Assembly: GCF_036370855.1 (NCBI RefSeq) | Contig: NC_088135.1 | Location: 62,001-126,000, forward strand | Source of the DNA: Dromaius novaehollandiae | Lineage: Eukaryota | Reading direction: 5' to 3' | DNA: 64,000 bases | In this document: positions 1 through 64,000 of the stretch, one piece after another | Position numbering within the stretch: the first letter of the stretch is position 1 | Layout of the letters: each line of letters starts with the position of its first letter | The notes under the pieces: generated by a model | The model's input: only the letters and a program-made list of their open reading frames with translations | What the model was told of the DNA's origin: nothing | The model's database searches: none | Position numbers and translations under genes: made by a program

Positions 1-9700: not shown

Positions 9701-12304
9701 CCGGGAAAGGGGCCCAGGCATCCGGGAGGGGCCCAGGCGTCCGGGATGGAGGGGCCCAGTTGTCCGGGACAGAAGGGGCCCAGGCGTCCAGGACGGAGGG
9801 GCCCAGGCGTCCGGGATGGGAGGGGCCCAGGCGTCCGGGACAGGAGGCACCCAGGTAACTGGGACCAAGGGGCCCAGGCGTCCCAGAAAGGGGCCCAGGC
9901 GTCCGGGGCAAGAGGGGCCCAGGCGTCCGGGAAGGGGCCCAGGCGTCCGGGACAAGAGGGGCCCAGGCGTCCGGGATGGGAGGGGCCCAGGTGTCCGGGA
10001 CGGAGGGGCCCAGGCGTCCGGGGCGAAGGGACCCAGGCGTCCGGGGAAGGGGCCCAGGTGTCCGGGAAAGGGGCCCAGGCGTCCGGGATGGAGGGACCCA
10101 GGCGTCCGGGACAACAGGGGCCCAGGCGTCCGGGACCAAAGGGACCCAGGTGTCCGGGACAAGAGGGGCCCAGGTGTCTGGGATGGAAGGGACCCAGGCG
10201 TCCAGGACAACAGGGGCCCAGGCGTCCGGGCTGAGGGGGCCCAGGTGTCCGGGACAGAAGGGGCCCAGGTGTCCGGGAAAGGGGCCCAGGCATCCGGGAC
10301 AAGAGGGGCCCAGGCGTCCAGCACCAAAGGGACCCAGGCGTCCGGGATGGGAGGGGCCCAGGTGTCCGGGACCAAAGGGACCCAGGCGTCCGGGATGGAA
10401 GGGGCCCAGGTAACCAAGACCAAGGGGCCCAGGCGTCCGGGGAAGGGGCCCAGGCGTCCGGGAAGGGGCCCAGGCGTCCGGGACAAGAGGGGCCCAGGCG
10501 TCCGGGATGGGAGGGGCCCAGGTGTCCAGGATGGAGGGGCCCAGGCATCCGGGGCGAAGGGACCCAGGCGTCCGGGGAAGGGGCCCAGGCGTCCGGGATG
10601 GAGGGACCCAGGCGTCCGGGATGGGAGGGGCCCAGGCGTCCGGGACCAAAGGGACCCAGGCGTCCGGGACAAGAGGGGCCCAGGTGTCCGGGATGGAAGG
10701 GGCCCAGGCGTCCGGGATGGGAGGGGCCCAGGCGTCCGGGACCAAAGGGACCCAGGCGTCCGGGACAAGAGGGGCCCAGGCGTCCGGGATGGGAGGGGCC
10801 CAGGCGTCCGGGACCAAAGGGACCCAGGCGTCCGGGACAAGAGGGGCCCAGGTGTCCGGGATGGAAGGGGCCCAGGTGTCCGGGACAGAAGGGGCCCAGG
10901 TGTCCGGGACAAAGGGGCCCAGGCGTCCGGGATGGGAGGGGCCCAGGTGTCCGGGACCGAAGGGACCCAGGTATCCAGGATGGAAGGGGCCCAGGTGTCT
11001 GGGATGGAAGGGGCCCAGGCGTCCGGGATGGAAGGGACCCAGGCGTCCGGGACAGGAGGCACCCAGGTAACCAAGACCAAGGGGCCCAGGCGTCCGGGGA
11101 AGGGGCCCAGGCGTCCGGGATGGGCCCAGGCGTCCGGGGTGAAGGGGCCCAGGCGTCCGGGACGGAGGGGCCCAGGCATCCGGGACGGGAGGCACCCAGG
11201 TAACCGGGACCAAGGGGCCCAGGCGTCCGGGGTGAGGGGGCCCAGGCGTCCAGGATGGAGGGGCCCAGGTGTCCGGGACAGAAGGGGCCCAGGTGTCCGG
11301 GAAAGGGGCCCAGGCGTCCGGGACAAGAGGGGCCCAGGCATCTGGGACAAGAGGGGCCCAGGCGTCCGGGAAAGGGGCCCAGGCGTCCGGGACAACAGGG
11401 GCCCAGGCGTCCGGGACAGGAGGCACCCAGGTAACCGGGACGGAGGGGCCCAGGCGTCCGGGGTGAGGGGGCCCAGGCGTCCAGGATGGAGGGGCCCAGG
11501 CGTCCGGGACAGAAGGGGCCCAGGTGTCCGGGAGGGGCCCAGGTGTCCGGGACAGAAGGGACCCAGGGGTCCGGGACCAAAGGGGCCCAGGCGTCCGGGA
11601 CAAGAGGGGCCCAGGCGTCCGGGCGCACCTGCAGCAGGAACTCGGGCTCGGCGGGCGCCAGCCTGCGGCAGAGCTCGGCCACCCGTCGCCGCAGCCCGTC
11701 CTGCCGCCGCTCCGGGTCGGTGCCGCCCACCAGCGCCGAGCACACGGCCGTCACCAGCTCCAGCTGCCGGCGAGAGGGGCCCAGGCATCCGGGTGAGGGG
11801 CCCAGGCGTCCGGGAAAGGGGCCCAGGTGTCCGGGGAGGGGCCCAGGCGTCCGGGAAAGGGGCCCAGGCGTCCGGGAAAGGGGCCCAGGTGTCCGGGAAA
11901 AGGGCCCAGGCGTCCGGGAAAGGGCCCAGGCATCCAGAAAGGGGCCCAGGCGTCCGGGAAAGGGGCCCAGGCGTCCGGGTGAGGGGCCCAGGCATCCAGG
12001 ATGAGGGGCCCAGGCATCCAGGAGGGGCCCAGGCGTCCGGGTTCCCCCCCCCAAAGGGCCCAGGCGTCCGGGAAGGGCCCAGGTGTCCAGTCCCCCCCCA
12101 CCCCAGATCCAGGCATTCAGGAGGGGCCCAGGTGTCCAAGGGGCCCAGGCGTCCGGGGCAGGGACGTAGGTGTCCAGGAGGGGCCCAGGCATCCGGGTCC
12201 CCCCCCCAAAGGGCCCAGGCGTCCGAGGGGCCCAGGCGTCCGGGCCGCACCTTCAGCGCTTCCACTTGCTCCGGGGCCTCCTCGGCGGCTCCGGGGGGCT
12301 CCAT
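1..12304 (-). CDS. TEP1: TEP1 (telomerase-associated protein 1 / TROVE-domain vault RNP protein), 5' part of gene; start codon at 12304, gene runs off the low end of the window
   Basis: Minus-strand exons translate to TROVE-domain sequence matching human TEP1 from memory. Ours: ...PCRPHLRRYLGAVVLLPCDWTAVARLYQ|SLAPDP...FAAFDLHQLGKY...; human: ACRPHLRRYFCAIVQLPSDWIQVAELYQSLAEGD...FAQFDEYQLAKY. Ours: LVRRLHVTQPPQHVRALLG; human: LVQRLHIHKPAQHVQALLG. Ours: TWRRLIAEGGPPGLALLRNL; human: VWEELIENGKLPFMAMLRNL. All exon boundaries are canonical GT/AG. Confidence 0.75.
900..1350. repeat. Five tandem ~80-100 bp units, each with a CRE-like TGACGTCA next to GC boxes (GGGGGCGGAAGTGACGTCAGAGACCCCGCCCCC)
   Basis: gggcggaagtgacgtca(g/c)agacccc at about 935, 1051, 1128, 1230 and 1308. 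This lies inside a TEP1 intron. Confidence 0.85.
1380..3540. repeat. CTCCCAGTG(C) family satellite of 9-12 bp units
   Basis: ctcccagtgctcccagtaacccctcccagtg... The same family recurs at 23000-24300 and 38340-40860 in the same orientation, and at 48310-51960 in the opposite orientation (ACTGGGAG). Confidence 0.9.
3554..3707 (-). CDS. TEP1: TEP1 exon: (G)PPPSRGSLVRRVLAGAGVAPPPSWGRRELRAALGVPGVRGALRRLRAQHR. The 3' boundary is approximate.
   Basis: Acceptor ctctcccgcag|GG. Similarity to human ..TLMRRILTRNEKNRPRRRFLCHLSRQQLRMAMRIPVLYEQLKREKLRVHKAR is loose. A phase-2 GT donor follows CGC CG|gtactg. Confidence 0.5.
3700..4610. repeat. GC-rich 20-21 bp minisatellite GGGGCCCAGGCGTCCGGGAA(A), G-rich orientation on the plus strand; a representative array
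   Basis: Direct tandem copies with A/G and C/T point variants. Further blocks in the same orientation include 7290-7800, 8000-8540, 8690-9390, 9570-11620 (24-27 bp variant), 11770-12230, 12330-13740 (about 40 bp variant), 17760-18480, 24480-25200, 33690-34230, 36990-37460, 37560-38180, 44850-45030 and 54090-55860. Confidence 0.95.
4603..4684 (-). CDS. TEP1: TEP1 exon: ATIAGSRLLPSQLLAAHEALGELGGGRG
   Basis: Acceptor cccccag|GCC, donor CGG G|gtgagcc, 82 nt. It matches human SVIHSRQFPFRFLNAHDAIDALEAQLRNQ. Confidence 0.65.
5435..5544 (-). CDS. TEP1: TEP1 exon: (A)EGGPPGLALLRNLRGLLGAGLDPPTLHGLLGRLEDP
   Basis: Acceptor ccgcag|CG GAG, donor CCG|gtaccg, 110 nt. It matches human ENGKLPFMAMLRNLCNLLRVGISSRHHELILQRLQH. 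Confidence 0.7.
6356..6458 (-). CDS. TEP1: TEP1 exon fragment with an internal frame change: ...RTWERALSAGG (one frame), then VPAHVTWRRLIG (another frame). The 3' end reads ATT G|gtgagtgg. The 5' boundary is uncertain.
   Basis: The upstream part matches human ETWERELSLRG. The downstream part plus the next exon gives TWRRLIAEGGPPGLALLRNL, matching human VWEELIENGKLPFMAMLRNL. The two halves lie in different frames on either side of a G7 run at about 6398-6404. Confidence 0.4.
6480..7140. repeat. The same minisatellite in the opposite orientation (CCCGGACGCCTGGGCCCCTT on the plus strand); a representative array
   Basis: Other C-rich-orientation blocks include 14150-14360, 14480-15180, 16260-17460, 36240-36880, 40970-41400, 43800-44290, 44500-44640, 52440-53890 and 63120-64000. 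Arrays of opposite orientation therefore flank several exons, for example OSGEP exons 5/6 between 16260-17460 and 17760-18480. Confidence 0.95.
7150..7268 (-). CDS. TEP1: TEP1 exon 6: LSRAKEPPPLPPSLFSLRSLVRRLHVTQPPQHVRALLGR(R)
   Basis: Acceptor ggggcag|CTG, donor CGC AG|gtaggg. It is 119 nt, phase 0 to phase 2. It matches human ..PPRFTLKKLVQRLHIHKPAQHVQALLGYR. Confidence 0.75.
7808..7906 (-). CDS. TEP1: Candidate TEP1 exon 5 (basic/Pro/Gln-rich linker): RPRGPPRRQQQQPPPTRPPARRLRPVLRAAESK
   Basis: It has a strong acceptor (ctgacc...polypyrimidine...ttcccccag|CGC) and a donor AAG|gtgccc. It is 99 nt, phase 0 at both ends as the flanking exons require. Similarity to the human basic linker (KRHPRRPPRSPG...) is weak. 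Confidence 0.4.
8551..8673 (-). CDS. TEP1: TEP1 exon 4: SLAPDPGVLAPLPRALRDALVRRFAAFDLHQLGKYRGRPGK
   Basis: Acceptor ccccgcag|AGC, donor AAG|gtgagtg, 123 nt. It matches human YQSLAEGD..PLPACLRTAMTDKFAQFDEYQLAKYNPRK. Confidence 0.8.
9401..9562 (-). CDS. TEP1: TEP1 exon 3: VALFARRELGLRAVSCFVVAAAAAAPPCRPHLRRYLGAVVLLPCDWTAVARLYQ
   Basis: Acceptor cccgcag|GTG, donor CAG|gtgcgc, 162 nt. The CRPHLRRY...LP.DW...A.LYQ motif matches the human TEP1 TROVE domain. Confidence 0.8.
11629..11763 (-). CDS. TEP1: TEP1 exon 2: LELVTAVCSALVGGTDPERRQDGLRRRVAELCRRLAPAEPEFLLQ
   Basis: Acceptor ccggcag|CTG, donor CAG|gtgcgc. It is 135 nt, phase 0 at both ends. The ...LAPAEPEFLLQ end resembles human ...LALLEPEFILK. 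Confidence 0.75.
12251..12304 (-). CDS. TEP1: TEP1 exon 1 (coding): MEPPGAAEEAPEQVEALK. Donor reads AAG|gtgcgg, phase 0
   Basis: The ATG is the reverse complement of cat at 12302-12304. The exon is 54 nt. Unlike human TEP1, no N-terminal TEP1 repeats precede the TROVE region. Confidence 0.65.
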
Positions 12305-13811
12305 GGCTCTGGGGGGGGGGCAGGAGTGAGGGCCCAGGCGTCCGGGAAAGGGCCCAGGCGTCCGAGGGGCCCAGGCGTCCGAGGGGCCCAGGCGTCCGGG
12401 CAGCTCCCGCCAGCTGCTTCCTCCTCGTCCTCAGGCCACGCCCCTGGGCGGGGCCGCTCGCTCCGGGCAACCTCTGCCCGGGAGGGGCCCAGGCGTCCGG
12501 GAGCTCCCATCCCCCGTCCCGAAGGGGCCCAGGCGTCCGGGACACCCCCACAAGGGGCCCAGGCGTCCGGGACTCCCCCCAAAAGGGGCTCAGGCGTCCG
12601 GGCAACCCCCAAGAGGGGCCCAGGCGTCCGGGACTCCCCCAAGAAGGGGCCCAGGCGTCCGGGCACCCCCCTAAAGAGGGGCCCAGGCGTCCGAGACTCC
12701 CCCCAGAAGGGGCCCAGGCGTCTGGGAGAGGGGCCCAGGCGTCCAGGACACCTCAGAAGGGGCCCAGGTGTCCGGGTCTCCCTCCTAAGAAGGGCCCAGG
12801 CGTCCGGGACTCCCCCAAAAAAGGGGCCCAGGCGTCCAGGCAACCCCCAAGAAGGGGCCCAGGCGTCCGGGACTCCCTCCTAAGAAGGGCCCAGGCGTCC
12901 GGGACATCCCCACAAGGGGCCCAGGCGTCCGGGCAACTCCCAAGAGGGGCCCAGGCGTCCGGGTCTCCCTCCTAGGAAGGGCCCAGGCGTCCAGGACACC
13001 CGCAAGAAGGGGCCCAGGCGTCCGGGACTCCCTCCTAGGAAGGGCCCAGGCGTCCGGGACACCCCCAAAAAGGGGCCCAGGCATCCGGGTCTCCCTCCTA
13101 GGAAGGGCCCAGGCGTCCGGGACACCCCCAAAAAGGGGCCCAGGCGTCCGGGCAACCCCCAGAAAGGGCCCAGGCATCCAGGACACCCGCAAGAAGGGGC
13201 CCAGGCGTCCGGGACTCCCCCCAGAAGGGGCCCAGGTGTCCGGGTCTCCCTCCAAAAGGGGCCCAGGCGTCCGGGACTCCCCCAAAAAAGGGGCCCAGGC
13301 GTCCAGGCAACCCCCAAGAAGGGGCCCAGGCGTCCGGGACTCCCTCCTAAGAAGGGCCCAGGCGTCCGGGACATCCCCACAAGGGGCCCAGGCGTCCGGG
13401 CAACTCCCAAGAGGGGCCCAGGCGTCCGGGTCTCCCTCCTAGGAAGGGCCCAGGCGTCCAGGACACCCGCAAGAAGGGGCCCAGGCGTCCGGGACTCCCT
13501 CCTAGGAAGGGCCCAGGCGTCCGGGACACCCCCAAAAAGGGGCCCAGGCATCCGGGTCTCCCTCCTAGGAAGGGCCCAGGCGTCCGGGACACCCCCAAAA
13601 AGGGGCCCAGGCGTCCGGGCAACCCCCAGAAAGGGCCCAGGCATCCAGGACACCCGCAAGAAGGGGCCCAGGCGTCCGGGACTCCCCCCAGAAGGGGCCC
13701 AGGTGTCCGGGTCTCCCTCCAAAAGGGGCCCAGGCGTCCGGACGCCCTTCCCCCCCCCCCGATCCCCCACGTACAAAAGAGGCGGAGCCAAGCGCCACAG
13801 GGGGCGGAGCC

Positions 13812-13817
13812 TTTATT
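13812..13817 (-). other. OSGEP: Polyadenylation signal AATAAA for OSGEP, about 70 nt downstream of its stop codon
   Basis: Plus-strand tttatt at 13812-13817 reads AATAAA on the minus strand. It is embedded in four GGGCGGAGCC repeats. Confidence 0.55.
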
Positions 13818-13884
13818 GGTGGGTGGAGCCTCCATCGTGGGCGGAGCCTGTTGTGGGCGGAGCCTCCGGGCGAGGGGGGCGGGG

Positions 13885-13924
13885 TCAATCGCGCCAGGTG
13901 ACCTCCACCTCGTCCGTGCGGTAG
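13885..13924 (-). CDS. OSGEP: OSGEP exon 11 (terminal): (R)[12 protein letters not shown]
   Basis: Acceptor ccccacag|C TAC. The TGA is the reverse complement of tca at 13885-13887. Confidence 0.85.
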
Positions 13925-16900
13925 CTGTGGGGAAAGGGGGCGGGGTTAGGGGGCGGGGCTTGCTGGAGCCCCGCCCCCCTCGGCGGGGTAGGGGGCGGGG
14001 CTTGGCGCCCGGACGCCTGGGCCCCTCTCACCGCTGGGTGACGCCGGAGCGGGCGATGTCGGTGACCTGCCCCGAGCGCAGCATCTCCCAGCCGGCCTGA
14101 GCGATCATGGCGCCGTTGTCCACGCAGAACCTGGGGGCGGGGCGGAGCTGGGACGCCTGGGCCCCTCGGCCGGACGCCTGGGCCCTTTCCTGGGACACCT
14201 GGATCCTTTCCCGGACGCCTGGGCCCCTCACTCGGACGCCTGGGCCCTTTCCCGGACGCCTGGGCCCCTCTCCCGGACGCCTGGGCCCTTTCCTGGATCC
14301 CTGTCTCCCTTCCCCGGACGCCTGGGCCCTTTTCCTGGACGCCTGGGCCCCTCCCCGGACGCCTGGGCCCCTCACCGCTCATCAGTGGCGCAGAGCCGGA
14401 TGCCCCGGGCGCTGCACATGGTTCCCAGCATCTCCTGGAGCCGCTCGTTACCTTGGGGGAGGGGGGAGAGAAACGAGGAGGGGTCAGAGGTCGGGCCCGG
14501 ACGCCTGGGCCCCTTTCCCGGACGCCTGGGCCCTTTTCCCGGACGCCTGGGCCCCTTTCCCGGACGCCTGGGCCCTTTTCCCGGACGCCTGGGCCCCTCT
14601 CCCGGACGCCTGGGCCCCTTCCCCGGACGCCTGGGCCCTTTTCCCGGACGCCTGGGCCCCTTTCCCGGACGCCTGGGTCCCTTTCCCGGCCGCCTGGGCC
14701 CCTTTCCCGGACGCCTGGGCCCCTTTCCCGGACGCCTGGGCCCTTTTCCCGGACGCCTGGGCCCCTTTCCCGGACGCCTGGGCCCCTCTCCCGGACGCCT
14801 GGGCCCTTTCCCGGACGCCTGGGCCCCTTTCCCGGACGCCTGGGCCCTTTTCCCGGACGCCTGGGCCCCTTTCCCGGACACCTGGGTCCCTTTCCCGGCC
14901 GCCTGGGCCCCTCATCCCGGACGCCTGGGCCCCTCTCCCGGACGCCTGGGCCCCTCTCCCGGACGCCTGGGCCCTTTTCCCGGACGCCTGGGCCCTTTCC
15001 CGGACGCCTGGGCCCCTTCCCCGGACGCCTGGGCTCCTCTCCCGGACGCCTTGGGCCCTTTCCCGGACGCCTGGGCCCCTTCCCCGGACGCCTGGGCCCC
15101 CTTTCCCGGACGCCTGGGCCCCTTTCCCGGACGCCTGGGCCCCTTCCCGGACGCCTGGGCCCCTCCCGGACGCCTGGGCCCCACGTACAGCCGACGCCGC
15201 CCACCAGCAGCACCTCGGGGCTCCGGCACTGGGCGGCCGCTCGCTCCGTCACCTCCACCAGCATCGCGAAGACCGTCTCCTGCGCCGGGGCCCCAAAATC
15301 CCCTCGATTCACCCCAAAATACCTCCCGGAACCCCCCCCCGACCCCCCCCAACCTTCCCGGAACAAAAACGCCTGAAATCGCCCCAAAAAACCCTCCCTC
15401 GGGGCCTTAAACACCCCCAAATAACCCAAAATACTCCAAAACGGCCCCAAAAATACCCCAGATTGGCCCAAATACCCCCAAATTACCCCCAAATTGCCCC
15501 AAATACCCCAAACTGCCCCAAATACCCCCAAAATGCCCCAAATTTCCCCAAATTACCCCCAAATACCCCCAAACTGCCCCCAAAACCCCTCGATGGCTTG
15601 AAATACCCCCAAATACCCATAAAATGCCCCAAATACACTCCAACTGCCCCAAATACCCCCAAAATTACCCCCAAAACCCTTCGATGGCTTCAAATACCCC
15701 CAAATTCCCCCAAATTCCCCCCAAAACCCTTTGATGGCTTCAAATATCCCCAAATACCCCCAAATTGGCCCAAATACCCCCAAATTACCCCCAAATTCCC
15801 CCAAATTCCCCCCAAAACCCTTTGATGGCTTCAAATATCCCCAAATACCCCCAAAATGCCCCAAATACCCCCAAATTGTCCCAAATACCCCCAAATTACC
15901 CCCCAAACACTTCAATGGCTTCAAATACCCCCAAATACCCCCAAAATGCCCCAAATACCCCCAAATTACCCCCAAATACCCCCAAATTACCCCCAAAACC
16001 CTTTGATAGCTTCAAATATCCCCAAATGCCCCCAAACTGCCCCAAATACCCCCAAATTACCCCCAAAACCCTTTGACGGCTTCAAATACCCCAAAATTCG
16101 CCCAAATTCGCCCAAACTCGCCCAAATTGCCCCCAAATGGCCCCGCCCCCCCCCCGCCCGGACGCCTGGGCCCCGGCGCCGACCTGCAGCGAGAAGCAGA
16201 GATCCTCGACGGTGGCTTCGCCCGAGGCCAGGAGCTGCGGGGCCACTGCCTGCGGGGGGACGCCGGGGCCCTCACCGGACGCCTGGGCCCCTTCCCGGAC
16301 GCCTGGGCCCTTTCCCGGACGCCTGGGTCCCTTTCCCGGATGCCTGGGCCCCTTTCCCGGACGCCTGTGCCCCTTCCCGGACGCCTGGGCCCCTTTCCCG
16401 GACGCCTGGGCCCCTCTCCCGGACGCCTGGGCCCTTTTCCCGGACGCCTGGGCCCTTTCCCGGACGCCTGGGCCCCTTTCCCGGACGCCTGGGCCCCTTC
16501 CCCGGACGCCTGGGCCCCTTTCCCGGACGCCTGGGCCCCTTTCCTGGATTCCTGCCCCCCTCCCCGGACGCCTGGGCCCCATTCCCAGACGCCTGGGCCC
16601 TTTTCCCGGACGCCTGGGCCCCTCCCGGATGCCTGGGCCCCTCTCCCGGACGCCTGGGCCCCTTTCCCGGACGCCTGGGCCCCTCCCCGGACACCTGGGC
16701 CCCTCTCCCGGATGCCTGGGCCCTTTCCCGGATGCCTGGGCCCTTTCCCGGACGCCTGGGCCCCTTTCCCGGACGCCTGGGCCCCTCTCCCGGACGCCGG
16801 GGCCCCTTTCCCGGACGCCTGGGCCCTTTCCCGGACGCCTGGGTCCCTTTCCCGGATGCCTGGGCCCCTTTCCCGGACGCCTGTGCCCCTTCCCGGACGC

Positions 16901-19900
16901 CTGGGCCCCTTTCCCGGACGCCTGGGCCCCTTTTCCCGGACGCCTGGGCCCTTTCCCGGACGCCTGGGCCCCTTTCCCGGACGCCTGGGCCCCTTCCCCG
17001 GACGCCTGGGCCCCTCTCCCGGACGCCTGGGCCCCTTTCCTGGATTCCTGCCCCCCTCCCCGGACGCCTGGGCCCCATTCCCAGACGCCTGGGCCCTTTT
17101 CCCGGACGCCTGGGCCCTTTTCCCCGGACGCTTGGGCCCCTCCCGGATGCCTGGGCCCCTCTCCCGGACGCCTGGGCCCCTTTCCCGGACGCCTGGGCCC
17201 CTCCCCGGACACCTGGGCCCCTCTCCCGGATGCCTGGGCCCTTTCCCGGACGCCTGGGCCCTTTCCCGGACGCCTGGGCCCTTCCCGGACACCTGGGCCC
17301 CTCTCCCAGGACGCCTGGGCCCCTTTTCCCGGACGCCTGGGCCCTTTTCCCGGACACCTGGGCCCCTCTCCGGGACGCCTGGGCCCCTCCCGGACACCTG
17401 GGCCCCTCCCGGACGCTTGGGCCCCTCCCCAGACGCCTGGGCCCCTCCCGGACGCCTGGGCCCCTCCCGGACGCCTGGGCCCCTCACCTCGATGTGCGAC
17501 AGGAGGCCGGAGAAGGAGACGTCGAGGCCCTTCACGACGTACGGCAGCTCCAGCAGCTTCGTCCCCCTGCGGCCGCAGCCCCCCCCGACCCCGTCAGGGG
17601 CCCAGGCGTCCGGGAAAGGGCCCAGGCGTCCGGGAGGGGCCCAGGCGTCCGGGACGCCGCCCTTCCCCCCCCCCCAACACTCACTTTTTAGCCAGTTGCT
17701 CGATGTTGTAGCCGGGACTGGGGTCGTTGGAGATCTGCGGGGGGAGGGCGGGAGTTGGCGGGGGCCCAGGCGTCCGGGAGGGGCCCAGGCGTCCGGGAAA
17801 GGGGCCCAGGCGTCCCAGAGAGGGCCCAGGCGTCCGGGAAAGGGCCCAGGTGTCCGGGGAGGGGCCCAGGCGTCCAGGGAGGGGCCCAGGCGTCTGGGAA
17901 AAGGGGCCCAGGTGTCCGGGAAAGGGGCCCAGGCGTCCGGGAAAGGGGCCCAGGCGTCCAGGGAGGGGCCCAGGCGTCCGGGAAAAGGGGCCCAGGCGTC
18001 CGGGAAGGGGCCCAGGCGTCCGGGAAAGGGGCCCAGGTGTCCGGGAAGGGGCCCAGGCGTCCGGGAAGGGGCCCAGGCGTCCGGGAAAAGGGGCCCAGGT
18101 GTCCAGGAAGGGGCCCAGGCGTCCGGGAGGGGCCCAGGCGTCCGGGAAAGGGGCCCAGGCGTCCGGGAAAGGGGCCCAGGTGTCGGGAAGGGGCCCAGGC
18201 GTCCGGGAAAAGGGGCCCAGGCGTCCGGGAAAAGGGCCCAGGCGTCCGGGAAAGGGGCCCAGGCGTCCGGGAAAAGGGGCCCAGGTGTCCGGGAAAGGGG
18301 CCCAGGCGTCCGGGGAGGGGCCCAGGCGTCCGGGAGGGGCCCAGGCGTCCGGGAAAGGGGCCCAGGCGTCCGGGGAAGGGGACAGGAATCTGGGGAGGGG
18401 CCCAGGCGTCCGGGAAAGGGGCCCAGGCGTCCGGGGAAGGGGACAGGAATCTGGGGAGGGGCCCAGGCGTCCGGGAAAGGGGCCCAGGCGTCCGGCACCT
18501 GCAGCCCCCGGGCGAAGCGATCCAGGCAGTTGCCCACGGCGACGTCCAAGGTTTCGCCCAGGATCCGGTAGCGGCGCCGCGAGAAGGCGATGACCTGGGG
18601 GGGAGAAAAACATGCGTGTCATCGCGTGTCATCGCATGTTATCACGTGTTATCATGTGTTATCGCGTGTTCTCCCACACCGATCCGTGTTATCCCGTGTG
18701 CCGCCCGCTCCCGCCGCCATGGCCGCCGCCACGGGCCTCTGTGTCCCCCCGGGAGCGATACATGTCACAGCGTGTTGTCACGTGTTATCGCGTGTTATCG
18801 CGTGTCGGCCCCCGCGACGCGGAGCGCAGGGTGGCCACGGCCTCCGTGTCGTTACGTGTAACCTCGCGGCCGCCATTTTGGCGTGCGGGGCGTCGCGTGT
18901 CGAGGCGTGTCGAGGCGTGTCGTTGGCGTGTACCTGCGTGTTGCCGCCGCTGACGTAGAGGACCAGGGGGTCGCGGGCGCCGCACACCAGCCGCCCCATC
19001 TCGATGTGCCCCACGCAGTGGTTGACCCCCAGCAGCGGCCGCCCCCACAGCTGCGCCAGCGTCCGGGCCACCGCCGCCACCGTCGCCAGCGGCGCCCCCA
19101 TGCCGGGGCCTGCCGAGCACACGCCAAGCACACGCTAAGGTCACGGGGGCCCCCCGCCACCCCCACACGCCTCCCGTGGGGCTGGGACACCGCTACGACC
19201 CTCCCCAGGGCCCCTGGGACACAAAATGGCTGCACATGTTAAGCACATGCTAAGAACATGCTAAGCACATGTGGCTCATTTGGTGCCCCATGGGCCTCCC
19301 ATACCCCCCACACGCCTCCCGTGGGGCTGGGACACCGCTACGACCCCCCCCAGGGCCCCTAGAATGTAATATGGCTGCACATGCTAAGCACATGCTAAGA
19401 ACATGCTAAGCACATGTGACCCATCTGGTGCCCCATGGGCCTCCCATACCCCCCACATGCCTCCCATGGGGCTGGGACACCGCTACGACCCTCCCCAGGG
19501 CCCCGGGACACAAAATGGCTGCACATGCTAAGCACATGCTAAGAACATGCTAAGCACATGTGACCCATTTGGTGCCCCATGAGCCTCCCATACCCCCCAC
19601 GGGTCTCCCATGGGGCTGGGACACCGCTATGACCCCCCCCAGGGCCCCTGGGACACAAAATGGCTGCACATGCTAAGCACATGCTAAGCACATGCTAAGC
19701 ACATGTGACCCATTTGGTGCCCCATGGGCCTCCCATACCCCCCACGGCTCTCCCATGGGGCTGGGACACTGCTACGACCCTCCCCAGGGCCCCTGGGACA
19801 CAAAATGGCTGCACATGCTAAGCACATGCTAAGCACATGCGACCCATTTAGTGCCCCATGGGCCTCCCATACCCCCCACGGGTCTCCCATGGGGCTGGGA

Positions 19901-21720
19901 CACCGCTATGACCCCCCCTAAGGCCCTTAGGACACAATATGGCTGCACATGCTAAGCACATGCTAAGAACATGCTAAGCACATGTGACCCATTTGGTGCC
20001 CCATGGGCCTCCCATACCCCCCACATGCCTCCCATGGGGCTGGGACACCGCTACGACCCTCCCCAGGGCCCCTGGGACACAAAATGGCTGCACATGCTAA
20101 GCACATGCTAAGCACATGCTAAGAACATGTGACCCATCTGGTGTCCCAGGGCCCCCCTATGACTCCCAGGTGTCTTCTATGGGGCTGGGACACATCTATG
20201 ACCCTCTTCAAGGCACCTAGGACACGATATAACTGCACATGCTAAGCACATGGTAAGCACATGTAAGCCCTACGGCGTCCCTATGGGCCCAAATGGCTCC
20301 CTGGGGCCTCCCAGGTGCTCGGGAGGCATCTGGGAGCCCCCAAAGGCCCCTTGGGCACTGTGGGAGCGCACACGCTAACAACACGCTAAGCATATGCTAA
20401 GCACATGTGAGCCCTACGGCGTCTCTGTGGCCCCAAACGGCTCCCTGGGGCCTCCCAGGTGCTCGGGAGGCATCTGGGAGCCCCGAAAAAGCCTCACGGC
20501 CATGATGCAAGCGCACACGCTAACAACACGCTAAGCACATGCTAAGCACATGTGACCTCTACGGCGCCTCAATGGCCCCAAACGGCTCCCTGGGGCCTCC
20601 CAGGTGCTCGGCAGGCGCCTGGGAGCCCCCGCGGCGGCCGGGGGCGGGGGAAGGGGCCACGCACACGCTAAGCACACGCTAAGCACACGCTAAGCACACG
20701 CCAGGGACACGCCGGGGACACACGCACCGCGGGTGAAAGCGACGGCGTCGACGTGGTGGGGTCGCAGCCCGGCCTCCCGCAGCGCCGCCGCCACCAGCCC
20801 CAGCACCCGGCGCCGGTGGTGCCGCGCCGCCCCGCCCGGGGCGAAGCCTGCCGGGGTCACGGCGGGGTCGCCGTGAGGTCACGGGGTCACGGCGGGGTCA
20901 CGGGGTCACGCGGAGGTCACGCGGGGGTCACGCGGGGTTGTGGCGGGGTCACGGGGGGGTCACGCGGGGTCGTGGCGGGGTCACAGCGGGGTCGTGGCGA
21001 GGTCACGGGGTCACGGTGAGGTGACAGCGGGGTCACGGGGTCATGCAGGGGGTCACATGGGGGTCACACGGGGTGGTGGCAGGGTCGCAGGGTCACAGTG
21101 GGGTCACACGGGTCACGGGGGGTCACGGTGGGGTCACAGGGGGCCGATGACGTCACGGGGGGTTGCCGTGGGGTCACATGGGGTCGTGGCGGGGTCCTGG
21201 TGGGGTCACGGGGGGGTCACGGGGGCGCGATGGGGTCACGCCAGGGTCGGGGAGGGTCACGGTGGGTCAAGGGGGCGCGGTAGGGTCACATGGAGGTCAC
21301 ATGGGGGTCACGTGGGGGTCATGGGGGTCACGGCAGGGTCACGGGGTCAGGGCGGGGACTCGGGGTGTCCCCGGGGTCATGGGGTCGCGGGGGGGGGTCA
21401 CACGGGGGTCAGGGGTCACGCGCGGGGGGTGGAGCCCCAGGGCCACGTGGCGCCGGGGGGGGCGGGGCCAGCGGTCACGTGGGCGGCCGGCGGGGGGAGC
21501 GCCAAGGGGTCCCGCGCGCGGGGGGGAGGGGGGGAGCCCGCGGAGGAGGGGGGCGCGGTGACGTCACGGGGGCGCGGTGACGTCACGGGGGGGCGGGGCG
21601 CTCACCCTGGCCGGGCGCCGTGACGTAGGTGGCGCGCGGGTTGCTCAGCACCTGCCCGTCGCGCACCAGCCCCGCCCCCACCTTGTTGGCCGAGCCCTCC
21701 AGCCCCAGCACCACCGGCAT
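13885..21720 (-). CDS. OSGEP: OSGEP (Kae1, the tRNA t6A N6-threonylcarbamoyltransferase catalytic subunit), complete 11-exon CDS of 335 codons
   Basis: The eleven exons sum to 1008 nt including the TGA, which equals the 335 aa of human OSGEP. All junctions are GT/AG with consistent phases. The translation is [49 protein letters not shown]...[41 protein letters not shown]...[12 protein letters not shown], collinear with human OSGEP. Confidence 0.9.
14032..14130 (-). CDS. OSGEP: OSGEP exon 10: (R)[32 protein letters not shown](R)
   Basis: Acceptor cccccag|G TTC, donor CAG CG|gtgagag, 99 nt. Confidence 0.85.
14376..14451 (-). CDS. OSGEP: OSGEP exon 9: (C)[24 protein letters not shown](R)
   Basis: Acceptor ccccaag|GT, donor GAG CG|gtgagg, 76 nt. 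Confidence 0.85.
15189..15279 (-). CDS. OSGEP: OSGEP exon 8: [30 protein letters not shown](C)
   Basis: Acceptor ggcgcag|GAG, donor GGC T|gtacgt, 91 nt. Confidence 0.85.
16184..16249 (-). CDS. OSGEP: OSGEP exon 7: [22 protein letters not shown]
   Basis: Acceptor cccgcag|GCA, donor CAG|gtcggc, 66 nt. Confidence 0.85.
17488..17566 (-). CDS. OSGEP: OSGEP exon 6: (K)[26 protein letters not shown]
   Basis: Acceptor ccgcag|G GGG, donor GAG|gtgagg, 79 nt. Confidence 0.85.
17685..17734 (-). CDS. OSGEP: OSGEP exon 5: [16 protein letters not shown](K)
   Basis: Acceptor ccgcag|ATC, donor AAA AA|gtgagtg, 50 nt. Confidence 0.85.
18499..18594 (-). CDS. OSGEP: OSGEP exon 4: [32 protein letters not shown]
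   Basis: Acceptor ccccag|GTC, donor CAG|gtgccg, 96 nt. Confidence 0.85.
18934..19109 (-). CDS. OSGEP: OSGEP exon 3: (G)[58 protein letters not shown]
   Basis: Acceptor ctcggcag|GC, donor CAG|gtacac, 176 nt. Contains the Kae1 metal-binding motif HxxGH. Confidence 0.85.
19130..20720. repeat. Approximately 120 bp tandem repeat carrying GCTTAGCATGTGC / GCTTAGCGTGTGC motifs, about 12 copies, in OSGEP intron 2
   Basis: The unit ...atggctgcacatgctaagcacatgctaagaacatgctaagcacatgtgacccatttggtgccccatgggcctcccatacccccca... repeats with a period of about 120. The same GCTTAGCGTGTGC motif reappears at 51990-52340 and 57560-57600. Confidence 0.85.
20728..20847 (-). CDS. OSGEP: OSGEP exon 2: (G)[39 protein letters not shown](G)
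   Basis: Acceptor ccggcag|GC, donor CGC G|gtgcgt, 120 nt. The 5' boundary could lie up to about 20 nt further upstream within a GTGACCCCG repeat. Confidence 0.75.
21606..21720 (-). CDS. OSGEP: OSGEP exon 1: [38 protein letters not shown](G)
   Basis: The ATG is the reverse complement of cat at 21718-21720. Donor CAG G|gtgagcg, 115 nt. Confidence 0.85.
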
Positions 21721-22797
21721 GACGTCAGCGCCTGCGTCACCACCCGCCCCCCCGGTCACCGCCGCTCCCGCTGCTCCCGCCGCGCCGCTCCGAACTCTCC
21801 GCTTCCGGCCGCGCGCTGCGCCCCCACTTCCGCTTCCGGCAGCGCGCCGCCCACTTCCGCCCGCACTGCCGCCCTACTTCCGCCCGCGCTGCGCTGCCTC
21901 ACTACTTCCGGTCGTGCCACCGCCCTACTTCCGCCCTCACCGCCTCCCTACTTTCGCCCACACTGCGCTGCCTCACTACTTCCGGTCGTGACACTGCCCT
22001 ACTTCCGCCCTCACCGCCTCCCTACTTCCGCCCGCACTGCGCGGCTTCGCTACTTCCGCCCGCGCCGCCTCCCTACTTCCGCCCGCGCCGCGCCGCCTCC
22101 CTACATCCGCCCGCCCGGCGCTCCTCCTCCTTCCGCTTCCGGCCCCGCCCCTTCCGCCCGCGTGCGTCCAGCGGCGGCGGCAGCAGCGGAGCTTCTCCCC
22201 GCTCCTCCCCCCCCCACCGCCGCTCCCGCGGGCGCTGATTGGCTGCGAGGGGCCCCCCCCGTGCCCCGCCCCCACCGGAGCGGCGCGGCGGGCGCTGATT
22301 GGCTGCGAGGGGCTTTTCGCCCCCCCCCCACCGTGCCCCGCCCCCACCGGAGCGGCGCGGCGAGGCGAACCGGGCGGCGCTGATTGGTTCGGAGCGGCGC
22401 GGCGGGCGCTGATTGGCTGCGGCGGGGTGGTGGCCGGGGGGGGGGGAGGGGGGGGCGGAGGCGCGGGGGGGGGGGGGGGCGAGCTACGGCGCGCGCTGAT
22501 TGGCCGCGCCGCGCGTGGGGGGGGGGGCGGGCTTTGCCTTCACGGGCGCTCCTGATTGGCCGGGCCCGCGCGGCGCGCGCTGATTGGCCGAGGCGCGCGG
22601 AAGGGGCGGGGCTTCGCGCCTCCCCTCTTCCCCCCCCCCCCCCCCCCCCCCCACAACGGCCGGTTCCTCTCCAGGGAGGCGGCGCCGAGCGAGGGGGCGT
22701 GGCCTGCCGCCGAGGGGGCGTGGCCTGCCGCCGAGGGGTGTGATCTGCCGCCGAGGGGGCGTGGTCTGCCGCCGAGGGGGCGTGGCCTGCAGCCGCC
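21721..22797. promoter_or_regulatory. Bidirectional CpG-island promoter shared by OSGEP(-) and APEX1(+), which are head to head about 1.08 kb apart
   Basis: There are at least 12 tandem ETS/GABP-type motifs (plus-strand ACTTCCG(C/G), reading CGGAAGT on the other strand) between 21780 and 22140. Seven CCAAT boxes of the form GCGCTGATTGGC(C/T) lie between 22230 and 22590. A CRE palindrome TGACGTCA at 21721-21728 abuts the OSGEP ATG. Confidence 0.6.
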
Positions 22798-22864
22798 ATG
22801 CCGAAGCGGAGCAAGAAGGAGGCGGCGGAGGGAGACGCTGGGAAGGAAGCGGCCGCTGAGACCG
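22798..22864 (+). CDS. APEX1: APEX1 coding exon 1: [22 protein letters not shown](G)
   Basis: ATG at 22798, donor ACC G|gtacgg. Confidence 0.8.
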
Positions 22865-25800
22865 GTACGGACCAGTTTGGACCAGTATAAACCAGTATGG
22901 ACCAGTATAAACCAGTATAGACCAGTATAGAGCAGTTTAGACCAGTATAGACCAGTATAGACCAGTATAAACCAGTATAGACCAGTATAGACCAATATGG
23001 GTTGGGGCTCCCTCCCACTGTCCTCCCCAGGCCCCCCAGTGCCCTCCCAGTGCCTCCCAGTATGTCCCAGTGGCTCCCAGTAGCCCCCCCAATATGTCCC
23101 AGTGGGCCTCCAGTGCCGTCCCAGTATGTCCCAGTGTTGTCCAGTACTTCCCAGTATCTCCCAAGGCCGTCCCAGCATCACCCAGTGCCTCCCAGTATCT
23201 CCCAGTCCCCTCCCAGTAGCCCCTAGTGCCCTCCCAGTTCACCCAGTCCCCTCCCAGTGCCTCCCAGGGCCCCCCCAGCTCCCCCCTAGACCCTCCCCAG
23301 TGCCCCCCAGTGCCCCCCAAACCCCCCCCAGTGCCTCCCGGTCCCTTCCCAGTGCCCCCCAGTGCTTCGCAGTGCCTCCCAGTGCCCCCCAGTGCCCCCC
23401 AGACTCTCTCCAGTGCCCCCCAAACCCTCTCCAGTACCTCCCAGTGCCCCCCAGTGCCTCCCAGTGCCCCCCAAGTCCTCTCTAGACCCTCCCCAGTGCC
23501 CTCCCAGTGCCTCCCAGTGCCCCCCAAATCCCCTCTAGACCCTCCCCAGTGCCTCCCAGTGCCCTGCAAGCCCCCCTAGACCCTCCCCAGTGCCTCCCAG
23601 TGCCCTGCAACCCCCCCTAGACCCTCCCCAGTCCCTCCCAGTGCCCCCCAGTGCCTCCCAGTCCCCCCCCAGTGCCTCCCAGTGCCTCCCAGTGTCTCCC
23701 CAGTGCCTCCCAGTGCCTCCCAGTGCCTCCCAGTGCCCCCCAAATCCCCTCTAGACCCTCCCCAGTGCCTCCCAGTGCCCTGCAAGCCCCCCTAGACCCT
23801 CCCCAGTGCCTCCCAGTGCCCCCCAGTGCCTCCCAGTCCTCCCCCAGTGCCTCCCAGTGCCTCCCAGTGTCTCCCCAGTGCCTCCCAGTGCCCCCCAGTG
23901 CCTCCCAGTGCCCCCCAAGTCCTCTCTGGACCCTCCCCAGTGCCTCCCAGTGCCTCCCAGCACCCCCAAGTCCCCTCTAGACCCTCCCCAGTGCCTCCCA
24001 GTGCCCCCCAGTGCCTCCCAGTGCCCCCCATATCCCCTCTAGACCCTCCCCAGTGCCCACCTAGTCCCCCCCAGACCCTCCCCTGTCCCCCCCAGACCCT
24101 CCCCAGTGCCTCCCAGTGCCCCCCAGTGCCTCCCAGTGCCCCCCAAATCCCCTCTAGACCCTTCCAAGTGCCCCCCAGTGCCTCCCAGTGCCCCCCAGTG
24201 CCTCCCAGTGCCCCCCAAGTCCCCTCTAGACCCTCCCCAGTGCCTCCCAGTCCCCCACAGTGCCTCCCAGTGCCTCCCAGTGCCCCCCAGTGACGCCGGC
24301 TCCCCCCCCCACGCAGGAGGGCGCCCCCCGAAGGCCCCGCGGGGCGACGGGGGGGAGGCGGCGCCCTACGAGGACCCCCCCGACCGGCTGACGTCACCGG
24401 GGGGGCAGCGCTTCACCCTCAAGGTGACGTCGTGGAACGTCGACGGCCTCCGCGCCTGGGTGCGCAAGCAGGGCCTGCAGGTGAGCAGGGGCCCAGGCGT
24501 CCGGGAGAGGGGCCCAGGCGTCCGGGAGAGGGGCCCAGGCGTCCGGGAGGGGCCCAGGTGTCCAGGAGAGGGGCTCAGGTGGGCAGGGAGGGGCCCAGGC
24601 GTCCGGGAAAAGGGCCCAGGCGTCCGGGGAGGGCCCAGGCGTCCGGGAGGGGCCCAGGAGTCCGGGGAGGGGCCCAGGCGTCCGGGGAGGGGCCCAGGTG
24701 TCCAGGAAGGGGCCCAGGTGGGCAGGGAGGGGCCCAGGCGTCTGAGTAAAGGGCCCAGGCGTCCGGGTGAGGGTCCAGGCGTCAGGGAAAAGGGCCCAGG
24801 CGTCCAGGAAGGGCCCAGGAGTCTGGGAAAAGGGCCCAGGCATCCGGGAAGGGGCCCAGGCGTCCGGGAGAGGGGCCCAGGCGTCCGGGTGAGGGCCCAG
24901 GCGTCCGGGGAGGGGCCCAGGCATCCAGGAGGGGCCCAGGCGTCCGGGAAAGGGGCCCAGGCGTCCGGGAGAGGGGCCCAGGCGTCCAGGTGAGGGGCCC
25001 AGGTGTCCGGGAGGGGCCCAGGCGTCCAGGAAAGGGCCCAGGCATCCGGGAAAGGGGCCCGGGTGTCCGGGGACGGGCCCAGGCGTCCGGGAGAGGAGCC
25101 CAGGTGTCCGGGGAAGGGCCCAGGCGTCCGGGAGAGGGGCCCAGGCGTCCGGGGAGGGGCCCAGGCGTCCTGGAAGGGTCCCAGGCGTCCTGCCACCCCC
25201 CCCCCGTGTCCCCCCCCCGGCAGTGGGTGCAGGAGGAGGCCCCGGACGTGCTGTGCCTGCAGGAGACCAAGTGCGCGGGGGGGGCGGTGCCCCCGGAGGT
25301 GCGGGCCCTGCCCGGCCTCCCCCACCAGTTCTGGGCCAGCGCCGAGGGCAAGGCCGGCTACAGCGGCGTGGGGCTGCTGGCCCGCCACGAGCCCCTCAGC
25401 GTCACCTACGGCATCGGTGAGTCCCCCCCCGGCCCCCAAAATGCTCCTTTCTGCCCCAAACCGGCGTCGTGCTGCCCCAAAATACTCTTTTGTTACTCCA
25501 AAATACTCTTTTTCTGCTCAAAAACGCTCTTTTCTATCCCAAAATGGCATCGTTGTACCCCAAAACACTCTTTTGTTACTCCAAAATACTCATTTTCTAC
25601 TCAAAAAGGCTTTTTTCTACCCCAAAATGGTGTCGTCGTACCCCAAAATACTCTTTTGTTACTCCAAAATGCTCGTTTCCTGCTCGAAAACGTTCTTTTC
25701 TGTCCCAAAATGGCGGCATCATACCCCAAAAACTCTTTTTTGTTACTCCAAAATACTCTTTTGTTACTCCAAAATACTCTTATCCCGCTCGAAAACGCTC

Positions 25801-28800
25801 TTTTCTGTTCTAAAATGGCGTCGCTGTACCCCAAAATACTCTTGTTACTCCAAAATACTCATTTGTTGCTCCAAAATACTCTTTCCCCGTTCGAAAACGT
25901 TCTTTTCTGTCCCAAAATGGCGTCGTAGTACCCCGAAACTCTCATTTGTTACTCCAAAATACTCATTTTCTACCCAAAAAGGCTCTTTTGTACCCTAAAC
26001 TGGGCTTGTGCTACCCCAAAATGCTCATTTGTTACTCTAAAATACTCTTCCTACTCAAAAACGCTCTTTTCTATCCCAAAATGGTGTCGTACTACCCCAA
26101 AATACTCATTTGTTGCTGCAAAATACTCTTCCCACTTGAAAATGCTCTTTTCTGTCCCAAAATGGCATGGGGCTGCTGGCCCGCCACGAGCCCCTCAGCG
26201 TCACCTACGGCATCGGTGAGTCCCCCCCCGGCCCCCAAAGTGCTCCTTTCTGCCCCAAACCGGCGTCGTGCTGCCCCAAAATACTCCTTTGTTACTCCAA
26301 AATACTCTTTTCCCGCTCGAAAACGCTCTTTTCTATCCCAAAATGGCATCGTTGTACCCCAAAACACTCTTTTGTTACTCCAAAATACTCTTTTCCCGCT
26401 CGAAAATGATCATTTCTATCCCAAAATGGTGGCATCGTACCCCAAAATACTCTTTTGTTACTCCAGAATACTTTTTTCCCGCTCGAAAACGCTCTTTTCT
26501 ATCCCAAAATGGCGTCGTTGTACCCTAAAATACTTTTGTTACTCCAAAATACTCATTTCCTACTCAAAAAGGCTGTTTTCTACCCCAAAATGGTGTCGTC
26601 GTACCCCAAAATACTCTTTTGTTACTCCAAAATACTCTTTTCCCGCTCGAAAAAGTTTTTTTCTGTCCCAAAATGGCGCCATCATACCCCAAAAACTCTT
26701 TTTTCTTACTCCAAAATACTCGTTTGTTACTCCAAAATACTCTTATCCCGCTCGAAAACACTCTTTTCTGTCCTAAAATGGCGTCGCTGTACCCCAAAAT
26801 ACTCTTGTTACTCCAAAATACTCATTTGTTGCTCCAAAATACTGTTTTCCCGCTCGAAAACGCTCTTTTCTATCGCAAAATGGTGTCATCGTACCCCAAA
26901 ATACTCTTTTGTTACTCCAAAATACTTTTTCCCGCTCGAAAACGCTCTTTTCTATCCCAAAATGGCGTCGTTGTACCCCGAAACTCTCATTTGTTACTCC
27001 AAAATACTCATTTTCTACCCAAAAAGGCTCTTTTCTACCCTAAACTGGGCTTGTGCTACCCCAAAATGCTCATTTGTTACTCTAAAATACTCTTCCTACT
27101 CAAAAACGCTCTTTTCTATCCCAAAATGGTGTCGTACTACCCCAAAATACTCATTTGTTGCTGCAAAATACTCTTCCCACTTGAAAATGCTCTTTTCTGT
27201 CCCAAAATGGCATGGGGCTGCTGGCCCGCCACGAGCCCCTCAGCGTCACCTACGGCATCGGTGAGTCCCCCCCCGGCCCCCAAAGTGCTCCTTTCTGCCC
27301 CAAACCGGCGTCGTGCTGCCCCAAAATACTCTTTTCCCGCTCGAAAATGCTCTTTTCTATTCTAAAATGGCGTTGTTGCACCCTAAAATACTGTTGTTAC
27401 TCCAAAATACTCTATTGTTGCTCCAAAATATTCTTTTCCCACTGAAAAATGCTCTTTTCTATCCCAAAATGGTGTCGTCCTACCCTAAAATACTCTTTTG
27501 TTACTGCAAAATTCTTATTTCCTACTCCAAAAGACTCTTTTCTACCCCAAAATGGTGTCATCGTACCCCAAAATACTCCTTTGTTACTCCAAAATATTCT
27601 TTTCCTGGTCGAAAATGCTCTTTTTTGTCCCAAAATGGCATCGTCGTACCCCAAAAACCTCTTTTGTTACTCTGAAATACTCATTTGTTACTACAAAATA
27701 CTCTTTCCCGCTCAAAAATGCTCTTTTCTATCCCAAAATGGCATCGTCATACCACAAAACTCTCATTTGTTACTCCGGAATACTCATTTGTTACTCCAAA
27801 ATACTCTTTCCCACTTGAAAATGCTCTTTTCTATCCCAAAATGGCATCATAGTACCCCAAAATATTTGCTACTCCAAAATACTCATTTGTTACTCCAAAA
27901 TACTCTCTTCCCGCTCGAAAATGCTCTTTTCTATCCCAAAATGGCGTTGTTGTACCACAAAACTCTCATTTGTTACTCCAAAATACTCATTTGTTACTCC
28001 AAAATACTCTTTTCCCGCTTGAAAATGCTCTATTTTATTCCCAAATGGTGTCATAGTACCCCAAAATACGCATTTGTTATCCCAAAATACGCATTTGTTA
28101 CTCAAAAATGCTCTTTTTTACCCCAGACTGGGCTCCTGCTACCCCAAAGTACTCTTTTGTTACTCCAAAATACTCTTTTCTCGCTCGAAAACGCTCTTTT
28201 CTATCCCAAAACGGCGTTGTGGTACCCCAAAATACTCATTTGTTACTCCAAAGTACTCATTTGTTACCCCAAAGTACTCTTTTGTTACTCCAAAATACTC
28301 TTCCCACTCGAAAACGCTCTTTTCTATCCCAAAATAGCATTGTGGTACCCCAAAATACTTATTTGTTACTCCAAAATACTCATTTGTTACTCCAAAGTAC
28401 TCTTTTCCCGCTCAAAAATGCTCTTTTCTGTCCCAAAATGGCGTGATAGTACCCCAAAATACTCGTTTGTTACTCCAAAATATTAATATTCTACTCTAAA
28501 ATGCTCTTTTCTACCCCAAGCTGGCCTCTTGCTGCCCCAAAACACTCCCTTGTTGCCCCAAAATACCCATTTGCCACCCTGAAATACTCTTTTTTGCCCC
28601 AAACTGGCCTCGTAGTACCCTGAAGAACTCATTTGTTACTCAAAAATACTCATTTCCTACCCTAAAATGCTCTTTTCTGTCCCAAACTGGGCTCGTGCTG
28701 CCCTGAAATACTCATTTTGTCCCTCTTCTGCCCCCGTTCCGTCCATCTGCTCCTCTTTCATCCATCTCCTGTTCCATCCATCTCCTGTTCCATCCATCTT

Positions 28801-30264
28801 GTCTTATTCCATCTATTTTTTGCTCCCATTTGCTCCATCTTTCTCCATTCCATCCATCTTCTTCTGTTCCATCTTCTCCTCCTGCTCCATCCATCTCCTC
28901 CCGCTCCATCCATCTCCTCCTCCTGGTTCCCTCCATCTTCTCCTGCTCCATCCATCCATCTTCTCCTGTTTCGTCCATCTTTTCCTGTTTCGTCCATCTT
29001 CTCCCATTTCATCCATCTTCTGTTTTTCTATCCATCTTCTCCCGTTTCATCCATCTCCTCCTGTTCCATCCATTTTGTCCTGCTCCATCCATCCATCTTG
29101 TCCTGCTGCATCCATCCATCTTGTCCCACTCCATCCATCTTGTTCTGCTCCATCCATCCATCTCCTCCTCCATCCATCCATCCATCTCCTCCTCCATCCA
29201 TCCATCTCCTGCTCCATCCATCCATCTCCTCCTCCATCCATCCATCTCCTGCTCCATCTATCCATCTTGTCCTCCTCCATCCATCCATCTTCTGCTGCTC
29301 CATCCATCCATCTCCTGCTCCATCCGTCCATCTCCTCCTGCTCCATCCATCCATCTCCTCCTCCATCCATCCATCTTGTTCTCCTCCATCCATCCATCTT
29401 CTGCTGCTCCATCCATCCATCTCCTCCCGTTCCATCTTCTCCTCCATCTCCTGCTCCATCCATCCATCTCCTTCTCCATCCATCCATCTTGTTCTCCTCC
29501 ATCCATCCATGTCCTTCTCCATCCATCCATCTTGTCCTCTTCCATCCATCCATCTCCTCCTGTTCCATCCGTCTTCTCCCGTTCCATCCATCTTCTCCCG
29601 TTCCATCCATCTCCTCCTCCATCTCCTGCTCCATCCATCCATCTCCTCCTCCATCCACCCCTCCCTTCCCGTCCCCCCCATCACCATTTCCCCCCGTTTC
29701 CCCCCCGTTTTTCACCGTTTCCCCCCCGTTTCCCCCCACAAAACCGCAGGCGACGAGGAGCACGACCGCGAGGGCCGCGTCCTCACCGCCGAGTTCCCCG
29801 CCCTCTTCGTGGTGGCCGCCTACGTCCCCAACGCCGGCCGCGGCTTGGCCCGCCTGGGCCGCCGTACCCGCTGGGACGCCGCCTTCCGCGCCTTCCTCGC
29901 CCGCCTCGACGCCCGCAAGCCCGTGGCCCTCGCCGGCGACCTCAACGTGGCCCACGGCCCCCTCGACCTCCGCCACCCCCGCGCCAACCGCCGGGCGCCC
30001 GGCTTCACCGACGAGGAGCGCGGGGCCTTCACCGCCCTCCTGGACGCCGGCTTCATCGACTCCTTCCGCCACCTTTACCCCGCCGTGCCCCACGCCTACA
30101 CCTTCTGGACCTACTTGGGGGGCGCCCGGGCCCGCAACGTGGGCTGGCGCCTCGACTACTTCGTCCTCTCCCGGCGGCTCCAAGGGGCCCTTTGCGACAG
30201 CAAGATCCGCTCCAAGGTCATGGGCAGCGACCACTGCCCCATCACGCTCTACCTGGCCCTATAG
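22798..30264 (+). CDS. APEX1: APEX1 (APE1/Ref-1, AP endonuclease 1), complete CDS in 4 coding exons, 312 aa
   Basis: Exon lengths 67+164+193+515 = 939 nt, in frame. The translation is collinear with human APEX1: ...[38 protein letters not shown]|[17 protein letters not shown]...[20 protein letters not shown]|[15 protein letters not shown]...[12 protein letters not shown]...[12 protein letters not shown]. Confidence 0.9.
24317..24480 (+). CDS. APEX1: APEX1 coding exon 2: (G)[54 protein letters not shown]
   Basis: Acceptor cccacgcag|GA, donor CAG|gtgagc, 164 nt. Confidence 0.85.
25224..25416 (+). CDS. APEX1: APEX1 coding exon 3: [64 protein letters not shown](G)
   Basis: Acceptor ccccccccggcag|TGG, donor ATC G|gtgagt, 193 nt. 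Confidence 0.85.
25420..28700. repeat. AT-richer 30-40 bp satellite (CCAAAATACTCTTTTGTTACTCCAAAATACTC...) in APEX1 intron 3, containing two extra copies of the exon-3 3' end plus donor
   Basis: The fragments tggggctgctggcccgccacgagcccctcagcgtcacctacggcatcggtgagtcccccccc at about 26166-26222 and 27213-27270 duplicate 25367-25423. Confidence 0.9.
28700..29700. repeat. CCATCCATCT(CCTC) satellite in APEX1 intron 3
   Basis: ccatccatctcctcctgctccatccatccatct... Confidence 0.85.
29750..30264 (+). CDS. APEX1: APEX1 coding exon 4 (terminal): (G)[32 protein letters not shown]...[12 protein letters not shown]
   Basis: Acceptor aaaaccgcag|GC, TAG at 30262-30264, 515 nt. Confidence 0.9.
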
Positions 30265-31700
30265 CTGCCCTATAGCCCTCTAAGCCTGGTTTATATGGGG
30301 CTGGGGTCTTCCATGTTGGGTTGTGATGGTCCCATCACACTCTACCTGGCCCTATAGCTGCCCTATAGCCCCCTAAGCCTGGTCTGTATGGGGCTGGGGT
30401 CTTCTCCGTTGGGTCATGATGGTCCCATCAAGCTCTGCTTGGCCCTATAGCTGCCCTATAGCCCTCTAAGCGTGGTCTGTATGGGGCCATCGTGGTCCTT
30501 CTGGGGTCGTGATGGTCCTATCATGCTCTACCTGGCCCTATAGCTGCCCTATAGCCCCCTAAACCTGGTCTATATGGGGCTGGGGTCTTCTCCGTTGGGT
30601 TGTGATGGTCCCATCACGCTCTACCTGGCCCTATAGCTGCCCTATAGCCCCCTAAACCTGGTCTATATGGGGCTGAGGTCTTCCATGTTGGGTTGTGATG
30701 GTCCCATCACGCTCTACCTGGCCCTATAGCTGCCCTATAGCCCCCTAAGCTTGGTCTATATGGGGCTGAGGTCTTCTCCGTTGGGTTGTGATGGTCCCAT
30801 CATGCTCTACCTGGCCCTGTAGCTGCCCTATAGCCCCCTAAGCTTGGTCTATATGGGGCTGAGGTCTTCCATGTTGGGTTGTGATGGTCCCATCACGCTC
30901 TACCTGGCCCTATAGCTGCCCTATAGCCCCCTAAGCGTGGTCTGTATGGGGCCATCGTGGTCCTTCTGGGGTCGTGATGGTCCTATCATGCTCTGCTTGG
31001 CCCTATAGCTGCCCTATAGCCCCCTAAACCTGGTCTATATGGGGCTGGGGTCTTCTCCGTTGGGTCATGATGGTCCCATCACGCTCTGCTTGGCCCTATA
31101 GCTGCCCTATAGCCCCCTAAACCTGGTCTATATGGGGCTGAGGTCTTCTCCGTTGGGTTGTGATGGTCCCATCACGCTCTACCTGGCCCTATAGCTGCCC
31201 TATAGCCCCCTAAACCTGGTCTATATGGGGCTGGGGTCTTCTCCGTTGGGTCGTGATGGTCTCATCAAGTTCTGCTTGGTCTTATAGCTGCCCTATAGCC
31301 CTCTAAGCTTGGTCTATATGGGGTTGAGGTCTTCTATGTTGGGTTGTGATGGTCCCATCATGCTCTACCTGGCCCTATAGCTGCCCTATAGTCCCCTAAA
31401 CCTGGTCTATATGGGGCTGGGGTCTTCTCCGTTGGGTCATGATGGTCCCATCAAGCTCTGCTTGGCCCTATAGCTGCCCTATAGCCCTCTAAGCGTGGTC
31501 TGTATGGGGCTGAGGTCTTCTCCGTTGGGTTGTGGTGGTCCCATCATGCCCTACTTGGCCCTATAGCTGCCCTATAGCCCCCTAAACCTGGTCTATATGG
31601 GGCTGAGGTCTTCTCCGTTGGGTTGTGATGGTCCCATCACGCTCTACCTGGCCCTATAGCTGCCCTATAGCCCCCTAAATCTGGTCTGTACGGGGCCATC
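30265..31700. repeat. Approximately 93-105 bp tandem repeat of about 16 copies, each retaining the last 8 codons plus stop of APEX1 (CCCATCACGCTCTACCTGGCCCTATAG)
   Basis: The first copy is the genuine APEX1 3' end at 30238-30264. ...gtgatggtcccatcacgctctacctggccctatagctgccctatagcc... then recurs at about 30334, 30424, 30527 and so on up to about 31650. Confidence 0.9.
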
Positions 31701-33560
31701 ATGTTTTTGGGGGGCTCACGATGGTCCCACCAACCTCCGACCCTATAGCCGCCCACCCCGCAGCCCCATAAGTCCAGTCTATAGGGGCCTCTCGTGCTCC
31801 GTTTAGGGTCAGGATGGTCCCATCAACCCCCGCTTGACCCTATAGGTCTCCTACAGCCCCATAAGTCTCGTCAGAGGGCCCCCCCCAGCCCCTATGGACC
31901 TATAGGGACCCCCCGCAACCCCTCTACCCCCCCATAGGGCCCTATAGCCCCCCCCAATTTATAGAGCCCTATATAGGGCACTGTATAGCCCCCCGAGCTG
32001 TATAGATCTCGTCATCCCCTATAGACCCGCAACCCCTATAGCCCCCCTTGATGTGTATAAGCCCCCCCCCCCAGGCCCTATAGCACCCCTGCCCCCCGCT
32101 CAGCCCATATGGACCCACCACCCTATAGGCTCCCTGTGACCCCTATAGGCTCCCTGTGACCCCCCTATAGCCCCATTGGCCCCCCCAGCCCCTATAGACC
32201 CAACATCCGTAGTGCCCCCGACCTCCTATAGGCTCCCTGGGCCCCTATAGCATTCTTTGGCCCCTACAGACCCCCCCCCAGCTCCTATAGACCCAGCACC
32301 CATAGCTCCCCATGGCCCCTATAGCCTCCCCAGGCCATATAGACCCCACACCCCTAGCGCCTCCGATCCCCTATAGGCTCCCCGTGACCCCTATAGCCCC
32401 CATTGGCCCCATAGACCCCCCCCCAGCCCCTATAGACCCAACACCCGTAGTGCCTCTGACCCTCTATAGGCTCCCCGTGACCCCTATAGCCCACTTTGGT
32501 CTGTATAGACCCCCCCCAGCTCCTATAGGCCCTGCACCCATAGCTCGCCATGATGCCTATACCCCCTTTGGTCCCTATAGACCCCCCCACAAGCTCCCCC
32601 AGACCCTACAGACCCAAGACCCATAGCTCCCCTGATCCTCTATAGGGTCCCCATGACCCTTACAGCCCCCTTTGGCCCCTGTAGACCACCCTGCAGCCCC
32701 TATAGACCCAACACCCCTAGCTCCCCTGACTTCCTATAGGCTCCCCATGGTCCCTGTAGCCCCCCTTGGCCCCTATAGATCCCCCCTCAGCTCCTATAGA
32801 CCCAGCACCCATAGCACCTCCGATCCCTTATGGGCTCCCCATGACTCCTATAGCCCCCATTGACCCTTATAGACCCCCCCCGCCCCTATACATCCAACAC
32901 CCCTAGCTCCCCAGTCCCCTATAGGCTCCTCGTGACCCCTATAGCCCCCACTGGCTCCTATAGATCCCCCCAAGCCCCTATAGCCCCTATAGACCCAACA
33001 CCCATAGCTCCCCCATAGGCTCCCTATGATCCCTATAGGCTCCCTGTGACCCCCTATAGCCCCCCCAGCCCCTATAGACCCCCCCAAGCCCCTATAGTCC
33101 CCCCAGCCCCTATAGACCCCCCCAAGCCCCTATAGTCCCTACGCCCATAGCTCCCCCATAGGCTCCCTATGACCCCTATAGGCTCCCTGTGACCCTCTAT
33201 AGCCCCTCCAGCCCCTATAGACCCCCCAAGCCCCTATAGTCCCCCCAGCCCCTATAGACCCCCCCAGCCCCTATAGTCCCTACGCCCATAGCTCCCCTAT
33301 AGGCTCCCTATAACCCCTATAGGCTCCCTGTGACCCCCTATAGCCCCCCCAGCCCCTACAGACCCCCCCCAAGCCCCTATAGCCCCCCCCAGCCCCTATA
33401 GATCCAACGCCTATAGCTCCCCCATAGGCTCCCTATGACCCCTATAGGCTCCCTGTGACCCCCTATAGCCCCCCCGAGACCTATAGCCCCCCCCGCCACC
33501 TATATAGTTCCCGACGTCCCCTATAGCCCCTCCCCCAGCCCCTATAGCCCCTCCCCCCCC
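31700..33560. repeat. CCCTATAG-containing low-complexity satellite
   Basis: Units such as cccctatagccccc / tataggctccctgtgacccctatagcc. Confidence 0.8.
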
Positions 33561-33651
33561 GGCCCGGCCGGCCCTCAGGGACCCCCGCTATTTTTTTAAC
33601 CTCCCCCCCCAAAAAACACTGCCCCCCCCAACCCCGTGCGGGGGGGGGGGC

Positions 33652-33657
33652 AATAAA
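33652..33657 (+). other. First AATAAA downstream of the APEX1 stop; possible APEX1 poly(A) signal, which would imply a 3'UTR of about 3.4 kb made of satellites
   Basis: gggcaataaaagg, followed by an A10 run. No AATAAA occurs between 30265 and 33651. Confidence 0.25.
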
Positions 33658-34479
33658 AGGTGGCGGAAAAAAAAAATGGTGGTGTGGTTGCGCAGGGGCC
33701 CAGGCGTCCGGGGAGGGGCCCAGGCGTCCGGGAGGGGCCCAGGCGTCCGGGGAAGGGGCCCAGGCGTCCGGGGAGGGGCCCAGGCATCCGGGAAGGGGCC
33801 CAGGCGTCCGGGAAAGGGCCCAGGCGTCCGGGAAAGGGGCCCAGGCGTCCGGGGAGGGGCCCAGGCGTCCGGGAAAGGGGCCCAGGCGTCCGGGAACGGG
33901 GCCCAGGCGTCCAGGAAAGGGCCCAGGTGTCCGGGAAAGGGGCCCAGGCGTCCGGGGAGGGGCCCAGGCGTCCGGGAAAAGGGGCCCAGGCGTCCGGAAA
34001 AGGGGCCCAGGCGTCCGGGAAAAGGGGCCCAGGTGTCCCCAGAGGGGCCCAGGCGTCCGGGGAGGGGCCCAGGTATCCGGGAAAGGGGCCCAGGCGTCCG
34101 GGAGAGGGGCCCAGGCGTCTGGGGAGGGGCCCAGGCGTCCGGGAAAGGGCCCAGGCGTCCGGGAGAGGGGCTGGATACGAACAAAAGGGGCCCAGGCGTC
34201 CGGGAGGCCGAGGGGCCCAGGCGTCCGGGCCTTTATTTACAGTCTCTGCCCTGCCCCCGCCGGAGGGGGAGGAGCCATTAAATATATGTACACGCGGGGG
34301 GCGGGGCTTATGTACAGCAGGAGGGGCGGGGCCTCGCGGAGGGGGCGGGGCTAGCGGGCCCCAGGGCATTGTGGGATTGGAAGGGGGGGGCCACGCGCTC
34401 CTCCCCGTCGCCAAGTGCATGCTGGGAAGGGGGAGGGCGGAAGCGGGTCCCGGGCGCCGTACCGGGGGGGGGGGGTTGG

Positions 34480-34760
34480 CGGGTCCAAGATGGCCGCCGC
34501 GGCGGAGGGCGTCTGTCCGACATGGCCGCAGCGCCGCGGCCTGGCCACCCAAGATGGCCGCCGCCATGGAGGCCGCCATTCCAAGATGGCTGCCCCCATG
34601 GGAGACCGCCATTGCAAGATGGCTGCCCCCATGGGAGGCCGCCATTCCAAGATGGCTGCCCCCATGGGAGGCCGCCATTCCAAGATGGCCGCCCCCATGG
34701 GAAGCCGCCGTCGCAAGATGGCCGCCACGCCGGAGCTTCGCCATGCAAGATGGCCGCCGC
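34480..34760. repeat. About nine copies of a ~33 bp repeat carrying the YY1-consensus-like core AAGATGGC(C/T)GCC
   Basis: ccattccaagatggctgcccccatgggaggccg..., with caagatggccgcc at 34488, 34548, 34573, 34612, 34645, 34680, 34716 and 34748. Confidence 0.8.
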
Positions 34761-36070
34761 GCTGCGCTGCGTGTCGAAGCGTGTCGAAGCGTGTTGGAGC
34801 GTGTCGAGACGCCTCGAATGCTGCCAAACCCCGCCCACACGCGTGGGGGGGGGCGAGCGGAGCCGTGTCCAAGCGTGTTAACGCGTGTCGAAGCGTGTTG
34901 AGCCATGTCAAAGCGTGTCAAAGCCTGTCGAAGCGTGTCGAGGCGTGTTGAAGCGTGTCGAGGCGCCTCAAGGCGTGTTGAGCCACCCCGAGGCGTGTTG
35001 AGGCGGGTTGAAGCGTGTCGAGGCGTGTTCGGCCGCCATGTCGAGCCATGTCGCCACGTGTCGAGCCGCGCCGAAGCGTGTCGAGGCGCCTCAAGGCGTG
35101 TCCAGCCATGCCAAAGCGTGTCAAGGCGTGTCGAAGCATGTCAAGGCGCGCCGAAGCGTGTCGAGGCGTGTTGAAGCGCGTCGAGGCGCCTCACGGTGTC
35201 TCGAGCTGCGTCAAGGCAGGTCAAAGCGTGTTGAAGCGTGTTGACGCGTGTTGAGCCGTGATGTTGAGCCACGTCAACACGTGTTGAGCCGCGCCGAAGC
35301 GTGTCAAGCCGCGTTGAAGCGTGTTGAGGCACGTCGAAGCGTGTCAAAGGCGCCTCAAAGCGTGTCCAGCCGTGTCGAGGCATGTTGACCCACTGTGTCG
35401 AGCTGCACCGAAGCGCGTCAAGCCGTGTTGAAGCGTGTCAAGGCGTGTCAAAGCGTGTCGAACCCCACTGAAACACGTCAATGTGTGTTGAAGCGTTTCA
35501 AGGTGTGTCAAGACGTGTTGACCGTGTCGAGGCGTGTCGAAGCGTGTCGAGTTGCATCAAAGCACTTCAAGCCGTGTCGAAGCGTGTCAAGCCGCGTCGA
35601 AGCGTGTTGAAGCATGTCGAAGCGTGTCAGGCCGTGTCGCAGCGTGCCGAGGCGCCTCAAAGCGTGTTGAGCCGCGTTGAAGCGCGTCTTAGCGTGTCGA
35701 AACGTGCCAAGGCGCCTCAAGGCATGTTAAGCTGCGCCAAAGCGTGTCCAAAGCGTGTTGAGCCGTGCCGAAGCGTGTTTAAGCGAGTCGAGGCGCCTCA
35801 AAGCGTGCCGCGCCGCGCCGCAGCGTGTCCAAAGCGTGCCCATAGCGTGTCAGAGCGTGCCGAAGCGTGTCTAGGTGCGCCAAGCTGCCACACCTCCCCG
35901 GCACACGCGTGTGGGAGGCGTGTGGGAGCGCGCGCGGGCGGCGTGGCTCCCCCGGGCTGGCGCCAGCGAGGCGTGACGAGGCGTGACGAGGCGTGACGAG
36001 GCGTGTGGCGGCGCGTGGCGGCGTGACGAAGCGTCGAGGCGCGTCGAGGCGTGTCGGGGCGTGTCGAGGC
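34760..36070. repeat. 10 bp satellite GCGTGTCGA(A/G) / GCGTGTTGAG
   Basis: gtcgaagcgtgtcgaggcgtgttgaagcgtgtcaaggc... Confidence 0.9.
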
Positions 36071-36084
36071 GTGTTCAGGCGTGT

Positions 36085-36228
36085 TCAGGCGGGGCCGGGC
36101 AGCGGGTGGCTCACGCGGACGCAGCCCCAGTAGCCGGCGCGCAGCAGACAGGCGCCGGCCGCCGCCGCCAGCAGGGCCCAGGCCGCGTGGAGCCCCCCGA
36201 AGCGCCGCGCCGCCCCCCAGGTGCCCAC
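36085..36228 (-). CDS. PIP4P1: PIP4P1 exon 7 (terminal): [47 protein letters not shown] (transmembrane helix 2)
   Basis: Acceptor cttggcgcag|GTG. The TGA is the reverse complement of tca at 36085-36087. Confidence 0.85.
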   Translation of the reverse strand: MGTWGAARRFGGLHAAWALLAAAAGACLLRAGYWGCVRVSHPLPGPA

Positions 36229-39200
36229 CTGCGCCAAGGGGACGCCTGGGTCCCGCGCCCGGACGCCTGGGCCCCTCTGCCCGGACGCCTGGGCCCTTTT
36301 CCCGGACGCCTGGGCCCCGCGCCCGGACGCCTGGGCCCCTCTCCCGGACGCCTGGGTCCCTTTTCCCGGACGCCTGGGCCCCTTCCCGGATGCCTGGGCC
36401 CCTTCCCGGATGCCTGGGCCCCTTTTCCCGGACACCTGGGCCCCTCCCCGGACGCCTGGGCCCCTTCCCGGACGCCTGGGCCCCTTTCCCGGACGCCTGG
36501 GCCCTTTCCCGGATGCCTGGGCCCCTTTCCCGGACGCCTGGGCCCCTTTCCCGGATGCCTGGGCCCTTTCCCGGATGCCTGGGCCCCTCCCCGGACGCCT
36601 GGGCCCCTCCCCGGACGCCTGGGCCCTTTCCCGGACGCCTGGGCCCCTTCCCGGACGCCTGGGCCCTTTCCCGGACGCCTGGGCCCCTCTCCTGGACGCC
36701 TGGGCCCCTTTCCCGGACGCCTGGGCCCCTCCCGGACGCCTGGGCCCCTCTCCTGGACGCCTGGGCCCCTTTCTGGGACGCCTGGGCCCCTTCCCCGGAC
36801 ACCTGGGTCCCTCCCCGGACGCCTGGGCCCCTTTCCCGGACGCCTGGGCCCCTCTCCCGGACGCCTGGGCCCCTTCCCCGCACTCACCGCCAGGCCGGCG
36901 CCGGCAGCGGCCATGACGAGCCCCAGCAGGAAGCAGCAGACGCAGCGTCTCCGGGGGTAGCGGCGCCCCACGGCCGACCTGGGGGGGGCGAGACGGGGCC
37001 CAGGCGTCCGGGAAAGGGCCCAGGCGTCCGGGAGAGGGGCCCAGGCGTCCTGGCCTGGACCCCTCCCCCCCCGCTGGCACCGCTCCCAAACCTCCCCATC
37101 CCCCCCACCCACTGGGGACCCAGGCGTCCAGGAAAGGGGCCCAGGCGTCCGGGTGCAGGGCCCAGGCGTCCGGGGAGGGGCCCAGGCGTCCGGGAAAGGG
37201 GCCCAGGTGTCCGGGAGGGGCCCAGGCGTCCGGGGAGGGGCCCAGGCATCCGGGAAAAGGGCCCAGGCGTCCGGGAGAGGGGCCCAGGCGTCCGGGAGAG
37301 GGGCCCAGGCGTCCGGGGAGGGGCCCAGGCGTCCGGGAAAGGGGCCCAGGTGTCCGGGAGGGGCCCAGGCGTCCGGGAAAAGGGCCCAGGCGTCCGGGAA
37401 AAGGGGCCCAGGCGTCCGGGAAAAGGGCCCAGGCGTCCGGGAAAGGGGCCCAGGCGTCCGGGACACTCACACTTTGCGGCAGTGCGGGCACCGGGCCAAG
37501 GTCCGTTCCGAGAACTCCGTCCACTGCGGGGGGGGGGGGAAGGGAAAGAGGGGCGTCAGGGACCCAGGCGTCCGGGTGCTGCTACCGCCCCCCACACAGA
37601 ACAGCCACCCGCAGGGGCCCAGGCGTCCGGGAGGGGCCCAGGCGTCCGGGAGGGGCCCCCAAAAACCCACCCAAGGGGCCCAGGCGTCCGGGAAAGGGCC
37701 CAGGCGTCCGGGAAAAGGGCCCAGGCGTCCGGGAGAAGGGCCCAGGTGTCCCAGAAAGGGACCCAGGCGTCCGGGAAAGGGGCCCAGGCGTCCGGGAGAG
37801 GGGCCCAGGCGTCCGGGAAAAGGGCCCAGGCGTCTGGGAAAAGGGCCCAGGTGTCCCAGAAAGGGACCCAGGCGTCCGGGAAAGGGGCCCAGGCGTCCGG
37901 GAGAGGGGCCCAGGCGTCCGGGGAAGGGGCCCAGGCGTCCGAGGAAGGGGCCCAGGCGTCCGGGGGGCCCAGGCGTCCGGGAGAGGGGCCCAGGCGTCCG
38001 GGAGGGGCCCAGGTGTCCGGGGAAGGAGCCCAGGCGTCCGGGAGGGGCCCAGGCGTCCCAGAAAGGGCCCAGGTGTCCGGGAAAAGGGCCCAGGCGTCCG
38101 GGAAAGGGCCCAGGTGTCCAGGGAAGGGGCCCAGGTGTCTGGGAGAGGGGCCCAGGCGTCCGGGAGAGGGGCCCAGGCGTCCGGCTCACCAGGAAGGGGC
38201 TCCCGCAGTGGCCACACGCCACCCGTCGTCCCCCCGGTTGGGGGTCGGGACTGGGGGCTCCGGCCTGCACCGGGCCCAGGTTGATGATGCGCTTACTGGG
38301 AAACGACAAACTGGTTAAACTGGTTCGACTGGGAGCGCTGGGAGCAAGAGCTTGGACATCCCCAGGCTCTCCCAGTGTCTCCCAGTGTCTCCCAGTATCC
38401 CCCAGTACACCCCAGTAAAGCCCCGTAGCACTCAAGAGCCCTCCCAGTGCGCCCCAGTGCTCTCCCAGTATATCCCAGTGCTCTCCCAGTCCATCCCAGT
38501 GTCTCCCAGTGCCTCCCAGCAGCCCTCTAAGGCCCCCCAGGGCCCTCCCAGTATATCCCAGTGCCCTCCCAGTCCACCCCAGTGGCTCCCAGTGGCTCTC
38601 TAAGGCCCCCCAGGGCCCTCCCAGTATATCCCAGTGCCCTCCCAGTCCACCCCAGTGGCTCCCAGTGCCTCCCAACAGCCCTCTAAGGCCCCCCAGGGCC
38701 CTCCCAGTATATCCCAGTGCCCTCCCAGTCCACCCCAGTGGCTCCCAGTGCCTCCCAGCAACGCTATAAGGCCCCCCAGGGCCCTCCCAGTATATCCCAG
38801 TGCCCTCCCAGTCCACCCCAGTGGCTCCCAGTGCCTCCCAGCAGCCCTCTAAGGCCCCCCAGGGCCCTCCCAGTATATCCCAGTGCCCTCCCAGTCCACC
38901 CCAGTGGCTCCCAGTGGCTCTCTAAGGCCCCCCAGGGCCCTCCCAGTATATCCCAGTGCCCTCCCAGTCCACCCCAGTGGCTCCCAGTGCCTCCCAGCAG
39001 CCCTCTAAGGCCCCCCAGGGCCCTCCCAGTATATCCCAGTGCCCTCCCAGTCCACCCCAGTGGCTCCCAGTGCCTCCCAGCAGCCCTCTAAGGCCCCCCA
39101 AAGCCCTCCCAGTATATCCCAGTGCCCTCCCAGTCCACCCCAGTGGTTCCCAGTGCCTCCCAGCAACGCTATAAGGCCCCCCAGGGCCCTCCCAGTATAT

Positions 39201-42200
39201 CCCAGTGCCCTCCCAGTCCACCCCAGTGGCTCCCAGTGCCTCCCAACAGCCCTCTAAGGCGTCCCAAGGCCCTCCCAGTATATCCCAGTGCTCTCCCAGT
39301 CCACCCCAGTGGCTCCCAGTGCCTCCCAGCAGCCCTCTAAGGCCCCCCAGGGCCCTCCCAGTATATCCCAGTGCCCTCCCAGTCCACCCCAGTGGCTCCC
39401 AGAGGCTCTCTAAGGCCCCCCAGGGCCCTCCCAGTATATCCCAGTGCCCTCCCAGTCCACCCCAGTGGCTCCCAGAAGCTCTCTAAGGCCCCCCAGGGTC
39501 CTCCCAATATATCCCAGTGCCCCCCCAGTCCATCCCAGTGCCTCCAGATGCCCTCCCAGTCCATCCCAGTAGCCCCCCAGTCCCCCACATCGCCTCCCAG
39601 GCCCCTCCCAGTGCTTCCCAGTTCCTCCCAGTCCCCTCCCAGTGCCCCATTTCTTCTCCCAGTCCCTCCCAGTGCTTCCCAGTGCCCTCCCAGTGCCTCC
39701 CAAGCCCCTCCCAATCCCCCATATCCCTTCCCAGCCCTCTCCCAGTCCCTCCCAGTGCCCAGAAATCTCTTCTCAGTGCTTGCCAGTCCCCTCCCAGTAC
39801 CCCCCAGTCCCCTCCCAGTCCCCCCAGTGCCTCCCAGCCCCCTCCCAGTGTCTCACAGTCCGCTTCCAGTGCCTCTTAGTGACTCCCAATCCCCTCCCAG
39901 TGCCTCCCAGTCGCCCAAATCCCCTCCCAGTCCCCTCCCAGTGCCTCCCAGTGCTCTCCAAACACTTCCCAGTCCCCCATACGCCCTCCCAGTCCCCTCC
40001 CAGTGCCCTCCAAACACCTCCCAGTCCCCCATACCCCCTCCCAGTGCCTCCCAGTCCCCTCCCAGCACCTTCTCAGTCCCCTGAATCTCCTCCCAGTGCC
40101 TCCCAGTCCCCCCCAGTACCCTTGTATCCTCTCCCAGTGCCCCCCCAGTCCCCCCAGTCCCCTCCCAGTGCCTCCCAGTGCCCCATACCCCCTCCCAGCC
40201 CCCTCCCAGTGCCCCCCCAGTCCCCCCAGTCCCCTCCCAGTGCCTCCCAGTGCCCCCAATCCCCTCCCAGTGCCTCCCAGTGCCCCCCAAACCCCTCCCA
40301 GTCCCCCATACCCCCTCCCAGCCCCCTCCCAGTGCCCCCCCAGTCCCCCCAATCCCCTCCCAGTGCCTCCCAGTGCCCCCATAACCCCTCCCAGCCCCCT
40401 CCCAGTGCCCACCCAGTCCCCCCAGTCTCCTCCCAGTGCCTCCCAGTGCCCCCACACCCCCTCCCAGCCCCCTCCCAGTGCCTCCCAGTGCCCTTCAAAT
40501 ACCTCCCAGTCCCCCATACCCCCTCCCAGCCCCCTCCCAGTGCCTCCCAGTCCCCCCAATCCCCTCCCAGTGCCTCCCAGTGCCCTCCAAACACCTCCCA
40601 GTCCCCCATACCCCCTCCCAGCCCCCTCCCAGTCCCTCCCAGTGCCCTCCAAACACCTCCCAGTGCCCCCATACCCCCTCCCAGCCCCCTCCCAGTCCCT
40701 CCCAGTGCCCTCCAAACACCTCCCAGTCCCCCATACCCCCTCCCAGCCCCCTCCCAGTGCCCCCCAGTCCCCCCAATCCCCTCCCAGTGCCTCCCAGTGC
40801 CCCCATATCCCCTCCCAGCCCCCTCCCAGTGCCTCCCAGTGCCCCCAGTCAGACCAGTAGGGCCGGGGGCAGGCGATGCGCTGCGATGAGGCCTTGCAGA
40901 CCAGCAGGCAGTTGCAGGGGCAGCGCACGTACTTCTTGCCGCCGGGCGCCGTGCGGATGGGCTGCGGGGCCGGACGCCTGGGCCCCTCGTCCCGGACGCC
41001 TGGGCCCGCCCCGCCCCGACCCCCCCCGGAGCGCCCCGGATGCCTGGGCCCCTTTCCCGGATGCCTGGGCCCCTTTCCCGGACGCCTGGGCCCTTTTCCC
41101 GGACGCCTGGGCCCCTTTCCTGGATGCCTGGGCCCCTTTCCCGGACGCCTGGGCCCTTTTCCCGGACGCCTGGGCCCCTCCCCGGACGCCTGGGCCCCTT
41201 TCCCAGATGCCTGGGCCCCTTCCCGGACACCTGGGCCCCTTTCCTGGACGCCTGGGCCCCTCCCGGACGCCTGGGCCCCTTTCCCGGACGCCTGGGCCCT
41301 TTCCCGGACGCCTGGGCCCCTCTCCCGGACGCCTGGGCCCCTCTCCCGGACGCCTGGGCCCCCTTCCCGGACGCCTGGGCCCCTCCCGGACGCCTGGGCC
41401 CCCGCACTCACGGTGGCCTCGTTGCACACGTGACACTTCACCACGTGCTGGTGGCTTTTGCCCTCGACGCTGATGCGGCTCTGGCAGACGCGGCAGGTCA
41501 CCGCCGGCCCCGCCCCCCCCTCGGGGCTGCCCAATGGCGAGTAAGGGGGCGGGGCCTCCGCTCCGGGCCCCGCCCCCGGCGACCCCGCGCCTGCCGGGGA
41601 GAGCCGCCGTCAAGCCCCGCCCCCCCCTTGGCTAAGCCCCGCCCCCTTTGGGGCCACCCCTGCTTTAGCCCCGCCCCCTAAAGGGGGCCTCGCTGCACCT
41701 GGCCCCGCCCCCTGTCCAAAGCCCCGCCCCTTCCTTAGCCCCACCCACTGCAGAGAGTCCTAATGGCCTGGCCCCGCCCCCTTGCTAAGCCCCGCCCCTT
41801 GGTTAAGCCCCACCCCCTCTTTACCCCCTCCCACTCCAGGGGGACCCTGAGGCTCTGGCCCCGCCCCCTGGCTTGAAGCCCCGCCCCATCTTTAGCTCCA
41901 CCCCCTCTAGAGGGTCACAATAGCGTGGCCCCGCCCCCTTGCTAAGCCCCACCCCTTGGCTAAGCCCCACCCCCTCTTTACCTCCTCCCACTCCAGGGGG
42001 ACCCCGAGGCTCTGGCCACGCCCCCTGGCTTAAGCCCCGCCCCTTGGCCAAGCCCCTCCCCCTCTTTAGCCCCACCTACCCTGGGGGACCCTGAGGCTCT
42101 GGCCACGCCCCCTGGCCTGAAGCCCCGCCCCCTCTTTAGCCCCACCCCCTTCAGAGGGGCCTACTGGCCTGGCCCCGCCCCTTGCTAAGCCCCGCCCCTT

Positions 42201-42696
42201 GTTATGCCACGCCCCCTCTTTAGCCCCACCCACCCTGGGGGACCCCGAGGCTCTGGCCCCGCCCCCTGGCTACAAGCCCCGCCCCCTCGGCGAAGCCCCG
42301 CCCCCTCTTCACCCTCTCCCACACCAGGGGGGACCCTGAGGCTCTGGCCCCGCCCCCTGGCTTAAGCCCCGCCCCCCTCTTTAGCCCCTCCCATTGCGGT
42401 GCCCCCCCACTCGACCCCCACTGCTGCCTTTGGGCCCCGCCCCTTCTCCAAGCCCCGCCCCCTGTTTAGCCCCGCCCATTGTGGTGCCCCCACTGCACGC
42501 CCCGCCCCCTTGCGGCCTCCTGGCCCCGCCCACCGGGCCCACAAGCCCCGCCCCCTCTCTCCTGACAGGCCCTTAAGCCCCGCCCCCCCCGCGCGCTGCC
42601 CCCCCCTTTCCCGCGCAGGCCGCAGGCCCCGCCCCCCCTCGCAGGCCCCGCCCCCCCGCCCCAGGCCCCGCCCCCCGCTCACCGGGGGGGGTCGCG

Positions 42697-42728
<32 letters not shown>

Positions 42729-42779
42729 GCCGGGCTCGGGCTCGGCCGGCAGCAGCGGGGAGCGCTCGCCGTCCGCCAT
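36085..42779 (-). CDS. PIP4P1: PIP4P1 (TMEM55B, PtdIns-4,5-P2 4-phosphatase type I), complete CDS in 7 exons; convergent with APEX1
   Basis: [17 protein letters not shown](A10)PATPP | ...[32 protein letters not shown] | [35 protein letters not shown](C) | [35 protein letters not shown] | [17 protein letters not shown](V) | [30 protein letters not shown] | [47 protein letters not shown]. This is collinear with human TMEM55B, including the CxxC zinc-finger-like motifs and two C-terminal transmembrane helices. Confidence 0.85.
36888..36978 (-). CDS. PIP4P1: PIP4P1 exon 6: (V)[30 protein letters not shown] (transmembrane helix 1)
   Basis: Acceptor ccccccccag|G TCG, donor GCG|gtgagtg, 91 nt. Confidence 0.85.
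37471..37523 (-). CDS. PIP4P1: PIP4P1 exon 5: [17 protein letters not shown](V)
   Basis: Acceptor ccccgcag|TGG, donor AAA GT|gtgagtg, 53 nt. Confidence 0.85.
38190..38295 (-). CDS. PIP4P1: PIP4P1 exon 4: (C)[35 protein letters not shown]
   Basis: Acceptor tttcccag|T AAG, donor CTG|gtgagcc, 106 nt. Confidence 0.85.
40855..40961 (-). CDS. PIP4P1: PIP4P1 exon 3: [35 protein letters not shown](C)
   Basis: Acceptor ccccgcag|CCC, donor TAC TG|gtctga, 107 nt. Confidence 0.85.
41412..41526 (-). CDS. PIP4P1: PIP4P1 exon 2: (x)[38 protein letters not shown]
   Basis: Acceptor ccattgggcag|C CCC GAG, donor ACC|gtgagtg, 115 nt. Confidence 0.75.
41560..42660. repeat. GC-box (CCCCGCCCC, Sp1-type) rich ~40 bp satellite of about 30 copies in PIP4P1 intron 1
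   Basis: ggccccgccccctggcttaagccccgccccttggctaagccccaccccctctttagcc... Confidence 0.85.
42683..42779 (-). CDS. PIP4P1: PIP4P1 exon 1: [32 protein letters not shown](+1 nt)
   Basis: The ATG is the reverse complement of cat at 42777-42779. Donor ccccccccg|gtgagcg. The exon is 97 nt (phase 1), but exon 2 requires phase 2. This is a 1-nt discrepancy at a C8 run (G8 on the plus strand). Confidence 0.65.
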
Positions 42780-43755
42780 GGCCGCCCCTCGCCGGCCGCC
42801 GTAGCCCCGCCCCCTCCCCTCCCCTCGCCTCACGCGCGGCCGCCGCGTCACGCCGCGCCGCGCCGCCGTGGGCGCCGCCCTCCCGCCGCCGGCACCACGT
42901 GACGCCGCGTTGCCGAGCGACCGCCTCTCCCTCCCCCCCCCACCCCACCCCACCGCGGCCGCGCTCGCCTGACAACGCCCGCGCCGCGCTGATTGGCCCG
43001 GCGCCCCACGTGGGGCCGCGTTGCTAGGAGACCGCCCCCCCCTCCGCGCGCCGCCCTCGCCTGACACACCCCGCGCGGCCCTGATTGGCCCGGCGCCCCA
43101 CGTGGGGCCGCGTTGCTAGGTGACCACCCCCCCCACCCCCGCCTCGCTCCCCTGAGAACGCCCGCGCCGCCCTGATTGGTCCGTTCTTAACCCCCCCCCC
43201 CCAGCCCGCCCCACGTGGGGCCGCGTTGCTAGGTGACCACCCCCCCCACCCCCGCCGCGCTCCCCTGAGAACGCCCGCGCGGCCCTGATTGGTCCGTTCT
43301 TACCCTCCCCCGACACGCCCCACGTGGGGCCGCGTTGCTAGGTGACCACCCCCCTCCTTCCCGCCGCGCTCGCCTGACGCCGGCAGCGCCGCGCTGATTG
43401 GCCCGCCGCTCCCCCCCGCCGCCCCGCCCCACGTGGGGCCGCGTTGCTAGGCGACCGCCCGCCCTTCCCGCCGCCGTCGCCGCCTCAGCGCCGTCACGTG
43501 CGCCGCGCCGCCGCCTCCCATTGGCTGCCGCCTCCCGGAGGCGAGGGGGCGGGTCCCGCCCCGCCCTTCCCGCTCGCCGCCGCCCAATGGGAGCCGCCGC
43601 CGCCGCTCGCCGTCGCCCGGGGCGACGCGGCGGGCGGCGCCGCGGATTGGCCCGCCGCGCCGTGACGTCAGCGCCGGGGGCCGGGGAGGGGAGGGGGAGG
43701 GGGCGCGGTTTAGGCGCGCGGCGGCCGCCGGCGGGGCCAGAACTCGCGGGGAACC
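42780..43755. promoter_or_regulatory. Bidirectional CpG-island promoter of PIP4P1(-) and PNP(+), containing 5 tandem ~105 bp units, each with a CCAAT box and a CACGTG E-box
   Basis: The unit is ...GCGCTGATTGG(C/T)CCG...CCCCACGTGGGGCCGCGTTGCTAGG(T/A)GACC.... E-boxes are at about 43006, 43097, 43208, 43318 and 43426, and GATTGG at about 42992, 43084, 43185, 43296 and 43395. Further CCAAT boxes (43518, 43585, 43645) and a CRE GTGACGTCAG at 43659 precede the proposed PNP ATG. Confidence 0.6.
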
Positions 43756-43766
43756 ATGGAGGGAAG
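43756..43766 (+). CDS. PNP: Proposed PNP exon 1 coding part: M E G + AG. Kozak context gaaccATGG, donor AG|gtgcgg
   Basis: No in-frame ATG lies upstream of exon 2, which begins in phase 2. This 11-nt start supplies the AG for a Ser codon and makes the whole CDS a multiple of 3. Human PNP begins MENGYTYEDY; here it would begin MEGSYEAC. The implied intron 1 is about 4.4 kb. Confidence 0.35.
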
Positions 43767-46700
43767 GTGCGGGGTGCGCATGCGCGGGGGGGGGGGGAAG
43801 GGACGCCTGGGCCCCTTTTCCCCGGACGCCTGGGCCCCTTTTCCCCGGACGCCTGGGCCCTTTTCCCGGACGCCTGGGCCCCTTCTCCGGGACGCCTGGG
43901 CCCCTCTCCCGGGACGCCTGGGCCCTTCTCCGGGACGCCTGGGCCCCTTTCCCCGGGACGTCTGGGCCCTTTTCCCGGACGCCTGGGCCCCTTCCCCGGG
44001 ACGCCTGGGCCCTTCCCCGGGACGCCTGGGCCCCTCTCTCCCGGGACGCCTGGGCCCTTTTCCCGGACGCCTGGGCCCTTTTCCCGGACGCCTGGGCCCC
44101 TTCTCCGGGACGCCTGGGCCCCTTCTCCGGGACGCCTGGGCCCTTCTCCGGGACGCCTGGGCCCTTTCGGGGACGCCTGGGCCCCTCTCTCCCCGGACGC
44201 CTGGGCCCTTTTCCCGGACGCCTGGGCCCTTCCCGGACGCCTGGGCCCCTCTCCCGGACGCCTGGGCCCTTCCCGGGACTCCTGGGCCCTTTCCCTTCCG
44301 CTCGGCCACCCGTGACCTCACAGCCCCGCCGGGCCTTTCGGCCAATGGGGAAGCGGCGCCCCGCTCACACCCCCGGCCCGGCGGCCAATGGGAGGCCGGC
44401 GATGCCGGCGCGCCCTCCTCCCGCCCCGGGGCCCAGGCGTCCGGGCCCCGCCCACAGCGCTCGGGTGGGGCCGGGGTGGGGGAGGGGAAGGGAGGCCTGT
44501 TCCCGGACGCCTGGGCCCCTTTCCCCGGACGCCTGGGCCCTTTCCCCGGACGCCTGGGCCCCTTTCCCGGACGCCTGGGCCCGTTTCCCGGACGCCTGGG
44601 CCCGTTTCCCGGACGCCTGGGCCCATCCCGGACGCCTGGGCCCTTTGGTGGCCTGGCTCATCCTTGGCCCCGCCCCCCGGACGCCTGGGCCCCCCCCCGG
44701 GAGGGGCCCCGGGCGGGGGAGGGGCCGCCCCGACCCAAGTCCACTTGGCTCCGGGCCCCGGGGCGTCACGCGAGGGCCCAGGCGTCCGGGTGCCCCCCCC
44801 GGGGCGGGAGAGGGGGTTGGGTGCCCCGAGAGGGGCCCAGGCGTCCGGGGAAAGGGCCCAGGCGTCCGGGAAGGGGCCCAGGCGTCCGGGAAAGGGGCCC
44901 AGGTGTCCGGGAAAGGGCCCAGGCGTCCGGGGAAAGGGCCCAGGCGTCCGGGGAAAGGGCCCAAGCGTCCGGGAAAAGGGCCCAGGCGTCCGGGAAGGGG
45001 CCCAGGCGTCCGGGGAAAGGGCCCAGGCGTCCGAGTCCTGCCCCATGTTGGGGGTGGGGGAGGTGTTATGGGTCCTGGGTCCATCTATGGGTCTCACCAT
45101 GGGTCTTAGGTGCATCTATGGGTCTTGCCATGGGTCCTGGGTCCATCCATGGGTCCCGGCATGGGCCCTAGCTCCACTTATGGGTCCCGCCATGGGTCGT
45201 AGCTCCACTTATGGGTCCCGCTATGGGTCCTGGGTCCACTTATGGGTCCCGCCATGGGTCCTGGGTCCATCCATGGGTCCCACCATGGGCCTTAGCTCCA
45301 CTTATGGGTCCCGCCATGGGTCCTAGCTCCACTTATGGGTCCCGCTATGGGTCCTGGGTCTATCCATGGGTCCCGCCATGGGTCCTAGCTCCACTTATGG
45401 GTCCCGCCATGGGTCCTAGCTCCACTTATGGGTCCCACTATGGGTCCTGGGTCCATCTGTGGGTCCCGCCATGGGTCCTGGGTCCATCTATGGGTCCCGC
45501 TATGGGTCCTGGGTCCATCTATGGGTCGTGTTATGGGTCCTAGCTCCACTTATGGGTCCCGCCATGGGTCGTAGCTCCACTTATGGGTCCCGCTATGGGT
45601 CCTGGGTCCACTTATGGGTCCCGCCATGGGTCCTGGGTCCATCCATGGGTCCCACCATGGGCCTTAGCTCCACTTATGGGTCCCGCCATGGGTCCTAGCT
45701 CCACTTATGGGTCCCGCTATGGGTCCTGGGTCTATCCATGGGTCCCGCCATGGGTCCTAGCTCCACTTATGGGTCCCGCCATGGGTCCTAGCTCCACTTA
45801 TGGGTCCCACTATGGGTCCTGGGTCCATCTGTGGGTCCCGCCATGGGTCCTGGGTCCATCTATGGGTCCCGCTGTGGGTCCTGGGTCCACTTATGGGTCC
45901 CGCTATGGGTGCTAGCTCCACTTATGGGTCCCGCCATGGGTCCTGGGTCCATCTATGGGTCTCACCATGGGTCCTAGCTCCACTTATGGGTCCCGCCATG
46001 GGTCCTAGCTCCACTTATGGGTCCCGCCATGGGTCCTAGGTGCATCTATGGGTCCCACCATGGGTCCTAGCTCCACTTATGGGTCCCGCCATGGGTCCTG
46101 GGTCCATCCATGGCTCTTACTATGGGTCCTGGGTCCACTTATGGGTCCCACCATGGGTCCTGGGTCCATCTATGGGTCCCGCCATGGGTCCTAGCTCCAC
46201 TTATGGGTCCCGCCATGGGTCCTGGGTCCACTTATGGGTCCCGCCATGGGTCATAGGTTCATCTATGGGTCCCACCATGGGCCCTAGCTCCACTTATGGG
46301 TCACATTATGGGCCCTGGGTCCATCTATGGGTCCCACCATGGGTCCTGGGTCCACTTATGGGTCCCACTGTGGGTCCTAGCTCCACTTATGGGTCCCGCT
46401 GTGGGTCCTGGGTCCACTTATGGGTCCCACCATGGGTCCTGGGTCCATCCATGGGTCCCACCATGGGTCGTAGCTCCACTTATGGGTCCCGCCATGGGTC
46501 ATAGGTTCATCTATGGGTCCCACCATGGGTCCTGGGTCCATCCATGGGTCCCGCTATGGGTCCTGGGTCCATCTATGGGTCCCACCATGGGTCCTGGGTC
46601 CACTTATGGGTCCCGCCATGGGCCCTGGGTCCCTCTATGGGTCCCACCATGGGTCCTGGGTCCACTTATGGGTCCCGCCATGGGTCCTGGGTCCATCTAT

Positions 46701-49700
46701 GGGTCCCACCATGGGCCCTAGCTCCACTTATGGGTCCCGCCATGGGCCCTGGGTCCATCCATGGGTCCCGCCATGGGTCTTAGGTCCATCTACGGGTCCC
46801 ACCATGGGTCCTAGTTCCACTTATGGGTCCCACCATGGGTCCTGGGTCCACTTACGGGTCCCGCTATGGGTTCTAGCTCCACTTATGGGTCCCGCCATGG
46901 GTCCTGGGTCCATCCATGGGTCCCACCATGGGTCCTAGCTCCACTTATGGGTCCCGCCATGGGTCCTGGGTCCATCTGTGGGTCTCACCATGGGTCCTAG
47001 CTGCACTTATGGGTCGTGTTATGGGTCCTAGCTCCACTTATGGGTCCCGCCATGGGTCCTGGGTCCATCTATGGGTCCTGGGTCCATCCATGGGTCTTAC
47101 TATGGGTCCTGGGTCCACTTATGGGTCACACCATGGGTCCTGGGTCCACTTATGGGTCCCGCTATGGGTCCTGGGTCCACTTATGGGTCCCGCCATGGGT
47201 CCTGGGTCCATCCATGGGTCCCACCATGGGTCCTAGCTCCACTTATGGGTCCCACTATGGGTCCTAGCTCCACTTATGGGTCCCACTGTGGGTCCTAGCT
47301 CCACTTATGGGTCACGCTATGGGTCCTGGGTCCATCCATGGGTCCCGCCATGGGTCCTAGCTCCACTTATGGGTCCCGCCATGGGTCCTGGCTCCACTTA
47401 TGGGTCCCGCCATGGGTCCTAGCTCCACTTATGGGTCCCGCCATGGGCCCTAGCTCCACTTATGGGTCCCGCCATGGGTCGTAGCTCCACTTATGGGTCC
47501 CGCTATGGGTCCTGGGTCCACTTATGGGTCCCGCCATGGGTCCTGGGTCCATCCATGGGTCCCACCATGGGTCCTGGGTCCATCCATGGGTCCCGCCATG
47601 GGTCCTAGCTCCACTTATGGGTCCCGCCATGGGTCCTGGGTCCACTTATGGGTCCCGCCATGGGCCCTGGGTCCATCCATGGGTCCCACCATGGGTCCTG
47701 GCTCCACTTATGGGTCCTGCTATGGGTCCTGGGTCCATCTATGGGTCTCACCATGGGTCCTAGCTCCACTTATGGGTCCCGCTATGGGCCCTAGCTCCAC
47801 TTATGGGTCCCGCCATGGGTCATAGGTTCATCTACGGGTCCCACCATGGGTCCTGGGTCCACTTATGGGTCCTGCCATGGGTCCTGGGTCCATCTATGGG
47901 TCCCGCTATGGGTCCTAGCTCCACTTATGGGTCCCGCCATGGGCCCTAGGCCTCCCCACCCAACCCCACGCCCCCCCCACCGCCCCGTCCCACCACCGCC
48001 GCCGCCCCCCGCCGCCCCCCCGCCCCCCCTTCCCGCCCCCCCCACGGCCCCACGGCCCCCTAGACCCCATAACACGTCTCCGTGGGGCCGGGGGTCTCAC
48101 GGGGGGTCTTTTTTTGGGGGTCTTTTTTTTGGGGGGGGGCAGCTACGAGGCCTGCGCGGCGGCGGCGGCCTGGGTGGCCGAGCGGGCTGGGGGGCCGCCC
48201 CCCACTTTGGGCCTGGTCTGCGGCTCCGGCCTGGGGGCCTTGGCCGAGGGGCTGAGCCGGCCCCAGAGCTTCGACTACGCCGAGCTGCCCCACTTCCCCC
48301 GCAGCACCGGTGAGCGGGGACTGGGAGGGACTGGGAGGGGCTGGGAGGCTGCTGGGGGGCAACTGGGAGCGGCTGGGGGGTGATTGGGGGTGACTGGGAG
48401 GTGCTGGGGGGTGATTGGGAAAGACTGGGAGGTGCTGGGGGGCAACTGGGAGCGACTGGGAGGTGCTGGGGAGCGACTGGGAGGTGCTGGGGGGAGACTG
48501 GGAGCGACTGGGGGGTGATTGGGAGCAACTGGGAGGTGTTGGGGGGTGATTGGGGGTGACTGGGAGTGACTGGGGGGCAACTGGGAGTGACTGGGAGGTG
48601 CTGGGGGGCAACTGGGAGCGACTGGGGGGTGATTGGGAGTGACTGGGAGGTGCTGGGGGGCAACTGGGAGCAACTGGGGGGCGATTGGGAGCGACTGGGA
48701 GGTGCTAGGGGGTAATTGGGAGCGACTGGGAGGTGCTAGGGGGTAACTGGGAGCGACTGGAGGGTGATTGGGAGCAACTGGGAGTGACTGGGGGGTGATT
48801 GGGAGTGACTGGGAGGTGCTGGGGGGTGACTGGGAGCGACTGGGGGGTGATTGGGGGTGACTGGGAGTGACTGGGGGGCGATTGGGGGTGACTGGGAGGC
48901 GCTCGGGGGCGACTGGGAGGTGCTGGGAGGCTGCTGGGGGGCAACTGGGAGCGGCTGGGGGGTGATTGGGGGTGACTGGGAGGTGCTCGGGGGCGACTGG
49001 GAGTGACTGGGAGGTGCTTGGGGGCGACTGGGAGCGACTGGGGGGCCGTTGGGAGCAACTGGGAGGTGCTGGGGAGCGACTGGGAGGTGCTGGGGGGTAA
49101 CTGGGGCGACTGGGGGGTGATTGGGAGTGACTGGGGGGTGATTGGGAGTGACTGGGAGGTGCTGGGGGGCGACTGGGAGTGACTGGGAGGTGCTGGGGGG
49201 CAACTGGGAGCGACTGGGGGGCGATTGGGAGCGACTGGGAGGTGCTGGGGGGAGACTGGGAGCGACTGGGGGGTGATTGGGAGCAACTGGGAGCGACTGG
49301 GGGGTGATTGGGGGTGACTGGGAGGTGCTGGGGGGGGATTGGGAGCAACTGGGAGGTGCTGGGGGGCAACTGGGAGGTGCTGGGGGGCAATTGGGAGTGA
49401 CTGGGAGGTGCTCGGGGGCAACTGGGAGCAACTGGGAGGTGCTGGGGGGCAACTGGGAGGTGATTGGGAGCGACTGGGAGGTGCTGGGGGGCAACTGGGA
49501 GCAGCTGGGGGGTGATTGGGGGTGACTGGGAGTGACTGGGGGGCGACTGGGAGCGACTGGGAGGTGCTGGGGGGCAACTGGGAGCGACTGGGGGCTGATT
49601 GGGAGCAACTGGGAGGTGCTGGGGGGCGATTGGGAGCAACTGAGAGTGACTGGAGGGTGATTGGGAGCAACTGGGACGTGCTGGGGGGTGACTGGGAGTG

Positions 49701-52700
49701 ACTGGGGGGTGATTGGGAGTGACTGGGAGGTGCTCGGGGGCGACTGGGAGTGACTGGGGGGCATTTGGGAGCAACTGGGAGGTGCTGGGGAGCGACTGGG
49801 AGGTGCTGGGGGGTAACTGGGAGTGACTGGGAGGTGCTGGGGGGCAACTGGGAGTGACTGGGAGGTGCTGGGGGGCAACTGGGAGCAACTGGGGGGCGAT
49901 TGGGAGCAACTGGGAGGTGCTGGGGAGCGACTGGGAGGTGCTGGGGGGCAACTGGGAGCGACTGGGGGGTGATTGGGAGCAACTGGGAGGTGCTGGGGGG
50001 TGATTGGGGGTGACTGGGAGGTGCTGGGGGGTGATTGGGAGCGACTGGGAGGTGCTGGGGGGCGACTGGGAGCAACTGGGAGGTGCTGGGGGGTGATTGG
50101 GAGCAACTGGGAGGTGCTGGGGGGCGACTGGGAGCAACTGGGAGGTGCTGGGGGGTGATTGGGAGCAACTGGGAGGTGCTGGGGGGTGATTGGGAAAGAC
50201 TGGGAGGTGCTGGGGGTGATTGGGAGCAACTGGGAGTGACTGGGAGGTGCTGGGGAGCGATTGGGAGTGACTGGGAGGTCCTGGCGGGTGATTGGGAGCG
50301 ACTGGGAGTGACTGGAGGGGGATTGGTAGTGACTGGGAGGTGCTGGGGGGTAACTGGGAGCAACTGGTGGCAACCGGGAGGTCCTCGGGGGTCCTGGGGG
50401 GTAACTGGGAGGTCCAGGGGGGTAACTGGGTGGACTGAGGGGGCAACTGGGAGCAACTGGGTGCAACTGGGAGGCCCTGGGGGGCAACTGGGAGCAATTG
50501 GGAGGTCCTGGGGGGCCACTGGGAGGTCCTGGATGACAACTGGGGGCAACTGGGAGCAACTGGGGGGCAACTGGGAGCAACTGGGGGCCACTGGGAGGTC
50601 TTGGGGGGCAACTGGGGGCCTTAGGGGGCAACTGGGAGCAACTGGGTGGCCCTGGGGGGTCCTAGGGGCAACTGGGGAGCAACTGGGAGCAACTGGGTGG
50701 CCCTGGGGGGTCCTAGGGGCAACTGGGGGGCAACTGGGAGCAACTGGGTGGCCCTGGGGGGTCCTAGGGGCAACTGGGGGGCAACTGGGGAGCAACTGGG
50801 TGGCCCTGGGGGGTCCTAGGGGCAACTGGGGGGCAACTGGGAGCAACTGGGCGGCCCTGGGGGTCCTAGGGGCAACTGGGGGGCAACTGGGAGCAACTGG
50901 GAGGCCCTGGGGGGTCCTAGGGGCAACTGGGGGGCAATTGGGAGCAACTGGGCGGCCCTGGGGGGTCCTAGGGGCAACTGGGGGGCAACTGGGAGCAACT
51001 GGGTGGCCCTGGGGGCAACTGGGGGGCAACTGGGAGCAACTGGGCAGGCCTGGGGGGTCCTAGGGGCAACTGGGGGGCAACTGGGAGCAACTGGGCGGCC
51101 CTGGGGGTCCTAGGGGCAACTGGGGGGCAACTGGGAGCAACTGGGAGGCCCTGGGGGGTCCTAGGGGCAACTGGGGGGCAATTGGGAGCAACTGGGCGGC
51201 CCTGGGGGGTCCTAGGGGCAACTGGGGGGCAACTGGGAGCAACTGGGTGGCCCTGGGGGCAACTGGGGGGCAACTGGGAGCAACTGGGCAGCCCTGGGGG
51301 GTCCTAGGGGCAACTGGGGGGCAACTGGGAGCAACTGGGCGGCCCTGGGGGCAACTGGGGGGCAACTGGGAGCAACTGGGCGGCCCTGGGGGGGCCTAGG
51401 GGCAACTGGGGGGCAACTGGGAGGCAACTGGGAGCAACTGGGCGGCCCTGGGGGGTCCTAGGGGCAACTGGGGGGCAATTGGGAGCAACTGGGCGGCCCT
51501 GGGGGGTCCTGGGGGCAACTGGGAGCAACTGGGAGCAACTGGGCAGCCCTGGGGGGTCCTAGGGGCAACTGGGGGGAACTGGGGGGCAACTGGGAGCAAC
51601 TGGGGGGTCCTAGGGGCAACTGGGGGGCAACTGGGGGGCAACTGGGAGCACCTGGGAGGCCCTGGGGGGTCCTAGGGGCAACTGGGAGCAACTGGGTGGC
51701 CCTGGGGGGTCCTAGGGGCAACTGGGGGGCAACTGGGAGCAACTGGGCGGCCCTGGGGGGTCCTAGGGGCAACTGGGGGGCAACTGGGAGGCAACTGGGA
51801 GCAACTGGGGGGTCCTAGGGGCAACTGGGGGGCAACTGGGGGGCAACTGGGAGCAACTGGGTGGCCCTGGGGGGTTCTAGGGGCAACTGGGGGGCAACTG
51901 GGAGCAACTGGGCGGCCCTGGGGGGTCCTAGGGGCAACTGGGGGGCAACTGGGAGCAACTGGGAGGCCTCAGAGGGGAGCTGAAACATGGCGCTGGGTGC
52001 TGCTAGCACACGCGTGACCTTAGCGTGTGCTTAGCGTGTGCGGGGTGCTAGTGGCACAGAGGGGGAGCGGCCGCACACGCGTGGCCTTAGCGTGTGCTTA
52101 GCGTGTGCGGCGGCTCCTCCCGCGCTGGGGGGGGCCGCTGTGACATCAGCACACGCGTGTGCTTAGCGTGTGCGGGATGCTAGGGGCACAAAGCGGGGGG
52201 GGAGGCGGCACACGCGTGGGCTTAGCGTGTGCTTGGCGTGTGCGGCGGGCCCGGGACGGGCTGGGGGGGCGGCGGGGGGGCTGGGGGGGGGGGTGGGGGC
52301 GCACGCGTGACCTTGGCGTGTGCTTGGCGTGTGCAGTGCCGGGCCACGCGGGGCGGCTGGTGCTGGGCTGGTTGGGCGGCTGCCGCTGCGCCGTGCTGCA
52401 GGGCCGCTTCCACCTCTACGAGGGCTACAGCCCCGCCCAGGTGCGCCCGGACGCCGGGGCCCCTTTCTGGGACGCCTGGGCCCCTTCCTGGGATGCCTGG
52501 GCCCTTTTCCCGGACACCTGGGCCCCTTTCCCGGACGCCTGGGCCCTCTCCCGGACGCCTGGGCCCCTCTCCCGGACGCCTGGGCCCTCTCCCGGACGCC
52601 TGGGCCCCTCTCCCGGACGCCTGTTCCCCTCTCCCGGACGCCTGGGCCCCTCATCCCGGACGCCGGGGCCCCTTTCCCGGACACCTGGGCCCTTTCCCGG

Positions 52701-55700
52701 ATGCCTGGGCCCTTTCCCGGACACCTGGGCCCCTTCCTGGGACGCCTGGGCCCCTTTCCCGGACGCCTGGGCCCTCCCGGACGCCTGGGCCCCTTCCCTC
52801 GATTCCTGCCCCCTTTCCCAGACGCCTGTTCCCCTCTCCCAGACGCCTGGGCCCTTTCCCGGACGCCTGGGCCCCTTCCCTCGATTCCTGCCCCCTCTCC
52901 CGGACGCCTGGGCCCTTTTCCCGGACGCCTGGGCCCCTTCCCTTGATTCCTGCCCCCTCTCCCGGACGCCTGGGCCCCTTTCCCGGACACCTGGGCCCCT
53001 CCCGGACGCCTGGGCCCCTTCCCTCGATTCCTGCTCCCTCTCCCGGACGCCTGGGCCCCTCCCCGGACGCCTGTTCCCCTCTCCCGGACGCCTGGGCCCT
53101 TCCCTGGACGCCTGGGCCCCTTCCCTCGATTCCTGCCCCCTCTCCCAGACGCCTGGGCCCCTCTCCCGGACGCCTGGGCCCCTTCCCTCGATTCCTGTTC
53201 CCTCTCCCGGACGCCTGGGCCCCTCCCGGACGCCTGGGCCCCTTCCCTCGATTCCTGCCCCCTCTCCCGGACGCCTGGGCCCTCCCGGACGCCTGGGCCC
53301 CTCTCCCCGACACCTGGGCCCCTTTCCCGGACACCTGGGCCCCTTCCCTCGATTCCTGCTCCCTCTCCCGGACGCCTGGGCCCCTCTCCCGGACGCCTGT
53401 TCCCCTCCCGGACGCCTGTTCCCTTTCCCGGACGCCTGGGCCCCTTCCCTGGACGCCTGTTCCCCTCCCGGACGCCTGTTCCCTTTCCCGGACGCCTGGG
53501 CCCCTTCCCGGACGCCTGGGCCCCTTCCCTCAATTCCTGCCCCCTTTCCCGGACGCCTGGGCCCCTCCCCGGACACCTGGGCCCCTCCCGGATGCCTGGG
53601 CCCTTCCCCGGACACCTGGGCCCCTTCCCTCGATTCATGCCCCCTCTCCCAGACGCCTGGGCCCCTTCCCCGGACGCCTGGGCCCCTCCCTGGACACCTG
53701 GGCCCCTCTCCCGGACGCCTGGGCCCCTTCCTTCAATTTCTTTTCCCTTTCCCGGACGCCTGTTCCCCTCCCGGACGCCTGGGCCCCTCCCCGGACGCCT
53801 GTTCCCCTCCCGGACGCCTGGGCCCTCCCGGACGCCTGGGCCCTTTCCCGGACGCCTGGGCCCCTCCCGGACGCCTGGGCCCCCCTCCCTTCCCCGCGCA
53901 GGTGGCGATGCCCGTGCGGACGCTGCGGCTCCTGGGCGCCCGGACGCTGCTGCTGACCAACGCTGCCGGCAGCCTCCGGCCCGACCTGACGCCCGGCGAC
54001 TTGCTGGTGCTGCGCGACCACCTCGACCTGCCCGGCCTGGCCGGACGCAGCCCCCTGGCCGGCCCCAACGACGAGCGGTGCGTGAGCCGGGGGCCCAGGC
54101 GTCCGGGAGGGGGGAACAGGCGTCCGGGAGGGGGGAACAGGCGTCCGGGAAAGGGACCTAGGTGGTTGGGAAGGGGCCCAGGCGTCCAGGAAAGGGGCCC
54201 AGGCGTCCGGGAGGGGAACAGGCGTCCGGGAGGGGAACAGGAATCAAGGGAAGGGGCCCAGGTGTCTGGGAAAGGGCCCAGGTGTCCGGGGAGGGGCCCA
54301 GGCGTCCGGGAAAGGGGCCCAGGTGTCCGGGAAAGAGGGGCCCAGGCGTCCGGGAGAGGGCCCAGGCGTCCGGGAAAAGGGCCCAGGTGTCCAGGAAAGG
54401 GAACAGGTGTCCGGGGAGGGCCCAGGCGTCCGGGAAAGGACCCAGGCGTCCGGGGAAGGGGCCCAGGCGTCCGGGAGGGGCCCAGGCGTCCGGGAGGGGC
54501 CCAGGCGTCCGGGAAAAGGGGCCCAGGCGTCCGGGAAAAGGGCCCAGGCGTCCGGGAGGGGAACAGGAATCAAGGAAAGGGGCCCAGGCGTCCGGGAGGA
54601 GGGCCCAGGCGTCCGGGGAGGGGAACAGGCGACCGGGGAGGGGAACAGGCGTCCGGGAGGGGGGAACAGGCGACCGGAACGAGGGGCCCAGGCGTCCGGG
54701 AGAGGGGAACAGGCGTCCGGGAAAAGGGGCCCAGGCGTCCGGGAGAGGAGCCCAGGCGTCCGGGAGAGGGAACAGGCATCCGGGAAAAGGGCCCAGGCGT
54801 CCGGGGAGGGACCTAGGTGGTTGGGAAGGGGCCCAGGCGTCCGGGAGAGGGCCCAGGCGTCCGGGAGGGGAACAGGAATCAAGGGAAGGGGCCCAGGCGT
54901 CCGGGAAAGGGGCCCAGGCGTCCGGGAGAGGGGAACAGGCGTCCGGGAAAGGGGCCCAGGCATCCGGGAAGGGGCCCAGGCATCCGGGAAAAGGGGCCCA
55001 GGCGTCCGGGAAAAGGGCCCAGGCGTCTGGGAGGGGAACAGGAATCAAGGAAAGGGGCCCAGGCGTCCGGGAAAGGGCCCAGGCGTCCGGGGAAGGGGCC
55101 CAGGTGTCCGGGAAAGGGGCCCAGGCGTCCGGGAAAGGGAACAGGCGTCCGGGAAAGGACCCAGGCGTCCGGGAAAGGAGCCCAGGCGTCCGGGAGGGGC
55201 CCAGGCGTCCGGGAAAGGGGCCCAGGCGTCCGGGAGAGGGAACAGGCATCCGGGAAAAGGGCCCAGGCGTCCGGGGAGGGACCTAGGTGGTTGGGAAGGG
55301 GCCCAGGCGTCCGGGAGAGGGCCCAGGCGTCCGGGAGGGGAACAGGAATCAAGGGAAGGGGCCCAGGCGTCCGGGAAGGGGCCCAGGCGTCCGGGAAGGG
55401 GCCCAGGCGTCCGGGAAAGGACCCAGGCGTCCGGGAAAGGAGCCCAGGCGTCCGGGAGGGGCCCAGGCGTCCGGGAAAGGGGCCCAGGCGTCCAGGTGAA
55501 GGGCCCAGGTGTCCGGGAAAGGGGCCCAGGCATCCGGGAGAGGGAACAGGCGTCCAGGAAAAGGGCCCAGGCGTCCGGGAGGGGCCCAGGCGTCCGGGGA
55601 GGGGCCCAGGCGTCCGGGGAGGGGCCCAGGCGTCCGGGAAAAGGGCCCAGGCGTCCAGGAAAGGGGCCCAGGCGTCCGGGGAAAGGGCCCAGGCGTCCAG

Positions 55701-58700
55701 GACAAGGGCCCAGGCGTCCGGGTAAAGAGCCCAGGCGTTCCAGAAAAGGGCCCAGGCGTCCGGGAGAGGGACCTAGGTGGTTGGGAAGGGGCCCAGGCGT
55801 CCGGGAAAGGGACCCAGGCGTCCGGGAGAGGAGCCCAGGCGTCCCGTGACCCCCGTGTCCCCCCCGCCCAGGTTCGGGCCCCGCTTCCCGGCGGTGGCGG
55901 GCGCCTACGACGCGTCGCTGCGGGCCCTGGCGCTGCGGCTGGCGGCCCGGGTGGCCCCCGAGCTCCGGGCCCGGCCCGGCGTCTACTGCGGCGTCGGCGG
56001 CCCCGGCTACGAGACGGCCGCCGAGGGCCGCTTCCTGCGCCGCGCCGGCGCCGACGCCGTCGGTGAGCCCTAATTACCGAGCAGTTCCCCTAATTAGCTT
56101 GCAATTAGCTCTCTGCACCGTTGCAATTAATGTGCATGCTCGTAAGCTTGCAGTGATCTCGTTGCACCATTGCAATTAGCGTGCACGCTCGTTAACTTGC
56201 AATGACCCTGTTGCACCATTGCAATTAGCGTGCACGCTCGTTAGCTTGCAATGATCTCGTTGCACCATTGCAATTATCGTGCACGCTTGTTAGCTTGCAA
56301 TGACGTCATTGCAGCATTGCAATTAGCGTGCACGCTCGTTAGCTTGCAATTAGCTCTTTGCACCATTGCAATTAATGTGCATGCTAATTAGCTTGTAATG
56401 ACCCTGTTGCACCATTGCAATTAGCGTGCATGCTCGTTAGCTTGCAATGATCTCGTTGCACCATTGCAATTAGCGTGCACGCTCGTTAGCTTGCAATGAT
56501 CTCGTTGCACCATTGCAATTAGCGTGCACGCTCGTTAGCTTGCAATTACCCTGTTGCACCATTGCAATTACTCATTTGCACCATTGCAATTAGCGTGCAT
56601 GCTCGTTACCTTGCAATTAGTTCATTGCACCATTGCAATTAATGTGCATGCTCATTAGCTTGCAATCGCCCTGTTGCACCATTGCAATTAGCCCTTTGCA
56701 CCATTGCAATTAGCGTGCACGCTCATGAGCTTGCAATTAGCTCATTGCACTATTGCAATTAGCGTGCACGCTCATTAGCTTGCAATTATCTCATTGCACC
56801 ATTGCAATTAATGTGCATGCTAATTAGCTTGCAATCACGCCGTTGCACCATTGCAATTAGTGTGCACGCTCATTAGCTTGCAGATAGCTCATTGCACCAT
56901 TGCAATTAATGTGCATGCTAATTAGCTTGCAATGACCTCATTGCAGCATTGCAATTAGCGTGCATGCTAATTAGCTTGCAATGATGCCTCTGCACCATTG
57001 CAATTAGCGTTCTAATTAGCATGTAATTAGCACATGGAGGGCTTGCAATTAGCATGCAGTTAGCATGTAATTACCCCAAGCAGCACCTAGCGAGCGCATA
57101 ATTAGGAGATAATTAGCATGCGATCTGCATCTAATTAGCATACGCTGAACCTGCAAGAAGTCTTTAATTAGGAGATGATGCTAATTAGGGTTGATGAGTT
57201 AGCGTGTAATTAGCGTGTTGTTAGCGTGTAGGGCAGCAGGAAGCTCTTGGCTAATTAGGATGTGGCTCTGCTTAAAATTAGCAAGTAATTAGCATGTAAT
57301 TAGCATGTAATCAGTGCATAATTGGCATGTGGTTAGTGTGTAATTAGCATGTAATTAGCATGTAGTTAGCATATAATTAAGTTATGGTGAGTGTGCAATT
57401 AGCATGTAGTTAGTATGTAATTAAGCTATAGCTAGCGTGTAATTAGCATGCGATTAGCATGTGATTAACATGCAATTAGTGTGTGATTAGCATCTAATTA
57501 GCATATAATTAAGAGCTTAGCGTGTAATGAGCGTGCACGCAGGCCGTAATTAGCCCGCGGCCTGTGACGAGCGTGGCCTTGGCGTGTGCTTAGCGTGTGC
57601 TAGGGCTCTGCGTGCTGCTGGCGTGCGATTTGCATGTGATTTGCGTGTGATTTGCATGTGATTTGCATGTGATTTGCATGCTCTTTGCTTGCACTTTGCA
57701 CCCCCCTTGCACCCTCCTTGCACCCACTTAGCACCGTCCTTGCACCCTTGATGCAGCCAGTTAGCACCCTCGTTGCACACTCATTGCACCCACTTAGCAC
57801 TGAGTTAGCACCCCCCTTGCACCCCCCTTGCACCCCCCTTGCCCCCTCCTTGCACCCTCGTTGCACCCTCCTTGCACCCTCGTTGCACGCTCCTTGCATG
57901 CTCCTTGCACCCACTTAGCACCCACTTAGCACCTGCCTTGCACCCTTGATGCAGCCACTTAGCACTCTCGTTGCACCCACTTAGCACCCACTTAGCACCC
58001 ACTTAGCACCCACTTAGCACCCACTTAGCACCCCCCTTGCACCCTCGTTGCACCCTCTTTGCACCCACTTAGCACCCCCCTTGCACCCTCCTTGCACCCT
58101 CCTTGCACCCTCCTTGCACCCTTGATGCACCCACTTAGCACCCTCGTTGCACCCACTCAGCACCCACTCAGCACCCCCCTCGCACACTCATTGCACCCTC
58201 CTTGTACACTCATTGCACCCACTCAGCACCCACTCAGCACCCACTTTGCACCCACTCAGCACCCACTTAGCAGCCACTTTGCACCCCCCTTGCACGCTCC
58301 TTGCACCCACTCAGCACCCACTCAGCACCCTCCTTGCACACTCCTTGCACCCACTTAGCACCCACTTAGCACCCCCTTGCACACTCATTGCACCCCCTCA
58401 GCACCCACTCAGCACCCCCTCAGCACCCACTTAGCACCCCCCTTGTACCCCCCCCTTGCACACTCATTGCACCCCCTCAGCACCCCCTCAGCACCCCCTC
58501 ACCCCCCCCTTTGCCCCCCCCCGGCACCCACGCTCCCACCCGCCCCCCCCAGGCATGAGCACGGTGCACCCACTCAGCACCCCCCTCGCACCCCCCCAGC
58601 ACCCCCTCAGCACCCCCTCAGCCCCCCCCCCTTTGCCCCCCCCCGGCACCCACGCCCCCGCCCGCCCCCCCAGGCATGAGCACGGTGCACCCACTCAGCA

Positions 58701-60459
58701 CCCACTCAGCACCCACTCAGCACCCACTTAGCACCCACTCAGCTCCCACTTAGCACCCACTCAGCTCCCACTTAGCAGCCCCCTCGCACACTCATTGCAC
58801 CCCCCTTGCACCCACTCAGCACCCACTCAGCACCCCCTCGTTGCACCCCCCTTGCACCCCCCTTGCACCCTCCTTGCACCCTCCTTGCACCCCCCTTGCA
58901 CCCTCCTTGCACCCTCCTTGCACCCCCCTTGCACACCCCTTGCATCCTCCTTGCACACTCGTTGCACCCACTTAGCACCCCCCTTGCACCCCCCTTGCAC
59001 CCCCCTTGCACCCACTTAGCACCCACTTAGCACCCACTTTGCACCCCCTCAGCACCCCCTCAGCACCCCCTCACCCCCCCTTCAGCACCCCCTCAGCACC
59101 CCCTCAGCACCCCCTCAGCACCCACTTAGCACCCCCCTCGCCCCCCTCCGCACACCCCCGCCCCCGCCCGCCCCCCAGGCATGAGCATGGTGCACCCACT
59201 CAGCACCCACTTAGCACCCCCCTTGCACCCCCCTTGCACCCCCCTTGCACACTCATTGCACCCCCATTGCACCCCCCTTGCACCCCCTTGCACCCACTCA
59301 GCACCCACTTAGCACCCACTTAGCACCCTCCTTGCACCCTTGATGCAGCCACTTAGCACTCTCGTTGCACCCACTTAGCACCCTCCTTGCACCCCCCTTG
59401 CACCCCCCTTGCACCCCCCTCGCACCCCCCTCGCACCCTCGTTGCACCCTCGTTGCACCCTCATTGCACCCCCTTGCACCCCCTCAGCACCCACTTAGCA
59501 CCCCCCTTGCACCCCCCTTGCACCCTCATTGCACCCACCTTGCACCCCCCCTCACCCCCCCCTTTGCCCCCCCCCGGCACCCATGCCCCCGCCCGCCCCC
59601 CAGGCATGAGCATGGTGCACCCACTCAGCACCCACTCAGCACCCACTTAGCACCCACTCAGCACCCCCTTGCACCCCCCTTGTACCCCCTCCTTGCACCC
59701 TCCTTGCACCCTCCTTGCACCCACTTTGCACCCACTCAGCACCCCCTTAGCACCCCTTCTTTGCACCCCCCTTGCACCCCCCTCAGCACCCCCTCAGCAC
59801 CCCCTTGCACCCCCCCTCAGCCCCCCCTCGCCCCCCCCAGCACCCACTTTGCACCCCCTCGTTGCACCCCCCTTGCACCCCCATTGCACCCCCCCAGCAC
59901 CCATTGAGCACCCCCTCAGCACCCCCCTTGCACCCCCCCCTTGCACCCCCCTTGCACCCTCCTTGCACCCTCCTTGCACCCACTTAGCACCCACTTTGCA
60001 CCCCCCTTGTACCCCCCCTTGCACCCCCCTTGCACCCACTCAGCACCCCCTCAGCACCCCCTCAGCACCCTCCTTGCACCCCCCTTGCACCCTCCTTGCA
60101 CCCACGCCCCCCCGCCCCCCCCAGGCATGAGCACGGTGCACGAGGCGGTGGCCGGGCGCCACTGCGGCCTGCGGCTCCTGGGGCTCTCGCTCATCACCAA
60201 CATGGCCGCCGGCGCCACCCACGACGGTGACGATGACGACGGTGACGACGGTCACGACGGGGACGACGACGGGGGCCACGACGCGGTGCTGGCGGCCGCC
60301 CGACGCGCCGTCACCCCGCTGCGGGCCCTGCGCGACGCCCTGGCCCGGCACCTGGCCCGCGAGGAGGAGGAGGAGGAGGCCGAAGGCCGCCGTGACGGTG
60401 ACGACGGTGACGGTGACGATGGCGACGAGGAGGAAGGGCGGCGCCGAGAGGCCGCCTGA
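43756..60459 (+). CDS. PNP: PNP (purine nucleoside phosphorylase), complete CDS in 6 exons, 327 aa
   Basis: MEG|[56 protein letters not shown]|[35 protein letters not shown]|[59 protein letters not shown]|[13 protein letters not shown]...[22 protein letters not shown]|[25 protein letters not shown]... This is collinear with human PNP. Exon lengths 11+167+104+176+191+335 = 984 nt, in frame. Confidence 0.85.
45040..47940. repeat. About 31 bp satellite (ATGGGTCC CGCCATGGGTCCTGGGTCCATCT...), 2.9 kb, in the proposed PNP intron 1
   Basis: Highly regular tatgggtcccgccatgggtcctgggtccatccatgggtcccaccatggg; every unit carries a CCATGG (NcoI site, ATG in Kozak-like context). Confidence 0.95.
48143..48309 (+). 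CDS. PNP: PNP exon 2: (S)[55 protein letters not shown](V)
   Basis: Acceptor ggggggggcag|C TAC, donor ACC G|gtgagcg, 167 nt. Confidence 0.8.
48310..51960. repeat. ACTGGGAG(C/G)(G/A) / GGTGCTGGGGGG satellite (reverse-orientation member of the CTCCCAGTG family), 3.6 kb, PNP intron 2
   Basis: gggaggtgctggggggcaactgggagcgactgggg... Confidence 0.95.
52337..52440 (+). CDS. PNP: PNP exon 3: (V)[34 protein letters not shown]
   Basis: Acceptor gtgtgcag|TG, donor CAG|gtgcgc, 104 nt. Confidence 0.85.
53902..54077 (+). CDS. PNP: PNP exon 4: [58 protein letters not shown](R)
   Basis: Acceptor tccccgcgcag|GTG, donor GAG CG|gtgcgt, 176 nt. Confidence 0.85.
55872..56062 (+). CDS. PNP: PNP exon 5: (R)[63 protein letters not shown](G)
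   Basis: Acceptor cccgcccag|G TTC, donor GTC G|gtgagc, 191 nt. Confidence 0.85.
56070..57550. repeat. AT-rich TAATTA-containing tandem repeats (about 60 bp unit cattgcaattagcgtgcacgctcgttagcttgcaatga; then gcatgtaattagc units) in PNP intron 5
   Basis: More than 60 TAATTA/AATTAG cores; base composition differs sharply from the flanks. Confidence 0.9.
57600..57690. repeat. Five tandem copies of (G)TGATTTGCAT(G), the octamer motif ATTTGCAT
   Basis: gcgtgcgatttgcatgtgatttgcgtgtgatttgcatgtgatttgcatgtgatttgcatgctc. Confidence 0.8.
57700..60120. repeat. 11 bp satellite CCCACT(T/C)AGCACC / CCCCCTTGCACC, with four embedded copies of the PNP exon-6 acceptor plus start (pyrimidine tract, CAG, GCATGAGCA(C/T)GGTGCAC)
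   Basis: The copies lie at about 58546, 58668, 59170 and 59591. The genuine acceptor is at 60113-60124. Confidence 0.9.
60125..60459 (+). CDS. PNP: PNP exon 6 (terminal): (G)[110 protein letters not shown]
   Basis: Acceptor ccccccccccag|GC ATG, TGA at 60457-60459. Contains Asp/Gly and poly-Glu coding repeats that are absent from human PNP. Confidence 0.85.
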
Positions 60460-60479
60460 GCGCGCGCTGGGCCGGAAAG

Positions 60480-61560
60480 GGCCCAGGCGTCCGGGTGCCT
60501 TGACCCCACCCCGATCCCCTCCCCCACCCCAAAAGGGGCCCAGGCATCCGGGTGACCCCCCCCCCATCCCCCACCGCAAGGGGCCCAGGCGTCCGGGACC
60601 CCCCAATCTAACCCATCCCCCACCCAAAGGGCCCAGGCGTCCGGGTGCCTTAACATCCGCCCATCCCCCACCCCAAGGGGCCCAGGCGTCCGGGTGACCC
60701 CCAATCTAGCCCATCCCCCACCCAAGGGGCCCAGGCGTCCGGGACCCCCAATCTAGCCCATCCCCCACCCAAGGGGCCCAGGCGTCCGGGACCCCCAATC
60801 TAACCCATCCCCCACCCAAGGGGCCCAGGCGTCCGGGTGACCCCCAATCTAGCCCATCCCCCACCCCAAGGGGCCCAGGCGTCCGGGACACCCAATCTAA
60901 CCCCTCCCCCACCCCAAGGGGCCCAGGCGTCCGGGTGACCCCCAATCTAGCCCATCCCCCACCCCAAGGGGCCCAGGCGTCCGGGACACCCAATCTAACC
61001 CCTCCCCCACCCCAAGGGGCCCAGGCGTCCGGGACCCCCTAGGACCAACCCCCCCCATCCCATCCCCCACCCAAAGGGGCCCAGGCGTCCGGGTGCCTTA
61101 ACATCCGCCCATCCCCCACCCCAAAAGGGGCCCAGGCGTCCGGGACCCTCCAGCCAACCCCATCCCCCACCCCAAAGGGCCCAGGCGTCCGGGACCCCCA
61201 ATCTAACCCCTCCCCCACCCCCCAGGGGCCCAGGCGTCCGGGACCCCCCAATCTAACCCATCCCCCACCCAAAGGGCCCAGGCGTCCGGGTGCCTTAACA
61301 TCCGCCCATCCCCCACCCCAAGGGGCCCAGGCGTCCGGGTGACCCCCTAGGACCAACCCCCCATCCCATCCCCCACCCCAAAAGGGGCCCAGGCGTCCGG
61401 GACCCCCTAGGACCAACCCCCCATCCCATCCCCCACCCGAGGGGCCCAGGCGTCCGGGACCCCCAATCTAACCCCTCCCCCACCCCAAAAGGGGCCCAGG
61501 CGTCCGGGACCCTCCAGCCAACCCCTCCCCCACCCCAGGGGCCCAGGCGTCCGGGCCCCC
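60480..61560. repeat. About 45 bp tandem repeat of about 22 copies starting 20 nt after the PNP stop (AAGGGGCCCAGGCGTCCGGG(T/A)(G/C)ACCCCCAATCTAACCCATCCCCCACCC)
   Basis: A hybrid of the core minisatellite and a C-rich CCCATCCCCCACCCC spacer. Confidence 0.9.
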
Positions 61561-61599
61561 CCCAAGGACCAACCCCCCATCCCCCCCCCAGGGCGATTA

Positions 61600-62950
61600 A
61601 TTACCCCCCGCCATTAATTAGGGGGGGGAGGGGCGATTTGATCACCCCTTCACTCGTTAACAGTTAATTAACCCCGTATTAACGGTTAATTAGCGCTTAA
61701 TTAACGGTTAATTAACAGTCGGCTGATGGTTAATAAAGGCTTAATTACCCCTTAATTAACAGTCGCCTGATAATTAATAGCTTATTAGCAGTTAATTAAC
61801 AGTCGGCTCATGGTTAATTAACGGGTCGGCTAATGGTTAATTAAGGATTAATCCTTAATTAACAGCTGAGTGATGGTTAATCAGTGCTCGACCGATGGTT
61901 AATGGTTAATTAATGGTTGATTGATGGCTTATTAACGGTTAATTAATGGTCGACTGGTGGTTAATAGTTAATAAACAGTTAATTAGCGGTCGGTCGATGG
62001 TTTATTAAAGGTTAATTAATGGTCGACTGGTGGTTAATAGATAATTAACAGTTAATTACCAGTCGATCGATGGTTAATTAAAGGTTAATTAATGGTCGAC
62101 TGGTGGTTAATAGATAATTAACGGTTAATTACCAGTCGATCGATGGTTAATTAAAGGTTAACTAACGCTCAACCGATGGTTAGTGGTTAATTAACGGTCG
62201 ATTCATGCTTTATTAAAGGCTAATTAATGATAAACTGATGGTTCATGGTTAATTAACGGCTAATTAACAGTCAATCGCTGGTTAATTAACGGTTAGTTAC
62301 TGGTCGACTGAGGGTTAGTAGTTAATTAACGGTCGATCAATGGTTAATTAATGGTTAATTAATGGTCAGCTGATGGTTAATAGTTAATTAATGGTCGATT
62401 AATGGCTTATTAACAGTTAATTAATGGTTGATAGATGGTTAATAGATGATTAATGATTAATTACCGGTCAATTAATGGTTAATTAAGGGCTAACTAATGG
62501 TGTACCGATGGTTAATGGTTAATTAACGGTCGATTCATGGTTTATTAACGGTTAATTAATGGTCGATTAATGGTTAATAGATAATTAATGGTTAATTATC
62601 GGCCGATTGATGGTTAATTAAAGGTTAATTAATGGTCAGCTCAAGGTAAATAATTAATTAGCGGTTAACTAACAGTCAATGAGGGATTAATTAATGGTTA
62701 ATTAATGGTCAAGTGATGGTTAGTACTTAATTAACAGTCAATTAATGGTTAATTAATGTTTCATTAATGGTCGGCTGATGGTTAATGGTTAATTAACGGT
62801 CGATTAATGGTTAATTAACACTTAATTAACGGTCGACTGATGGTTGATAGTTAAAGAACGGTTAATTAACGGCCGGCCAACGGTTACTTAGGGGTTAATT
62901 AACGCTTAATTAGCGGTCGGCTGATAGTTCGTTAGCGGTTAATTAGCGGC
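61600..62950. repeat. AT-rich TTAATTAA / GGTTAATTAACGGTCGA(T/C)TGATGG ~60 bp tandem repeat
   Basis: More than 50 TTAATTAA (PacI-site) palindromes. Sharp AT-rich island. Confidence 0.9.
61732..61737 (+). other. Candidate PNP poly(A) signal AATAAA, the first one after the stop, about 1.27 kb downstream
   Basis: ggttaataaaggc lies within the TTAATTAA-rich repeat. A second AATAAA is at about 61968. Confidence 0.25.
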
Positions 62951-64000
62951 GGTCGTTAGGGGCCGGCGGCTGACGAGGACCAAGCAGTTAATTAGCGCCG
63001 CGCGGCTAATTGCCCCCCCCCGCCCCTCCCCCGCTTTGGGTTTATTTAAAGGCAATAAAAGACTCGAGTTAATTAACGGTGACTTAATTACGGGCCGCGG
63101 TTGGGGGGGGGAGGGGAGGGGGCCCAGGCGTCCGGGTTTGGGGGGGGGGTTGGGGCAGCCGGACGCCTGGGCCCCTTGTTGGGGGGTGGGGGGGGTGAGG
63201 GAGGGCCCACGGCAGTGCCCGGACGCCTGGGCCCCTTTTCCCGGACGCCTGGGCCCCTTTCCCGGACGCCTGGGCCCCTTCCCGGACGCCTGGGCCCTCT
63301 CCCGGACGCCTGGGCCCCTTTCCCGGACGCCTGGGCCCCTCGTCCCGGACGCCTGGGCCCTTTTCCCGGACGCCTGGGCCCCTTCCCGGACGCCTGGGCC
63401 CCTCACCCGGACGCCTGGGCCCCTTTCCCGGACACCTGGGCCCTTTTCCCGGACGCCTGGGCCCCTTCCCGGACGCCTGGGCCCCTTCCCCGGACGCCTG
63501 GGCCCCTCTCCCGGACACCTGGGCCCCTCACCCGGACGCCTGGGCCCCTTTCCCGGACGCCTGGGCCCTTTTCCCGGACACCTGGGCCCCTTTTCCCGGA
63601 CACCTGGGCCCCTTTCCCGGACACCTGGGCCCCTTTTCCCGGACACCTGGGCCCCTCCCGGACGCCTGGGCCCCTTTCCCAGACGCCTGGGCCCTTCACC
63701 CGGACGCCTGGGCCCCTTTCCCGGACGCCTGGGCCCCTCTCGGACACCTGGGCCCTTTTCCCGGACGCCTGGGCCCCTCCCTGGATGCCTGGGCCCCTTC
63801 CCGGACGCCTGGGCCCCTCTCGGACGCCTGGGCCCCTCTCGGACGCCTGGGCCCCTTTCCCGGACGCCTGGGCCCCTCCTGGACACCTGGGCCCTTTCCC
63901 GGACGCCTGGGCCCTTCACCCGGACGCCTGGGCCCCTCCCGGACGCCTGGGCCCTTCTCCCGGACGCCTGGGCCCCTCCCGGACGCCTGGGCCCTTCACC

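Follow-up and report, generated by a model that had tools for sequence, protein, structure and literature searches.

Between the divergent start codons of OSGEP and APEX1, ETS, CCAAT and Sp/KLF-type motifs each form an array of repeated copies, and we consider it moderately probable from the sequence that this region is a conserved bidirectional promoter whose elements were multiplied locally by stuttering while their cores stayed under selection. The stretch of DNA analyzed (64 kb; hereafter the window) carries the OSGEP start codon on the minus strand (21720-21718) and the APEX1 start codon on the plus strand (22798), leaving an ATG-to-ATG interval of 1,077 bp. A preliminary description of this DNA had placed a head-to-head OSGEP/APEX1 promoter at 21721-22797, which is exactly this interval, and the translations of both first exons, together with the matches of the last APEX1 exon, agree with its naming and orientation of the genes. 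OSGEP exon 1 has 77-87% identity with its counterparts in four birds (duck, king vulture, flycatcher, flamingo) and in the cobra. The last APEX1 exon (29750-30264) matches avian APEX1 with E values of 1e-105 to 1e-84, and a 312-amino acid APEX1 protein can be obtained by splicing exons of the window; among the APEX1 matches, the best are 78-84% identical and come from various birds.

Bidirectional promoters serve genes on opposite strands whose 5′ ends face each other and whose start sites are less than 1 kb apart. Here the start sites of both genes must fall between the two ATGs if neither gene has an upstream non-coding exon. The interval has the CpG-island, TATA-less character of bidirectional promoters: its G+C content is 79% and its CpG observed/expected ratio 0.96 (1.37 in the ETS array, 0.52 in the whole window), and no TATA-like sequence was found within 21721-22797, where the longest A/T run is 4. 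The GABP/ETS, NF-Y and Sp1 motifs typical of such promoters are all enriched, with 13 SCGGAAGY, 7 RRCCAATCAG and 4 GGGGCGTGG in the interval versus 0.01-1.2 expected. No Rfam RNA families were found in the 64-kb window. Feature coordinates are collected in Table 1.

Table 1. Features of the OSGEP/APEX1 interval and its flanks (positions in the window).
Feature	Positions	Strand	Evidence
19-bp unit GGGGGCGCGGTGACGTCAC, 2.5 copies, OSGEP intron 1	21549-21596		TRF, 96% matches
OSGEP exon 1, coding part	21604-21720	-	tblastn and translation, 39 aa
Palindromic CRE TGACGTCA overlapping the OSGEP ATG	21720-21727		sequence
CRE half-site CGTCA, beyond the full CRE	21735		sequence
Double-ETS element (C)TTCCGCTTCCGG, two copies	21796-21848	-	repeat family D7
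Main ETS array, 11 contiguous units of 23 or 28 bp	21850-22129	-	TRF; families D1, D4
Third double-ETS copy and one further CTTCCGCCC; end of ETS zone	22130-22165	-	repeat analysis
CCAAT zone, 7 boxes (CTGATTGG on +; RRCCAATCAG on -)	22216-22606	-	motif search; family D2
C23 homopolymer, between CCAAT and GT-box arrays	22630-22652		TRF; sequence
21-bp array CGAGGGGGCGTGGCCTGCCGC x5, Sp/KLF-type GT/GC box	22669-22795	+	TRF 5.1 copies, 89% matches; family D3
APEX1 exon 1, coding part	22798-22864	+	22 aa, then GT donor

Counts of ETS motifs depend on the pattern used. CTTCCG cores number 15, and [AG]CTTCCG[CG], the reverse complement of SCGGAAGY, has 13 matches. A count of exact ACTTCCG, which had been proposed as a check, gave 10 (at 21826-22075), every one in the 64-kb window lying inside the interval, whereas 2000 dinucleotide-preserving shuffles of the 1,077 bp yielded a mean of 0.09 and a maximum of 2 for ACTTCCG/CGGAAGT. 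The strict pattern CTACTTCCG[CG] has only 8 matches, and the earlier figure of at least 12 ETS units is reached only if two CACTTCCG and the degenerate ACTTTCG (21950) and ACATCCG (22103) are counted. All of these ETS motifs are on the plus strand and CGGAAGT therefore reads toward OSGEP. The unit of the main array is ACTTCCGCCC..., which corresponds to GGGCGGAAGT on the OSGEP-sense strand, and the units are ordered in a 74-bp higher-order repeat (23+23+28 bp) present 4.3 times with 80% matches (TRF). The double-ETS element is common to all four birds with a complete intergenic region, in three copies in duck and one each in vulture, Myiozetetes and flamingo (where it reads TTCTGCTTCCGG). A ZNF143-type reading of the 'ACTAC' in the ETS units was discarded upon sequence inspection, as the rest of the ZNF143 consensus is absent.

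The preliminary description had also counted seven near-identical CCAAT boxes between 22230 and 22590, and this number was reproduced. The seven CTGATTGG boxes start at 22235, 22295, 22380, 22409, 22496, 22552 and 22580, giving spacings of 60, 85, 29, 87, 56 and 28 bp; six extend to GCGCTGATTGG and five to the full 13-mer GCGCTGATTGGC[CT]. Shuffling as above gave a mean of 0.01 and a maximum of 1 for CTGATTGG/CCAATCAG. All seven read RRCCAATCAG on the OSGEP-sense strand, the textbook NF-Y site, and six of them share 46-nt contexts detected by the repeat finder. G-runs lie between the boxes at 22436-22479. As that description had proposed, the motifs are tandem repeats and not single sites: TRF and the repeat finder agree that the ETS, CCAAT and GT-box arrays are true tandem or segmental copies, not independent motif matches.

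The GT-box array, whose five CGAGGGGGCGTGGCCTGCCGC copies lie at 22690-22795, stops 2 bp short of the APEX1 ATG and retains an intact GGGGCGTGG in four of its five units, versus a mean of 0.11 in shuffles; these four are the only plus-strand occurrences of GGGGCGTGG in the window, and 4 of 11 when both strands are considered. Homologous 21-bp GGGGCGG(A/G)GCC units occur in vulture and flamingo, twice in Myiozetetes and once each in duck and tinkerbird. This third array, of Sp/KLF-type GT/GC boxes, was absent from the preliminary description.

At the opposite end of the interval, the CRE palindrome overlaps the OSGEP start codon. With TGACGTCA at 21720-21727 and CAT at 21718-21720, the minus strand reads TGACGTCATG; the CRE claimed earlier at the ATG is real, and it must be in, or at the very end of, the OSGEP 5′ UTR. 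The arrangement recurs in four other birds, where a CRE is found at, or at most about 10 bp from, the OSGEP ATG: CATGACGTCA is also present in king vulture and Myiozetetes, and duck and flamingo have a full CRE 3-10 bp from the ATG. Two further full CREs (at 21559 and 21578) are contributed by the 19-bp repeat in OSGEP intron 1.

Comparison with other birds revealed the same layout with very different copy numbers. The order CRE, ETS, CCAAT, GC-box is identical in the window and in duck, king vulture, Myiozetetes and flamingo, whose intergenic region is complete; the tinkerbird contig covers the CCAAT and GC-box part before it breaks off. Counts of CRE, ETS cores, ATTGG and GC-boxes are 1, 16, 7 and 6 in the window, 3, 7, 3 and 1 in duck, 1, 3, 12 and 6 in king vulture, 4, 2, 17 and 2 in Myiozetetes, and 1, 1, 12 and 7 in flamingo. 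The tinkerbird has at least 130 ATTGG at an exact 31-bp period up to the contig end, and its copy number is therefore a lower bound. CCAAT copies across the six birds are hence 3, 7, 12, 12, 17 and at least 130, and ETS cores range from 1 to 16 in the window and four birds. Orientation is nearly uniform: all 51 ATTGG of the window and these four birds, and all 130 of the tinkerbird, lie on the APEX1-sense strand, and 27 of the 29 ETS cores in the window and four birds lie on a single strand. Intergenic length varies between 327 bp (duck) and 1,077 bp, and exceeds 4 kb in the tinkerbird. The amplified CCAAT unit also differs by lineage, being of the GCGCTGATTGGCTGCG type in the window and of the 31-bp GCGCTGATTGGCTCCGGTT(T/C)GG type in Neoaves (vulture, Myiozetetes, flamingo, tinkerbird). 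Spacing is 31 bp for 129 of 129 intervals in the tinkerbird, mostly 31-32 bp in flamingo, Myiozetetes and vulture, and 33 and 31 bp in duck. Copy number is lineage-specific, with only the CCAAT and GC-box arrays widely shared, and the large ETS array is peculiar to the window species. In the cobra, used as outgroup, ETS and CRE occur singly and the arrays are absent.

For flamingo, locus L009 was used, since locus L005 has no recognizable promoter; a king-quail match lies at a contig end and includes no promoter. A Sigmodon APEX1 match was rejected as a source of a mammalian promoter because it is a retrocopy lacking introns and has no neighboring OSGEP. The annotated APEX1 product of Myiozetetes begins in intron-1 repeats, not in the true first exon. 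Donor-like GTACGG/GTGAGT sites were detected in vulture, flamingo and Myiozetetes, and an acceptor-like site in vulture, with a similar one in flamingo below the scan cut-off; the site scan returned no splice donor above threshold in the window or in duck. In those three birds, part of the CCAAT array could therefore be in a 5′-UTR intron and the GC-box array in the 5′ UTR.

The window itself looks like avian dot-chromosome sequence, with avian APEX1, OSGEP, PIP4P1 and PNP in synteny. Two further promoter-like regions in it also have multiplied motif modules. Together the three regions make up 3.9% of the window and hold 18 of its 19 SCGGAAGY and 13 of its 14 CTGATTGG, so that the OSGEP/APEX1 arrays originate in local promoter sequence and not in a dispersed repeat. 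The amplification is not special to the OSGEP/APEX1 promoter, and the process recurs at neighboring promoters and in at least six bird lineages.

We propose that the region is a CpG-island, TATA-less bidirectional promoter and 5′ region common to OSGEP and APEX1, in which an ancestral order was kept from the CRE at the OSGEP start through ETS and CCAAT sites to the Sp/KLF GC/GT boxes at the APEX1 start. Local tandem duplication would have multiplied each element along with 15-25 bp of flank, by the instability ('sequence stuttering') that also creates the minisatellites filling avian dot-chromosome introns. In the window species ETS sites would have expanded most (11 units and three double sites), beside seven type-A CCAAT and five 21-bp GT-box copies. 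The sites may still bind GABP/ETS, NF-Y, Sp/KLF and CREB/ATF in the ordinary way, and these factors would jointly maintain an open island and promote transcription of both genes. The motif cores would then be the target of selection, with copy number and spacers largely free to drift; the CCAAT range of 3 to at least 130 speaks against tight selection on copy number itself.

Three comparisons of cores with spacers, whose p-values are indicative only because array copies are non-independent through shared higher-order repeats and ancestry, bear on this proposal: the ETS units of the window, which were cut at the motif, have 2/77 mismatches in the core versus 35/199 in the spacer (Fisher p=6e-4); TGATTGG is invariant in 130 of 130 tinkerbird units, all 26 rare variant types falling outside it (p=0.0013, or p=0.010 using an a priori pentamer); and of the one-mismatch variants of CTGATTGGC in five birds, 2 of 17 fall inside ATTGG (p=2e-4). 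The cores are much better conserved than the spacers, and the sites are therefore probably still functional.

These data weigh against the possible, although unlikely, alternative that the stuttering was purely neutral and seeded inert arrays in the promoter, with one or a few ancestral copies at work and the rest unbound, drifting passengers. Units with eroded cores do not accumulate (across five birds, 2 ATTGG are eroded and 51 intact), the CCAAT and GC-box arrays occupy the same position across Neoaves, and the CpG observed/expected ratio is about 1 across the arrays. None of these points is decisive, because the arrays may be young and homogenized. The neutral alternative also draws on the surroundings: 85.5% of the window is tandem repeat (95-98% of the introns), with dominant periods of 21, 62, 31, 10, 41 and 83 that agree with published dot-chromosome minisatellites in multiples of 10-11 bp; the 21-bp units of the window and 31-bp units of the other birds are generic dot-chromosome periods. 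The same process copied fragments of APEX1 exon 3 into intron 3 and repeated the 3′ end of the APEX1 coding sequence 15.7 times downstream, copy number varies without obvious pattern, and a published account of stuttering already remarks, if only in passing, that intergenic sequence is affected (PMC12954441).

We regard as quite improbable an adaptive origin, in which extra ETS, NF-Y and Sp sites would have been favored for strengthening or buffering the output of two essential genes in unstable, repeat-dense, G4-prone chromatin, or in which factor-bound DNA seeds the amplification preferentially. Different CCAAT-containing units were expanded in different lineages, all three promoter-like regions in the window have amplified motif modules, the CCAAT core of the tinkerbird is invariant, and the 31-32-bp box spacing of four birds is the distance that NF-Y dimers prefer in human promoters (PMC4982600). 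However, 31- and 21-bp periods are equally typical of the non-promoter minisatellites here, and duck manages with three CCAAT boxes in its 327-bp interval. Amplification that compensates for GC-biased erosion of AT-containing cores was also considered and found unsupported, with only the 2 eroded ATTGG copies noted above. That the arrays are mis-assembled or over-expanded repeats is highly improbable: dot-chromosome euchromatin is hard to sequence, HiFi coverage drops out over minisatellites and the tinkerbird contig ends inside the array, but the units of the window are diverged, non-identical and arranged in an ordered higher-order structure, the same architecture is found in five independently assembled species, and the flanking exons are intact.

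More generally, and as a rather doubtful extension of the favored reading, factor-bound promoter elements of avian dot chromosomes might be preferred seeds of helical-phase (21/31-bp) amplification, with the arrays functional via core selection. If so, site number (NF-Y, ETS and Sp) would act as a fast-evolving regulator or buffer of housekeeping-gene output, and the OSGEP/APEX1 interval of birds would be a natural allelic series of 3 to at least 130 CCAAT boxes and 1 to 16 ETS cores. The locus shows stuttering reaching the core elements of what is probably an essential bidirectional promoter, not only introns; the published accounts of dot-chromosome instability that were searched focus on introns and leave regulatory sequence unmentioned. 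If the sites are bound, birds would provide a natural series of promoters distinguished chiefly by how many identical NF-Y, ETS or Sp sites they have, so that the influence of site number and spacing on the strength and direction of a promoter could be tested directly. If the arrays are inert, they would be a clear case of neutral repeat expansion remodeling a promoter without destroying it. At a practical level, such promoter arrays break assemblies, as in the tinkerbird, and mislead annotation, as for Myiozetetes APEX1.

The TYMS 28-bp and ALOX5 GGGCGG repeats are expression-modifying promoter VNTRs. Like the arrays described here, promoter VNTRs have a factor motif in each tandem unit and a labile copy number (PMC4857002, PMC4725990; reviewed in PMC3899988). 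They usually consist of a single array of one motif, are polymorphic within species and have a measured effect on expression, whereas here three different motif arrays are adjacent.

Human bidirectional promoters are enriched 7.1-fold in GABPA and 5.3-fold in NF-Y motifs (PMC3121118). The function of the mammalian OSGEP/APEX promoter depends on a CCAAT box and on Sp1, the elements singled out by experiment (Seki et al. 2002 Gene 285:101; Ikeda et al. 2002 BBRC 296:785; cited in PMC3121118 and PMC3418287). The preliminary description had called GABP plus NF-Y a signature of bidirectional promoters, which fits both the human enrichment and these mammalian elements. Its genes, motif classes and CRE hold up as well; it missed the third array, and the amplification is not promoter-specific. 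That the promoter is made of arrays, as it put the matter, we infer from sequence, CpG content and synteny. By the descriptions cited, the mammalian and avian promoters share the head-to-head genes, the TATA-less CpG island and the CCAAT and Sp1 elements. The literature describes single sites and a short interval in mammals, a comparison by description and not by sequence, in contrast to the seven CCAAT boxes, at least 15 ETS cores and five GT-box units over 1,077 bp in the window.

NF-Y CCAAT direct repeats in human promoters have a preferred dimer distance of 31 bp, with secondary spacing peaks at 41, 52 and 63 (PMC4982600). This class, like homotypic clusters of transcription-factor binding sites, resembles the avian promoters in having many CCAAT boxes of the same orientation in a housekeeping promoter. 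The human class mostly has two boxes, compared with 7 to at least 130 here by way of tandem duplication, and the 31-bp spacing is found in other birds, whereas spacings in the window are 28-29 bp and multiples.

A further close relative is the 'sequence stuttering' or minisatellite expansion of avian dot chromosomes, which has been described mainly for introns and whose units are multiples of 10-11 bp (PMC12954441; bioRxiv 10.1101/2025.10.17.683159); the words promoter, transcription factor and binding site do not occur in PMC12954441. The window shares with this process (see also bioRxiv 10.1101/2025.10.14.682431) the setting of GC-rich, minisatellite-saturated bird euchromatin, the local origin of units, strong length differences between species and exon-derived copies within the same gene, APEX1. 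Unit lengths agree with multiples of about 10-11 bp for the 21-bp GT box, the 74-bp higher-order ETS repeat and the 31-bp units of four other birds, and the 23/28-bp ETS sub-units fit less well. The OSGEP/APEX1 case extends the original description because the arrays are intergenic, between two start codons, and not intronic. Unlike in the intronic stuttering described so far, the units amplified here would be promoter elements with selectively conserved motif cores.

The interval at 21721-22797 is precisely the gap separating the two divergent start codons, and the preliminary description named the flanking genes, OSGEP and APEX1, correctly. The window sequence is avian, as its last APEX1 exon matched bird APEX1 proteins with 78-84% identity (E down to 1e-105), and the OSGEP assignment is borne out by exon 1 (see the table of features). 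PIP4P1/TMEM55B and PNP follow farther on, as they do in duck and vulture. With a CpG o/e of 0.96 (vs 0.52 for the whole window), the interval qualifies as a CpG island, and no TATA-like sequence was found in its 1,077 bp.

Within this interval, exact ACTTCCG occurs 10 times, CTTCCG 15 times and [AG]CTTCCG[CG] (equivalent to SCGGAAGY) 13 times, always on the plus strand, such that the ETS motif points toward OSGEP. At least 12 ETS units had been claimed; the strict unit, CTACTTCCG[CG], is present eight times, and 12 is reached only with two CACTTCCG and two degenerate units (ACTTTCG and ACATCCG). For the seven near-identical CCAAT boxes also described, the number holds for CTGATTGG, with six occurrences of GCGCTGATTGG and only five of the full 13-mer GCGCTGATTGGC[CT]. 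All seven boxes read RRCCAATCAG on the opposite strand, the established consensus of an optimal NF-Y site. A third array, absent from that description, consists of five copies of CGAGGGGGCGTGGCCTGCCGC running from 22690 to 2 bp short of the APEX1 ATG; its core on the opposite strand is GGCCACGCCCC, an Sp/KLF-type box. Dinucleotide-preserving shuffles gave expectations of 0.09 for ACTTCCG (10 observed), 0.01 for CTGATTGG (7 observed) and 0.11 for GGGGCGTGG (4 observed). The ETS, CCAAT and GT-box sites are copies of each other rather than independent matches: a 74-bp higher-order repeat, composed of units of 23+23+28 bp, makes up the ETS zone (4.3 copies, 80% matches), up to 46 nt of context is common to six of the seven CCAAT boxes, and the GT box is repeated five times. 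The CRE proposed at the OSGEP ATG is present as TGACGTCA, which overlaps the start codon. OSGEP intron 1 is full of GGGGTCACGG-type 10-11-bp repeats that grade into full CRE copies (GGTGACGTCAC) near exon 1; because duck and vulture show the same gradation, this minisatellite may derive from a CRE-containing promoter-proximal unit. A 23-nt inverted repeat (GCTCCCGCCGCGCCGCTCCGAAC / GTTCGGAGCGGCGCGGCGGGCGC, 96% complementary), by a rough estimate marginally above chance for the composition, joins the OSGEP-proximal end of the interval to a CCAAT-unit spacer 591 nt away.

The OSGEP-APEX1 loci of five birds were compared with the window; the intergenic region is complete in four and incomplete in the tinkerbird.

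Motif content of the OSGEP-APEX1 intergenic region
Locus	Interval	CRE	ETS cores	ATTGG	GC/GT box
Window	1,077 bp	1	16	7	6
Duck	327 bp	3	7	3	1
King vulture	973 bp	1	3	12	6
Myiozetetes	946 bp	4	2	17	2
Flamingo	980 bp	1	1	12	7
Yellow-rumped tinkerbird	>4 kb, incomplete	?	?	at least 130	1

Reading from OSGEP to APEX1, the window and the four other complete intervals share the order CRE, ETS, CCAAT, GC/GT box. ATTGG lies on the APEX1-sense strand in all 51 cases from these loci and in 130/130 from the tinkerbird, and 27 of 29 ETS cores lie on one strand in the window and four birds. Each of these four birds has the double-ETS element TTCCGCTTCCGG (as TTCTGCTTCCGG in flamingo), and in four of the other birds a CRE lies either on the OSGEP ATG or no more than ~10 bp from it. 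What has been amplified differs. The window amplified chiefly the GCGCTGATTGGCTGCG type, single-copy in other birds, and only there is the ACTTCCGCCC unit expanded 11-fold. In the other Neoaves compared, the amplified unit is a 31-bp GCGCTGATTGGCTCCGGTT(T/C)GG; the three duck CCAAT boxes are 31-33 bp apart. In the tinkerbird (Pogoniulus pusillus, GCA_015220805.1 JADCQK010000134.1), an unbroken array of 31-bp units (CCCTGATTGGCTCCGGTTTGG...) covers the 4 kb preceding the APEX1 ATG and reaches the contig end; it holds at least 130 units in register, each with its CCAAT intact, in 33 distinct variants that all keep the TGATTGG core. CCAAT and GC-box arrays are common to several Neoaves, with lineage-specific copy numbers. 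The king cobra draft locus has one ETS site, one GGTGACGTCACC and two CACGTG, and no motif array. Given the shared elements and order, the differing units and the cobra locus, the element set and its order appear to predate the arrays. The public APEX1 model of Myiozetetes starts at 6001 (product MDQYGPVRASMGQYGPV...), an error attributable to the intron-1 GACCAGTATGG repeats in which it begins; the true first exon is MPKRGKKEEAAKDGEG at 5499.

Three comparisons of motif cores with the remaining repeat sequence agree in direction, with p-values that are limited by the non-independence of repeat copies: 2/77 mismatches in the 7-bp core vs 35/199 elsewhere in 11 contiguous window ETS units, cut at the motif itself (Fisher p=6e-4); TGATTGG intact in 130/130 tinkerbird units with all 26 rare variant types confined to the remaining 24 positions (p=0.0013, or 0.010 with only the pentamer as pre-defined core); and 2 of 17 changes within ATTGG among one-mismatch variants of CTGATTGGC from five birds (p=2e-4). 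Low core variation is consistent with continued selection on the predicted binding cores, or with young, homogenised arrays. That the arrays represent a specific selective design is opposed by their 21- and 31-bp periods, which are generic to the surrounding minisatellites, by window CCAAT spacings of 28, 29, 56, 60, 85 and 87 bp, which miss the 31-bp optimum of direct CCAAT repeats in human promoters (smaller peaks at 41, 52 and 63 bp; PMC4982600), and by the duck, which manages with 327 bp and three boxes.

Tandem Repeats Finder assigned 85.5% of the 64 kb to tandem repeats, with dominant periods of 21, 62, 31, 10, 41 and 83 bp, and the APEX1 introns are 95-98% repeat. Three 5' regions (the OSGEP-APEX1 interval, the one upstream of an ATG at ~862 and the one between PIP4P1 and PNP) make up 3.9% of the sequence and hold 18/19 SCGGAAGY and 13/14 CTGATTGG matches of the window; the source of the arrays is therefore local promoter sequence, as opposed to the dispersed minisatellites that occupy the introns.

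Coordinates of genes and repeat features (window unless a locus is named)
Feature	Position	Strand	Description
OSGEP exon 1	21720-21604	-	77-87% identical to same exon in duck, king vulture, tyrant flycatcher, flamingo, king cobra
APEX1	22798-22864, 24317-24480, 25224-25416, 29750-30264	+	312 aa, complete when spliced from window
PIP4P1/TMEM55B ATG	42779	-	
PNP exon	55777-56070	+	
CRE at OSGEP ATG	21720-21727		TGACGTCA
Inverted repeat	21773-21795, 22387-22409		
OSGEP intron 1 repeats	20852-21596; duck (L001) 7000-7560; king vulture (L002) 6200-6550		
APEX1 intron 1 repeats	22859-24292; L001 8040-9000; L002 7700-8600; Myiozetetes (L003) 5550-5600		
Myiozetetes APEX1 first exon	L003 5499-5548		
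Tinkerbird array	L004 1-4064		
APEX1 exon 3 copies	26161-26223, 27206-27268		
93-bp array	30238-31696		15.7 copies, 88% matches
ETS+CRE modules	880-1350		~70-118 bp, five copies
PIP4P1-PNP interval	42780-43736		CpG o/e 1.07
33-bp array	34549-34726		5.4 copies, 91% matches
GGGGCCCAGGCGTCCGGGA family	3719-4597, 6499-7146, 7277-13741, 14151-15182, 16275-18495, 24487-25190, 33694-34229, 36240-38184, 41035-41402	both	21-bp minisatellite

Other modules are amplified too. The head-to-head interval of PIP4P1 (TMEM55B) and probable PNP contains five ~100-bp modules carrying CTGATTGG (CCAAT), CCACGTGGGG (E-box), CCACGTGG and RFX-like GTTGCTAGGTGAC / GCGTTGCTAGG(T/A/C)GAC, followed by additional single CCAAT and CRE sites; it is the predicted second bidirectional promoter of the window with amplified modules. 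Composite GGGGCGGAAGTGACGTCA (ETS+CRE) modules with CCCCGCCCC on their flanks, and CCAATCAG at 900, lie directly upstream of a minus-strand ATG at ~862 that opens a short, G+C-rich ORF with a GT donor-like site after it; with a CpG o/e of only 0.56, this region is an uncertain, putative promoter. A 33-bp unit in the PIP4P1 gene region, CCAAGATGGCCGCCCCCATGGGAGGCCGCCATT, holds two inverted YY1-like cores (AAGATGGCC / GGCCGCCATT); it could represent an internal promoter or one more array of motif-bearing units. The GGGGCCCAGGCGTCCGGGA family and its reverse complement turn up at many separate places, in introns and intergenic DNA of different genes, which is hard to square with stuttered repeats arising only locally. 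Such arrays would be expected to turn over quickly, yet APEX1 intron 1 opens with a GACCAGTATA 10-bp repeat at the same position in window, duck, vulture and flycatcher, and this repeat family is thus conserved across distant birds; CCTCCCAGTG-type repeats come after it in window and vulture.

From the sequence, the best-supported reading is a conserved OSGEP/APEX1 bidirectional CpG-island promoter in which individual elements would have been multiplied by local tandem duplication typical of avian dot-chromosome euchromatin; the predicted sites probably still function as ordinary binding sites, with their copy number drifting. The preliminary description had the genes, motifs and promoter grammar right but overlooked both the third array and the surrounding saturation with repeats; these two together give the 'amplification' its simplest origin. 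The locus is most useful as a natural series in which identical NF-Y, ETS and Sp sites of an essential promoter vary in copy number.

The GABP plus NF-Y grammar agrees with human bidirectional promoters, where these motifs are enriched 7.1-fold (GABPA) and 5.3-fold (NF-Y); in the mammalian OSGEP/APEX promoter, the elements identified by experiment are a CCAAT box and Sp1 (PMC3121118, PMC3418287). On avian dot chromosomes, minisatellites whose units are multiples of 10-11 bp make up >70% of introns, and direct repeats are enriched in promoters and 5' UTRs as well (bioRxiv 10.1101/2025.10.17.683159). Local expansion goes by the name 'sequence stuttering'; its published account concerns introns, covers copies derived from exons, and reports strong polymorphism among chickens (PMC12954441), while 'promoter', 'transcription factor' and 'binding site' do not occur in that paper. 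In the complete chicken genome paper, 'promoter' appears solely in connection with a T7 primer, and in the zebra finch genome paper the word is absent; arrays of promoter motifs are discussed in neither. Intron 3 of APEX1 contains two additional copies of the 3' end of exon 3 with its donor, the same phenomenon as chicken 'exon stuttering'. The 93-bp array starts within APEX1 coding sequence, each unit comprising the last 27 coding bases CCCATCACGCTCTACCTGGCCCTATAG (PITLYLAL*) and 66 bp of flank; here the end of the terminal exon is expanded into the 3' flank, which exceeds the intron-confined picture. In other organisms, tandem repeats in promoters are familiar as modifiers of expression; the locus unites this known kind with two more, homotypic site clusters and avian stuttering.

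Follow-up and report, generated by a model that had tools for sequence, protein, structure and literature searches.

The stretch of emu (Dromaius novaehollandiae) DNA analysed here, referred to as the window, is 64 kb long and represents the OSGEP–APEX1–TMEM55B locus. Its GC content is ~70% and TRF covers 85.5% of it with tandem repeats. The contig of origin, 987,576 bp in length, appears to be a dot chromosome, judging from synteny with chicken chromosome 34, contig size, GC and repeat content. Our model of APEX1 comprises four coding exons which, like all features described below, lie on the + strand and are given in window coordinates, with a slash marking exon borders and junctions: exon 1 at 22798–22864 (ATG at 22798, donor G/GTACGG), exon 2 at 24317–24480, exon 3 at 25224–25416 (193 nt, phase 1, ending in ...TACGGCATCG/GTGAGT) and exon 4, the last exon, at 29750–30264 (stop codon TAG at 30262–30264). 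The predicted protein of 312 aa is 100% identical to emu XP_064359398.1, in agreement with the assignment to APEX1 made in a preliminary description of this sequence, and the open reading frame is intact and collinear with APEX1 of ostrich, tinamou, mallard and malkoha.

The 3' edge of APEX1 exon 3 occurs three times. A search with the 54-nt string TGGGGCTGCTGGCCCGCCACGAGCCCCTCAGCGTCACCTACGGCATCGGTGAGT, i.e., 48 nt of exon 3 followed by GTGAGT, returned three + strand matches in the window with 0 mismatches (25369–25422, 26168–26221 and 27213–27266), while the chance expectation is 0 (matches in 0/100 dinucleotide-preserving shuffles). The stretch common to all three copies extends over 119 nt and consists of 48 nt of exon (25369–25416 in the source, positions 146–193 of the 193 in exon 3, i.e., the exon border) and 71 nt of intron. 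The source copy with the genuine GTGAGT donor, A1 (25369–25487), is followed by the two extra copies A2 (26168–26286, decoy donor at 26215/26216) and A3 (27213–27331, decoy donor at 27260/27261) at spacings of 799 and 1045 bp. A1 and A2 differ at a single one of the 119 positions (25441, A/G), and A2 and A3 at none. The preliminary description had located the three copies to within 1–3 nt and had correctly named the 3' end of exon 3 with its donor as their source; the ~70 nt of intron reported there correspond to the 71 nt found, and the exon part, given as ~49 nt, measures 48 nt. When non-repeat blocks throughout the window were screened for further exon-edge copies, APEX1 exon 3 alone was recovered, plus matches to a dispersed 21-bp satellite.

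The host intron is covered by TRF to 98% and holds two satellite domains. The first, of the CCCAAAAT type (25430–28717; periods of 21, 83 and 104 bp), counts as AT-rich only by comparison with the surrounding sequence (42% GC at 26001–28000 vs. ~70% in the window), and the second, of the TCCATCCATCTCCTCC type, lies at 28736–29664 with periods of 19–23 bp. The AT-rich satellite had previously been recognized as such but with a period of 35 bp, whereas TRF returns a basic period of 21 bp and higher periods of 62, 83, 102–104 and 166 bp. Each exon-edge copy stands at the head of a higher-order unit: U1 (25369–26167, 799 bp) consists of A1 and satellite, U2 (26168–27212, 1045 bp) of A2 and satellite, and U3 (27213–28700, ~1490 bp) of A3 and more diverged satellite. 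The units were compared by global pairwise alignment; self-BLAST of intron 3 gave only long alignments of low identity through the satellite. Over 799 aligned columns, U1 and U2 share 97.0% identity; they are distinguished by 24 substitutions and by two indels of 164 and 82 bp that equal whole satellite periods. U3 shows 100% identity in its first 119 nt only and is ~13% diverged thereafter (~87% identity to U2). Spacings and unit identity bear out the earlier proposal of a tandem segmental duplication of ~0.8–1.05 kb that included exon edge and satellite. The blocks spanning the junctions are more alike than the units as a whole: the last 240 nt of U2 together with A3 differ from the last 240 nt of U1 together with A2 by 1 mismatch in 359 nt (P = 2e-4 relative to the 3% average), which indicates that two or more events took place at different times, or that conversion occurred recently.

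The junction between satellite and exon sequence, AAAATGGCA/TGGGG, is found at 26159–26172 and again at 27204–27217. Here, a microhomology of 5 nt links the satellite motif AAAATGGC(A/G)T-CG to exon GGCGT-GGGG; of the 15 instances of this motif in the satellite, 2 continue into exon sequence. A junction placed in a GGC(R)T microhomology to a recurrent satellite motif suggests that the event was microhomology-mediated. The satellite monomer is similar to the native start of intron 3 and to the less expanded intron of ostrich. Very probably, the CCCAAAAT-type satellite in intron 3 of emu APEX1 is built of three tandem higher-order repeat units, each headed by one of the three copies, and the copies represent exon stuttering. 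In the proposed course of events, the native 5' end of intron 3 would have been amplified into the 21/83-bp satellite, and a block of ~0.8–1 kb, starting 48 nt inside exon 3 and running through the donor into the satellite, would then have been tandemly duplicated at least twice. The new junction would have arisen between satellite AAAATGGC(R)T and exon GGCGT, by unequal exchange, replication slippage or template switching, or end joining, and the genuine exon 3 would have been left unaltered by these duplications. Two other sources of repeated intronic sequence were rejected. A transposon or retro-copy origin does not fit copies that are arrayed in tandem with a common orientation, keep register with the satellite units and contain intron sequence, and an intronic tandem ncRNA cluster (e.g., snoRNA arrays) is out, as an Rfam cmscan of positions 22000–32500 matched nothing at E ≤ 0.1.

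Exon stuttering has been described for genes of chicken dot chromosomes, a GC-rich and repeat-dense euchromatin: lateral exon parts including a splice site are copied into the adjoining intron, leaving the coding exon unharmed (Hron et al. 2026, Genome Biol Evol 18:evag038; PMC12954441). Introns with stuttering are also expected to vary extensively in length between individuals. The published cases comprise exon parts of 20–187 bp in 1–44 copies; the expansions were inferred to be independent and recent, and their mechanism was left open (PMC12954441). Chicken OSGEP, on dot chromosome 34, is on the published list, and APEX1 is absent from the text of the supplement (PMC12954441). The published screen employs blastn-short with a cut-off of >42.1 bits and a length of at least 20 nt, the proximal match lying in the intron that adjoins the source exon. 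When this screen was repeated on the emu sequence, each of the two copies scored 95.6 bits for a 48-nt match of 100% identity, compared with a maximum of 26.3 bits in shuffled sequence. The source sequence ends at the exon border (published tolerance, ≤1 nt), and the block that was copied crosses the exon–intron junction with the splice site; the host intron is 98% tandem repeat, with a satellite monomer similar to the native intron start and to the ostrich intron; and the coding exon and protein of APEX1 are intact. Due to this fit to the published description, the emu copies of the exon 3 edge are classed as exon stuttering, an already published phenomenon.

Both decoy donors are intact, with consensus GTGAGT and G at −1, and identical to the genuine donor from −48 to +24. 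From the genuine donor to the last decoy there are just 14 AG dinucleotides, none of them a plausible acceptor. The strongest candidate is a weak aaaaAG/G, 234 nt upstream of a decoy, and the corresponding 234-nt pseudo-exon, read by eye (G/GC TCT TTT GTA CCC TAA), reaches a stop after five codons. That the decoys are perfect donors lacking an upstream acceptor, as the preliminary description had it, is thus upheld by sequence identity and by the survey of AG sites. The accompanying statement that splicing from the downstream donors would not change the protein is wrong, because extension of exon 3 to the decoys would keep 799 or 1844 nt of intron and the read-through frame from exon 3 meets a stop ~170 codons past the exon end. 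Any use of a decoy would consequently yield an intron-retaining mRNA with a premature stop. Since the decoys are half-exons without an upstream acceptor, exon definition would select donor 1, at a distance of 193 nt from the acceptor of exon 3, and the sole annotated emu APEX1 protein uses this donor. Judging from sequence context, the decoy donors are presumably not used, and the triplication probably leaves the APEX1 protein unaffected. Classical work on duplicated 5' splice sites shows that the site closer to the acceptor can be an effective competitor, so that the decoys might be used to some extent, with the transcripts then subject to NMD.

The exon 3 edge of APEX1 is also present in three copies in a tinamou (Eudromia elegans, GCA_047922985.1), where it has its own species-specific sequence. 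The tinamou copies start at TGGGGCTGCTGG, i.e., at the same 48-nt boundary as in emu, to the nucleotide. The unit sizes are 969 and 948 bp vs. 799 and 1045 bp in emu, and the two satellite domains of intron 3 have the same order in both species. The monomer directly 5' of the junction is TTTTCTG(T/C)CCCAAAAT in emu and tinamou alike, a variant that within the tinamou satellite occurs at its two junctions only, and the junction filler is GGCA in emu vs. CCCCCTATTGCCCCGGGGCCC in tinamou. Exon changes specific to tinamou are present in every tinamou copy, and every emu copy has the emu/ancestral sequence. In both extra copies of tinamou the donor is mutated from GT to GG, which suggests that intact decoys could be not fully neutral. 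A blastn-short screen of APEX1 in ostrich, owl, cormorant and pigeon found no exon-edge copies. Mallard and malkoha, represented like the tinamou by independent long-read assemblies, have other APEX1 exon edges stuttered. The 5' edge of exon 3 is stuttered in tinamou (27 nt) and mallard (30 nt); these events are surely independent, and their boundaries lie 3 nt apart, which demonstrates that near-coincident boundaries do occur.

Assembly of dot-chromosome sequence is known to be difficult, and a false tandem expansion or mis-join in a region that is 98% tandem repeat could in principle have created the extra emu copies, a view to which the near identity of A2 and A3 with their 240 upstream nucleotides (1 mismatch in 359 nt) lends some weight. 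We consider such an assembly artefact highly improbable, as false duplications are normally near-identical throughout, whereas U1 and U2 differ by 24 substitutions and two whole-period indels and U3 is ~13% diverged past its first 119 nt; moreover, the independent Eudromia elegans assembly GCA_047922985.1 displays the same three-copy arrangement with species-specific sequence. The whole 4.3-kb intron 3 is shorter than typical HiFi reads. As another alternative, the decoys might be functional, either as alternative 5' splice sites generating NMD-targeted transcripts that tune the APEX1 level or as U1 snRNP landing pads preventing premature polyadenylation of a long intron. Their match to the genuine donor from −48 to +24, with consensus GTGAGT and G at −1, would accord with such roles, as would the remark of Hron et al. 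that such copies 'create potential alternatively spliced transcripts'. Functional decoys are nevertheless unlikely: conservation of the copies is no higher than neutral (at 3% divergence, 54 nt would stay free of mismatches with a probability of 0.19) and a selection test of the A segment against the remainder is not significant (Fisher P = 0.24), the GT is lost in the tinamou copies, ostrich, owl, cormorant and pigeon have no copies, and the one annotated emu protein uses donor 1. Suppression of intronic polyadenylation in particular is unsupported, as both AATAAA and ATTAAA are absent from intron 3. The emu copies appear to be neutral.

Emu and tinamou split tens of millions of years ago, after ostrich had branched off. 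There is an even chance, in our estimation, that their triplications are independent, the shared 48-nt boundary then reflecting a break or recombination hotspot or coincidence. The species-specific exon sequence in the copies of each species, the different junction fillers (GGCA in emu, CCCCCTATTGCCCCGGGGCCC in tinamou) and the near-coincident 5'-edge boundaries of tinamou and mallard argue for independence, as does the report of Hron et al. that different expansions are usual in orthologous introns of related species. Against it stand a boundary that is the same to the nucleotide (the TGGGGCTGCTGG start), the presence of three copies in both species with similar unit sizes and the same order of satellite domains, and the same TTTTCTG(T/C)CCCAAAAT monomer 5' of the junction. 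A single origin, which we judge to fall somewhat short of an even chance, would mean that the triplication is orthologous: the stutter would predate the emu–tinamou split and would have persisted, its copies being kept like the exon of their own species by gene conversion, with the donors later disabled in tinamou (GT to GG) and intact in emu. If orthologous, the triplication would speak against the view of stutters as recent and species-specific, and sequence exchange between decoy copies and coding exon would still be ongoing.

Emu APEX1 contains a second exon-edge stutter. A 93-bp tandem array of 15.7 copies (30238–31696) involves the edge of exon 4 and reaches past the stop codon, its first unit being composed of the last 27 nt of the CDS (PITLYLAL*) and the first 66 nt past the stop. 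The repeated 3' end of the last exon, the tandem repetition across the locus and the prior publication of exon stuttering are points beyond the preliminary description.

The emu copies extend exon stuttering, resolved to the base, from chicken to a palaeognath and to an essential DNA-repair gene, and their readable GGC(R)T microhomology junction bears on the mechanism of stuttering. APEX1 is a repeated target in birds, and as emu, tinamou, mallard and malkoha differ in the exon edges hit, it is a convenient comparative model. The boundary shared by emu and tinamou raises the question of whether copies may be retained, and undergo concerted evolution, over tens of millions of years. At this locus, natural experiments on splice-site choice are available: the decoy donors are intact in emu and mutated in tinamou, and mallard and tinamou have decoy acceptors. 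Decoy half-exons in such regions can also mislead gene prediction and read mapping.

Several known systems share features with the emu array. Higher-order repeat (HOR) organisation is a property of satellites such as primate alpha satellite. Similarly, the emu monomers (21/83 bp, ~65–85% alike) are grouped into units that are 97% alike (U1/U2), and unit lengths shift by whole monomers, as expected of unequal exchange. Unlike HOR alpha satellite, the emu array is intronic and non-centromeric, comprises three units and holds a piece of a coding exon. Experimentally duplicated 5' splice sites were reportedly studied by Reed and Maniatis in 1986 and in later competition studies; emu likewise has identical donors with identical exon flanks upstream of one acceptor. 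The emu sites differ in being natural and 0.8–1.8 kb apart, and in a vertebrate gene the donor that pairs with the acceptor of exon 3 should be preferred through exon definition. Tandem exon duplication that gives rise to mutually exclusive or alternative exons, reportedly described by Kondrashov and Koonin in 2001 and by Letunic and colleagues in 2002, also places tandemly duplicated exonic sequence within a gene, but there whole exons with both splice sites are duplicated and spliceable, whereas in emu the copy is a half-exon with one splice site. The closest likeness is to the exon stuttering of Hron et al.: a lateral exon part with splice site and intron is tandemly copied into a repeat-saturated intron of a GC-rich gene, the 48-nt exon part and the 2 extra copies fall within the published ranges, and OSGEP, the neighbour of emu APEX1, is on the chicken list. 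Differences are that emu is a palaeognath whereas the published screen concerned chicken, that the emu copies head long higher-order units (0.8–1.5 kb) instead of short blocks, and that the same boundary is found in a second, distantly related species, the tinamou.

The 54-nt string TGGGGCTGCTGGCCCGCCACGAGCCCCTCAGCGTCACCTACGGCATCG|GTGAGT, made up of the 3' edge of APEX1 coding exon 3 and its splice donor, occurs three times on the plus strand with 0 mismatches (exact search and reading of 24800–29000). The genuine copy (A1) lies at 25369–25422 and the two extra copies at 26168–26221 (A2) and 27213–27266 (A3); none of 100 dinucleotide-preserving shuffles contained a match. All three have 119 nt in common (48 nt exonic, 71 nt intronic), across which a single base (25441) sets the first copy apart from the second and third, themselves without any difference. 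The exact search (25369/26168/27213) thus bears out the copy coordinates and spacing given in the preliminary description: the feature is real and rightly placed, and a tandem segmental duplication of the exon edge is the right reading. The satellite, described there as a 35 bp repeat, has instead a TRF base period of 21 bp, with higher periods of 62, 83, 102–104 and 166 bp.

Modelling by tblastn with human APEX1 and reading of splice sites placed four coding exons on the plus strand, at 22798–22864, 24317–24480, 25224–25416 and 29750–30264. All have GT/AG borders, the open reading frame is 312 aa long, and emu APEX1 XP_064359398.1 (source contig 987,576 bp) is 100% identical to the modelled protein over its full length. 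OSGEP lies upstream and TMEM55B/PIP4P1 downstream, both on the minus strand, a layout also seen in the other birds fetched. GC content of the window is ~70% and TRF coverage 85.5%; the TRF-free blocks correspond to exon positions. As chicken OSGEP is located on dot chromosome 34 (Hron et al., PMC12954441), the emu contig is very probably the counterpart of a dot chromosome.

Repeats are found throughout this locus. At 22690–22795, just upstream of the APEX1 start codon, ~5 tandem copies of the 21-bp CCGCCGAGGGGGCGTGGCCTG with a GC-box-like GGGGCGTGG lie within the ~1-kb interval common to APEX1 and the divergently oriented OSGEP. The intron 1 and 2 satellites (22865–24292 and 24481–25190) start a few bases past their donors, G|GTACGG being followed by GACCAGTATA repeats and CAG|GTGAGC by GGGGCCCAGGCGTCCGGGAGA repeats, and some intron 2 repeat variants contain donor-like strings (CCAGGTGAGG). 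The core of the 21-bp intron 2 satellite, GGGCCCAGGCGTCCGGG, occurs 510 times on the plus and 311 times on the minus strand of the whole window (≤2 mismatches), scattered through intronic and intergenic DNA of several genes (e.g., 4.5–17.6, 24.5–25.2, 33.7, 37, 41.3 and 54 kb), and therefore represents a dispersed satellite family and not a strictly local expansion. A 93-bp array (30238–31696, 15.7 copies, 88% matches) starts within the final 27 coding nt of APEX1 and repeats PITLYLAL, the stop codon and the 66 nt after it ~15 times downstream; 30265–33500 contains no AATAAA or ATTAAA.

The three exon-edge copies head higher-order units in the intron 3 satellite: U1 (25369–26167, 799 bp), U2 (26168–27212, 1045 bp) and U3 (27213 to about 28700). 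U1 and U2 align at 97.0% identity (775 matches, 24 mismatches), and the alignment has just two gaps, one of 164 bp (two satellite periods) and one of 82 bp (one period). U3 matches U2 perfectly over the first 119 nt; beyond that, identity falls to only ~87% and 21-bp indels are numerous. When A2 and A3 are each taken together with the 240 nt before them (the ends of U1 and U2, respectively), they show 1 mismatch in 359 nt, far below the expectation from the 3% average (P=2e-4). Such low divergence points either to two or more events that differ in age or to recent conversion. The duplication junction reads ...CTCTTTTCTGTCCCAAAATGGCA|TGGGGCTG, with GGCGT|GGGGCTG on the exon side; AAAATGGC(A/G)T is found 15 times in the satellite, usually followed by CG(T/C)... 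Because satellite motif and exon both carry GGC(R)T, we place the breakpoint inside this 5-nt microhomology. Similarity of the satellite monomer to the intron's native start, and to the weakly repeated intron of ostrich, supports a local origin. In ostrich intron 3, a few degenerate, non-tandem emu-type monomers (TACCCCAAAACGCTC..., TTACTCCAAAATACTCC; locus positions 9900–10300) lie beyond a 33-bp satellite unlike that of emu (8858–9713), and look like the emu satellite before expansion or after decay.

The consequences for splicing can be predicted from the sequence. The decoy donors, the GTGAGT sites of A2 and A3, equal the genuine donor from −48 to +24 and would therefore be rated equally by any local scoring model. 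From the real donor to the last decoy, AG occurs only 14 times. A pseudo-exon of normal size could be defined only by candidate aaaaAG|G acceptors, which lie 234 nt upstream of each decoy and have poor tracts; it would start G|GC TCT TTT GTA CCC TAA (frame by eye). The preliminary description held that use of the downstream donors, if spliced from the genuine exon 3, would leave the protein unchanged, which is wrong: joining a decoy to exon 4 would retain 799 or 1844 nt of intron in the mRNA, and the exon 3 frame read into the intron meets a stop ~170 codons in. Neither AATAAA nor ATTAAA occurs in intron 3, and the annotated protein (XP_064359398.1) uses the first donor. Exon definition accounts for the tolerance of half-exons with one splice site. 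Conservation of the emu copies does not exceed the neutral expectation; the triplication is most likely neutral, and functional decoy donors find no positive support.

We compared the APEX1 loci of ostrich, elegant crested tinamou, little owl, great cormorant, mallard, chestnut-breasted malkoha and band-tailed pigeon, repeating the published blastn-short screen for exon-edge copies at each. Tandem repeats make up 45–98% of intron 3 across all compared loci, and collinearity is kept in all annotated APEX1 proteins. The screen recovered the two extra exon 3 3' edges in emu, together with seven or more copies of the exon 4 3' edge, and no exon-edge copies in ostrich, owl, cormorant and pigeon. 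In the tinamou (Eudromia elegans, 8617–21232 of its locus), nearly every APEX1 exon edge is stuttered: two extra exon 3 3' edges, ten exon 3 5' edges in intron 2 (27 nt and an intact AG acceptor, junction CACGTG|AC), three exon 2 edges (two of the 3' edge, with GGTGAG donors) and, downstream, five copies of the exon 4 3' part (78–163 nt). Mallard (8739–17616) has six extra exon 3 5' edges in intron 2 (30 nt, acceptor and upstream intron) and, in intron 3, three copies of the exon 4 5' part (146 nt) with intact AG acceptors; the exon part is 100% identical in all, leaving intact decoy acceptors. Malkoha (Phaenicophaeus curvirostris, 7218–8947) has one exon 2 3' edge and one terminal exon piece (acceptor, 180 nt and stop; 100% identity, 8768–8947). 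Its last coding exon, uninterrupted in emu, ostrich, owl and cormorant, is split at CCGCAG|GTAGCG...CCCCGCAG|GTCCC by ~507 bp of a ~120-bp satellite, which occupies the 3' flank as well. Read-through meets a stop (frame by eye), so splicing would be required, and the interruption is a candidate intron gain via exon stuttering at AG|GT.

The tinamou copies of the exon 3 3' edge start at the exact nucleotide of the emu copies (TGGGGCTGCTGG, 48 nt before the exon end). There are likewise three, and the units they head (969, 948 and 732 bp) are ~90% alike. Both introns contain two satellite domains in matching order, CCCAAAAT type then TCCATC type, and in both species the monomer immediately 5' of the junction is TTTTCTG(T/C)CCCAAAAT, a variant present in the tinamou satellite only at its two junctions. 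An ancestral duplication with concerted evolution and independent events at a hotspot appear to us about evenly balanced. The hotspot reading gains from copies that bear their own species' exon sequence, from junction filler that is not alike, and from the exon 3 5'-edge boundaries (27 nt in tinamou vs. 30 nt in mallard), by which near-coincidence can arise independently. Both extra tinamou copies have GGTGAGT changed to GGGGAGG (donor GT to GG), and the donor holds 2 of the 3–4 differences from the genuine copy within the first 67 nt; post hoc and weakly, this hints at selection against intact decoys. That the extra emu copies were created by the assembly is unlikely, as substitutions and indels of whole periods distinguish the units and the same design recurs in the independent assembly of the tinamou. 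A transposon or retro-copy origin was ruled out by the anatomy of the copies, and an ncRNA cluster by Rfam search.

Sequence stuttering and exon stuttering were described on chicken dot chromosomes (Hron et al., bioRxiv 2025; Genome Biol Evol 2026, PMC12954441), and no further paper using the latter term was found in the literature searched; another preprint mentions that emu, too, has dot chromosomes rich in minisatellites. In exon stuttering, the adjacent intron gains copies of a lateral exon part with its donor or acceptor while the exon stays intact (PMC12954441). In chicken it affects 115 genes and 236 introns, with exon parts of 20–187 bp (median 36), 1–44 copies and spans of 112–23,555 bp; OSGEP is among these genes, and APEX1 is unnamed in the accessible part of the supplement text. 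The expansions were inferred to be independent and recent in different species, and the candidate mechanisms considered were meiotic non-crossover conversion and, alternatively, replication stress or G4 structures combined with end joining (PMC12954441). On every sequence-level criterion tested, the emu feature agrees with published exon stuttering (PMC12954441), and we regard the APEX1 triplication as an instance of it, one that makes a modest addition through a resolved junction, higher-order units, a palaeognath host and a boundary common with tinamou.

Follow-up and report, generated by a model that had tools for sequence, protein, structure and literature searches.

A tandem array across the APEX1 stop codon in birds, a probable terminal-exon case of exon stuttering

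Minisatellites and satellites that undergo concerted evolution are more similar within a species than between species. Some tandem repeats lie at the ends of genes: SLC6A3 has a 40-bp VNTR in its 3'UTR, and CEL carries a VNTR inside its last exon. Closest to the case presented here is "exon stuttering" (or sequence stuttering), in which short segments of tens to hundreds of bp that include an exon edge have expanded in tandem on the dot chromosomes of chicken (PMC12954441, Genome Biol Evol 2026). As defined and screened for in that work, the copies are found in the adjacent intron, span the splice site, and carry the donor or acceptor. The exon part measures 20-187 nt (median 36), its source is at most 1 nt from the border, and copy number ranges from 1 to 44. 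Stutters are described there as recent, independent in each species, and length-polymorphic within populations, and the orthologous introns of related species hold different, independently expanded repeats. The paper mentions neither APEX1 nor stop codons or UTRs (PMC12954441).

The DNA analyzed here is a 64,000-nucleotide window from Dromaius novaehollandiae, in which an earlier note had drawn attention to a tandem array directly 3' of APEX1 and had considered this type of structure to be undescribed. The class of event already has a name, exon stuttering (PMC12954441); what is new is a case that spans a stop codon and is probably ancient. As in exon stuttering, a short local segment including an exon edge has expanded into imperfect direct tandem copies, the coding exon is intact, and the surroundings are avian euchromatin rich in GC and dense in repeats. 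The 27-nt exon part and the 16-18 copies also fall within the published ranges. Unlike the stutters described so far, however, the APEX1 unit spans the stop codon, its edge is the end of the coding sequence (CDS), and its copies are in the 3' flank rather than in an intron, as no intron follows the last exon. Its family is also common to at least six bird orders at one boundary.

The array shares with minisatellites under concerted evolution a head-to-tail arrangement, multi-unit duplication, and variants found in non-adjacent copies, but its first unit is anchored in a CDS under purifying selection. In contrast to chromosome-wide satellites, the family appears to be locus-specific over the sampled 64-kb window plus ten further loci. 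Like the SLC6A3 and CEL VNTRs, it is a tandem array, probably at a transcript end, that is able to change copy number without destroying the gene. Those VNTRs are wholly UTR or wholly CDS. The APEX1 array begins within coding sequence, carries the stop again in every unit, and its 93-bp unit is conserved across orders. A search of the literature on APEX1 tandem repeats and on stop-codon-spanning repeats found no prior description of the array.

The gene end and the array

The gene order at the locus is OSGEP / APEX1 / PIP4P1. At the end of APEX1, the following features are found (window positions):

29749-30264, + strand: last coding exon of APEX1, equivalent to residues 147-318 of human APE1 (tblastn, phmmer, splice-site check)
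30238-30264, + strand: 27 nt encoding PITLYLAL and the stop, serving at once as CDS end and as positions 1-27 of copy 1 (register table, local alignment with shuffles)
30238-31725, + strand: sixteen head-to-tail copies of a 93-bp unit (TRF, register table, nhmmer)
31729-31871, + strand: two more distal copies of the unit, both decayed (nhmmer, E 1.2e-6 and 4.2e-5; sequence reading)

The last exon, with its acceptor AG at 29747-29748 and its TAG stop at 30262-30264, has an uninterrupted reading frame that can be aligned with human APE1 147-318 through the final residue. Identity to human APE1 is 66% over 172 aa (tblastn), and a phmmer search of the PDB aligns query residues 1-171 to 147-318 of 1e9n_A (E 1.9e-73). 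Bird APEX1 homologues are 78-84% identical to that of the window. The tandem array which follows the gene is real. Tandem Repeats Finder (TRF) places it at 30238-31696, with a period of 93, 15.7 copies, 88% matches, and a score of 2199. Stepping at exactly 93 bp yields 16 copies (30238-31725) in perfect register and with zero indels, and the profile search adds the two decayed copies beyond copy 16, at 31729-31818 and 31820-31871. The earlier note's count of about 16 copies is therefore upheld, but its unit of about 95 bp has to be corrected to 93. Each of the main copies is found by nhmmer with an E-value of 1e-17 to 1e-22. Most are 78-92% identical to the TRF consensus, with copies 3 and 16 below this range, and the mean identity among the window copies is about 88%.

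Copy 1 opens at 30238 with CCCATCACGCTCTACCTGGCCCTATAG, the final 24 nt of the APEX1 last exon together with its TAG. The repeat unit begins inside the APEX1 coding sequence, and copy 1 is the working gene end, as had been claimed. The proposed derivation of the unit from a coding exon edge is also borne out, as local alignment of the unit consensus to the 516-nt last exon lands on CDS positions -27 to 0 (z = 13, 0 of 200 shuffles). A homology reaching farther upstream in the CDS was considered on the basis of weak tblastn matches (e.g., E 0.38) and rejected: DNA alignments with shuffle controls never extend past -27/-29.

The 27-mer had been thought to be preserved in every copy, yet it is exact in only six of the 16 (at 30238, 30610, 30703, 30889, 31168, and 31633). 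There is at most one mismatch in 8 copies, at most two in 11, three in 14, and four in 15, leaving copy 12 (31261) with seven. The related claim, that PITLYLAL with its stop recurs 15 more times, holds for the stop, since an in-register TAG is present in 16 of 16 copies. It fails for the peptide: PITLYLAL is encoded in seven copies, and the others read PIMLYLAL, PIKLCLAL, PITLCLAL, PIMPYLAL, or LIKFCLVL. No ORF of 60 aa or more was found inside the array in any frame.

A second APEX1 edge has been copied within an intron:

26161-26220, + strand: intronic copy of the preceding APEX1 exon's final ~57 nt plus its GTGAGT donor (tblastn, sequence)
27206-27265, + strand: second intronic copy of the same exon edge and donor (tblastn, sequence)

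The preceding exon ends at 25421, and the copy at 26161-26220 is within a higher-order repeat of about 1045 bp with 98% identity. These copies are classical intronic stuttering (PMC12954441), the same process as that of the stop-codon array but at another edge. The GC content of the window is 42-79%, mostly above 65%, and the window is saturated with tandem arrays. A 20-bp motif, GGGCCCAGGCGTCCGGG, has 821 matches in it, on both strands.

Turnover among the copies and the end of the transcript

The copies differ from each other at 0.065 per site in the 27-nt coding-derived part and at 0.087 in the remaining unit. With values this close and with frequent non-synonymous changes, the idea that the coding-derived part is better kept was rejected. 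Because non-synonymous change is free in the downstream copies, these are without coding constraint. C>T accounts for 38 of the 120 substitutions among copies, and the CpG in ACG has decayed to ATG in five copies and to ACA in one. Both the CpG decay and the free substitution look neutral. There is a weak higher-order duplication of five units (465 bp) linking copies 3-6 with copies 8-11, and the copy identity matrix gives 90.9% at lag 5 versus about 88%. A strong higher-order repeat was rejected, the signal being limited to this weak five-unit one. In addition, the complex variant TCCATG is common to copies 1, 5, and 7, and an A-like tail to copies 3, 8, and 16. Such higher-order units and variants shared among non-adjacent copies are those expected from unequal exchange.

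Downstream from the array, three further features mark the region between APEX1 and its convergent neighbor:

31900-33560, + strand: arrays rich in CCCTATAG, with periods of about 20, 94, and 143 bp (TRF, octamer count)
33590-33665, + strand: conserved block with the candidate APEX1 poly(A) site, AATAAA at 33652-33657 (signal scan, cross-species comparison)
34232-34237, - strand: AATAAA, candidate poly(A) signal of the convergent PIP4P1 (TMEM55B) (signal scan)

The octamer CCCTATAG is identical to the end of APEX1, namely its final two codons and the stop. Of its 74 occurrences in the window, 73 fall at 30257-33540, all on the + strand, with 0.7 expected. Arrays of it are found at the same relative position in Phoenicopterus and Sarcoramphus. 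It is plausible that these distal arrays descended from the APEX1 gene end, but the matter is left undecided because the octamer is abundant on both strands in the Anas locus, well beyond the APEX1 flank.

Between 30265 and 33652, neither AATAAA nor ATTAAA was found on the + strand. As the earlier note had it, the first + strand AATAAA past the stop is that at 33652, and it is also the sole canonical poly(A) signal on this strand between the APEX1 stop and PIP4P1, whose exons occupy about 36187-41516 on the minus strand (tblastx versus the annotated Sarcoramphus locus, which is on a chromosome-level record of 366 kb). The surrounding block CCCTCAGGGA..TATTTTTAAC..GGGGCCAATAAAAG is common to Sarcoramphus, Phoenicopterus, and Podargus, where it is 2.9-3.4 kb past their stops. 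Since the block that holds the sole canonical signal is conserved across orders, the array is probably within the APEX1 3'UTR. The suggestion that it is transcribed as such can thus be retained as probable, judging from the signals in the DNA.

Related arrays in other birds

A comparison with sister species had been proposed as a check for lineage-specificity. The array family is not lineage-specific, because a family with the same boundary is found 3' of APEX1 in at least five other bird orders. These orthologous arrays are as follows:

Sarcoramphus, directly 3' of APEX1: period 94, 23 copies
Phoenicopterus, directly 3' of APEX1: period 93, 12.5 + 3.3 copies
Chunga, directly 3' of APEX1: period 93, 11 copies
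Pterocles, directly 3' of APEX1: about 40 units, periods 61-103
Bucorvus, directly 3' of APEX1: array on a truncated contig

The unit measures 93 or 94 bp in Sarcoramphus, Phoenicopterus, Chunga, and Bucorvus, and exists as 61-103-bp variants in Pterocles. In each family-bearing species, homology between unit and gene begins at CDS -27, with the CDS end taking the place of the first unit, and the best match to the last exon pairs CDS -27 to -3/0 with unit positions 0 to 24/27. The CDS end is colinear with unit 1 across species, and is followed by the remainder of unit 1 and then by unit 2. The consensus units of Sarcoramphus and Phoenicopterus are 88% identical, while the window unit is 59-65% identical to theirs. 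Units are therefore more alike within a species (about 88%) than between species (59-65%), the pattern of concerted evolution. Across orders, the A-type units share states unlike their own CDS ends (TTGGCCATAA versus CT(C/G)GCCCTnTAG), and these shared states argue for descent from a common array.

The 93-bp array is absent from the Galloanserae (Anas and Excalfactoria), Podargus, Myiozetetes, and Upupa, where there are other repeats or none, and several losses or replacements must therefore be assumed. The age of the array is bracketed by its presence in six bird orders, and on this comparison it is probably old, predating the Neoaves radiation. The whole succession of arrays between APEX1 and PIP4P1 is conserved in order. 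An array that kept its period and position for tens of millions of years would have lasted longer than is suggested for stutters (PMC12954441), which could point to constraint.

Origin and significance of the array

We consider it likely that the array is a terminal-exon version of avian exon stuttering, ancient in origin, turned over by exchange, and tolerated as 3'UTR filler. The founding event would have been the tandem duplication, in an early bird and probably earlier than the Neoaves radiation, of a 93-bp segment across the APEX1 stop that comprised 27 nt of CDS and about 66 nt of 3' flank. With a direct duplication beginning 27 nt upstream of the stop, copy 1 keeps the frame and the further copies come behind the stop. 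Unequal exchange and gene conversion, i.e., concerted evolution, would then both keep the array and turn it over. Each lineage would thereby acquire a consensus of its own, yet the start point would stay fixed, as would the ~93-bp period and the position in four of the five other species. In the window bird, the array may have been re-homogenized or re-amplified from a unit whose 27-mer is the present CDS end, and copy 1 itself would take part in the exchange. Located in an APEX1 3'UTR of about 3.4 kb, the array would most likely have no function of its own, being the kind of tolerated filler typical of GC-rich, repeat-dense dot-chromosome euchromatin.

A different explanation, which we think unlikely, is that the array is a selectively maintained 3'UTR or terminator module between the convergent APEX1 and PIP4P1, for example a protein- or RNA-binding platform. 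The same position and start point in six orders, the ~93-bp period shared by four of the other five species, the 88% identity of the Sarcoramphus and Phoenicopterus consensus units, and the conserved succession of arrays up to PIP4P1 would all fit with selection, but the family has been lost or replaced in Podargus, Myiozetetes, Upupa, Anas, and Excalfactoria. A conserved palindrome, GATGA(C/T)GTCATC, is found in the A-type units and resembles a CRE (TGACGTCA) if its CpG is intact, yet it is gone from the window unit. Within the window array, the core GGCCCTATAGCTGCCCTATAGCC shows 0.016 differences per site versus 0.116 elsewhere in the unit. However the low-variability segment covers unit positions 17-46 in the window and 47-93 in Sarcoramphus, so that there is no shared conserved box, and it was rejected as evidence of constraint. 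The array does not behave as a structured RNA family either: Rfam gives no match (the only hit being a sub-threshold chance one at 32653, E 0.25), and the DNA fold of two units is no better than that of shuffles (z = -1.5). CpG decay and free substitution among the copies also speak for neutrality. Overall, no evidence of function for the APEX1 array was found by Rfam, folding, the ORF scan, or the variability comparisons.

It is quite improbable that the arrays arose in parallel, each bird lineage seeding its own and -27 being a recurrent breakpoint set by a local sequence feature. The unit junction is an imperfect palindrome, GTGATGG-TC-CCATCAC, which could favor such a breakpoint, and orthologous introns of related species do hold independently expanded repeats (PMC12954441). 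APEX1 edges have also been duplicated repeatedly, with differing unit sizes, in Podargus, Excalfactoria, Anas, Calidris, and Colius, but the clearly independent events at the locus have quite different boundaries and unit sizes, whereas the start at -27 is identical in six orders and the period nearly so in four of the five other species. The A-type units moreover share across orders derived states that are absent from their own CDS ends, and their 88% identity also extends over the 66 non-coding positions.

That the array is a young, lineage-specific satellite made recently from the exon edge in the window species is very doubtful. Six copies do have a 27-mer equal to the CDS end, the register is perfect, and at about 88% the window array is more homogeneous than the age of the family would suggest, but orthologous arrays exist in five other orders, the copies diverge from each other by about 12%, and two distal copies are decayed. 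A recent re-amplification in the window lineage may nevertheless have taken place, and it belongs to the reading we favor. Scarcely credible, finally, is an unrelated dispersed or transposon-derived satellite or an assembly artifact merely abutting APEX1: it is true that the window is packed with other satellites such as the 20-bp motif and that the octamer occurs widely across the Anas locus. The unit, however, starts inside the CDS, and nhmmer profile matches in the window (64 kb) and at ten further loci are solely 3' of APEX1 and on the + strand, with no sign of a dispersed family. The array is not an artifact either, because its copies differ from each other and it recurs in independent assemblies of other species.

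If the array were, against the odds as we see them, a module selectively retained since before the Neoaves radiation, as a 3'UTR binding platform or a transcription-termination buffer, then its CDS register (93 bp being 31 codons in this bird, with the potential frame of each unit ending in PITLYLAL and a stop) would buffer the gene end, making it robust to unequal exchange and to stop-codon read-through. Some dot-chromosome stutters would then be functional, long-lived elements instead of transient instability. As a terminal-exon stutter, which is the reading we favor, the array indicates that stuttering is able to extend across a stop codon and to turn a gene's own last codons into a 3' flank of several kilobases, probably a 3'UTR. 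Its persistence with the original boundary in at least six bird orders offers a datable, orthologous example of stutter turnover. The participation of the coding end in the exchange would provide a testable explanation for the repeated loss of the stop codon and the C-terminal extensions among annotated bird APEX1 proteins, and such arrays account for the truncation or mis-annotation of APEX1 in many bird assemblies.

The array and the coding end of APEX1

OSGEP, APEX1 and PIP4P1 can all be placed in the window, which therefore holds a conserved OSGEP / APEX1 / PIP4P1 block where APEX1 and PIP4P1 are convergent.

Features of the APEX1 region in the window
about 15178-22991, minus strand: OSGEP, by tblastx against the annotated vulture locus
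about 24313-24480 and 25200-25421, plus strand: earlier APEX1 exons, a GT donor after each
26161-26220 and 27206-27265, plus strand: one copy each of the final ~57 nt of the preceding exon and its GTGAGT donor, in the intron that follows exon 25200-25421
29749-30264, plus strand: last APEX1 exon, open frame starting GDEEHD, AG acceptor before it
30238-31696, plus strand: 93-bp array (Tandem Repeats Finder: period 93, 15.7 copies, 88% matches, score 2199)
33652, plus strand: AATAAA, the only one on this strand between the APEX1 stop and PIP4P1
34232, minus strand: AATAAA, the next signal after 33652
34277, plus strand: ATTAAA, the next signal on this strand after 33652
about 36187-41516, minus strand: PIP4P1 (TMEM55B), by tblastx against the annotated vulture locus

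Compared with human APE1, the last exon shows 66% identity over residues 147-318, and its alignment with the solved human structure is complete from one end to the other (query 1-171 on 1e9n_A 147-318, E 1.9e-73). Its closest database proteins are the APEX1 of other birds, at 78-84% identity (Bucorvus, Anser, Nycticryphes, Chunga, Sarcoramphus and Calidris). As the earlier note held, array copy 1 serves as the functional end of the coding sequence. The tandem array of about 16 copies which that note described after APEX1 is also real and far beyond chance: when the region from 30238 is cut at exact 93-bp steps, it yields 16 copies in constant register, with no indel. The period is 93 bp, not the ~95 bp first proposed. 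A profile made from consensus units gives 18 successive plus-strand matches over 30238-31871, the 17th and 18th being decayed copies (E 1.2e-6 and 4.2e-5). The in-register TAG is kept in 16 of 16 copies, and the claim that the 27-mer CCCATCACGCTCTACCTGGCCCTATAG and its peptide are preserved in every copy was overstated. The 27-mer is exact in six (30238, 30610, 30703, 30889, 31168 and 31633); it has at most one mismatch in 8 of the 16, at most two in 11, three in 14 and four in 15, copy 12 being the sole one with 7. Upon translation, PITLYLAL is read in only 7 of 16 copies, and the others give PIMLYLAL, PIKLCLAL, PITLCLAL, PIMLCLAL, PIMPYLAL or LIKFCLVL.

Local alignment of the unit consensus, junction included, with the whole 516-nt last exon shows that unit positions 0..27 match CDS -27..0, the last 27 nt of the coding sequence including the stop, exactly (score 27, z = 13.2, 0/200 dinucleotide shuffles). 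Since the match starts at CDS -27, inside the last exon, the array was seeded from a coding exon edge, as suspected. Homology further upstream in the coding sequence was rejected, as a weak protein-level resemblance had no DNA-level support. Among the 16 copies, differences per site are about equal in the coding-derived 27 nt (0.065) and in the rest of the unit (0.087), so the downstream copies are without coding constraint, which is the expectation for sequence behind a stop codon. C>T makes up 38 of the 120 differences among copies, and CpG decay in the ACG codon has left TG in five copies and CA in another.

Arrays in other birds and turnover in the window

Loci of ten species were fetched, starting from bird APEX1 proteins. 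Orthologous arrays lie 3' of APEX1 in five of these species, so the array is not lineage-specific.

Arrays 3' of APEX1 in other birds
Sarcoramphus papa: directly 3', period 94, 23 copies
Phoenicopterus ruber: directly 3', 12.5 copies at period 93, followed by 3.3 copies of another 93-bp type
Chunga burmeisteri: directly 3', period 93, 11 copies
Pterocles burchelli: directly 3', about 40 units, periods shifted to 61-103 bp
Bucorvus abyssinicus: repeat family present, contig stopping 362 nt past the APEX1 stop

In the array-bearing loci and the window, profile matches fall exclusively 3' of APEX1 and exclusively on the plus strand. On the last exons of Sarcoramphus, Phoenicopterus and Podargus, too, the best match of the other birds' consensus units is at CDS -27..-3 (z 3-6). 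A semi-global alignment that starts at CDS -27 and covers ~230 nt gives one order in all six species: the CDS end forms unit positions 1 to ~24, the rest of unit 1 comes next, with lineage-specific insertions right behind the stop, and then unit 2. Independent seeding in each lineage would have to account for the states that units of different orders share and that are unlike their own CDS ends, such as TTGGCCATAA versus CT(C/G)GCCCTnTAG; a single ancient array explains these more simply. Because the six orders with the array span the base of Neoaves, its age on avian time trees would be roughly 60 million years or more.

Consensus units of Sarcoramphus and Phoenicopterus are 88% identical, versus 59-65% for the window unit and either of them. 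For its front half, the nearest counterpart of the window unit is the distal Phoenicopterus type that bears CCCTATAG, and the tail typical of other species' units is still found in window copies 3, 8 and 16. Within the window array, copy identity reaches 90.9% at a lag of five units versus about 88% at other lags, and copies 3-6 correspond to copies 8-11, indicating that blocks of units were duplicated. A three-base variant (TCCATG versus TCTCCG) is common to copies 1, 5 and 7, and a distinct tail to copies 3, 8 and 16; copy 1 therefore falls inside the array's diversity and is no outlier. The unit holding the coding end thus takes part in exchange. The present CDS end is found unchanged in window units, while those of other birds depart from their own CDS ends at 6-8 of 27 positions. 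A unit resembling copy 1 was therefore probably the template from which the current array was re-amplified, or towards which it was re-homogenised, within this bird's lineage. Alternatively, a recombination deletion could have joined the CDS end to a distal-type unit.

The 93-bp array was absent or replaced in the APEX1 3' flank of five birds. Podargus has 21/63-bp arrays and two partial last-exon copies instead (3' parts, locus L005 17451-17816 and 18482-18763), Excalfactoria has 21-bp arrays with eight partial CDS-end copies (3' parts, eight places in L009 1774-8472), Myiozetetes has 20-bp arrays, Anas 24/72-bp arrays, and Upupa no array at all. Upstream, 5' parts of the last exon occur in Anas (L003 20759, 21633, 22437), Calidris and Colius (proteins P0001, P0013), some being absorbed into annotated proteins. 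These duplicated pieces differ in unit size.

Poly(A) signal and surrounding repeats

The first AATAAA does lie at 33652, and no plus-strand ATTAAA precedes it in a scan from the APEX1 stop. In Sarcoramphus, Phoenicopterus and Podargus, the first plus-strand signal comes 2.9-3.4 kb past the stop, with a minus-strand signal within about 100 nt after it, and the flanking block CCCTCAGGGA ... TATTTTTAAC ... GGGGCCAATAAAAG can be aligned between the window and all three. This sole plus-strand signal, with its conserved block and spacing, is likely the APEX1 poly(A) signal, in which case the whole array would lie within a ~3.4-kb 3'UTR.

A 20-bp satellite, GGGCCCAGGCGTCCGGG, has 510 plus-strand and 311 minus-strand matches in the window at up to 2 mismatches, in blocks (e.g., 8000-14000, 14000-18000, 24000-26000, 33694-34229, 36000-38000, 52000-56000) that also occur inside APEX1 introns, one array separating the convergent pair of poly(A) signals. 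Arrays make up nearly all of the last APEX1 intron, 21/62/83-bp TACCCCAAAATACTC and then 19-23-bp TCCATCC (25404-28763, 28736-29680), and the CCCAAAAT motif also appears in 3' flank repeats of Podargus, Excalfactoria, Myiozetetes and Pterocles. On the PIP4P1 side, a 31-33-bp CAAGATGGCCGCC array followed by GCGTGTC-type arrays keeps its order across bird orders, so satellites follow one another in conserved order across the entire APEX1-PIP4P1 intergenic region.

PIP4P1-side arrays
window: 34544-34758, 34769-35807
Sarcoramphus (L001): 20161-20423, 20891-21186
Phoenicopterus (L002): 15422-15724, 15874-16538
Podargus (L005): 20365-21695

Other birds' units carry the palindrome GATGA(C/T)GTCATC (L001 16740-17200; L002, L008 and L010 arrays), which the window unit lacks. 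Where its CpG is intact, it is the CRE-like TGACGTCA, with 6 intact copies in stop-proximal Sarcoramphus units; in these birds' arrays, proximal units are richer in GC and CpG than distal ones. In Anas, CCCTATAG, an octamer identical to the final two codons and stop of APEX1, occurs 109 times on the plus strand and 81 times on the minus strand downstream of APEX1 (L003 24577-32525), up to 8 kb past the stop, with PIP4P1 annotated from 27128. As these arrays extend beyond the APEX1 flank in duck, the case for all of them deriving from the stop region is weaker.

Several annotated bird APEX1 proteins (P0008, P0018, P0011, P0010, P0013) have lost the canonical stop and gained short C-terminal extensions: ..LALEPPPEATP in Phoenicopterus (L002 12301-12327), ..MAIDETKAP in Excalfactoria (L009 515-535), ..LALDSPEMDAKSH in Colinus, ..LALGSS in Callipepla and ..LALEGAG in Colius. 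They may come from instability of the gene end, or from annotation or assembly error.

Relation to exon stuttering

The earlier note did not recognise the array as a structure already described. Literature searches found no description of the array itself, but this type of event has been described. On chicken dot chromosomes, "sequence stuttering" refers to massive local tandem expansions in introns, and in "exon stuttering" the expanded segment takes in a neighbouring exon edge (236 introns, 190 on dot chromosomes), with exon parts of 20-187 nt, 1-44 copies and an intact coding sequence (PMC12954441, Genome Biol Evol 2026). The screen compared exons with adjacent introns only, and according to its authors the blocks stay inside introns, expansions differ among related species, and events are recent; APEX1, stop codons and UTRs are not mentioned (PMC12954441). 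According to a 2026 preprint, most of the non-coding dot-chromosome euchromatin in several birds consists of minisatellite-like repeats.

The APEX1 array resembles exon stuttering in mechanism and dimensions. However, it spans the stop codon and takes up the 3' flank, whereas the known form is intronic, and it is orthologous across orders, whereas known expansions are recent and private. The classical intronic form is also present within APEX1 in the window (26161-26220, 27206-27265). Both of these exon-edge copies belong to a higher-order repeat of ~1045 bp (25882-26181 versus 26927-27226, 98% identical), and they could offer decoy splice donors.

No sign of function was found in the array: it has no Rfam match and no ORF of at least 60 aa, folds no better than shuffles (z = -1.5), and shows no low-variability segment common to species. 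A selected role seems improbable to us. We consider it likely that the array is an ancient terminal-exon stutter, kept by unequal exchange, and probably neutral 3'UTR sequence. Its chief interest lies in its deep conservation and in the involvement of the stop codon.

Follow-up and report, generated by a model that had tools for sequence, protein, structure and literature searches.

Copies of the PNP exon-6 splice acceptor within an 11-bp intronic satellite of the emu match the pattern of exon stuttering

Ahead of its genuine 3′ splice site, intron 5 of the emu (Dromaius novaehollandiae) PNP gene contains four copies of the exon-6 acceptor, each joined to the beginning of the exon and embedded in an 11-bp satellite. 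Judged by their sequences, these decoys match exon stuttering as already known from chicken, here found in emu and independently in goose, and we are fairly confident that they arose in this way, as by-products of instability among the tandem repeats of a GC-rich emu region that may be of the dot-chromosome type. The window analysed is a 64,000-nt stretch (positions 62,001 to 126,000) of NC_088135.1, a source sequence that spans 987,576 bp; GC content is 65-79% in most 2-kb bins of the window, and a 21-bp repeat core was counted 827 times.

The gene at the locus was identified as PNP by tblastn with a human PNP query. The genuine exon and coding sequence are intact, since the protein rebuilt from the window shows 100% identity across 323 aa with the emu PNP annotated by NCBI. 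Exon 5 (55872-56062; this and all following window features lie on the plus strand), delimited by tblastn, splice boundaries and the match to the annotation, ends in GCCGACGCCGTCG and is followed by the donor gtgagc. Intron 5 (56063-60124) measures 4,062 nt, close to the 4 kb estimated in an earlier sequence-only reading of this DNA, and is made up nearly entirely of tandem repeats. It closes with the genuine acceptor GCACCCACGCCCCCCCGCCCCCCCCAG (60098-60124), whose AG at 60123-60124 lies where that reading had placed it, and exon 6, the last exon, extends from 60125 to the TGA stop codon at 60457-60459. The single emu product annotated by NCBI uses the same acceptor, with exon 6 starting at 60125.

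Most of the intron is taken up by three arrays detected with TRF: a 49-bp satellite (TTAGCTTGCAATGATCTCGTTGCACCATTGCAATTAGCGTGCACGCTCG) at its 5′ end (56094-57010), an AT-rich 11-bp array of AATTAGCATGT (57276-57511) and a C-rich 11-bp satellite (57696-60103; 217.7 copies), the last of which is the array in which the decoys had been described as embedded, and in which they do lie. The C-rich satellite has the in-register consensus GCACCC[C/A/T]C[T/C]T[T/A] and reaches to 27 nt from exon 6. Related 11-mers (GCACATGCTAA, GCACACGCTAA and GCGTGTGCTTA) occur elsewhere in the window, and a repeat-family search on the 11-bp array returned only families in the 11-bp register. Because self-BLAST gave a background identity of about 80-85% inside the satellite in any register, larger duplicated blocks could not be confidently delimited.

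A search of the window for GCATGAGCAYGGTGCAC returned five exact matches, all on the plus strand (58553, 58674, 59179, 59604 and 60125), against a chance expectation of 0.00; 60125 is the genuine exon-6 start and the other four are decoys. Allowing three mismatches produced no extra site (0.26 expected), and these counts rule out the motif as a chance occurrence or a satellite variant. The search thus gave five copies rather than the genuine one only, and the earlier claim of four acceptor copies in the satellite upstream of it is borne out. The sites themselves had been recognised correctly, the coordinates proposed for them being the starts of C-tracts and not of the motif. A C-rich tract and CAG stand ahead of all five copies of GCATGAGCAYGGTGCAC, and each decoy holds the AG with 27 nt or more of the tract upstream of it and, counted from exon base 1, the first 17 nucleotides of the exon. 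The copied exon part is therefore shorter than the roughly 24 nt first supposed, as the decoys leave the exon sequence after GGTGCAC, where they run on with CCACTCAGC and the genuine exon with GAGGCGG.

Decoy 1 (58500-58569) consists of a C-tract, the AG at 58551-58552 and the 17 exon nucleotides GCATGAGCACGGTGCAC at 58553-58569. Decoys 2 (58622-58690), 3 (59129-59195) and 4 (59552-59620) are built alike, with their 17 exon nucleotides at 58674-58690, 59179-59195 and 59604-59620, respectively. The decoy-1 region has a tandem duplicate of about 120 bp in the surroundings of decoy 2 (alignment of 157 nt at 89.8% identity), the sole block to stand out in self-BLAST. In the exon-like part of decoys 3 and 4, ACG has become ATG (CpG to TpG), and the tract of decoy 4 additionally shows CATG for CACG. 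From -27 to +17 the decoys look almost identical to the genuine site, with G at +1, pyrimidines in 15-16 of 18 positions and stretches of 47-103 nt free of AG; a branch-point-like CTCAC, which the genuine site lacks, is found at -52 in decoy 1 and at -50 in decoy 4. On the opposite strand, the tract of all five sites contains a canonical G4 motif.

The four decoys, a copy number taken from a single emu assembly, share one junction, GGTGCAC followed by CCACTCAGCACCC, with a 4-5 nt microhomology, (T)GCAC, that corresponds to the GCAC at 60138-60141 in exon 6 (codons GTG CAC). They also share a tract variant, GCCCCCGCCCGCC, that is absent from the genuine site. Pairwise identity among decoys 1, 2 and 4 is 70-72/77, as compared with 62-67/77 between these decoys and the genuine site and 57.8 +/- 5.4 for random satellite segments. 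The common junction, the common tract variant and the higher identity among decoys than to the genuine site together point to a single capture that was followed by spread within the array. When the C-rich tract was aligned across species, the result was ambiguous as to whether the decoys or the genuine site keep the ancestral upstream sequence.

A comparison of orthologous introns, which the sequence-only reading had recommended, placed this capture in the history of the array. Ostrich intron 5, located via PNP isoform X1, has a like layout: it opens with TAATTAGCATG-like elements similar to the AT-rich 11-bp array of emu, and contains an 11-bp array with the consensus GCACGCACTTT, near the emu profile, that occupies the same intron as the C-rich emu array and agrees with it in orientation and period. 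A unique stretch of about 125 bp separates the ostrich array from the acceptor, and the ostrich exon has the equivalent GCAC yet shows no capture. No decoys were found in the PNP loci of ostrich, eagle, cormorant, gull, cuckoo, crane or wagtail. Since ostrich has the orthologous satellite without decoys, the sequences indicate that the 11-bp array is older than the capture. In the swan goose, by contrast with ostrich, the exon-6 acceptor of PNP has three decoys, which lie in a repeat with a 472-bp unit and have their junction after 9 nt, unlike the emu junction, and on these sequences the goose capture of the same boundary is independent of that in emu; the two goose loci have exactly the same sequence and hence do not count as independent of each other. 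Alignment of the left array edge was ambiguous as to junction microhomology in the goose decoys.

We propose that an old 11-bp minisatellite, present in PNP intron 5 across birds, would have grown in the emu lineage to within 27 nt of the exon-6 acceptor. One out-of-register event, be it template switching, replication slippage or unequal exchange, may then have joined the GCAC of exon-6 codons 5-6 to the GCAC of an upstream satellite unit, such that the intron end and the first 17 exon nucleotides were duplicated into the array. Array turnover would have given rise to the four copies, which at present are spaced by 121, 505, 425 and 521 bp (the last distance being that to the genuine site) and are decaying, chiefly through CpG transitions. 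We infer this mutational mechanism from the 4-5 nt junction and assume that the decoy array is selectively neutral; an intact AG, as seen in all four decoys, is expected by chance at roughly 5% divergence. The emu copies resemble the products of microhomology-mediated tandem duplication (by replication slippage or FoSTeS/MMBIR) and of unequal exchange in minisatellites in their direct tandem arrangement, their (T)GCAC junction and the later change of copy number in the array. Microhomology duplication and unequal exchange form a mutational class without family members.

Exon stuttering, also called sequence stuttering, is known from the dot chromosomes of chicken (Hron et al., Genome Biol Evol 2026, PMC12954441; bioRxiv 10.1101/2025.09.16.676548), where the source lies at an exon border and includes the splice site, and where simple repeats fill the intron. 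The emu decoys share with it direct copies of a lateral exon part plus splice site, a repeat-filled adjacent intron, a GC-rich gene and a source at the border of an exon that is itself intact. Their number (four) equals the chicken median of 4 copies, and their span (about 1.6 kb) comes near the chicken median of 1,751 bp (PMC12954441). The species differ from the chicken cases, being emu, a palaeognath, and goose. A further difference concerns size: the emu exon part of 17 nt falls under the cut-offs of the published screen (a minimum exon match of 20 nt and a minimum BLASTn bit score of 42.1; PMC12954441), which constitute a detection threshold and not a biological criterion. The G4 motifs opposite the five sites fit the replication-stress idea put forward for stuttering (PMC12954441), of which extensive within-species variation in intron length is another described feature (Hron et al., PMC12954441).

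APEX1, also located in the window, shows the PNP-type pattern twice, as the sequence-only reading had noted. In the first case, an internal exon has its final 53 nt (25369-25421) copied at 26168-26220 and 27213-27265 with 100% exon identity, accompanied by the donor and some 100 nt of intron sequence. In the second, a 93-bp array at the 3′ end of the gene (30238-31696; 15.7 units) begins with a unit that starts with the final 27 nt of the CDS, comprising the last 8 codons and the stop (PITLYLAL*). PNP and APEX1 together support the view, taken in that reading, that satellites at this locus have repeatedly incorporated exon-intron boundaries and thereby generated candidate cryptic acceptors. 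An exon-only blastn-short screen reported both APEX1 cases and missed the PNP decoys, with a shuffled control reaching at most 38.2 bits. Both genes are presumably neighbours of OSGEP. The supplement of the chicken study lists OSGEP as a stuttering gene on dot chromosome 34, and the searched portion of its text does not mention PNP or APEX1 (PMC12954441).

Three other explanations for the decoys were weighed. The close resemblance to the genuine site between -27 and +17, to which decoys 1 and 4 add CTCAC, and the capture of one boundary in both emu and goose might indicate a functional array, in which the mimics are retained, compete with the genuine acceptor and tune PNP through truncated mRNAs or slower intron removal, much as decoy splice sites are known to regulate intron retention in human genes (PMC6097662, PMC7373989). 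We regard this as very unlikely: decoys are lacking in ostrich and the six other birds, the goose copies are independent and differently built, CpG decay affects the exon-like part of decoys 3 and 4, there is no paired donor to define a decoy exon, and the only emu product at NCBI uses the genuine acceptor. That the decoys were instead made or multiplied by long-read mis-assembly of a low-complexity, G4-prone satellite is highly improbable in our view, even though such regions show drops in PacBio coverage (10.1101/2025.10.17.683159), the emu data come from one assembly and the two goose loci do not differ. Duplicates produced by an assembler are expected to be identical, whereas the four copies differ from one another in substitutions, run lengths and satellite context, and the comparable chicken structures were checked against raw nanopore reads (PMC12954441).

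The relationship could also run in the opposite direction, with the whole 11-bp array derived from the exon-6 boundary (GCATGA GCACGGT GCAC), given that the exon start has GCA spaced 6 and 7 nt and ends in the satellite core GCAC, and that expanding sequences in some chicken cases seem to arise from neighbouring exons (Hron et al., PMC12954441). We consider such an origin extremely unlikely. The ostrich array lies away from the acceptor and has no exon copies, related CTTAGCGTGTN units adjoin this acceptor in goose, eagle, gull, cuckoo and crane, and related 11-mers are scattered elsewhere in the window, all of which argues that the array is older and more widespread than the capture. Under the exon-stuttering interpretation, the emu case would differ from some of those in chicken, as the comparative data indicate that the boundary was taken up by a satellite already in place and not that the array grew out of the exon.

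As to splicing, the emu copies are like decoy exons in being intronic splice-site mimics and potential competitors of genuine sites, but they are acceptor-only, lineage-specific and decaying, whereas decoy exons of the intron-retention model are, to our knowledge, conserved across species. Decoy exons are described as cryptic exons that need their splice sites for activity and favour retention of the intron (Parra et al. 2018, PMC6097662; 2020, PMC7373989). By eye, no paired consensus donor follows the emu decoys, the only GT being a weak one (ACG/GTGCAC) inside the copied piece; recursive splicing was dismissed, as GCATGA after the decoy AG would not restore a donor. Reading frames past the decoys are short, as had been claimed, with stops after 59, 26, 44 and 15 codons. 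If a decoy were used, PNP would be cut off after exon 5 and would carry a Pro/Ser/Thr/His-rich tail of 15-59 residues. By the standard rule, an mRNA whose stop codon lies in the last exon escapes nonsense-mediated decay, and a decoy-spliced PNP mRNA, if made, would probably escape it because its stop falls there. A protein search with exons 4-5 plus a decoy tail listed no decoy-spliced emu product, but the emu PNP entry itself was likewise unlisted, so that this negative carries little weight. Two candidate matches in the tail search, from other species, had unrelated sequence past exon 5 that resembles read-through into intron 5.

It is conceivable, though unlikely, that the exon-6 acceptor of PNP is a recurrent capture hotspot in birds, as it abuts an ancient 11-bp satellite and a G4-forming C-tract, and that at least some decoys are spliced in vivo, yielding stable transcripts that encode a truncated and inactive PNP. 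Repeat instability would in that case act directly against the expression of dot-chromosome genes, a possible mechanistic link to gene loss there. The locus also raises the question of how the spliceosome chooses the fifth among five near-identical acceptors.

Exon stuttering had previously been documented systematically in chicken only. The window presents it three times in emu, once in PNP and twice in APEX1, with goose adding a case at the same PNP boundary. New details are the apparent order of events, from satellite to capture, and a defined microhomology junction. Because the emu PNP capture is too short for the published screen, published counts of stuttering would be lower bounds. Collectively, the emu and goose cases suggest that the process operates in Palaeognathae as well as Neognathae and is able to strike the same site more than once.

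Using tblastn with human PNP and APEX1 queries, we located both genes on the + strand of the window. Emu PNP starts with an ATG at 43756 in its first exon and continues through exons 2 (48143-48309), 3 (52337-52440), 4 (53902-54077) and 5 (55872-56062), intron 5 (56063-60124; at 4,062 nt, the roughly 4-kb host intron of the sequence-only reading) and exon 6, the last exon (60125-60459); exons 2 to 6 have canonical splice sites. The spliced product was 100% identical over 323 aa to the NCBI entry "purine nucleoside phosphorylase [Dromaius novaehollandiae]", which is placed on a 987,576-bp contig and whose annotation uses the acceptor at 60125. The sequence-only reading had claimed that the exon-6 acceptor and the first ~24 nt of the exon are copied four times within an upstream 11-bp satellite. 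In the 64-kb window the 17-mer GCATGAGCAYGGTGCAC had exactly five matches, all on the + strand and each following directly on a C-rich tract with CAG at its end, when 0.00 were expected by chance from dinucleotide-preserving shuffles: the genuine site at 60125 and four candidate acceptors at 58553, 58674, 59179 and 59604 (decoys 1 to 4). All four decoys lie inside a period-11 array (57696-60103, 217.7 copies) with main unit types GCACCCCCCTT, GCACCCACTTA, GCACCCACTCA and GCACCCTCCTT. The four copies of the exon start were thus confirmed, but the copied stretch is 17 nt long, since beyond GGTGCAC exon 6 reads GAGGCGG whereas the decoys read CCACTCAGC. Allowing up to three mismatches gave no extra site in the window (0.26 expected), which rules out that GCATGAGCAYGGTGCAC is a satellite variant.

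The five sites are nearly alike from -27 to +17, with 15-16 pyrimidines among the 18 positions from -20 to -3, upstream AG-free zones of 47-103 nt and a canonical G4 motif on the opposite strand of each acceptor tract. All have G at +1, a feature confined to these five among the 28 intron YAG sites whose tracts are similarly rich in pyrimidines. Unlike the real site, decoys 1 and 4 have a branch-point-like CTCAC about 50 nt upstream. The four decoys have the 3' junction GGTGCAC|CCACTCAGCACCC in common, and in the tract they all read GCCCCCGCCCGCC, against GCCCCCCCGCC at the real site. Pairwise identity among decoys 1, 2 and 4 was 70-72/77, and these matched the real site at 62-67/77, compared with 57.8 +/- 5.4 for random satellite segments. 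A ~120-bp tandem duplicate (157 nt, 89.8%) encompasses decoys 1 and 2. An ACG to ATG change, which is a CpG transition, is common to decoys 3 and 4, and two other decoy differences are further CpG transitions. The sequence (T)GCAC, in which the junction lies, occurs both in the exon codons GTG CAC and in the core of the satellite, giving 4-5 nt of microhomology.

Comparison with orthologous introns, as the sequence-only reading had proposed, revealed a single acceptor copy each, and no extra ones, in ostrich, eagle, cormorant, gull, cuckoo, crane and wagtail, and three decoys in swan goose. Ostrich intron 5 has the same layout as that of emu, with AT-rich TAATTAGCATG-like elements at its start, an 11-bp array (19788-21714 of the ostrich locus; 175 copies, in-register consensus GCACGCACTTT) and ~125 bp of unique sequence between the array and AG|GCATGAGCACGGTGCAC. 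Since this array contains no decoys, the satellite is older than the capture of the exon boundary, and since GCAC is present in the ostrich exon too, microhomology makes capture possible but is not enough to bring it about. In swan goose, for which two identical loci were counted as one observation, intron 5 (13287-15125) contains a 472-bp higher-order repeat (x3.8) with three extra YAG|GCATGAGCA sites, their exon starts at 13665, 14139 and 14611 and the real one at 15117. The goose copies have at least 120 nt of upstream intron in common but only 9-11 exon nt before they diverge, and because both junction and unit are unlike those of emu, we consider the goose capture of the same boundary independent. 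Related CTTAGCGTGTN units lie immediately upstream of the exon-6 acceptor in goose, eagle, gull, cuckoo and crane. These units belong to an 11-bp motif family (GCACAYGCTAA and its complement CTTAGCGTGTN) that also occurs in emu at 19666-19705, 20661-20712 and 52006-52340; its distribution suggests that this is a minisatellite family of dot chromosomes, old and widespread, with kinship to the arrays in intron 5 of emu and ostrich.

The pattern recurs at this locus, as the two APEX1 cases, both recovered in the window, illustrate. The last 53 nt of an internal APEX1 exon (25369-25421) are copied at 26168-26220 and 27213-27265 together with a GTGAGT donor and ~100 nt of intron, within a downstream 83/104-bp satellite; these copies form an array of decoy donors and, because their exon identity is 100%, look much younger than the PNP decoys. 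A 93-bp array (30238-31696, 15.7 units) starts inside the APEX1 CDS, and its units open with the last eight codons and stop (PITLYLAL*; some copies degenerate), so that the CDS end is repeated through the 3' flank. A ~67-bp repeat, GCACACGCGTGRCCTTAGCGTGTGCTTAGCGTGTGCGG, lies at 52006-52336, and its fifth copy is formed by the final 34 nt of PNP intron 2, exon-3 acceptor included. It reads GCGG in the four upstream copies and GCAG at the real acceptor; this acceptor may have originated inside the repeat, or the AG may have disappeared from the upstream copies. PNP exon 4 is flanked by kilobase arrays of 21-bp GGGGCCCAGGCGTCCGGGAA in opposite orientations (52447-53882, -; 54092-55847, +), which could pair in the pre-mRNA and loop out the exon. 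Over both strands (515 +, 312 -), the window contains 827 instances of the 21-bp core, in blocks of which several adjoin PNP or APEX1 exons. Within exon 6, in-frame GAC/GGT-type repeats (60215-60290 and 60395-60440) encode acidic low-complexity inserts; at the first position ostrich has ALDYERPPAAGH and other birds have different acidic inserts in the same loop, indicating that repeat expansion also acts within this coding exon.

The decoy reading frames end quickly, as had been claimed, with stops after 59, 26, 44 and 15 codons (decoys 1-4). As a rule, premature stops in a last exon escape nonsense-mediated decay, and as exon 6 is the last exon, decoy-spliced mRNAs should do so; if a decoy were used, PNP would lack everything beyond exon 5. 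The annotation and protein data gave no sign that the decoys are used. NCBI lists one emu PNP product. Searching a database with exons 4-5 joined to a decoy tail turned up no matching decoy-spliced product, a result that is uninformative because the emu PNP entry itself was unlisted; the only matches running past exon 5 were apparent intron-5 read-through forms from other birds. Annotated PNP proteins of Geospiza parvula (P0047) and Balearica regulorum (P0030) continue with unrelated sequence after ...AVG and look like read-through from the exon-5 donor; in other species this intron seems to be difficult for automated annotation.

We take OSGEP to adjoin APEX1 and PNP. OSGEP of chicken chr34 is named in the supplement of Hron et al. 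(Genome Biol Evol 2026, PMC12954441), whose main text mentions neither emu, PNP nor APEX1, and neither gene occurs in the searchable part of the supplementary text. These authors described "sequence stuttering" in chicken dot-chromosome introns and, as a subset, "exon stuttering", in which a lateral exon part and its splice site are duplicated along the neighbouring intron and the exon itself remains intact (PMC12954441). In chicken this affects 236 introns in 115 genes, with exon parts of 20-187 bp, 1-44 copies (median 4), a median span of 1,751 bp and sources at most one base from the exon border in >90%; as possible causes the authors proposed replication stress where the DNA is GC-rich or forms G4, or gene conversion in meiosis (PMC12954441). 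The emu PNP decoys agree with exon stuttering in every biological feature assessable here and fall short only of its operational 20-nt / 42.1-bit cut-off; an exon-only screen of the window reported none of them. In several birds including emu, non-B DNA motifs are abundant in dot-chromosome introns, and in zebra finch minisatellites predominate there, their unit lengths being multiples of 10-11 bp (10.1101/2025.10.17.683159).

We infer that the exon boundary was captured once, after which the copy spread and decayed inside the array, and the position of the junction within (T)GCAC would place the capture at the microhomology between exon and satellite core. That the decoys form a functional array appears very improbable, given that conservation is lacking and the copies are decaying. 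An assembly artefact carries slightly less weight still, as the copies diverge from one another, and the least probable origin is a satellite seeded by the exon itself, against which the ostrich and neognath arrays argue. We consider it quite likely that the emu feature is a case, in a new species and new genes, of the recently described exon stuttering, and that repeat instability produced it as a non-adaptive by-product. The earlier interpretation that satellites here incorporate exon-intron boundaries is supported. What this adds to published work is the succession of events, the junction itself and the independent capture of one boundary in two deeply separated bird lineages.

Follow-up and report, generated by a model that had tools for sequence, protein, structure and literature searches.

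PNP is a classic enzyme that also serves as a drug target. In the human protein, residues 240 to 256 form a loop that has been proposed to gate ligand entry (PMC4308819), and structures of the human and bovine enzymes (PDB 1RR6, 1ULA, 7ZSO, and 1A9O) provide the closest described relatives of the emu protein studied here. For the surrounding DNA, the closest described case is that of chicken dot-chromosome genes, which show "sequence stuttering" with coding regions reported to be intact (PMC12954441). The window (the whole stretch of emu DNA that was analyzed, 64,000 nucleotides) can be compared with both. We consider it likely that the segment from 60125 to 60459 is the true last coding exon of emu PNP and that it carries two slippage-born, tolerated, and probably charge-offsetting acidic tracts.

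Emu PNP gene model and its surroundings

Emu PNP consists of six coding exons with GT..AG at every intron (Table 1), and the joined translation is identical to RefSeq XP_064359464.1 (P0001); the gene itself is already annotated. Human PNP likewise has six coding exons joined at canonical splice sites. Exons of OSGEP, APEX1, and PIP4P1 lie upstream of PNP, and a search with human query sequences gave the gene order OSGEP(-)/APEX1(+)/PIP4P1(-)/PNP(+) in the window. This matches the order at human 14q11.2, OSGEP-APEX1-PIP4P1-PNP in the same orientations, indicating that the emu gene is a true PNP ortholog.

The protein has a precomputed Pfam match to PF01048 (PNP_UDP_1) and aligns with human PNP chains at E = 9e-83 (phmmer). 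Its AF2 model (pLDDT 89.6, pTM 0.88) has human PNP as its top Foldseek matches, with target-normalized TM-scores of 0.88 to 0.92; against the human and bovine structures named above, the target-normalized TM-score is about 0.90 at 46 to 47% identity. Emu retains all residues that contact phosphate, ribose, or base (Ser33, His64, Arg84, His86, Tyr88, Ala116, Phe159, Glu201, Met219, Ser220, Thr242, Asn243, and His257 in human numbering, which was checked via PDB alignment), so that every active-site residue is the same as in the human and bovine enzymes. Across the 37-sequence alignment A1 these contact residues are invariant, apart from Ser33 (conserved to at least 90%). With the catalytic machinery intact, the emu protein is presumably active as a trimeric PNP. 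Judged from a core dN/dS of 0.23 to 0.37 between emu and three other birds, within an overall range of 0.19 to 0.37, the core is under purifying selection. Emu differs from the human and bovine enzymes in having a gate loop of 25 rather than 13 residues, a 32-residue acidic C-terminal extension, and Tyr in place of Phe200. Its core is also distinct in charge: without the tracts it has a net charge of +10 and a pI of 9.8, whereas the net charge in mammals is about -2.

The DNA around the gene, on a contig of 987,576 bp, is GC-rich and dominated by repeats, with 85.5% of the window lying in tandem arrays as identified by Tandem Repeats Finder. As in the stuttering chicken genes (PMC12954441), the introns consist almost wholly of local tandem arrays, and dispersed copies of exon edges, with their splice site, occur in the neighboring intron. 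The PNP introns are full of 10-, 11-, 21-, and 49-nt arrays, and intron 5 holds four decoy copies of the start of exon 6 (Table 1). When translated, the decoy acceptor at 59596 leads to an early stop and a truncated product without Asn243 and His257. Two copies of the 3' part of an APEX1 exon are also present. Several genes have a 21-nt satellite in common in their introns, in either orientation, so some of the arrays did not arise locally. The emu locus departs from the chicken pattern (PMC12954441) in carrying codon-compatible repeats inside a coding exon, exon 6, and in belonging to a palaeognath rather than to chicken.

Table 1. PNP exons, acidic tracts, and decoy copies in the window; residue numbers are those of human PNP
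Feature	Position	Strand	Details
PNP exon 1	43756..43766	+	ATG GAG GGA AG = M-E-G plus 2 bases of a Ser codon; donor GTGCGG; pattern search
PNP exon 2	48143..48309	+	Phosphate-site GSG motif, Ser33; tblastn with human PNP; AG acceptor, GTGAGC donor
PNP exon 3	52337..52440	+	His64, Arg84, His86, Tyr88, all invariant in alignment A1; tblastn
PNP exon 4	53902..54077	+	TNAAG motif; tblastn
PNP exon 5	55872..56062	+	Phe159, Glu201; Tyr where human has Phe200; tblastn
PNP exon 6, terminal coding	60125..60459	+	AG acceptor at 60123-60124; TGA at 60457-60459; conserved Met219, Ser220, Thr242, Asn243, His257
Acidic tract 1	60217..60276	+	20 residues; imperfect 9-nt repeat of GAC GGT GAC type; gate loop, Asn243-His257
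Acidic tract 2, C-terminal extension	60359..60456	+	32 residues; (GAG)6, then 15-nt GAC/GGT repeat, then GAG GAG GAA
Four decoy copies of the exon-6 acceptor together with the initial 17-18 nt of exon 6	58539-58569, 58665-58690, 59171-59195, 59596-59620	+	Intron 5; blastn-short, alignment A2

Two acidic tracts in exon 6

Tract 1 lies inside the 240-256 gate loop, directly before the catalytic His257, and lengthens the loop by 12 residues; the emu loop contains 11 Asp. Compared with human PNP, tract 2 extends the chain beyond the C-terminal helix by about 27 residues (a gain of 27 when counted from His257 onward), and the complete emu protein has 327 residues compared with 289 in human PNP. The initial annotation had described this segment as a PNP terminal exon, unlikely to be a pseudogene, in which repeat-encoded acidic expansions absent from human PNP add about 40 residues in frame up to a TGA. 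The translation, the RefSeq-identical model, the catalytic residues, the low core dN/dS, and the lengths of loop and tail all bear this description out. Its placement of the insertions near the C-terminal helix needs to be amended: the tracts do flank that helix, but tract 1 is not merely close to it and instead sits inside the substrate gate loop. A loop location for the insert, which had been suggested for checking on the human structure, agrees with the AF2 model, where tract 1 is predicted to be coil in the gate loop of a human-PNP fold, with block-mean pLDDT of 54 (residues 251 to 260) and 64 (residues 261 to 270).

The repeats are evident in the DNA itself. Tandem Repeats Finder identifies a period of 9 nt (5.7 copies, 60221-60268) and a period of 24 nt (60221-60283), as well as a period of 15 nt in tract 2 (2.4 copies, 90% matches, 60392-60427), all copy numbers being those of one assembly; the (GAG)6 run in tract 2 was read directly off the sequence. 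The two tracts have a 21-nt segment in common at 95% identity. With at most one mismatch allowed, GACGGTGACGA occurs eight times in the 64-kb window, and all eight occurrences fall within the two tracts; shuffling gives an expectation of 0.27, and none of 100 shuffles attained eight. Tract lengths are multiples of three, and the reading frame stays open across both tracts, through the conserved His257 helix, and on to the stop codon. A hidden canonical GT-AG intron in tract 1 is excluded, since there is no AG dinucleotide within 60202-60290 and the inserts are kept in mRNA-type contigs of other birds.

Codon usage sets the tracts apart from the rest of the gene. Their GC3 of 0.75 to 0.80, compared with 0.978 for the other coding sequence, makes them the least GC3-rich part of emu PNP, and the loop likewise falls below the rest of the coding sequence in GC3 in three other birds. 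Every GGT (6), GAT (2), and GAA (2) codon of emu PNP falls in the tracts, with GGT absent from the 275 codons elsewhere (p = 9e-5). Codons ending in A or T make up 12 of 52 in the tracts versus 6 of 275 elsewhere (p = 7e-7, Fisher). GC-biased expansion, the explanation initially offered for the tracts, is contradicted by their GC3 and was rejected. Instead, the low tract GC3 and the confinement of GGT, GAT, and GAA point to slippage of a GAC-GGT-GAC unit rather than GC-driven substitution. Consistent with slippage, the DNA contains tandem repeats with multiple-of-three units, and ortholog length varies between aligned flanks.

We infer that replication slippage or local template switching multiplied one short unit (GAC-GGT-GAC), together with a GAG run, to give the tracts. 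They would have persisted at two sites that tolerate disordered chain, the solvent-exposed gate loop and the free C terminus past the last helix. The position of these sites is established, and their tolerance is suggested by length variation in birds and lamprey and by the low pLDDT.

Loop and tail in other vertebrates

Among 85 non-bird PNPs, 74 have a loop of 13 residues between Asn243 and His257, as does ostrich; in 28 other bird proteins this loop is acid-rich and 16 to 40 residues long. Across 29 birds, several of whose PNP models are computational predictions and some of low quality, the loop spans 13 to 40 residues and is bounded by an invariant Asn and an invariant His. The bird proteins (cormorant, gull, sea eagle, cuckoos, parrots, passerines, and pigeon, as well as ostrich) represent the same GC-rich ortholog as emu PNP. 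Neognath PNPs resemble that of emu: their gate loop, too, carries an acidic insert that is variable, and the insert is nearly universal in Neognathae. Tract sequence and length are hypervariable even among closely related birds, and no conserved motif was found in the bird loop inserts, which are similar in composition alone. Three bird lineages are represented by intronless mRNA-type contigs (L001-L008), and in these the loop inserts are kept.

Ostrich (P0002, XP_068777948.1) has the ancestral 13-residue loop, yet its acidic tail shares a 10-residue stretch with emu tract 2. The GAC-GGT unit of the emu loop recurs in the emu tail and has no reflection in the ostrich protein. Of the 29 bird PNPs surveyed, only that of emu combines an expanded loop with an acidic tail, ostrich being the sole other palaeognath found. 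Whether related species carry the same insertions, a point raised by the initial annotation, thus has a divided answer: the loop expansion is not special to emu and occurs in nearly all birds, and ostrich shares the tail without the loop insert. A search with exons 5 and 6 minus the acidic parts returned short fragments only and no cassowary, kiwi, rhea, or tinamou PNP. The exon-6 peptide as sole query was swamped by low-complexity words, yielding two matches and missing the emu protein itself.

Outside birds, the PNP of the lamprey Lampetra fluviatilis (P0074) has a loop of 35 residues. Like the emu loop, it is an Asp/Glu/Gly-rich expansion at the same place, and it is independent. The lamprey protein differs from that of emu in belonging to a distant lineage, in keeping the ancestral MDYG start of the loop, and in having a neutral rather than a basic core.

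Net charge and retention of the tracts

Bird PNP cores are rich in Gly, Ala, Arg, and Pro and have lost about five Asp/Glu. Their net charge is +4.0, compared with -1.9 in non-birds (n = 86), and the corresponding values are -8.8 and -2.6 for the tracts and -4.8 and -4.5 for the total. Core and tract charge are inversely correlated across 26 birds (Spearman rho = -0.82). Independent contrasts for the 26 species, with the tree built by neighbor joining from these very core sequences, yield r = -0.78 (p = 3e-6); the signs are opposed in 15 of 18 contrasts. The partial correlation is -0.77 with Gly/Ala/Arg/Pro content controlled and -0.78 with tract length controlled, whereas control segments within the core give rho values of -0.04 to -0.33, which are not significant. 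Tract length alone has a rho of 0.38. These sequence comparisons suggest that the negative charge of the tracts most probably offsets the net positive charge acquired by the bird PNP core.

None of the other birds among the 26 compared has a core as basic or a total charge as negative as emu. Its tracts carry -24, for a total of -14 against a vertebrate mean of -4.5 (SD 3.3), and including them lowers the pI to 5.1. Because this total overshoots the vertebrate mean, compensation cannot account for the full size of the emu tracts. Lamprey fits the charge pattern loosely, with a core of 0 and tracts of -9.

In a bolder reading, which we regard as possible but somewhat less likely than not, the bird PNP tracts are selected charge ballast. 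GC-biased evolution would strip Asp/Glu from the core in repeat-rich avian microchromosomal regions, and slippage tracts at permissive sites would be retained in proportion, holding net charge at a vertebrate set-point. It is conceivable, if rather doubtful, that the tracts are instead neutral slippage junk in permissive sites, with a hidden GC or repeat intensity driving both core acid loss and tract growth and no selection on charge. Tract hypervariability between close birds, a locus saturated with tandem arrays, and an emu value beyond any charge optimum all fit such neutrality, as does Gly/Ala/Arg/Pro content, which is weakly tied to tract charge (rho = -0.45). Mutation bias in a 79% GC gene would, however, predict poly-Ala/Gly/Pro, whereas the observed runs are Asp/Glu and hold all the GGT, GAT, and GAA codons. 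Further, the correlation outlasts the controls for composition and length, with charge mattering and length alone performing poorly, and the mean total charge of birds lands on that of non-birds. A common driver behind the core-tract correlation, for example repeat or GC pressure at the locus, could still lie beyond the protein-level covariates used.

Adaptive tuning, in which an enlarged acidic gate loop alters how substrate or phosphate enters, or how the loop moves, to serve the very high purine flux of birds that excrete uric acid, appears unlikely. It would suit the location of tract 1 within the proposed ligand gate (PMC4308819), just before His257, and the near universality of the insert in Neognathae. 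We rank it low because 13-residue loops are kept in ostrich, itself a bird, in three turtle PNPs, and in a lizard protein named PNP-like (P0125); the inserts also share composition without a conserved motif, and a similar one is found in a lamprey. An artifact, whether GC-rich repeat misassembly, a retained intron, a decaying pseudogene, or an alternative 3' exon in real transcripts, is very improbable. Regions of this kind are hard to sequence (PMC6792250), the crane and macaw models (P0017 and P0012) lose the frame directly after the tracts, and intron 5 offers four decoy acceptors. Against this, the emu frame is unbroken through both tracts to the His257 helix and stop, the tract 1 region is AG-free and so leaves no room for a hidden canonical GT-AG intron, and the core is under purifying selection. 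Inserts of this kind recur in over 25 birds whose genomes were assembled independently, and also in three sets of mRNA-type contigs, and the truncated product of the decoy at 59596 lacks Asn243 and His257.

Taken alone, the emu locus is a mostly ordinary case: an annotated gene with a tolerated coding repeat. Full-text searches on PNP and on GC-biased conversion and protein charge in birds, together with keyword checks within papers on avian GC-rich genes, brought up no account of an avian PNP loop insert or of charge compensation, an absence that is no proof of novelty. The 240-256 gate loop of PNP has been treated as fixed in length. In birds and, independently, in a lamprey it has been lengthened by as many as 27 acidic residues. 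With their catalytic residues intact, these stretched loops are natural experiments on gate dynamics. The instability reported for introns of the chicken dot chromosomes (PMC12954441) here reaches coding sequence, in a palaeognath. The balance of charge between core and tracts suggests that compensatory low-complexity inserts buffer GC-driven amino-acid drift; if so, they would help to explain how fast-evolving GC-rich avian genes continue to function. If the charge-ballast pattern is general, it may provide a rule for the solubility and function of "hidden" GC-rich avian proteins and a source of lineage-specific disordered regions.

The PNP gene and its acidic tracts

Retranslation of exon 6 gives the acidic protein reported in the initial annotation, in frame to the TGA stop (see the table). 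The acidic repeats form tract 1, in the gate loop, and tract 2, a C-terminal extension. The unit GACGGTGACGA (at most 1 mismatch) occurs eight times in the 64-kb window, with all eight copies within the two tracts; 0.27 copies are expected, and none of 100 shuffles reaches the observed count. The tracts have a 21-nt segment in common (95% identity), and a (GAG)6 run can be read directly in the exon. The acidic repeats are not a chance feature, and wherever they could be tested, the tracts behave as coding microsatellite expansions. In tract 1 (60217-60285, residues 248-270), His-Asp pairs are interspersed, a composition that recalls divalent-metal-binding peptides.

A human PNP query, confirmed by PDB alignment over residues 7-245, located five colinear exons by tblastn. 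The six-exon model has GT..AG at all introns, and its product of 327 aa is the same protein as RefSeq XP_064359464.1, "purine nucleoside phosphorylase [Dromaius novaehollandiae]"; its 984-nt coding sequence is spread over 16.7 kb. RefSeq already contains this gene model, and the bare feature is therefore known to databases. Exons of OSGEP, APEX1, and PIP4P1 lie upstream. OSGEP, APEX1, PIP4P1, and PNP follow one another in this order at human 14q11.2; with these neighbors, the emu gene is taken as a PNP ortholog and not a paralog.

Positions of features in the window
Feature	Position	Strand	Detail
OSGEP exons	about 13.9-21.7 kb	-	upstream of PNP
APEX1 exons	24.3-30.3 kb	+	upstream of PNP
PIP4P1/TMEM55B exons	36.1-41.6 kb	-	upstream of PNP
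PNP exon 1	43756-43766	+	11 nt
PNP exon 2	48143-48309	+	tblastn with human PNP
PNP exon 3	52337-52440	+	tblastn with human PNP
PNP exon 4	53902-54077	+	tblastn with human PNP
PNP exon 5	55872-56062	+	tblastn with human PNP
PNP exon 6	60125-60459	+	AG acceptor 60123-60124; TGA stop 60457-60459
Tandem array	60221-60268		period 9; Tandem Repeats Finder
Tandem array	60221-60283		period 24; Tandem Repeats Finder
Tandem array	60392-60427		period 15; Tandem Repeats Finder
Decoy exon 6 acceptor	58539-58569		intron 5
Decoy exon 6 acceptor	58665-58690		intron 5
Decoy exon 6 acceptor	59171-59195		intron 5
Decoy exon 6 acceptor	59596-59620		intron 5
GGCCCAGGCGTCCGGG array	3722-4598	+	example
GGCCCAGGCGTCCGGG array	6498-7145	-	example
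GGCCCAGGCGTCCGGG array	52446-53889	-	example
GGCCCAGGCGTCCGGG array	54090-55844	+	example
GGCCCAGGCGTCCGGG array	60516-61561	+	example
GGCCCAGGCGTCCGGG array	63218-63994	-	example
APEX1 partial exon copy	26161-26223		
APEX1 partial exon copy	27206-27268		

Emu PNP keeps Ser33, His64, Arg84, His86, Tyr88, Ala116, Phe159, Glu201, Met219, Ser220, Thr242, Asn243, and His257, and thus all phosphate, ribose, and base contacts; in an alignment of 37 sequences, each is invariant but Ser33 (at least 90% conserved). Its AlphaFold2 (AF2) model has a mean pLDDT of 89.6 and a pTM of 0.88, with a target-normalised TM-score of about 0.90 against human PNP structures. The catalytic core has a dN/dS of 0.23 to 0.37 (Nei-Gojobori; emu versus three other bird coding sequences), which indicates purifying selection, either slightly relaxed or with the ratio raised by extreme codon bias. 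The dinucleotide AG is absent from 60202-60290, which rules out that tract 1 is an overlooked canonical GT-AG intron. Taken together, the kept contacts, predicted fold, core dN/dS, and lack of a hidden intron argue that emu PNP is functional, and it shows every feature of the trimeric PNP family that could be checked.

Both tracts had been placed near the C-terminal helix (residues 257-284, human numbering), which holds in outline. Tract 1 sits ahead of it, between Asn243 and His257, in the loop of residues 240-256 named as a gate for ligand entry (PMC4308819). This loop has 25 residues in emu versus 13, and AF2 predicts tract 1 as coil (block-mean pLDDT 54 over residues 251-260, 64 over 261-270). 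Tract 2 lies beyond the helix, which AF2 extends through the Glu run, with block-mean confidence down to 66-76 across residues 311-327.

Origin of the tracts in a repeat-rich locus

Outside the tracts, GC3 is 0.978 (275 codons) and GGT, GAT, and GAA are all absent; within them, GC3 is 0.75 to 0.80, with 6 GGT, 2 GAT, and 2 GAA codons (Fisher test: A/T-ending codons, P = 7e-7; GGT among Gly codons, P = 9e-5). Loop GC3 is likewise below that of the remaining coding sequence in three other birds. These codons contradict the GC-biased expansion first proposed as the explanation. The low tract GC3 and the private GGT, GAT, and GAA codons point to one GAC-GGT-GAC unit that was amplified recently, by slippage or local template switching, and not to compositional drift.

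The setting fits an origin by amplification. Tandem arrays cover 85.5% of the window (Tandem Repeats Finder), 30 blocks of 120 nt or more are left unmasked, many of them matching OSGEP, APEX1, PIP4P1, and PNP coding exons, and arrays of 10, 11, 21, or 49 nt fill each PNP intron. Within a TTGCACCCCCC array, intron 5 carries four decoy copies of the exon 6 acceptor, each a poly-C tract, AG, and the first 17 to 18 nt of exon 6. Any of the four might serve as a cryptic 3' splice site; the copy that was translated, at 59596, yields a truncated product.

"Sequence stuttering" and "exon stuttering" have been described in chicken dot-chromosome genes, whose coding regions are said to stay intact (PMC12954441). 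Emu PNP resembles these genes in its array-filled introns and the exon-edge copies in intron 5, a palaeognath case of exon stuttering. Unlike the chicken genes, emu PNP has taken up codon-compatible repeats within a coding exon, in two places. Further exon stuttering is seen in APEX1, where two near-identical partial copies match the 3' part of exon 25221-25421 and sit in the intron downstream of it. A satellite of about 21 nt with core GGCCCAGGCGTCCGGG has 747 copies (at most 1 mismatch) over 3722-63994, versus 0.03 expected, in both orientations and at an estimated quarter of the window. Its arrays lie in PNP introns (oppositely oriented in introns 3 and 4) and elsewhere, and tblastn met the translated repeat in OSGEP and PIP4P1 spans; the satellite forms a dispersed family rather than one produced by local expansion alone.

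The gate loop in other species

Among the best 120 homologs, the loop has exactly 13 residues in 74 of the 85 non-bird proteins (fish, amphibians, turtles, and mammals). In ten others, mostly unnamed proteins of metagenomes or bacteria with one from a fish, it is 11, 14, or 23 residues long. The last, from the lamprey Lampetra fluviatilis, has a 35-residue Asp/Glu/Gly-rich loop between Asn243 and His257, a convergent expansion in a jawless vertebrate. Lamprey coding sequence is also GC-rich.

In 29 bird proteins, the loop ranges from 13 to 40 residues (median, 28). That relatives might share the emu insertions is borne out in part: most birds carry an acidic insert, but ostrich alone retains the ancestral length and LDYE motif, and the inserts are alike in composition (Asp, Glu, Gly), not in sequence. 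The acidic tail is common to emu and ostrich only, and so is at least as old as their ancestor. Nothing in the ostrich protein corresponds to the (G/D)n segments that GAC-GGT encodes at the two sites in emu. Loop expansion is thus a trend across birds that the emu lineage has realised in its own way. Homolog searches found no palaeognath PNPs other than those of emu and ostrich.

Contigs of public RNA-type assemblies from three bird lineages (L001/L002, L003/L004, and L005-L008) contain uninterrupted PNP open reading frames (ORFs) including the insert, which is therefore present in mature mRNA of those lineages. In the four Logan contigs L005-L008, one PNP ORF (that of bird protein P0020) is fused to differing unrelated genes (Rab11-FIP3, UXS1-like, RabGAP-TBC); these contigs look like chimeric transcript assemblies and were used solely as evidence of an intronless PNP ORF. 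The RefSeq models of whooping crane (P0017) and macaw (P0012) lose frame directly after the acidic loop tract and end without His257 and the C-terminal helix, through either an assembly frameshift in the repeat or real inactivation.

A proposed charge balance and competing explanations

Without both tracts, emu PNP would have a net charge of +9 to +10 and a pI of 9.8; with them, these are -14 to -15 and 5.1. Across the alignment (26 birds, 86 non-birds), the core, taken as emu residues 5-242 and 268-295, was set against loop plus tail. Net charge in birds versus non-birds is +4.0 versus -1.9 (SD, 2.9) for the core, -8.8 versus -2.6 for loop plus tail, and -4.8 versus -4.5 (SD, 3.3) in total. 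Gly, Ala, Arg, and Pro make up 43% of the bird core versus 29% of the non-bird core, and the bird core has about 5 fewer Asp/Glu with an equal number of basic residues.

Core and tract charge are strongly anticorrelated in birds (Spearman rho = -0.82, P = 3e-7), also when emu, ostrich, and goose are dropped in turn (rho = -0.78 to -0.81) and in independent contrasts on a neighbor-joining tree (r = -0.78, P = 3e-6; 15 of 18 informative contrasts opposite in sign). Once Gly/Ala/Arg/Pro content is controlled for, partial r is -0.77; for tract length, which by itself correlates weakly (rho = 0.38), it is -0.78. Control comparisons of core segments with the rest of the core are not significant (rho = -0.04 to -0.33). 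Single species agree with the trend: the core is at -2 in goose, whose loop is small and weakly acidic, and at +5 in ostrich, which combines an ancestral loop with a tail of -11. In emu, the core is at +10, the loop at -11, and the tail at -13, which overshoots. We read this correlation, which is not a demonstration, as evidence that a return to net negative charge is part of the reason why the tracts are kept. A hidden common driver behind it is possible. A literature search that addressed GC bias and protein charge in birds turned up no account of such a balance.

Pure neutrality, a tenable though less favored explanation, accounts for the hypervariability of the tracts and the emu overshoot, but leaves unexplained both the charge-specific correlation and why, in a gene of 79% GC, acidic composition arises through A/T-ending codons. 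Catalytic tuning for uric-acid excretion is improbable, as ostrich, a lizard, and turtles have 13-residue loops and the inserts contain no conserved motif. The exact emu repeat counts rest on one assembly, and the frameshifted crane and macaw models show such tracts to be error-prone; even so, an artefact, pseudogene, or alternative exon is very hard to credit when many birds and mRNA contigs show parallel inserts. The initial annotation was right to doubt a pseudogene, given the maintained frame, intact catalytic residues, and purifying selection.

In PNP-directed full-text searches and a keyword check of avian GC-rich-gene papers, we found no description of a bird-wide gate-loop expansion. 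Overall, the coding repeat is genuine, though for the most part an ordinary one in an enzyme already known. What is unusual is where it sits, in the gate loop of an enzyme that is a drug target, and it yields a testable hypothesis of compensatory charge.
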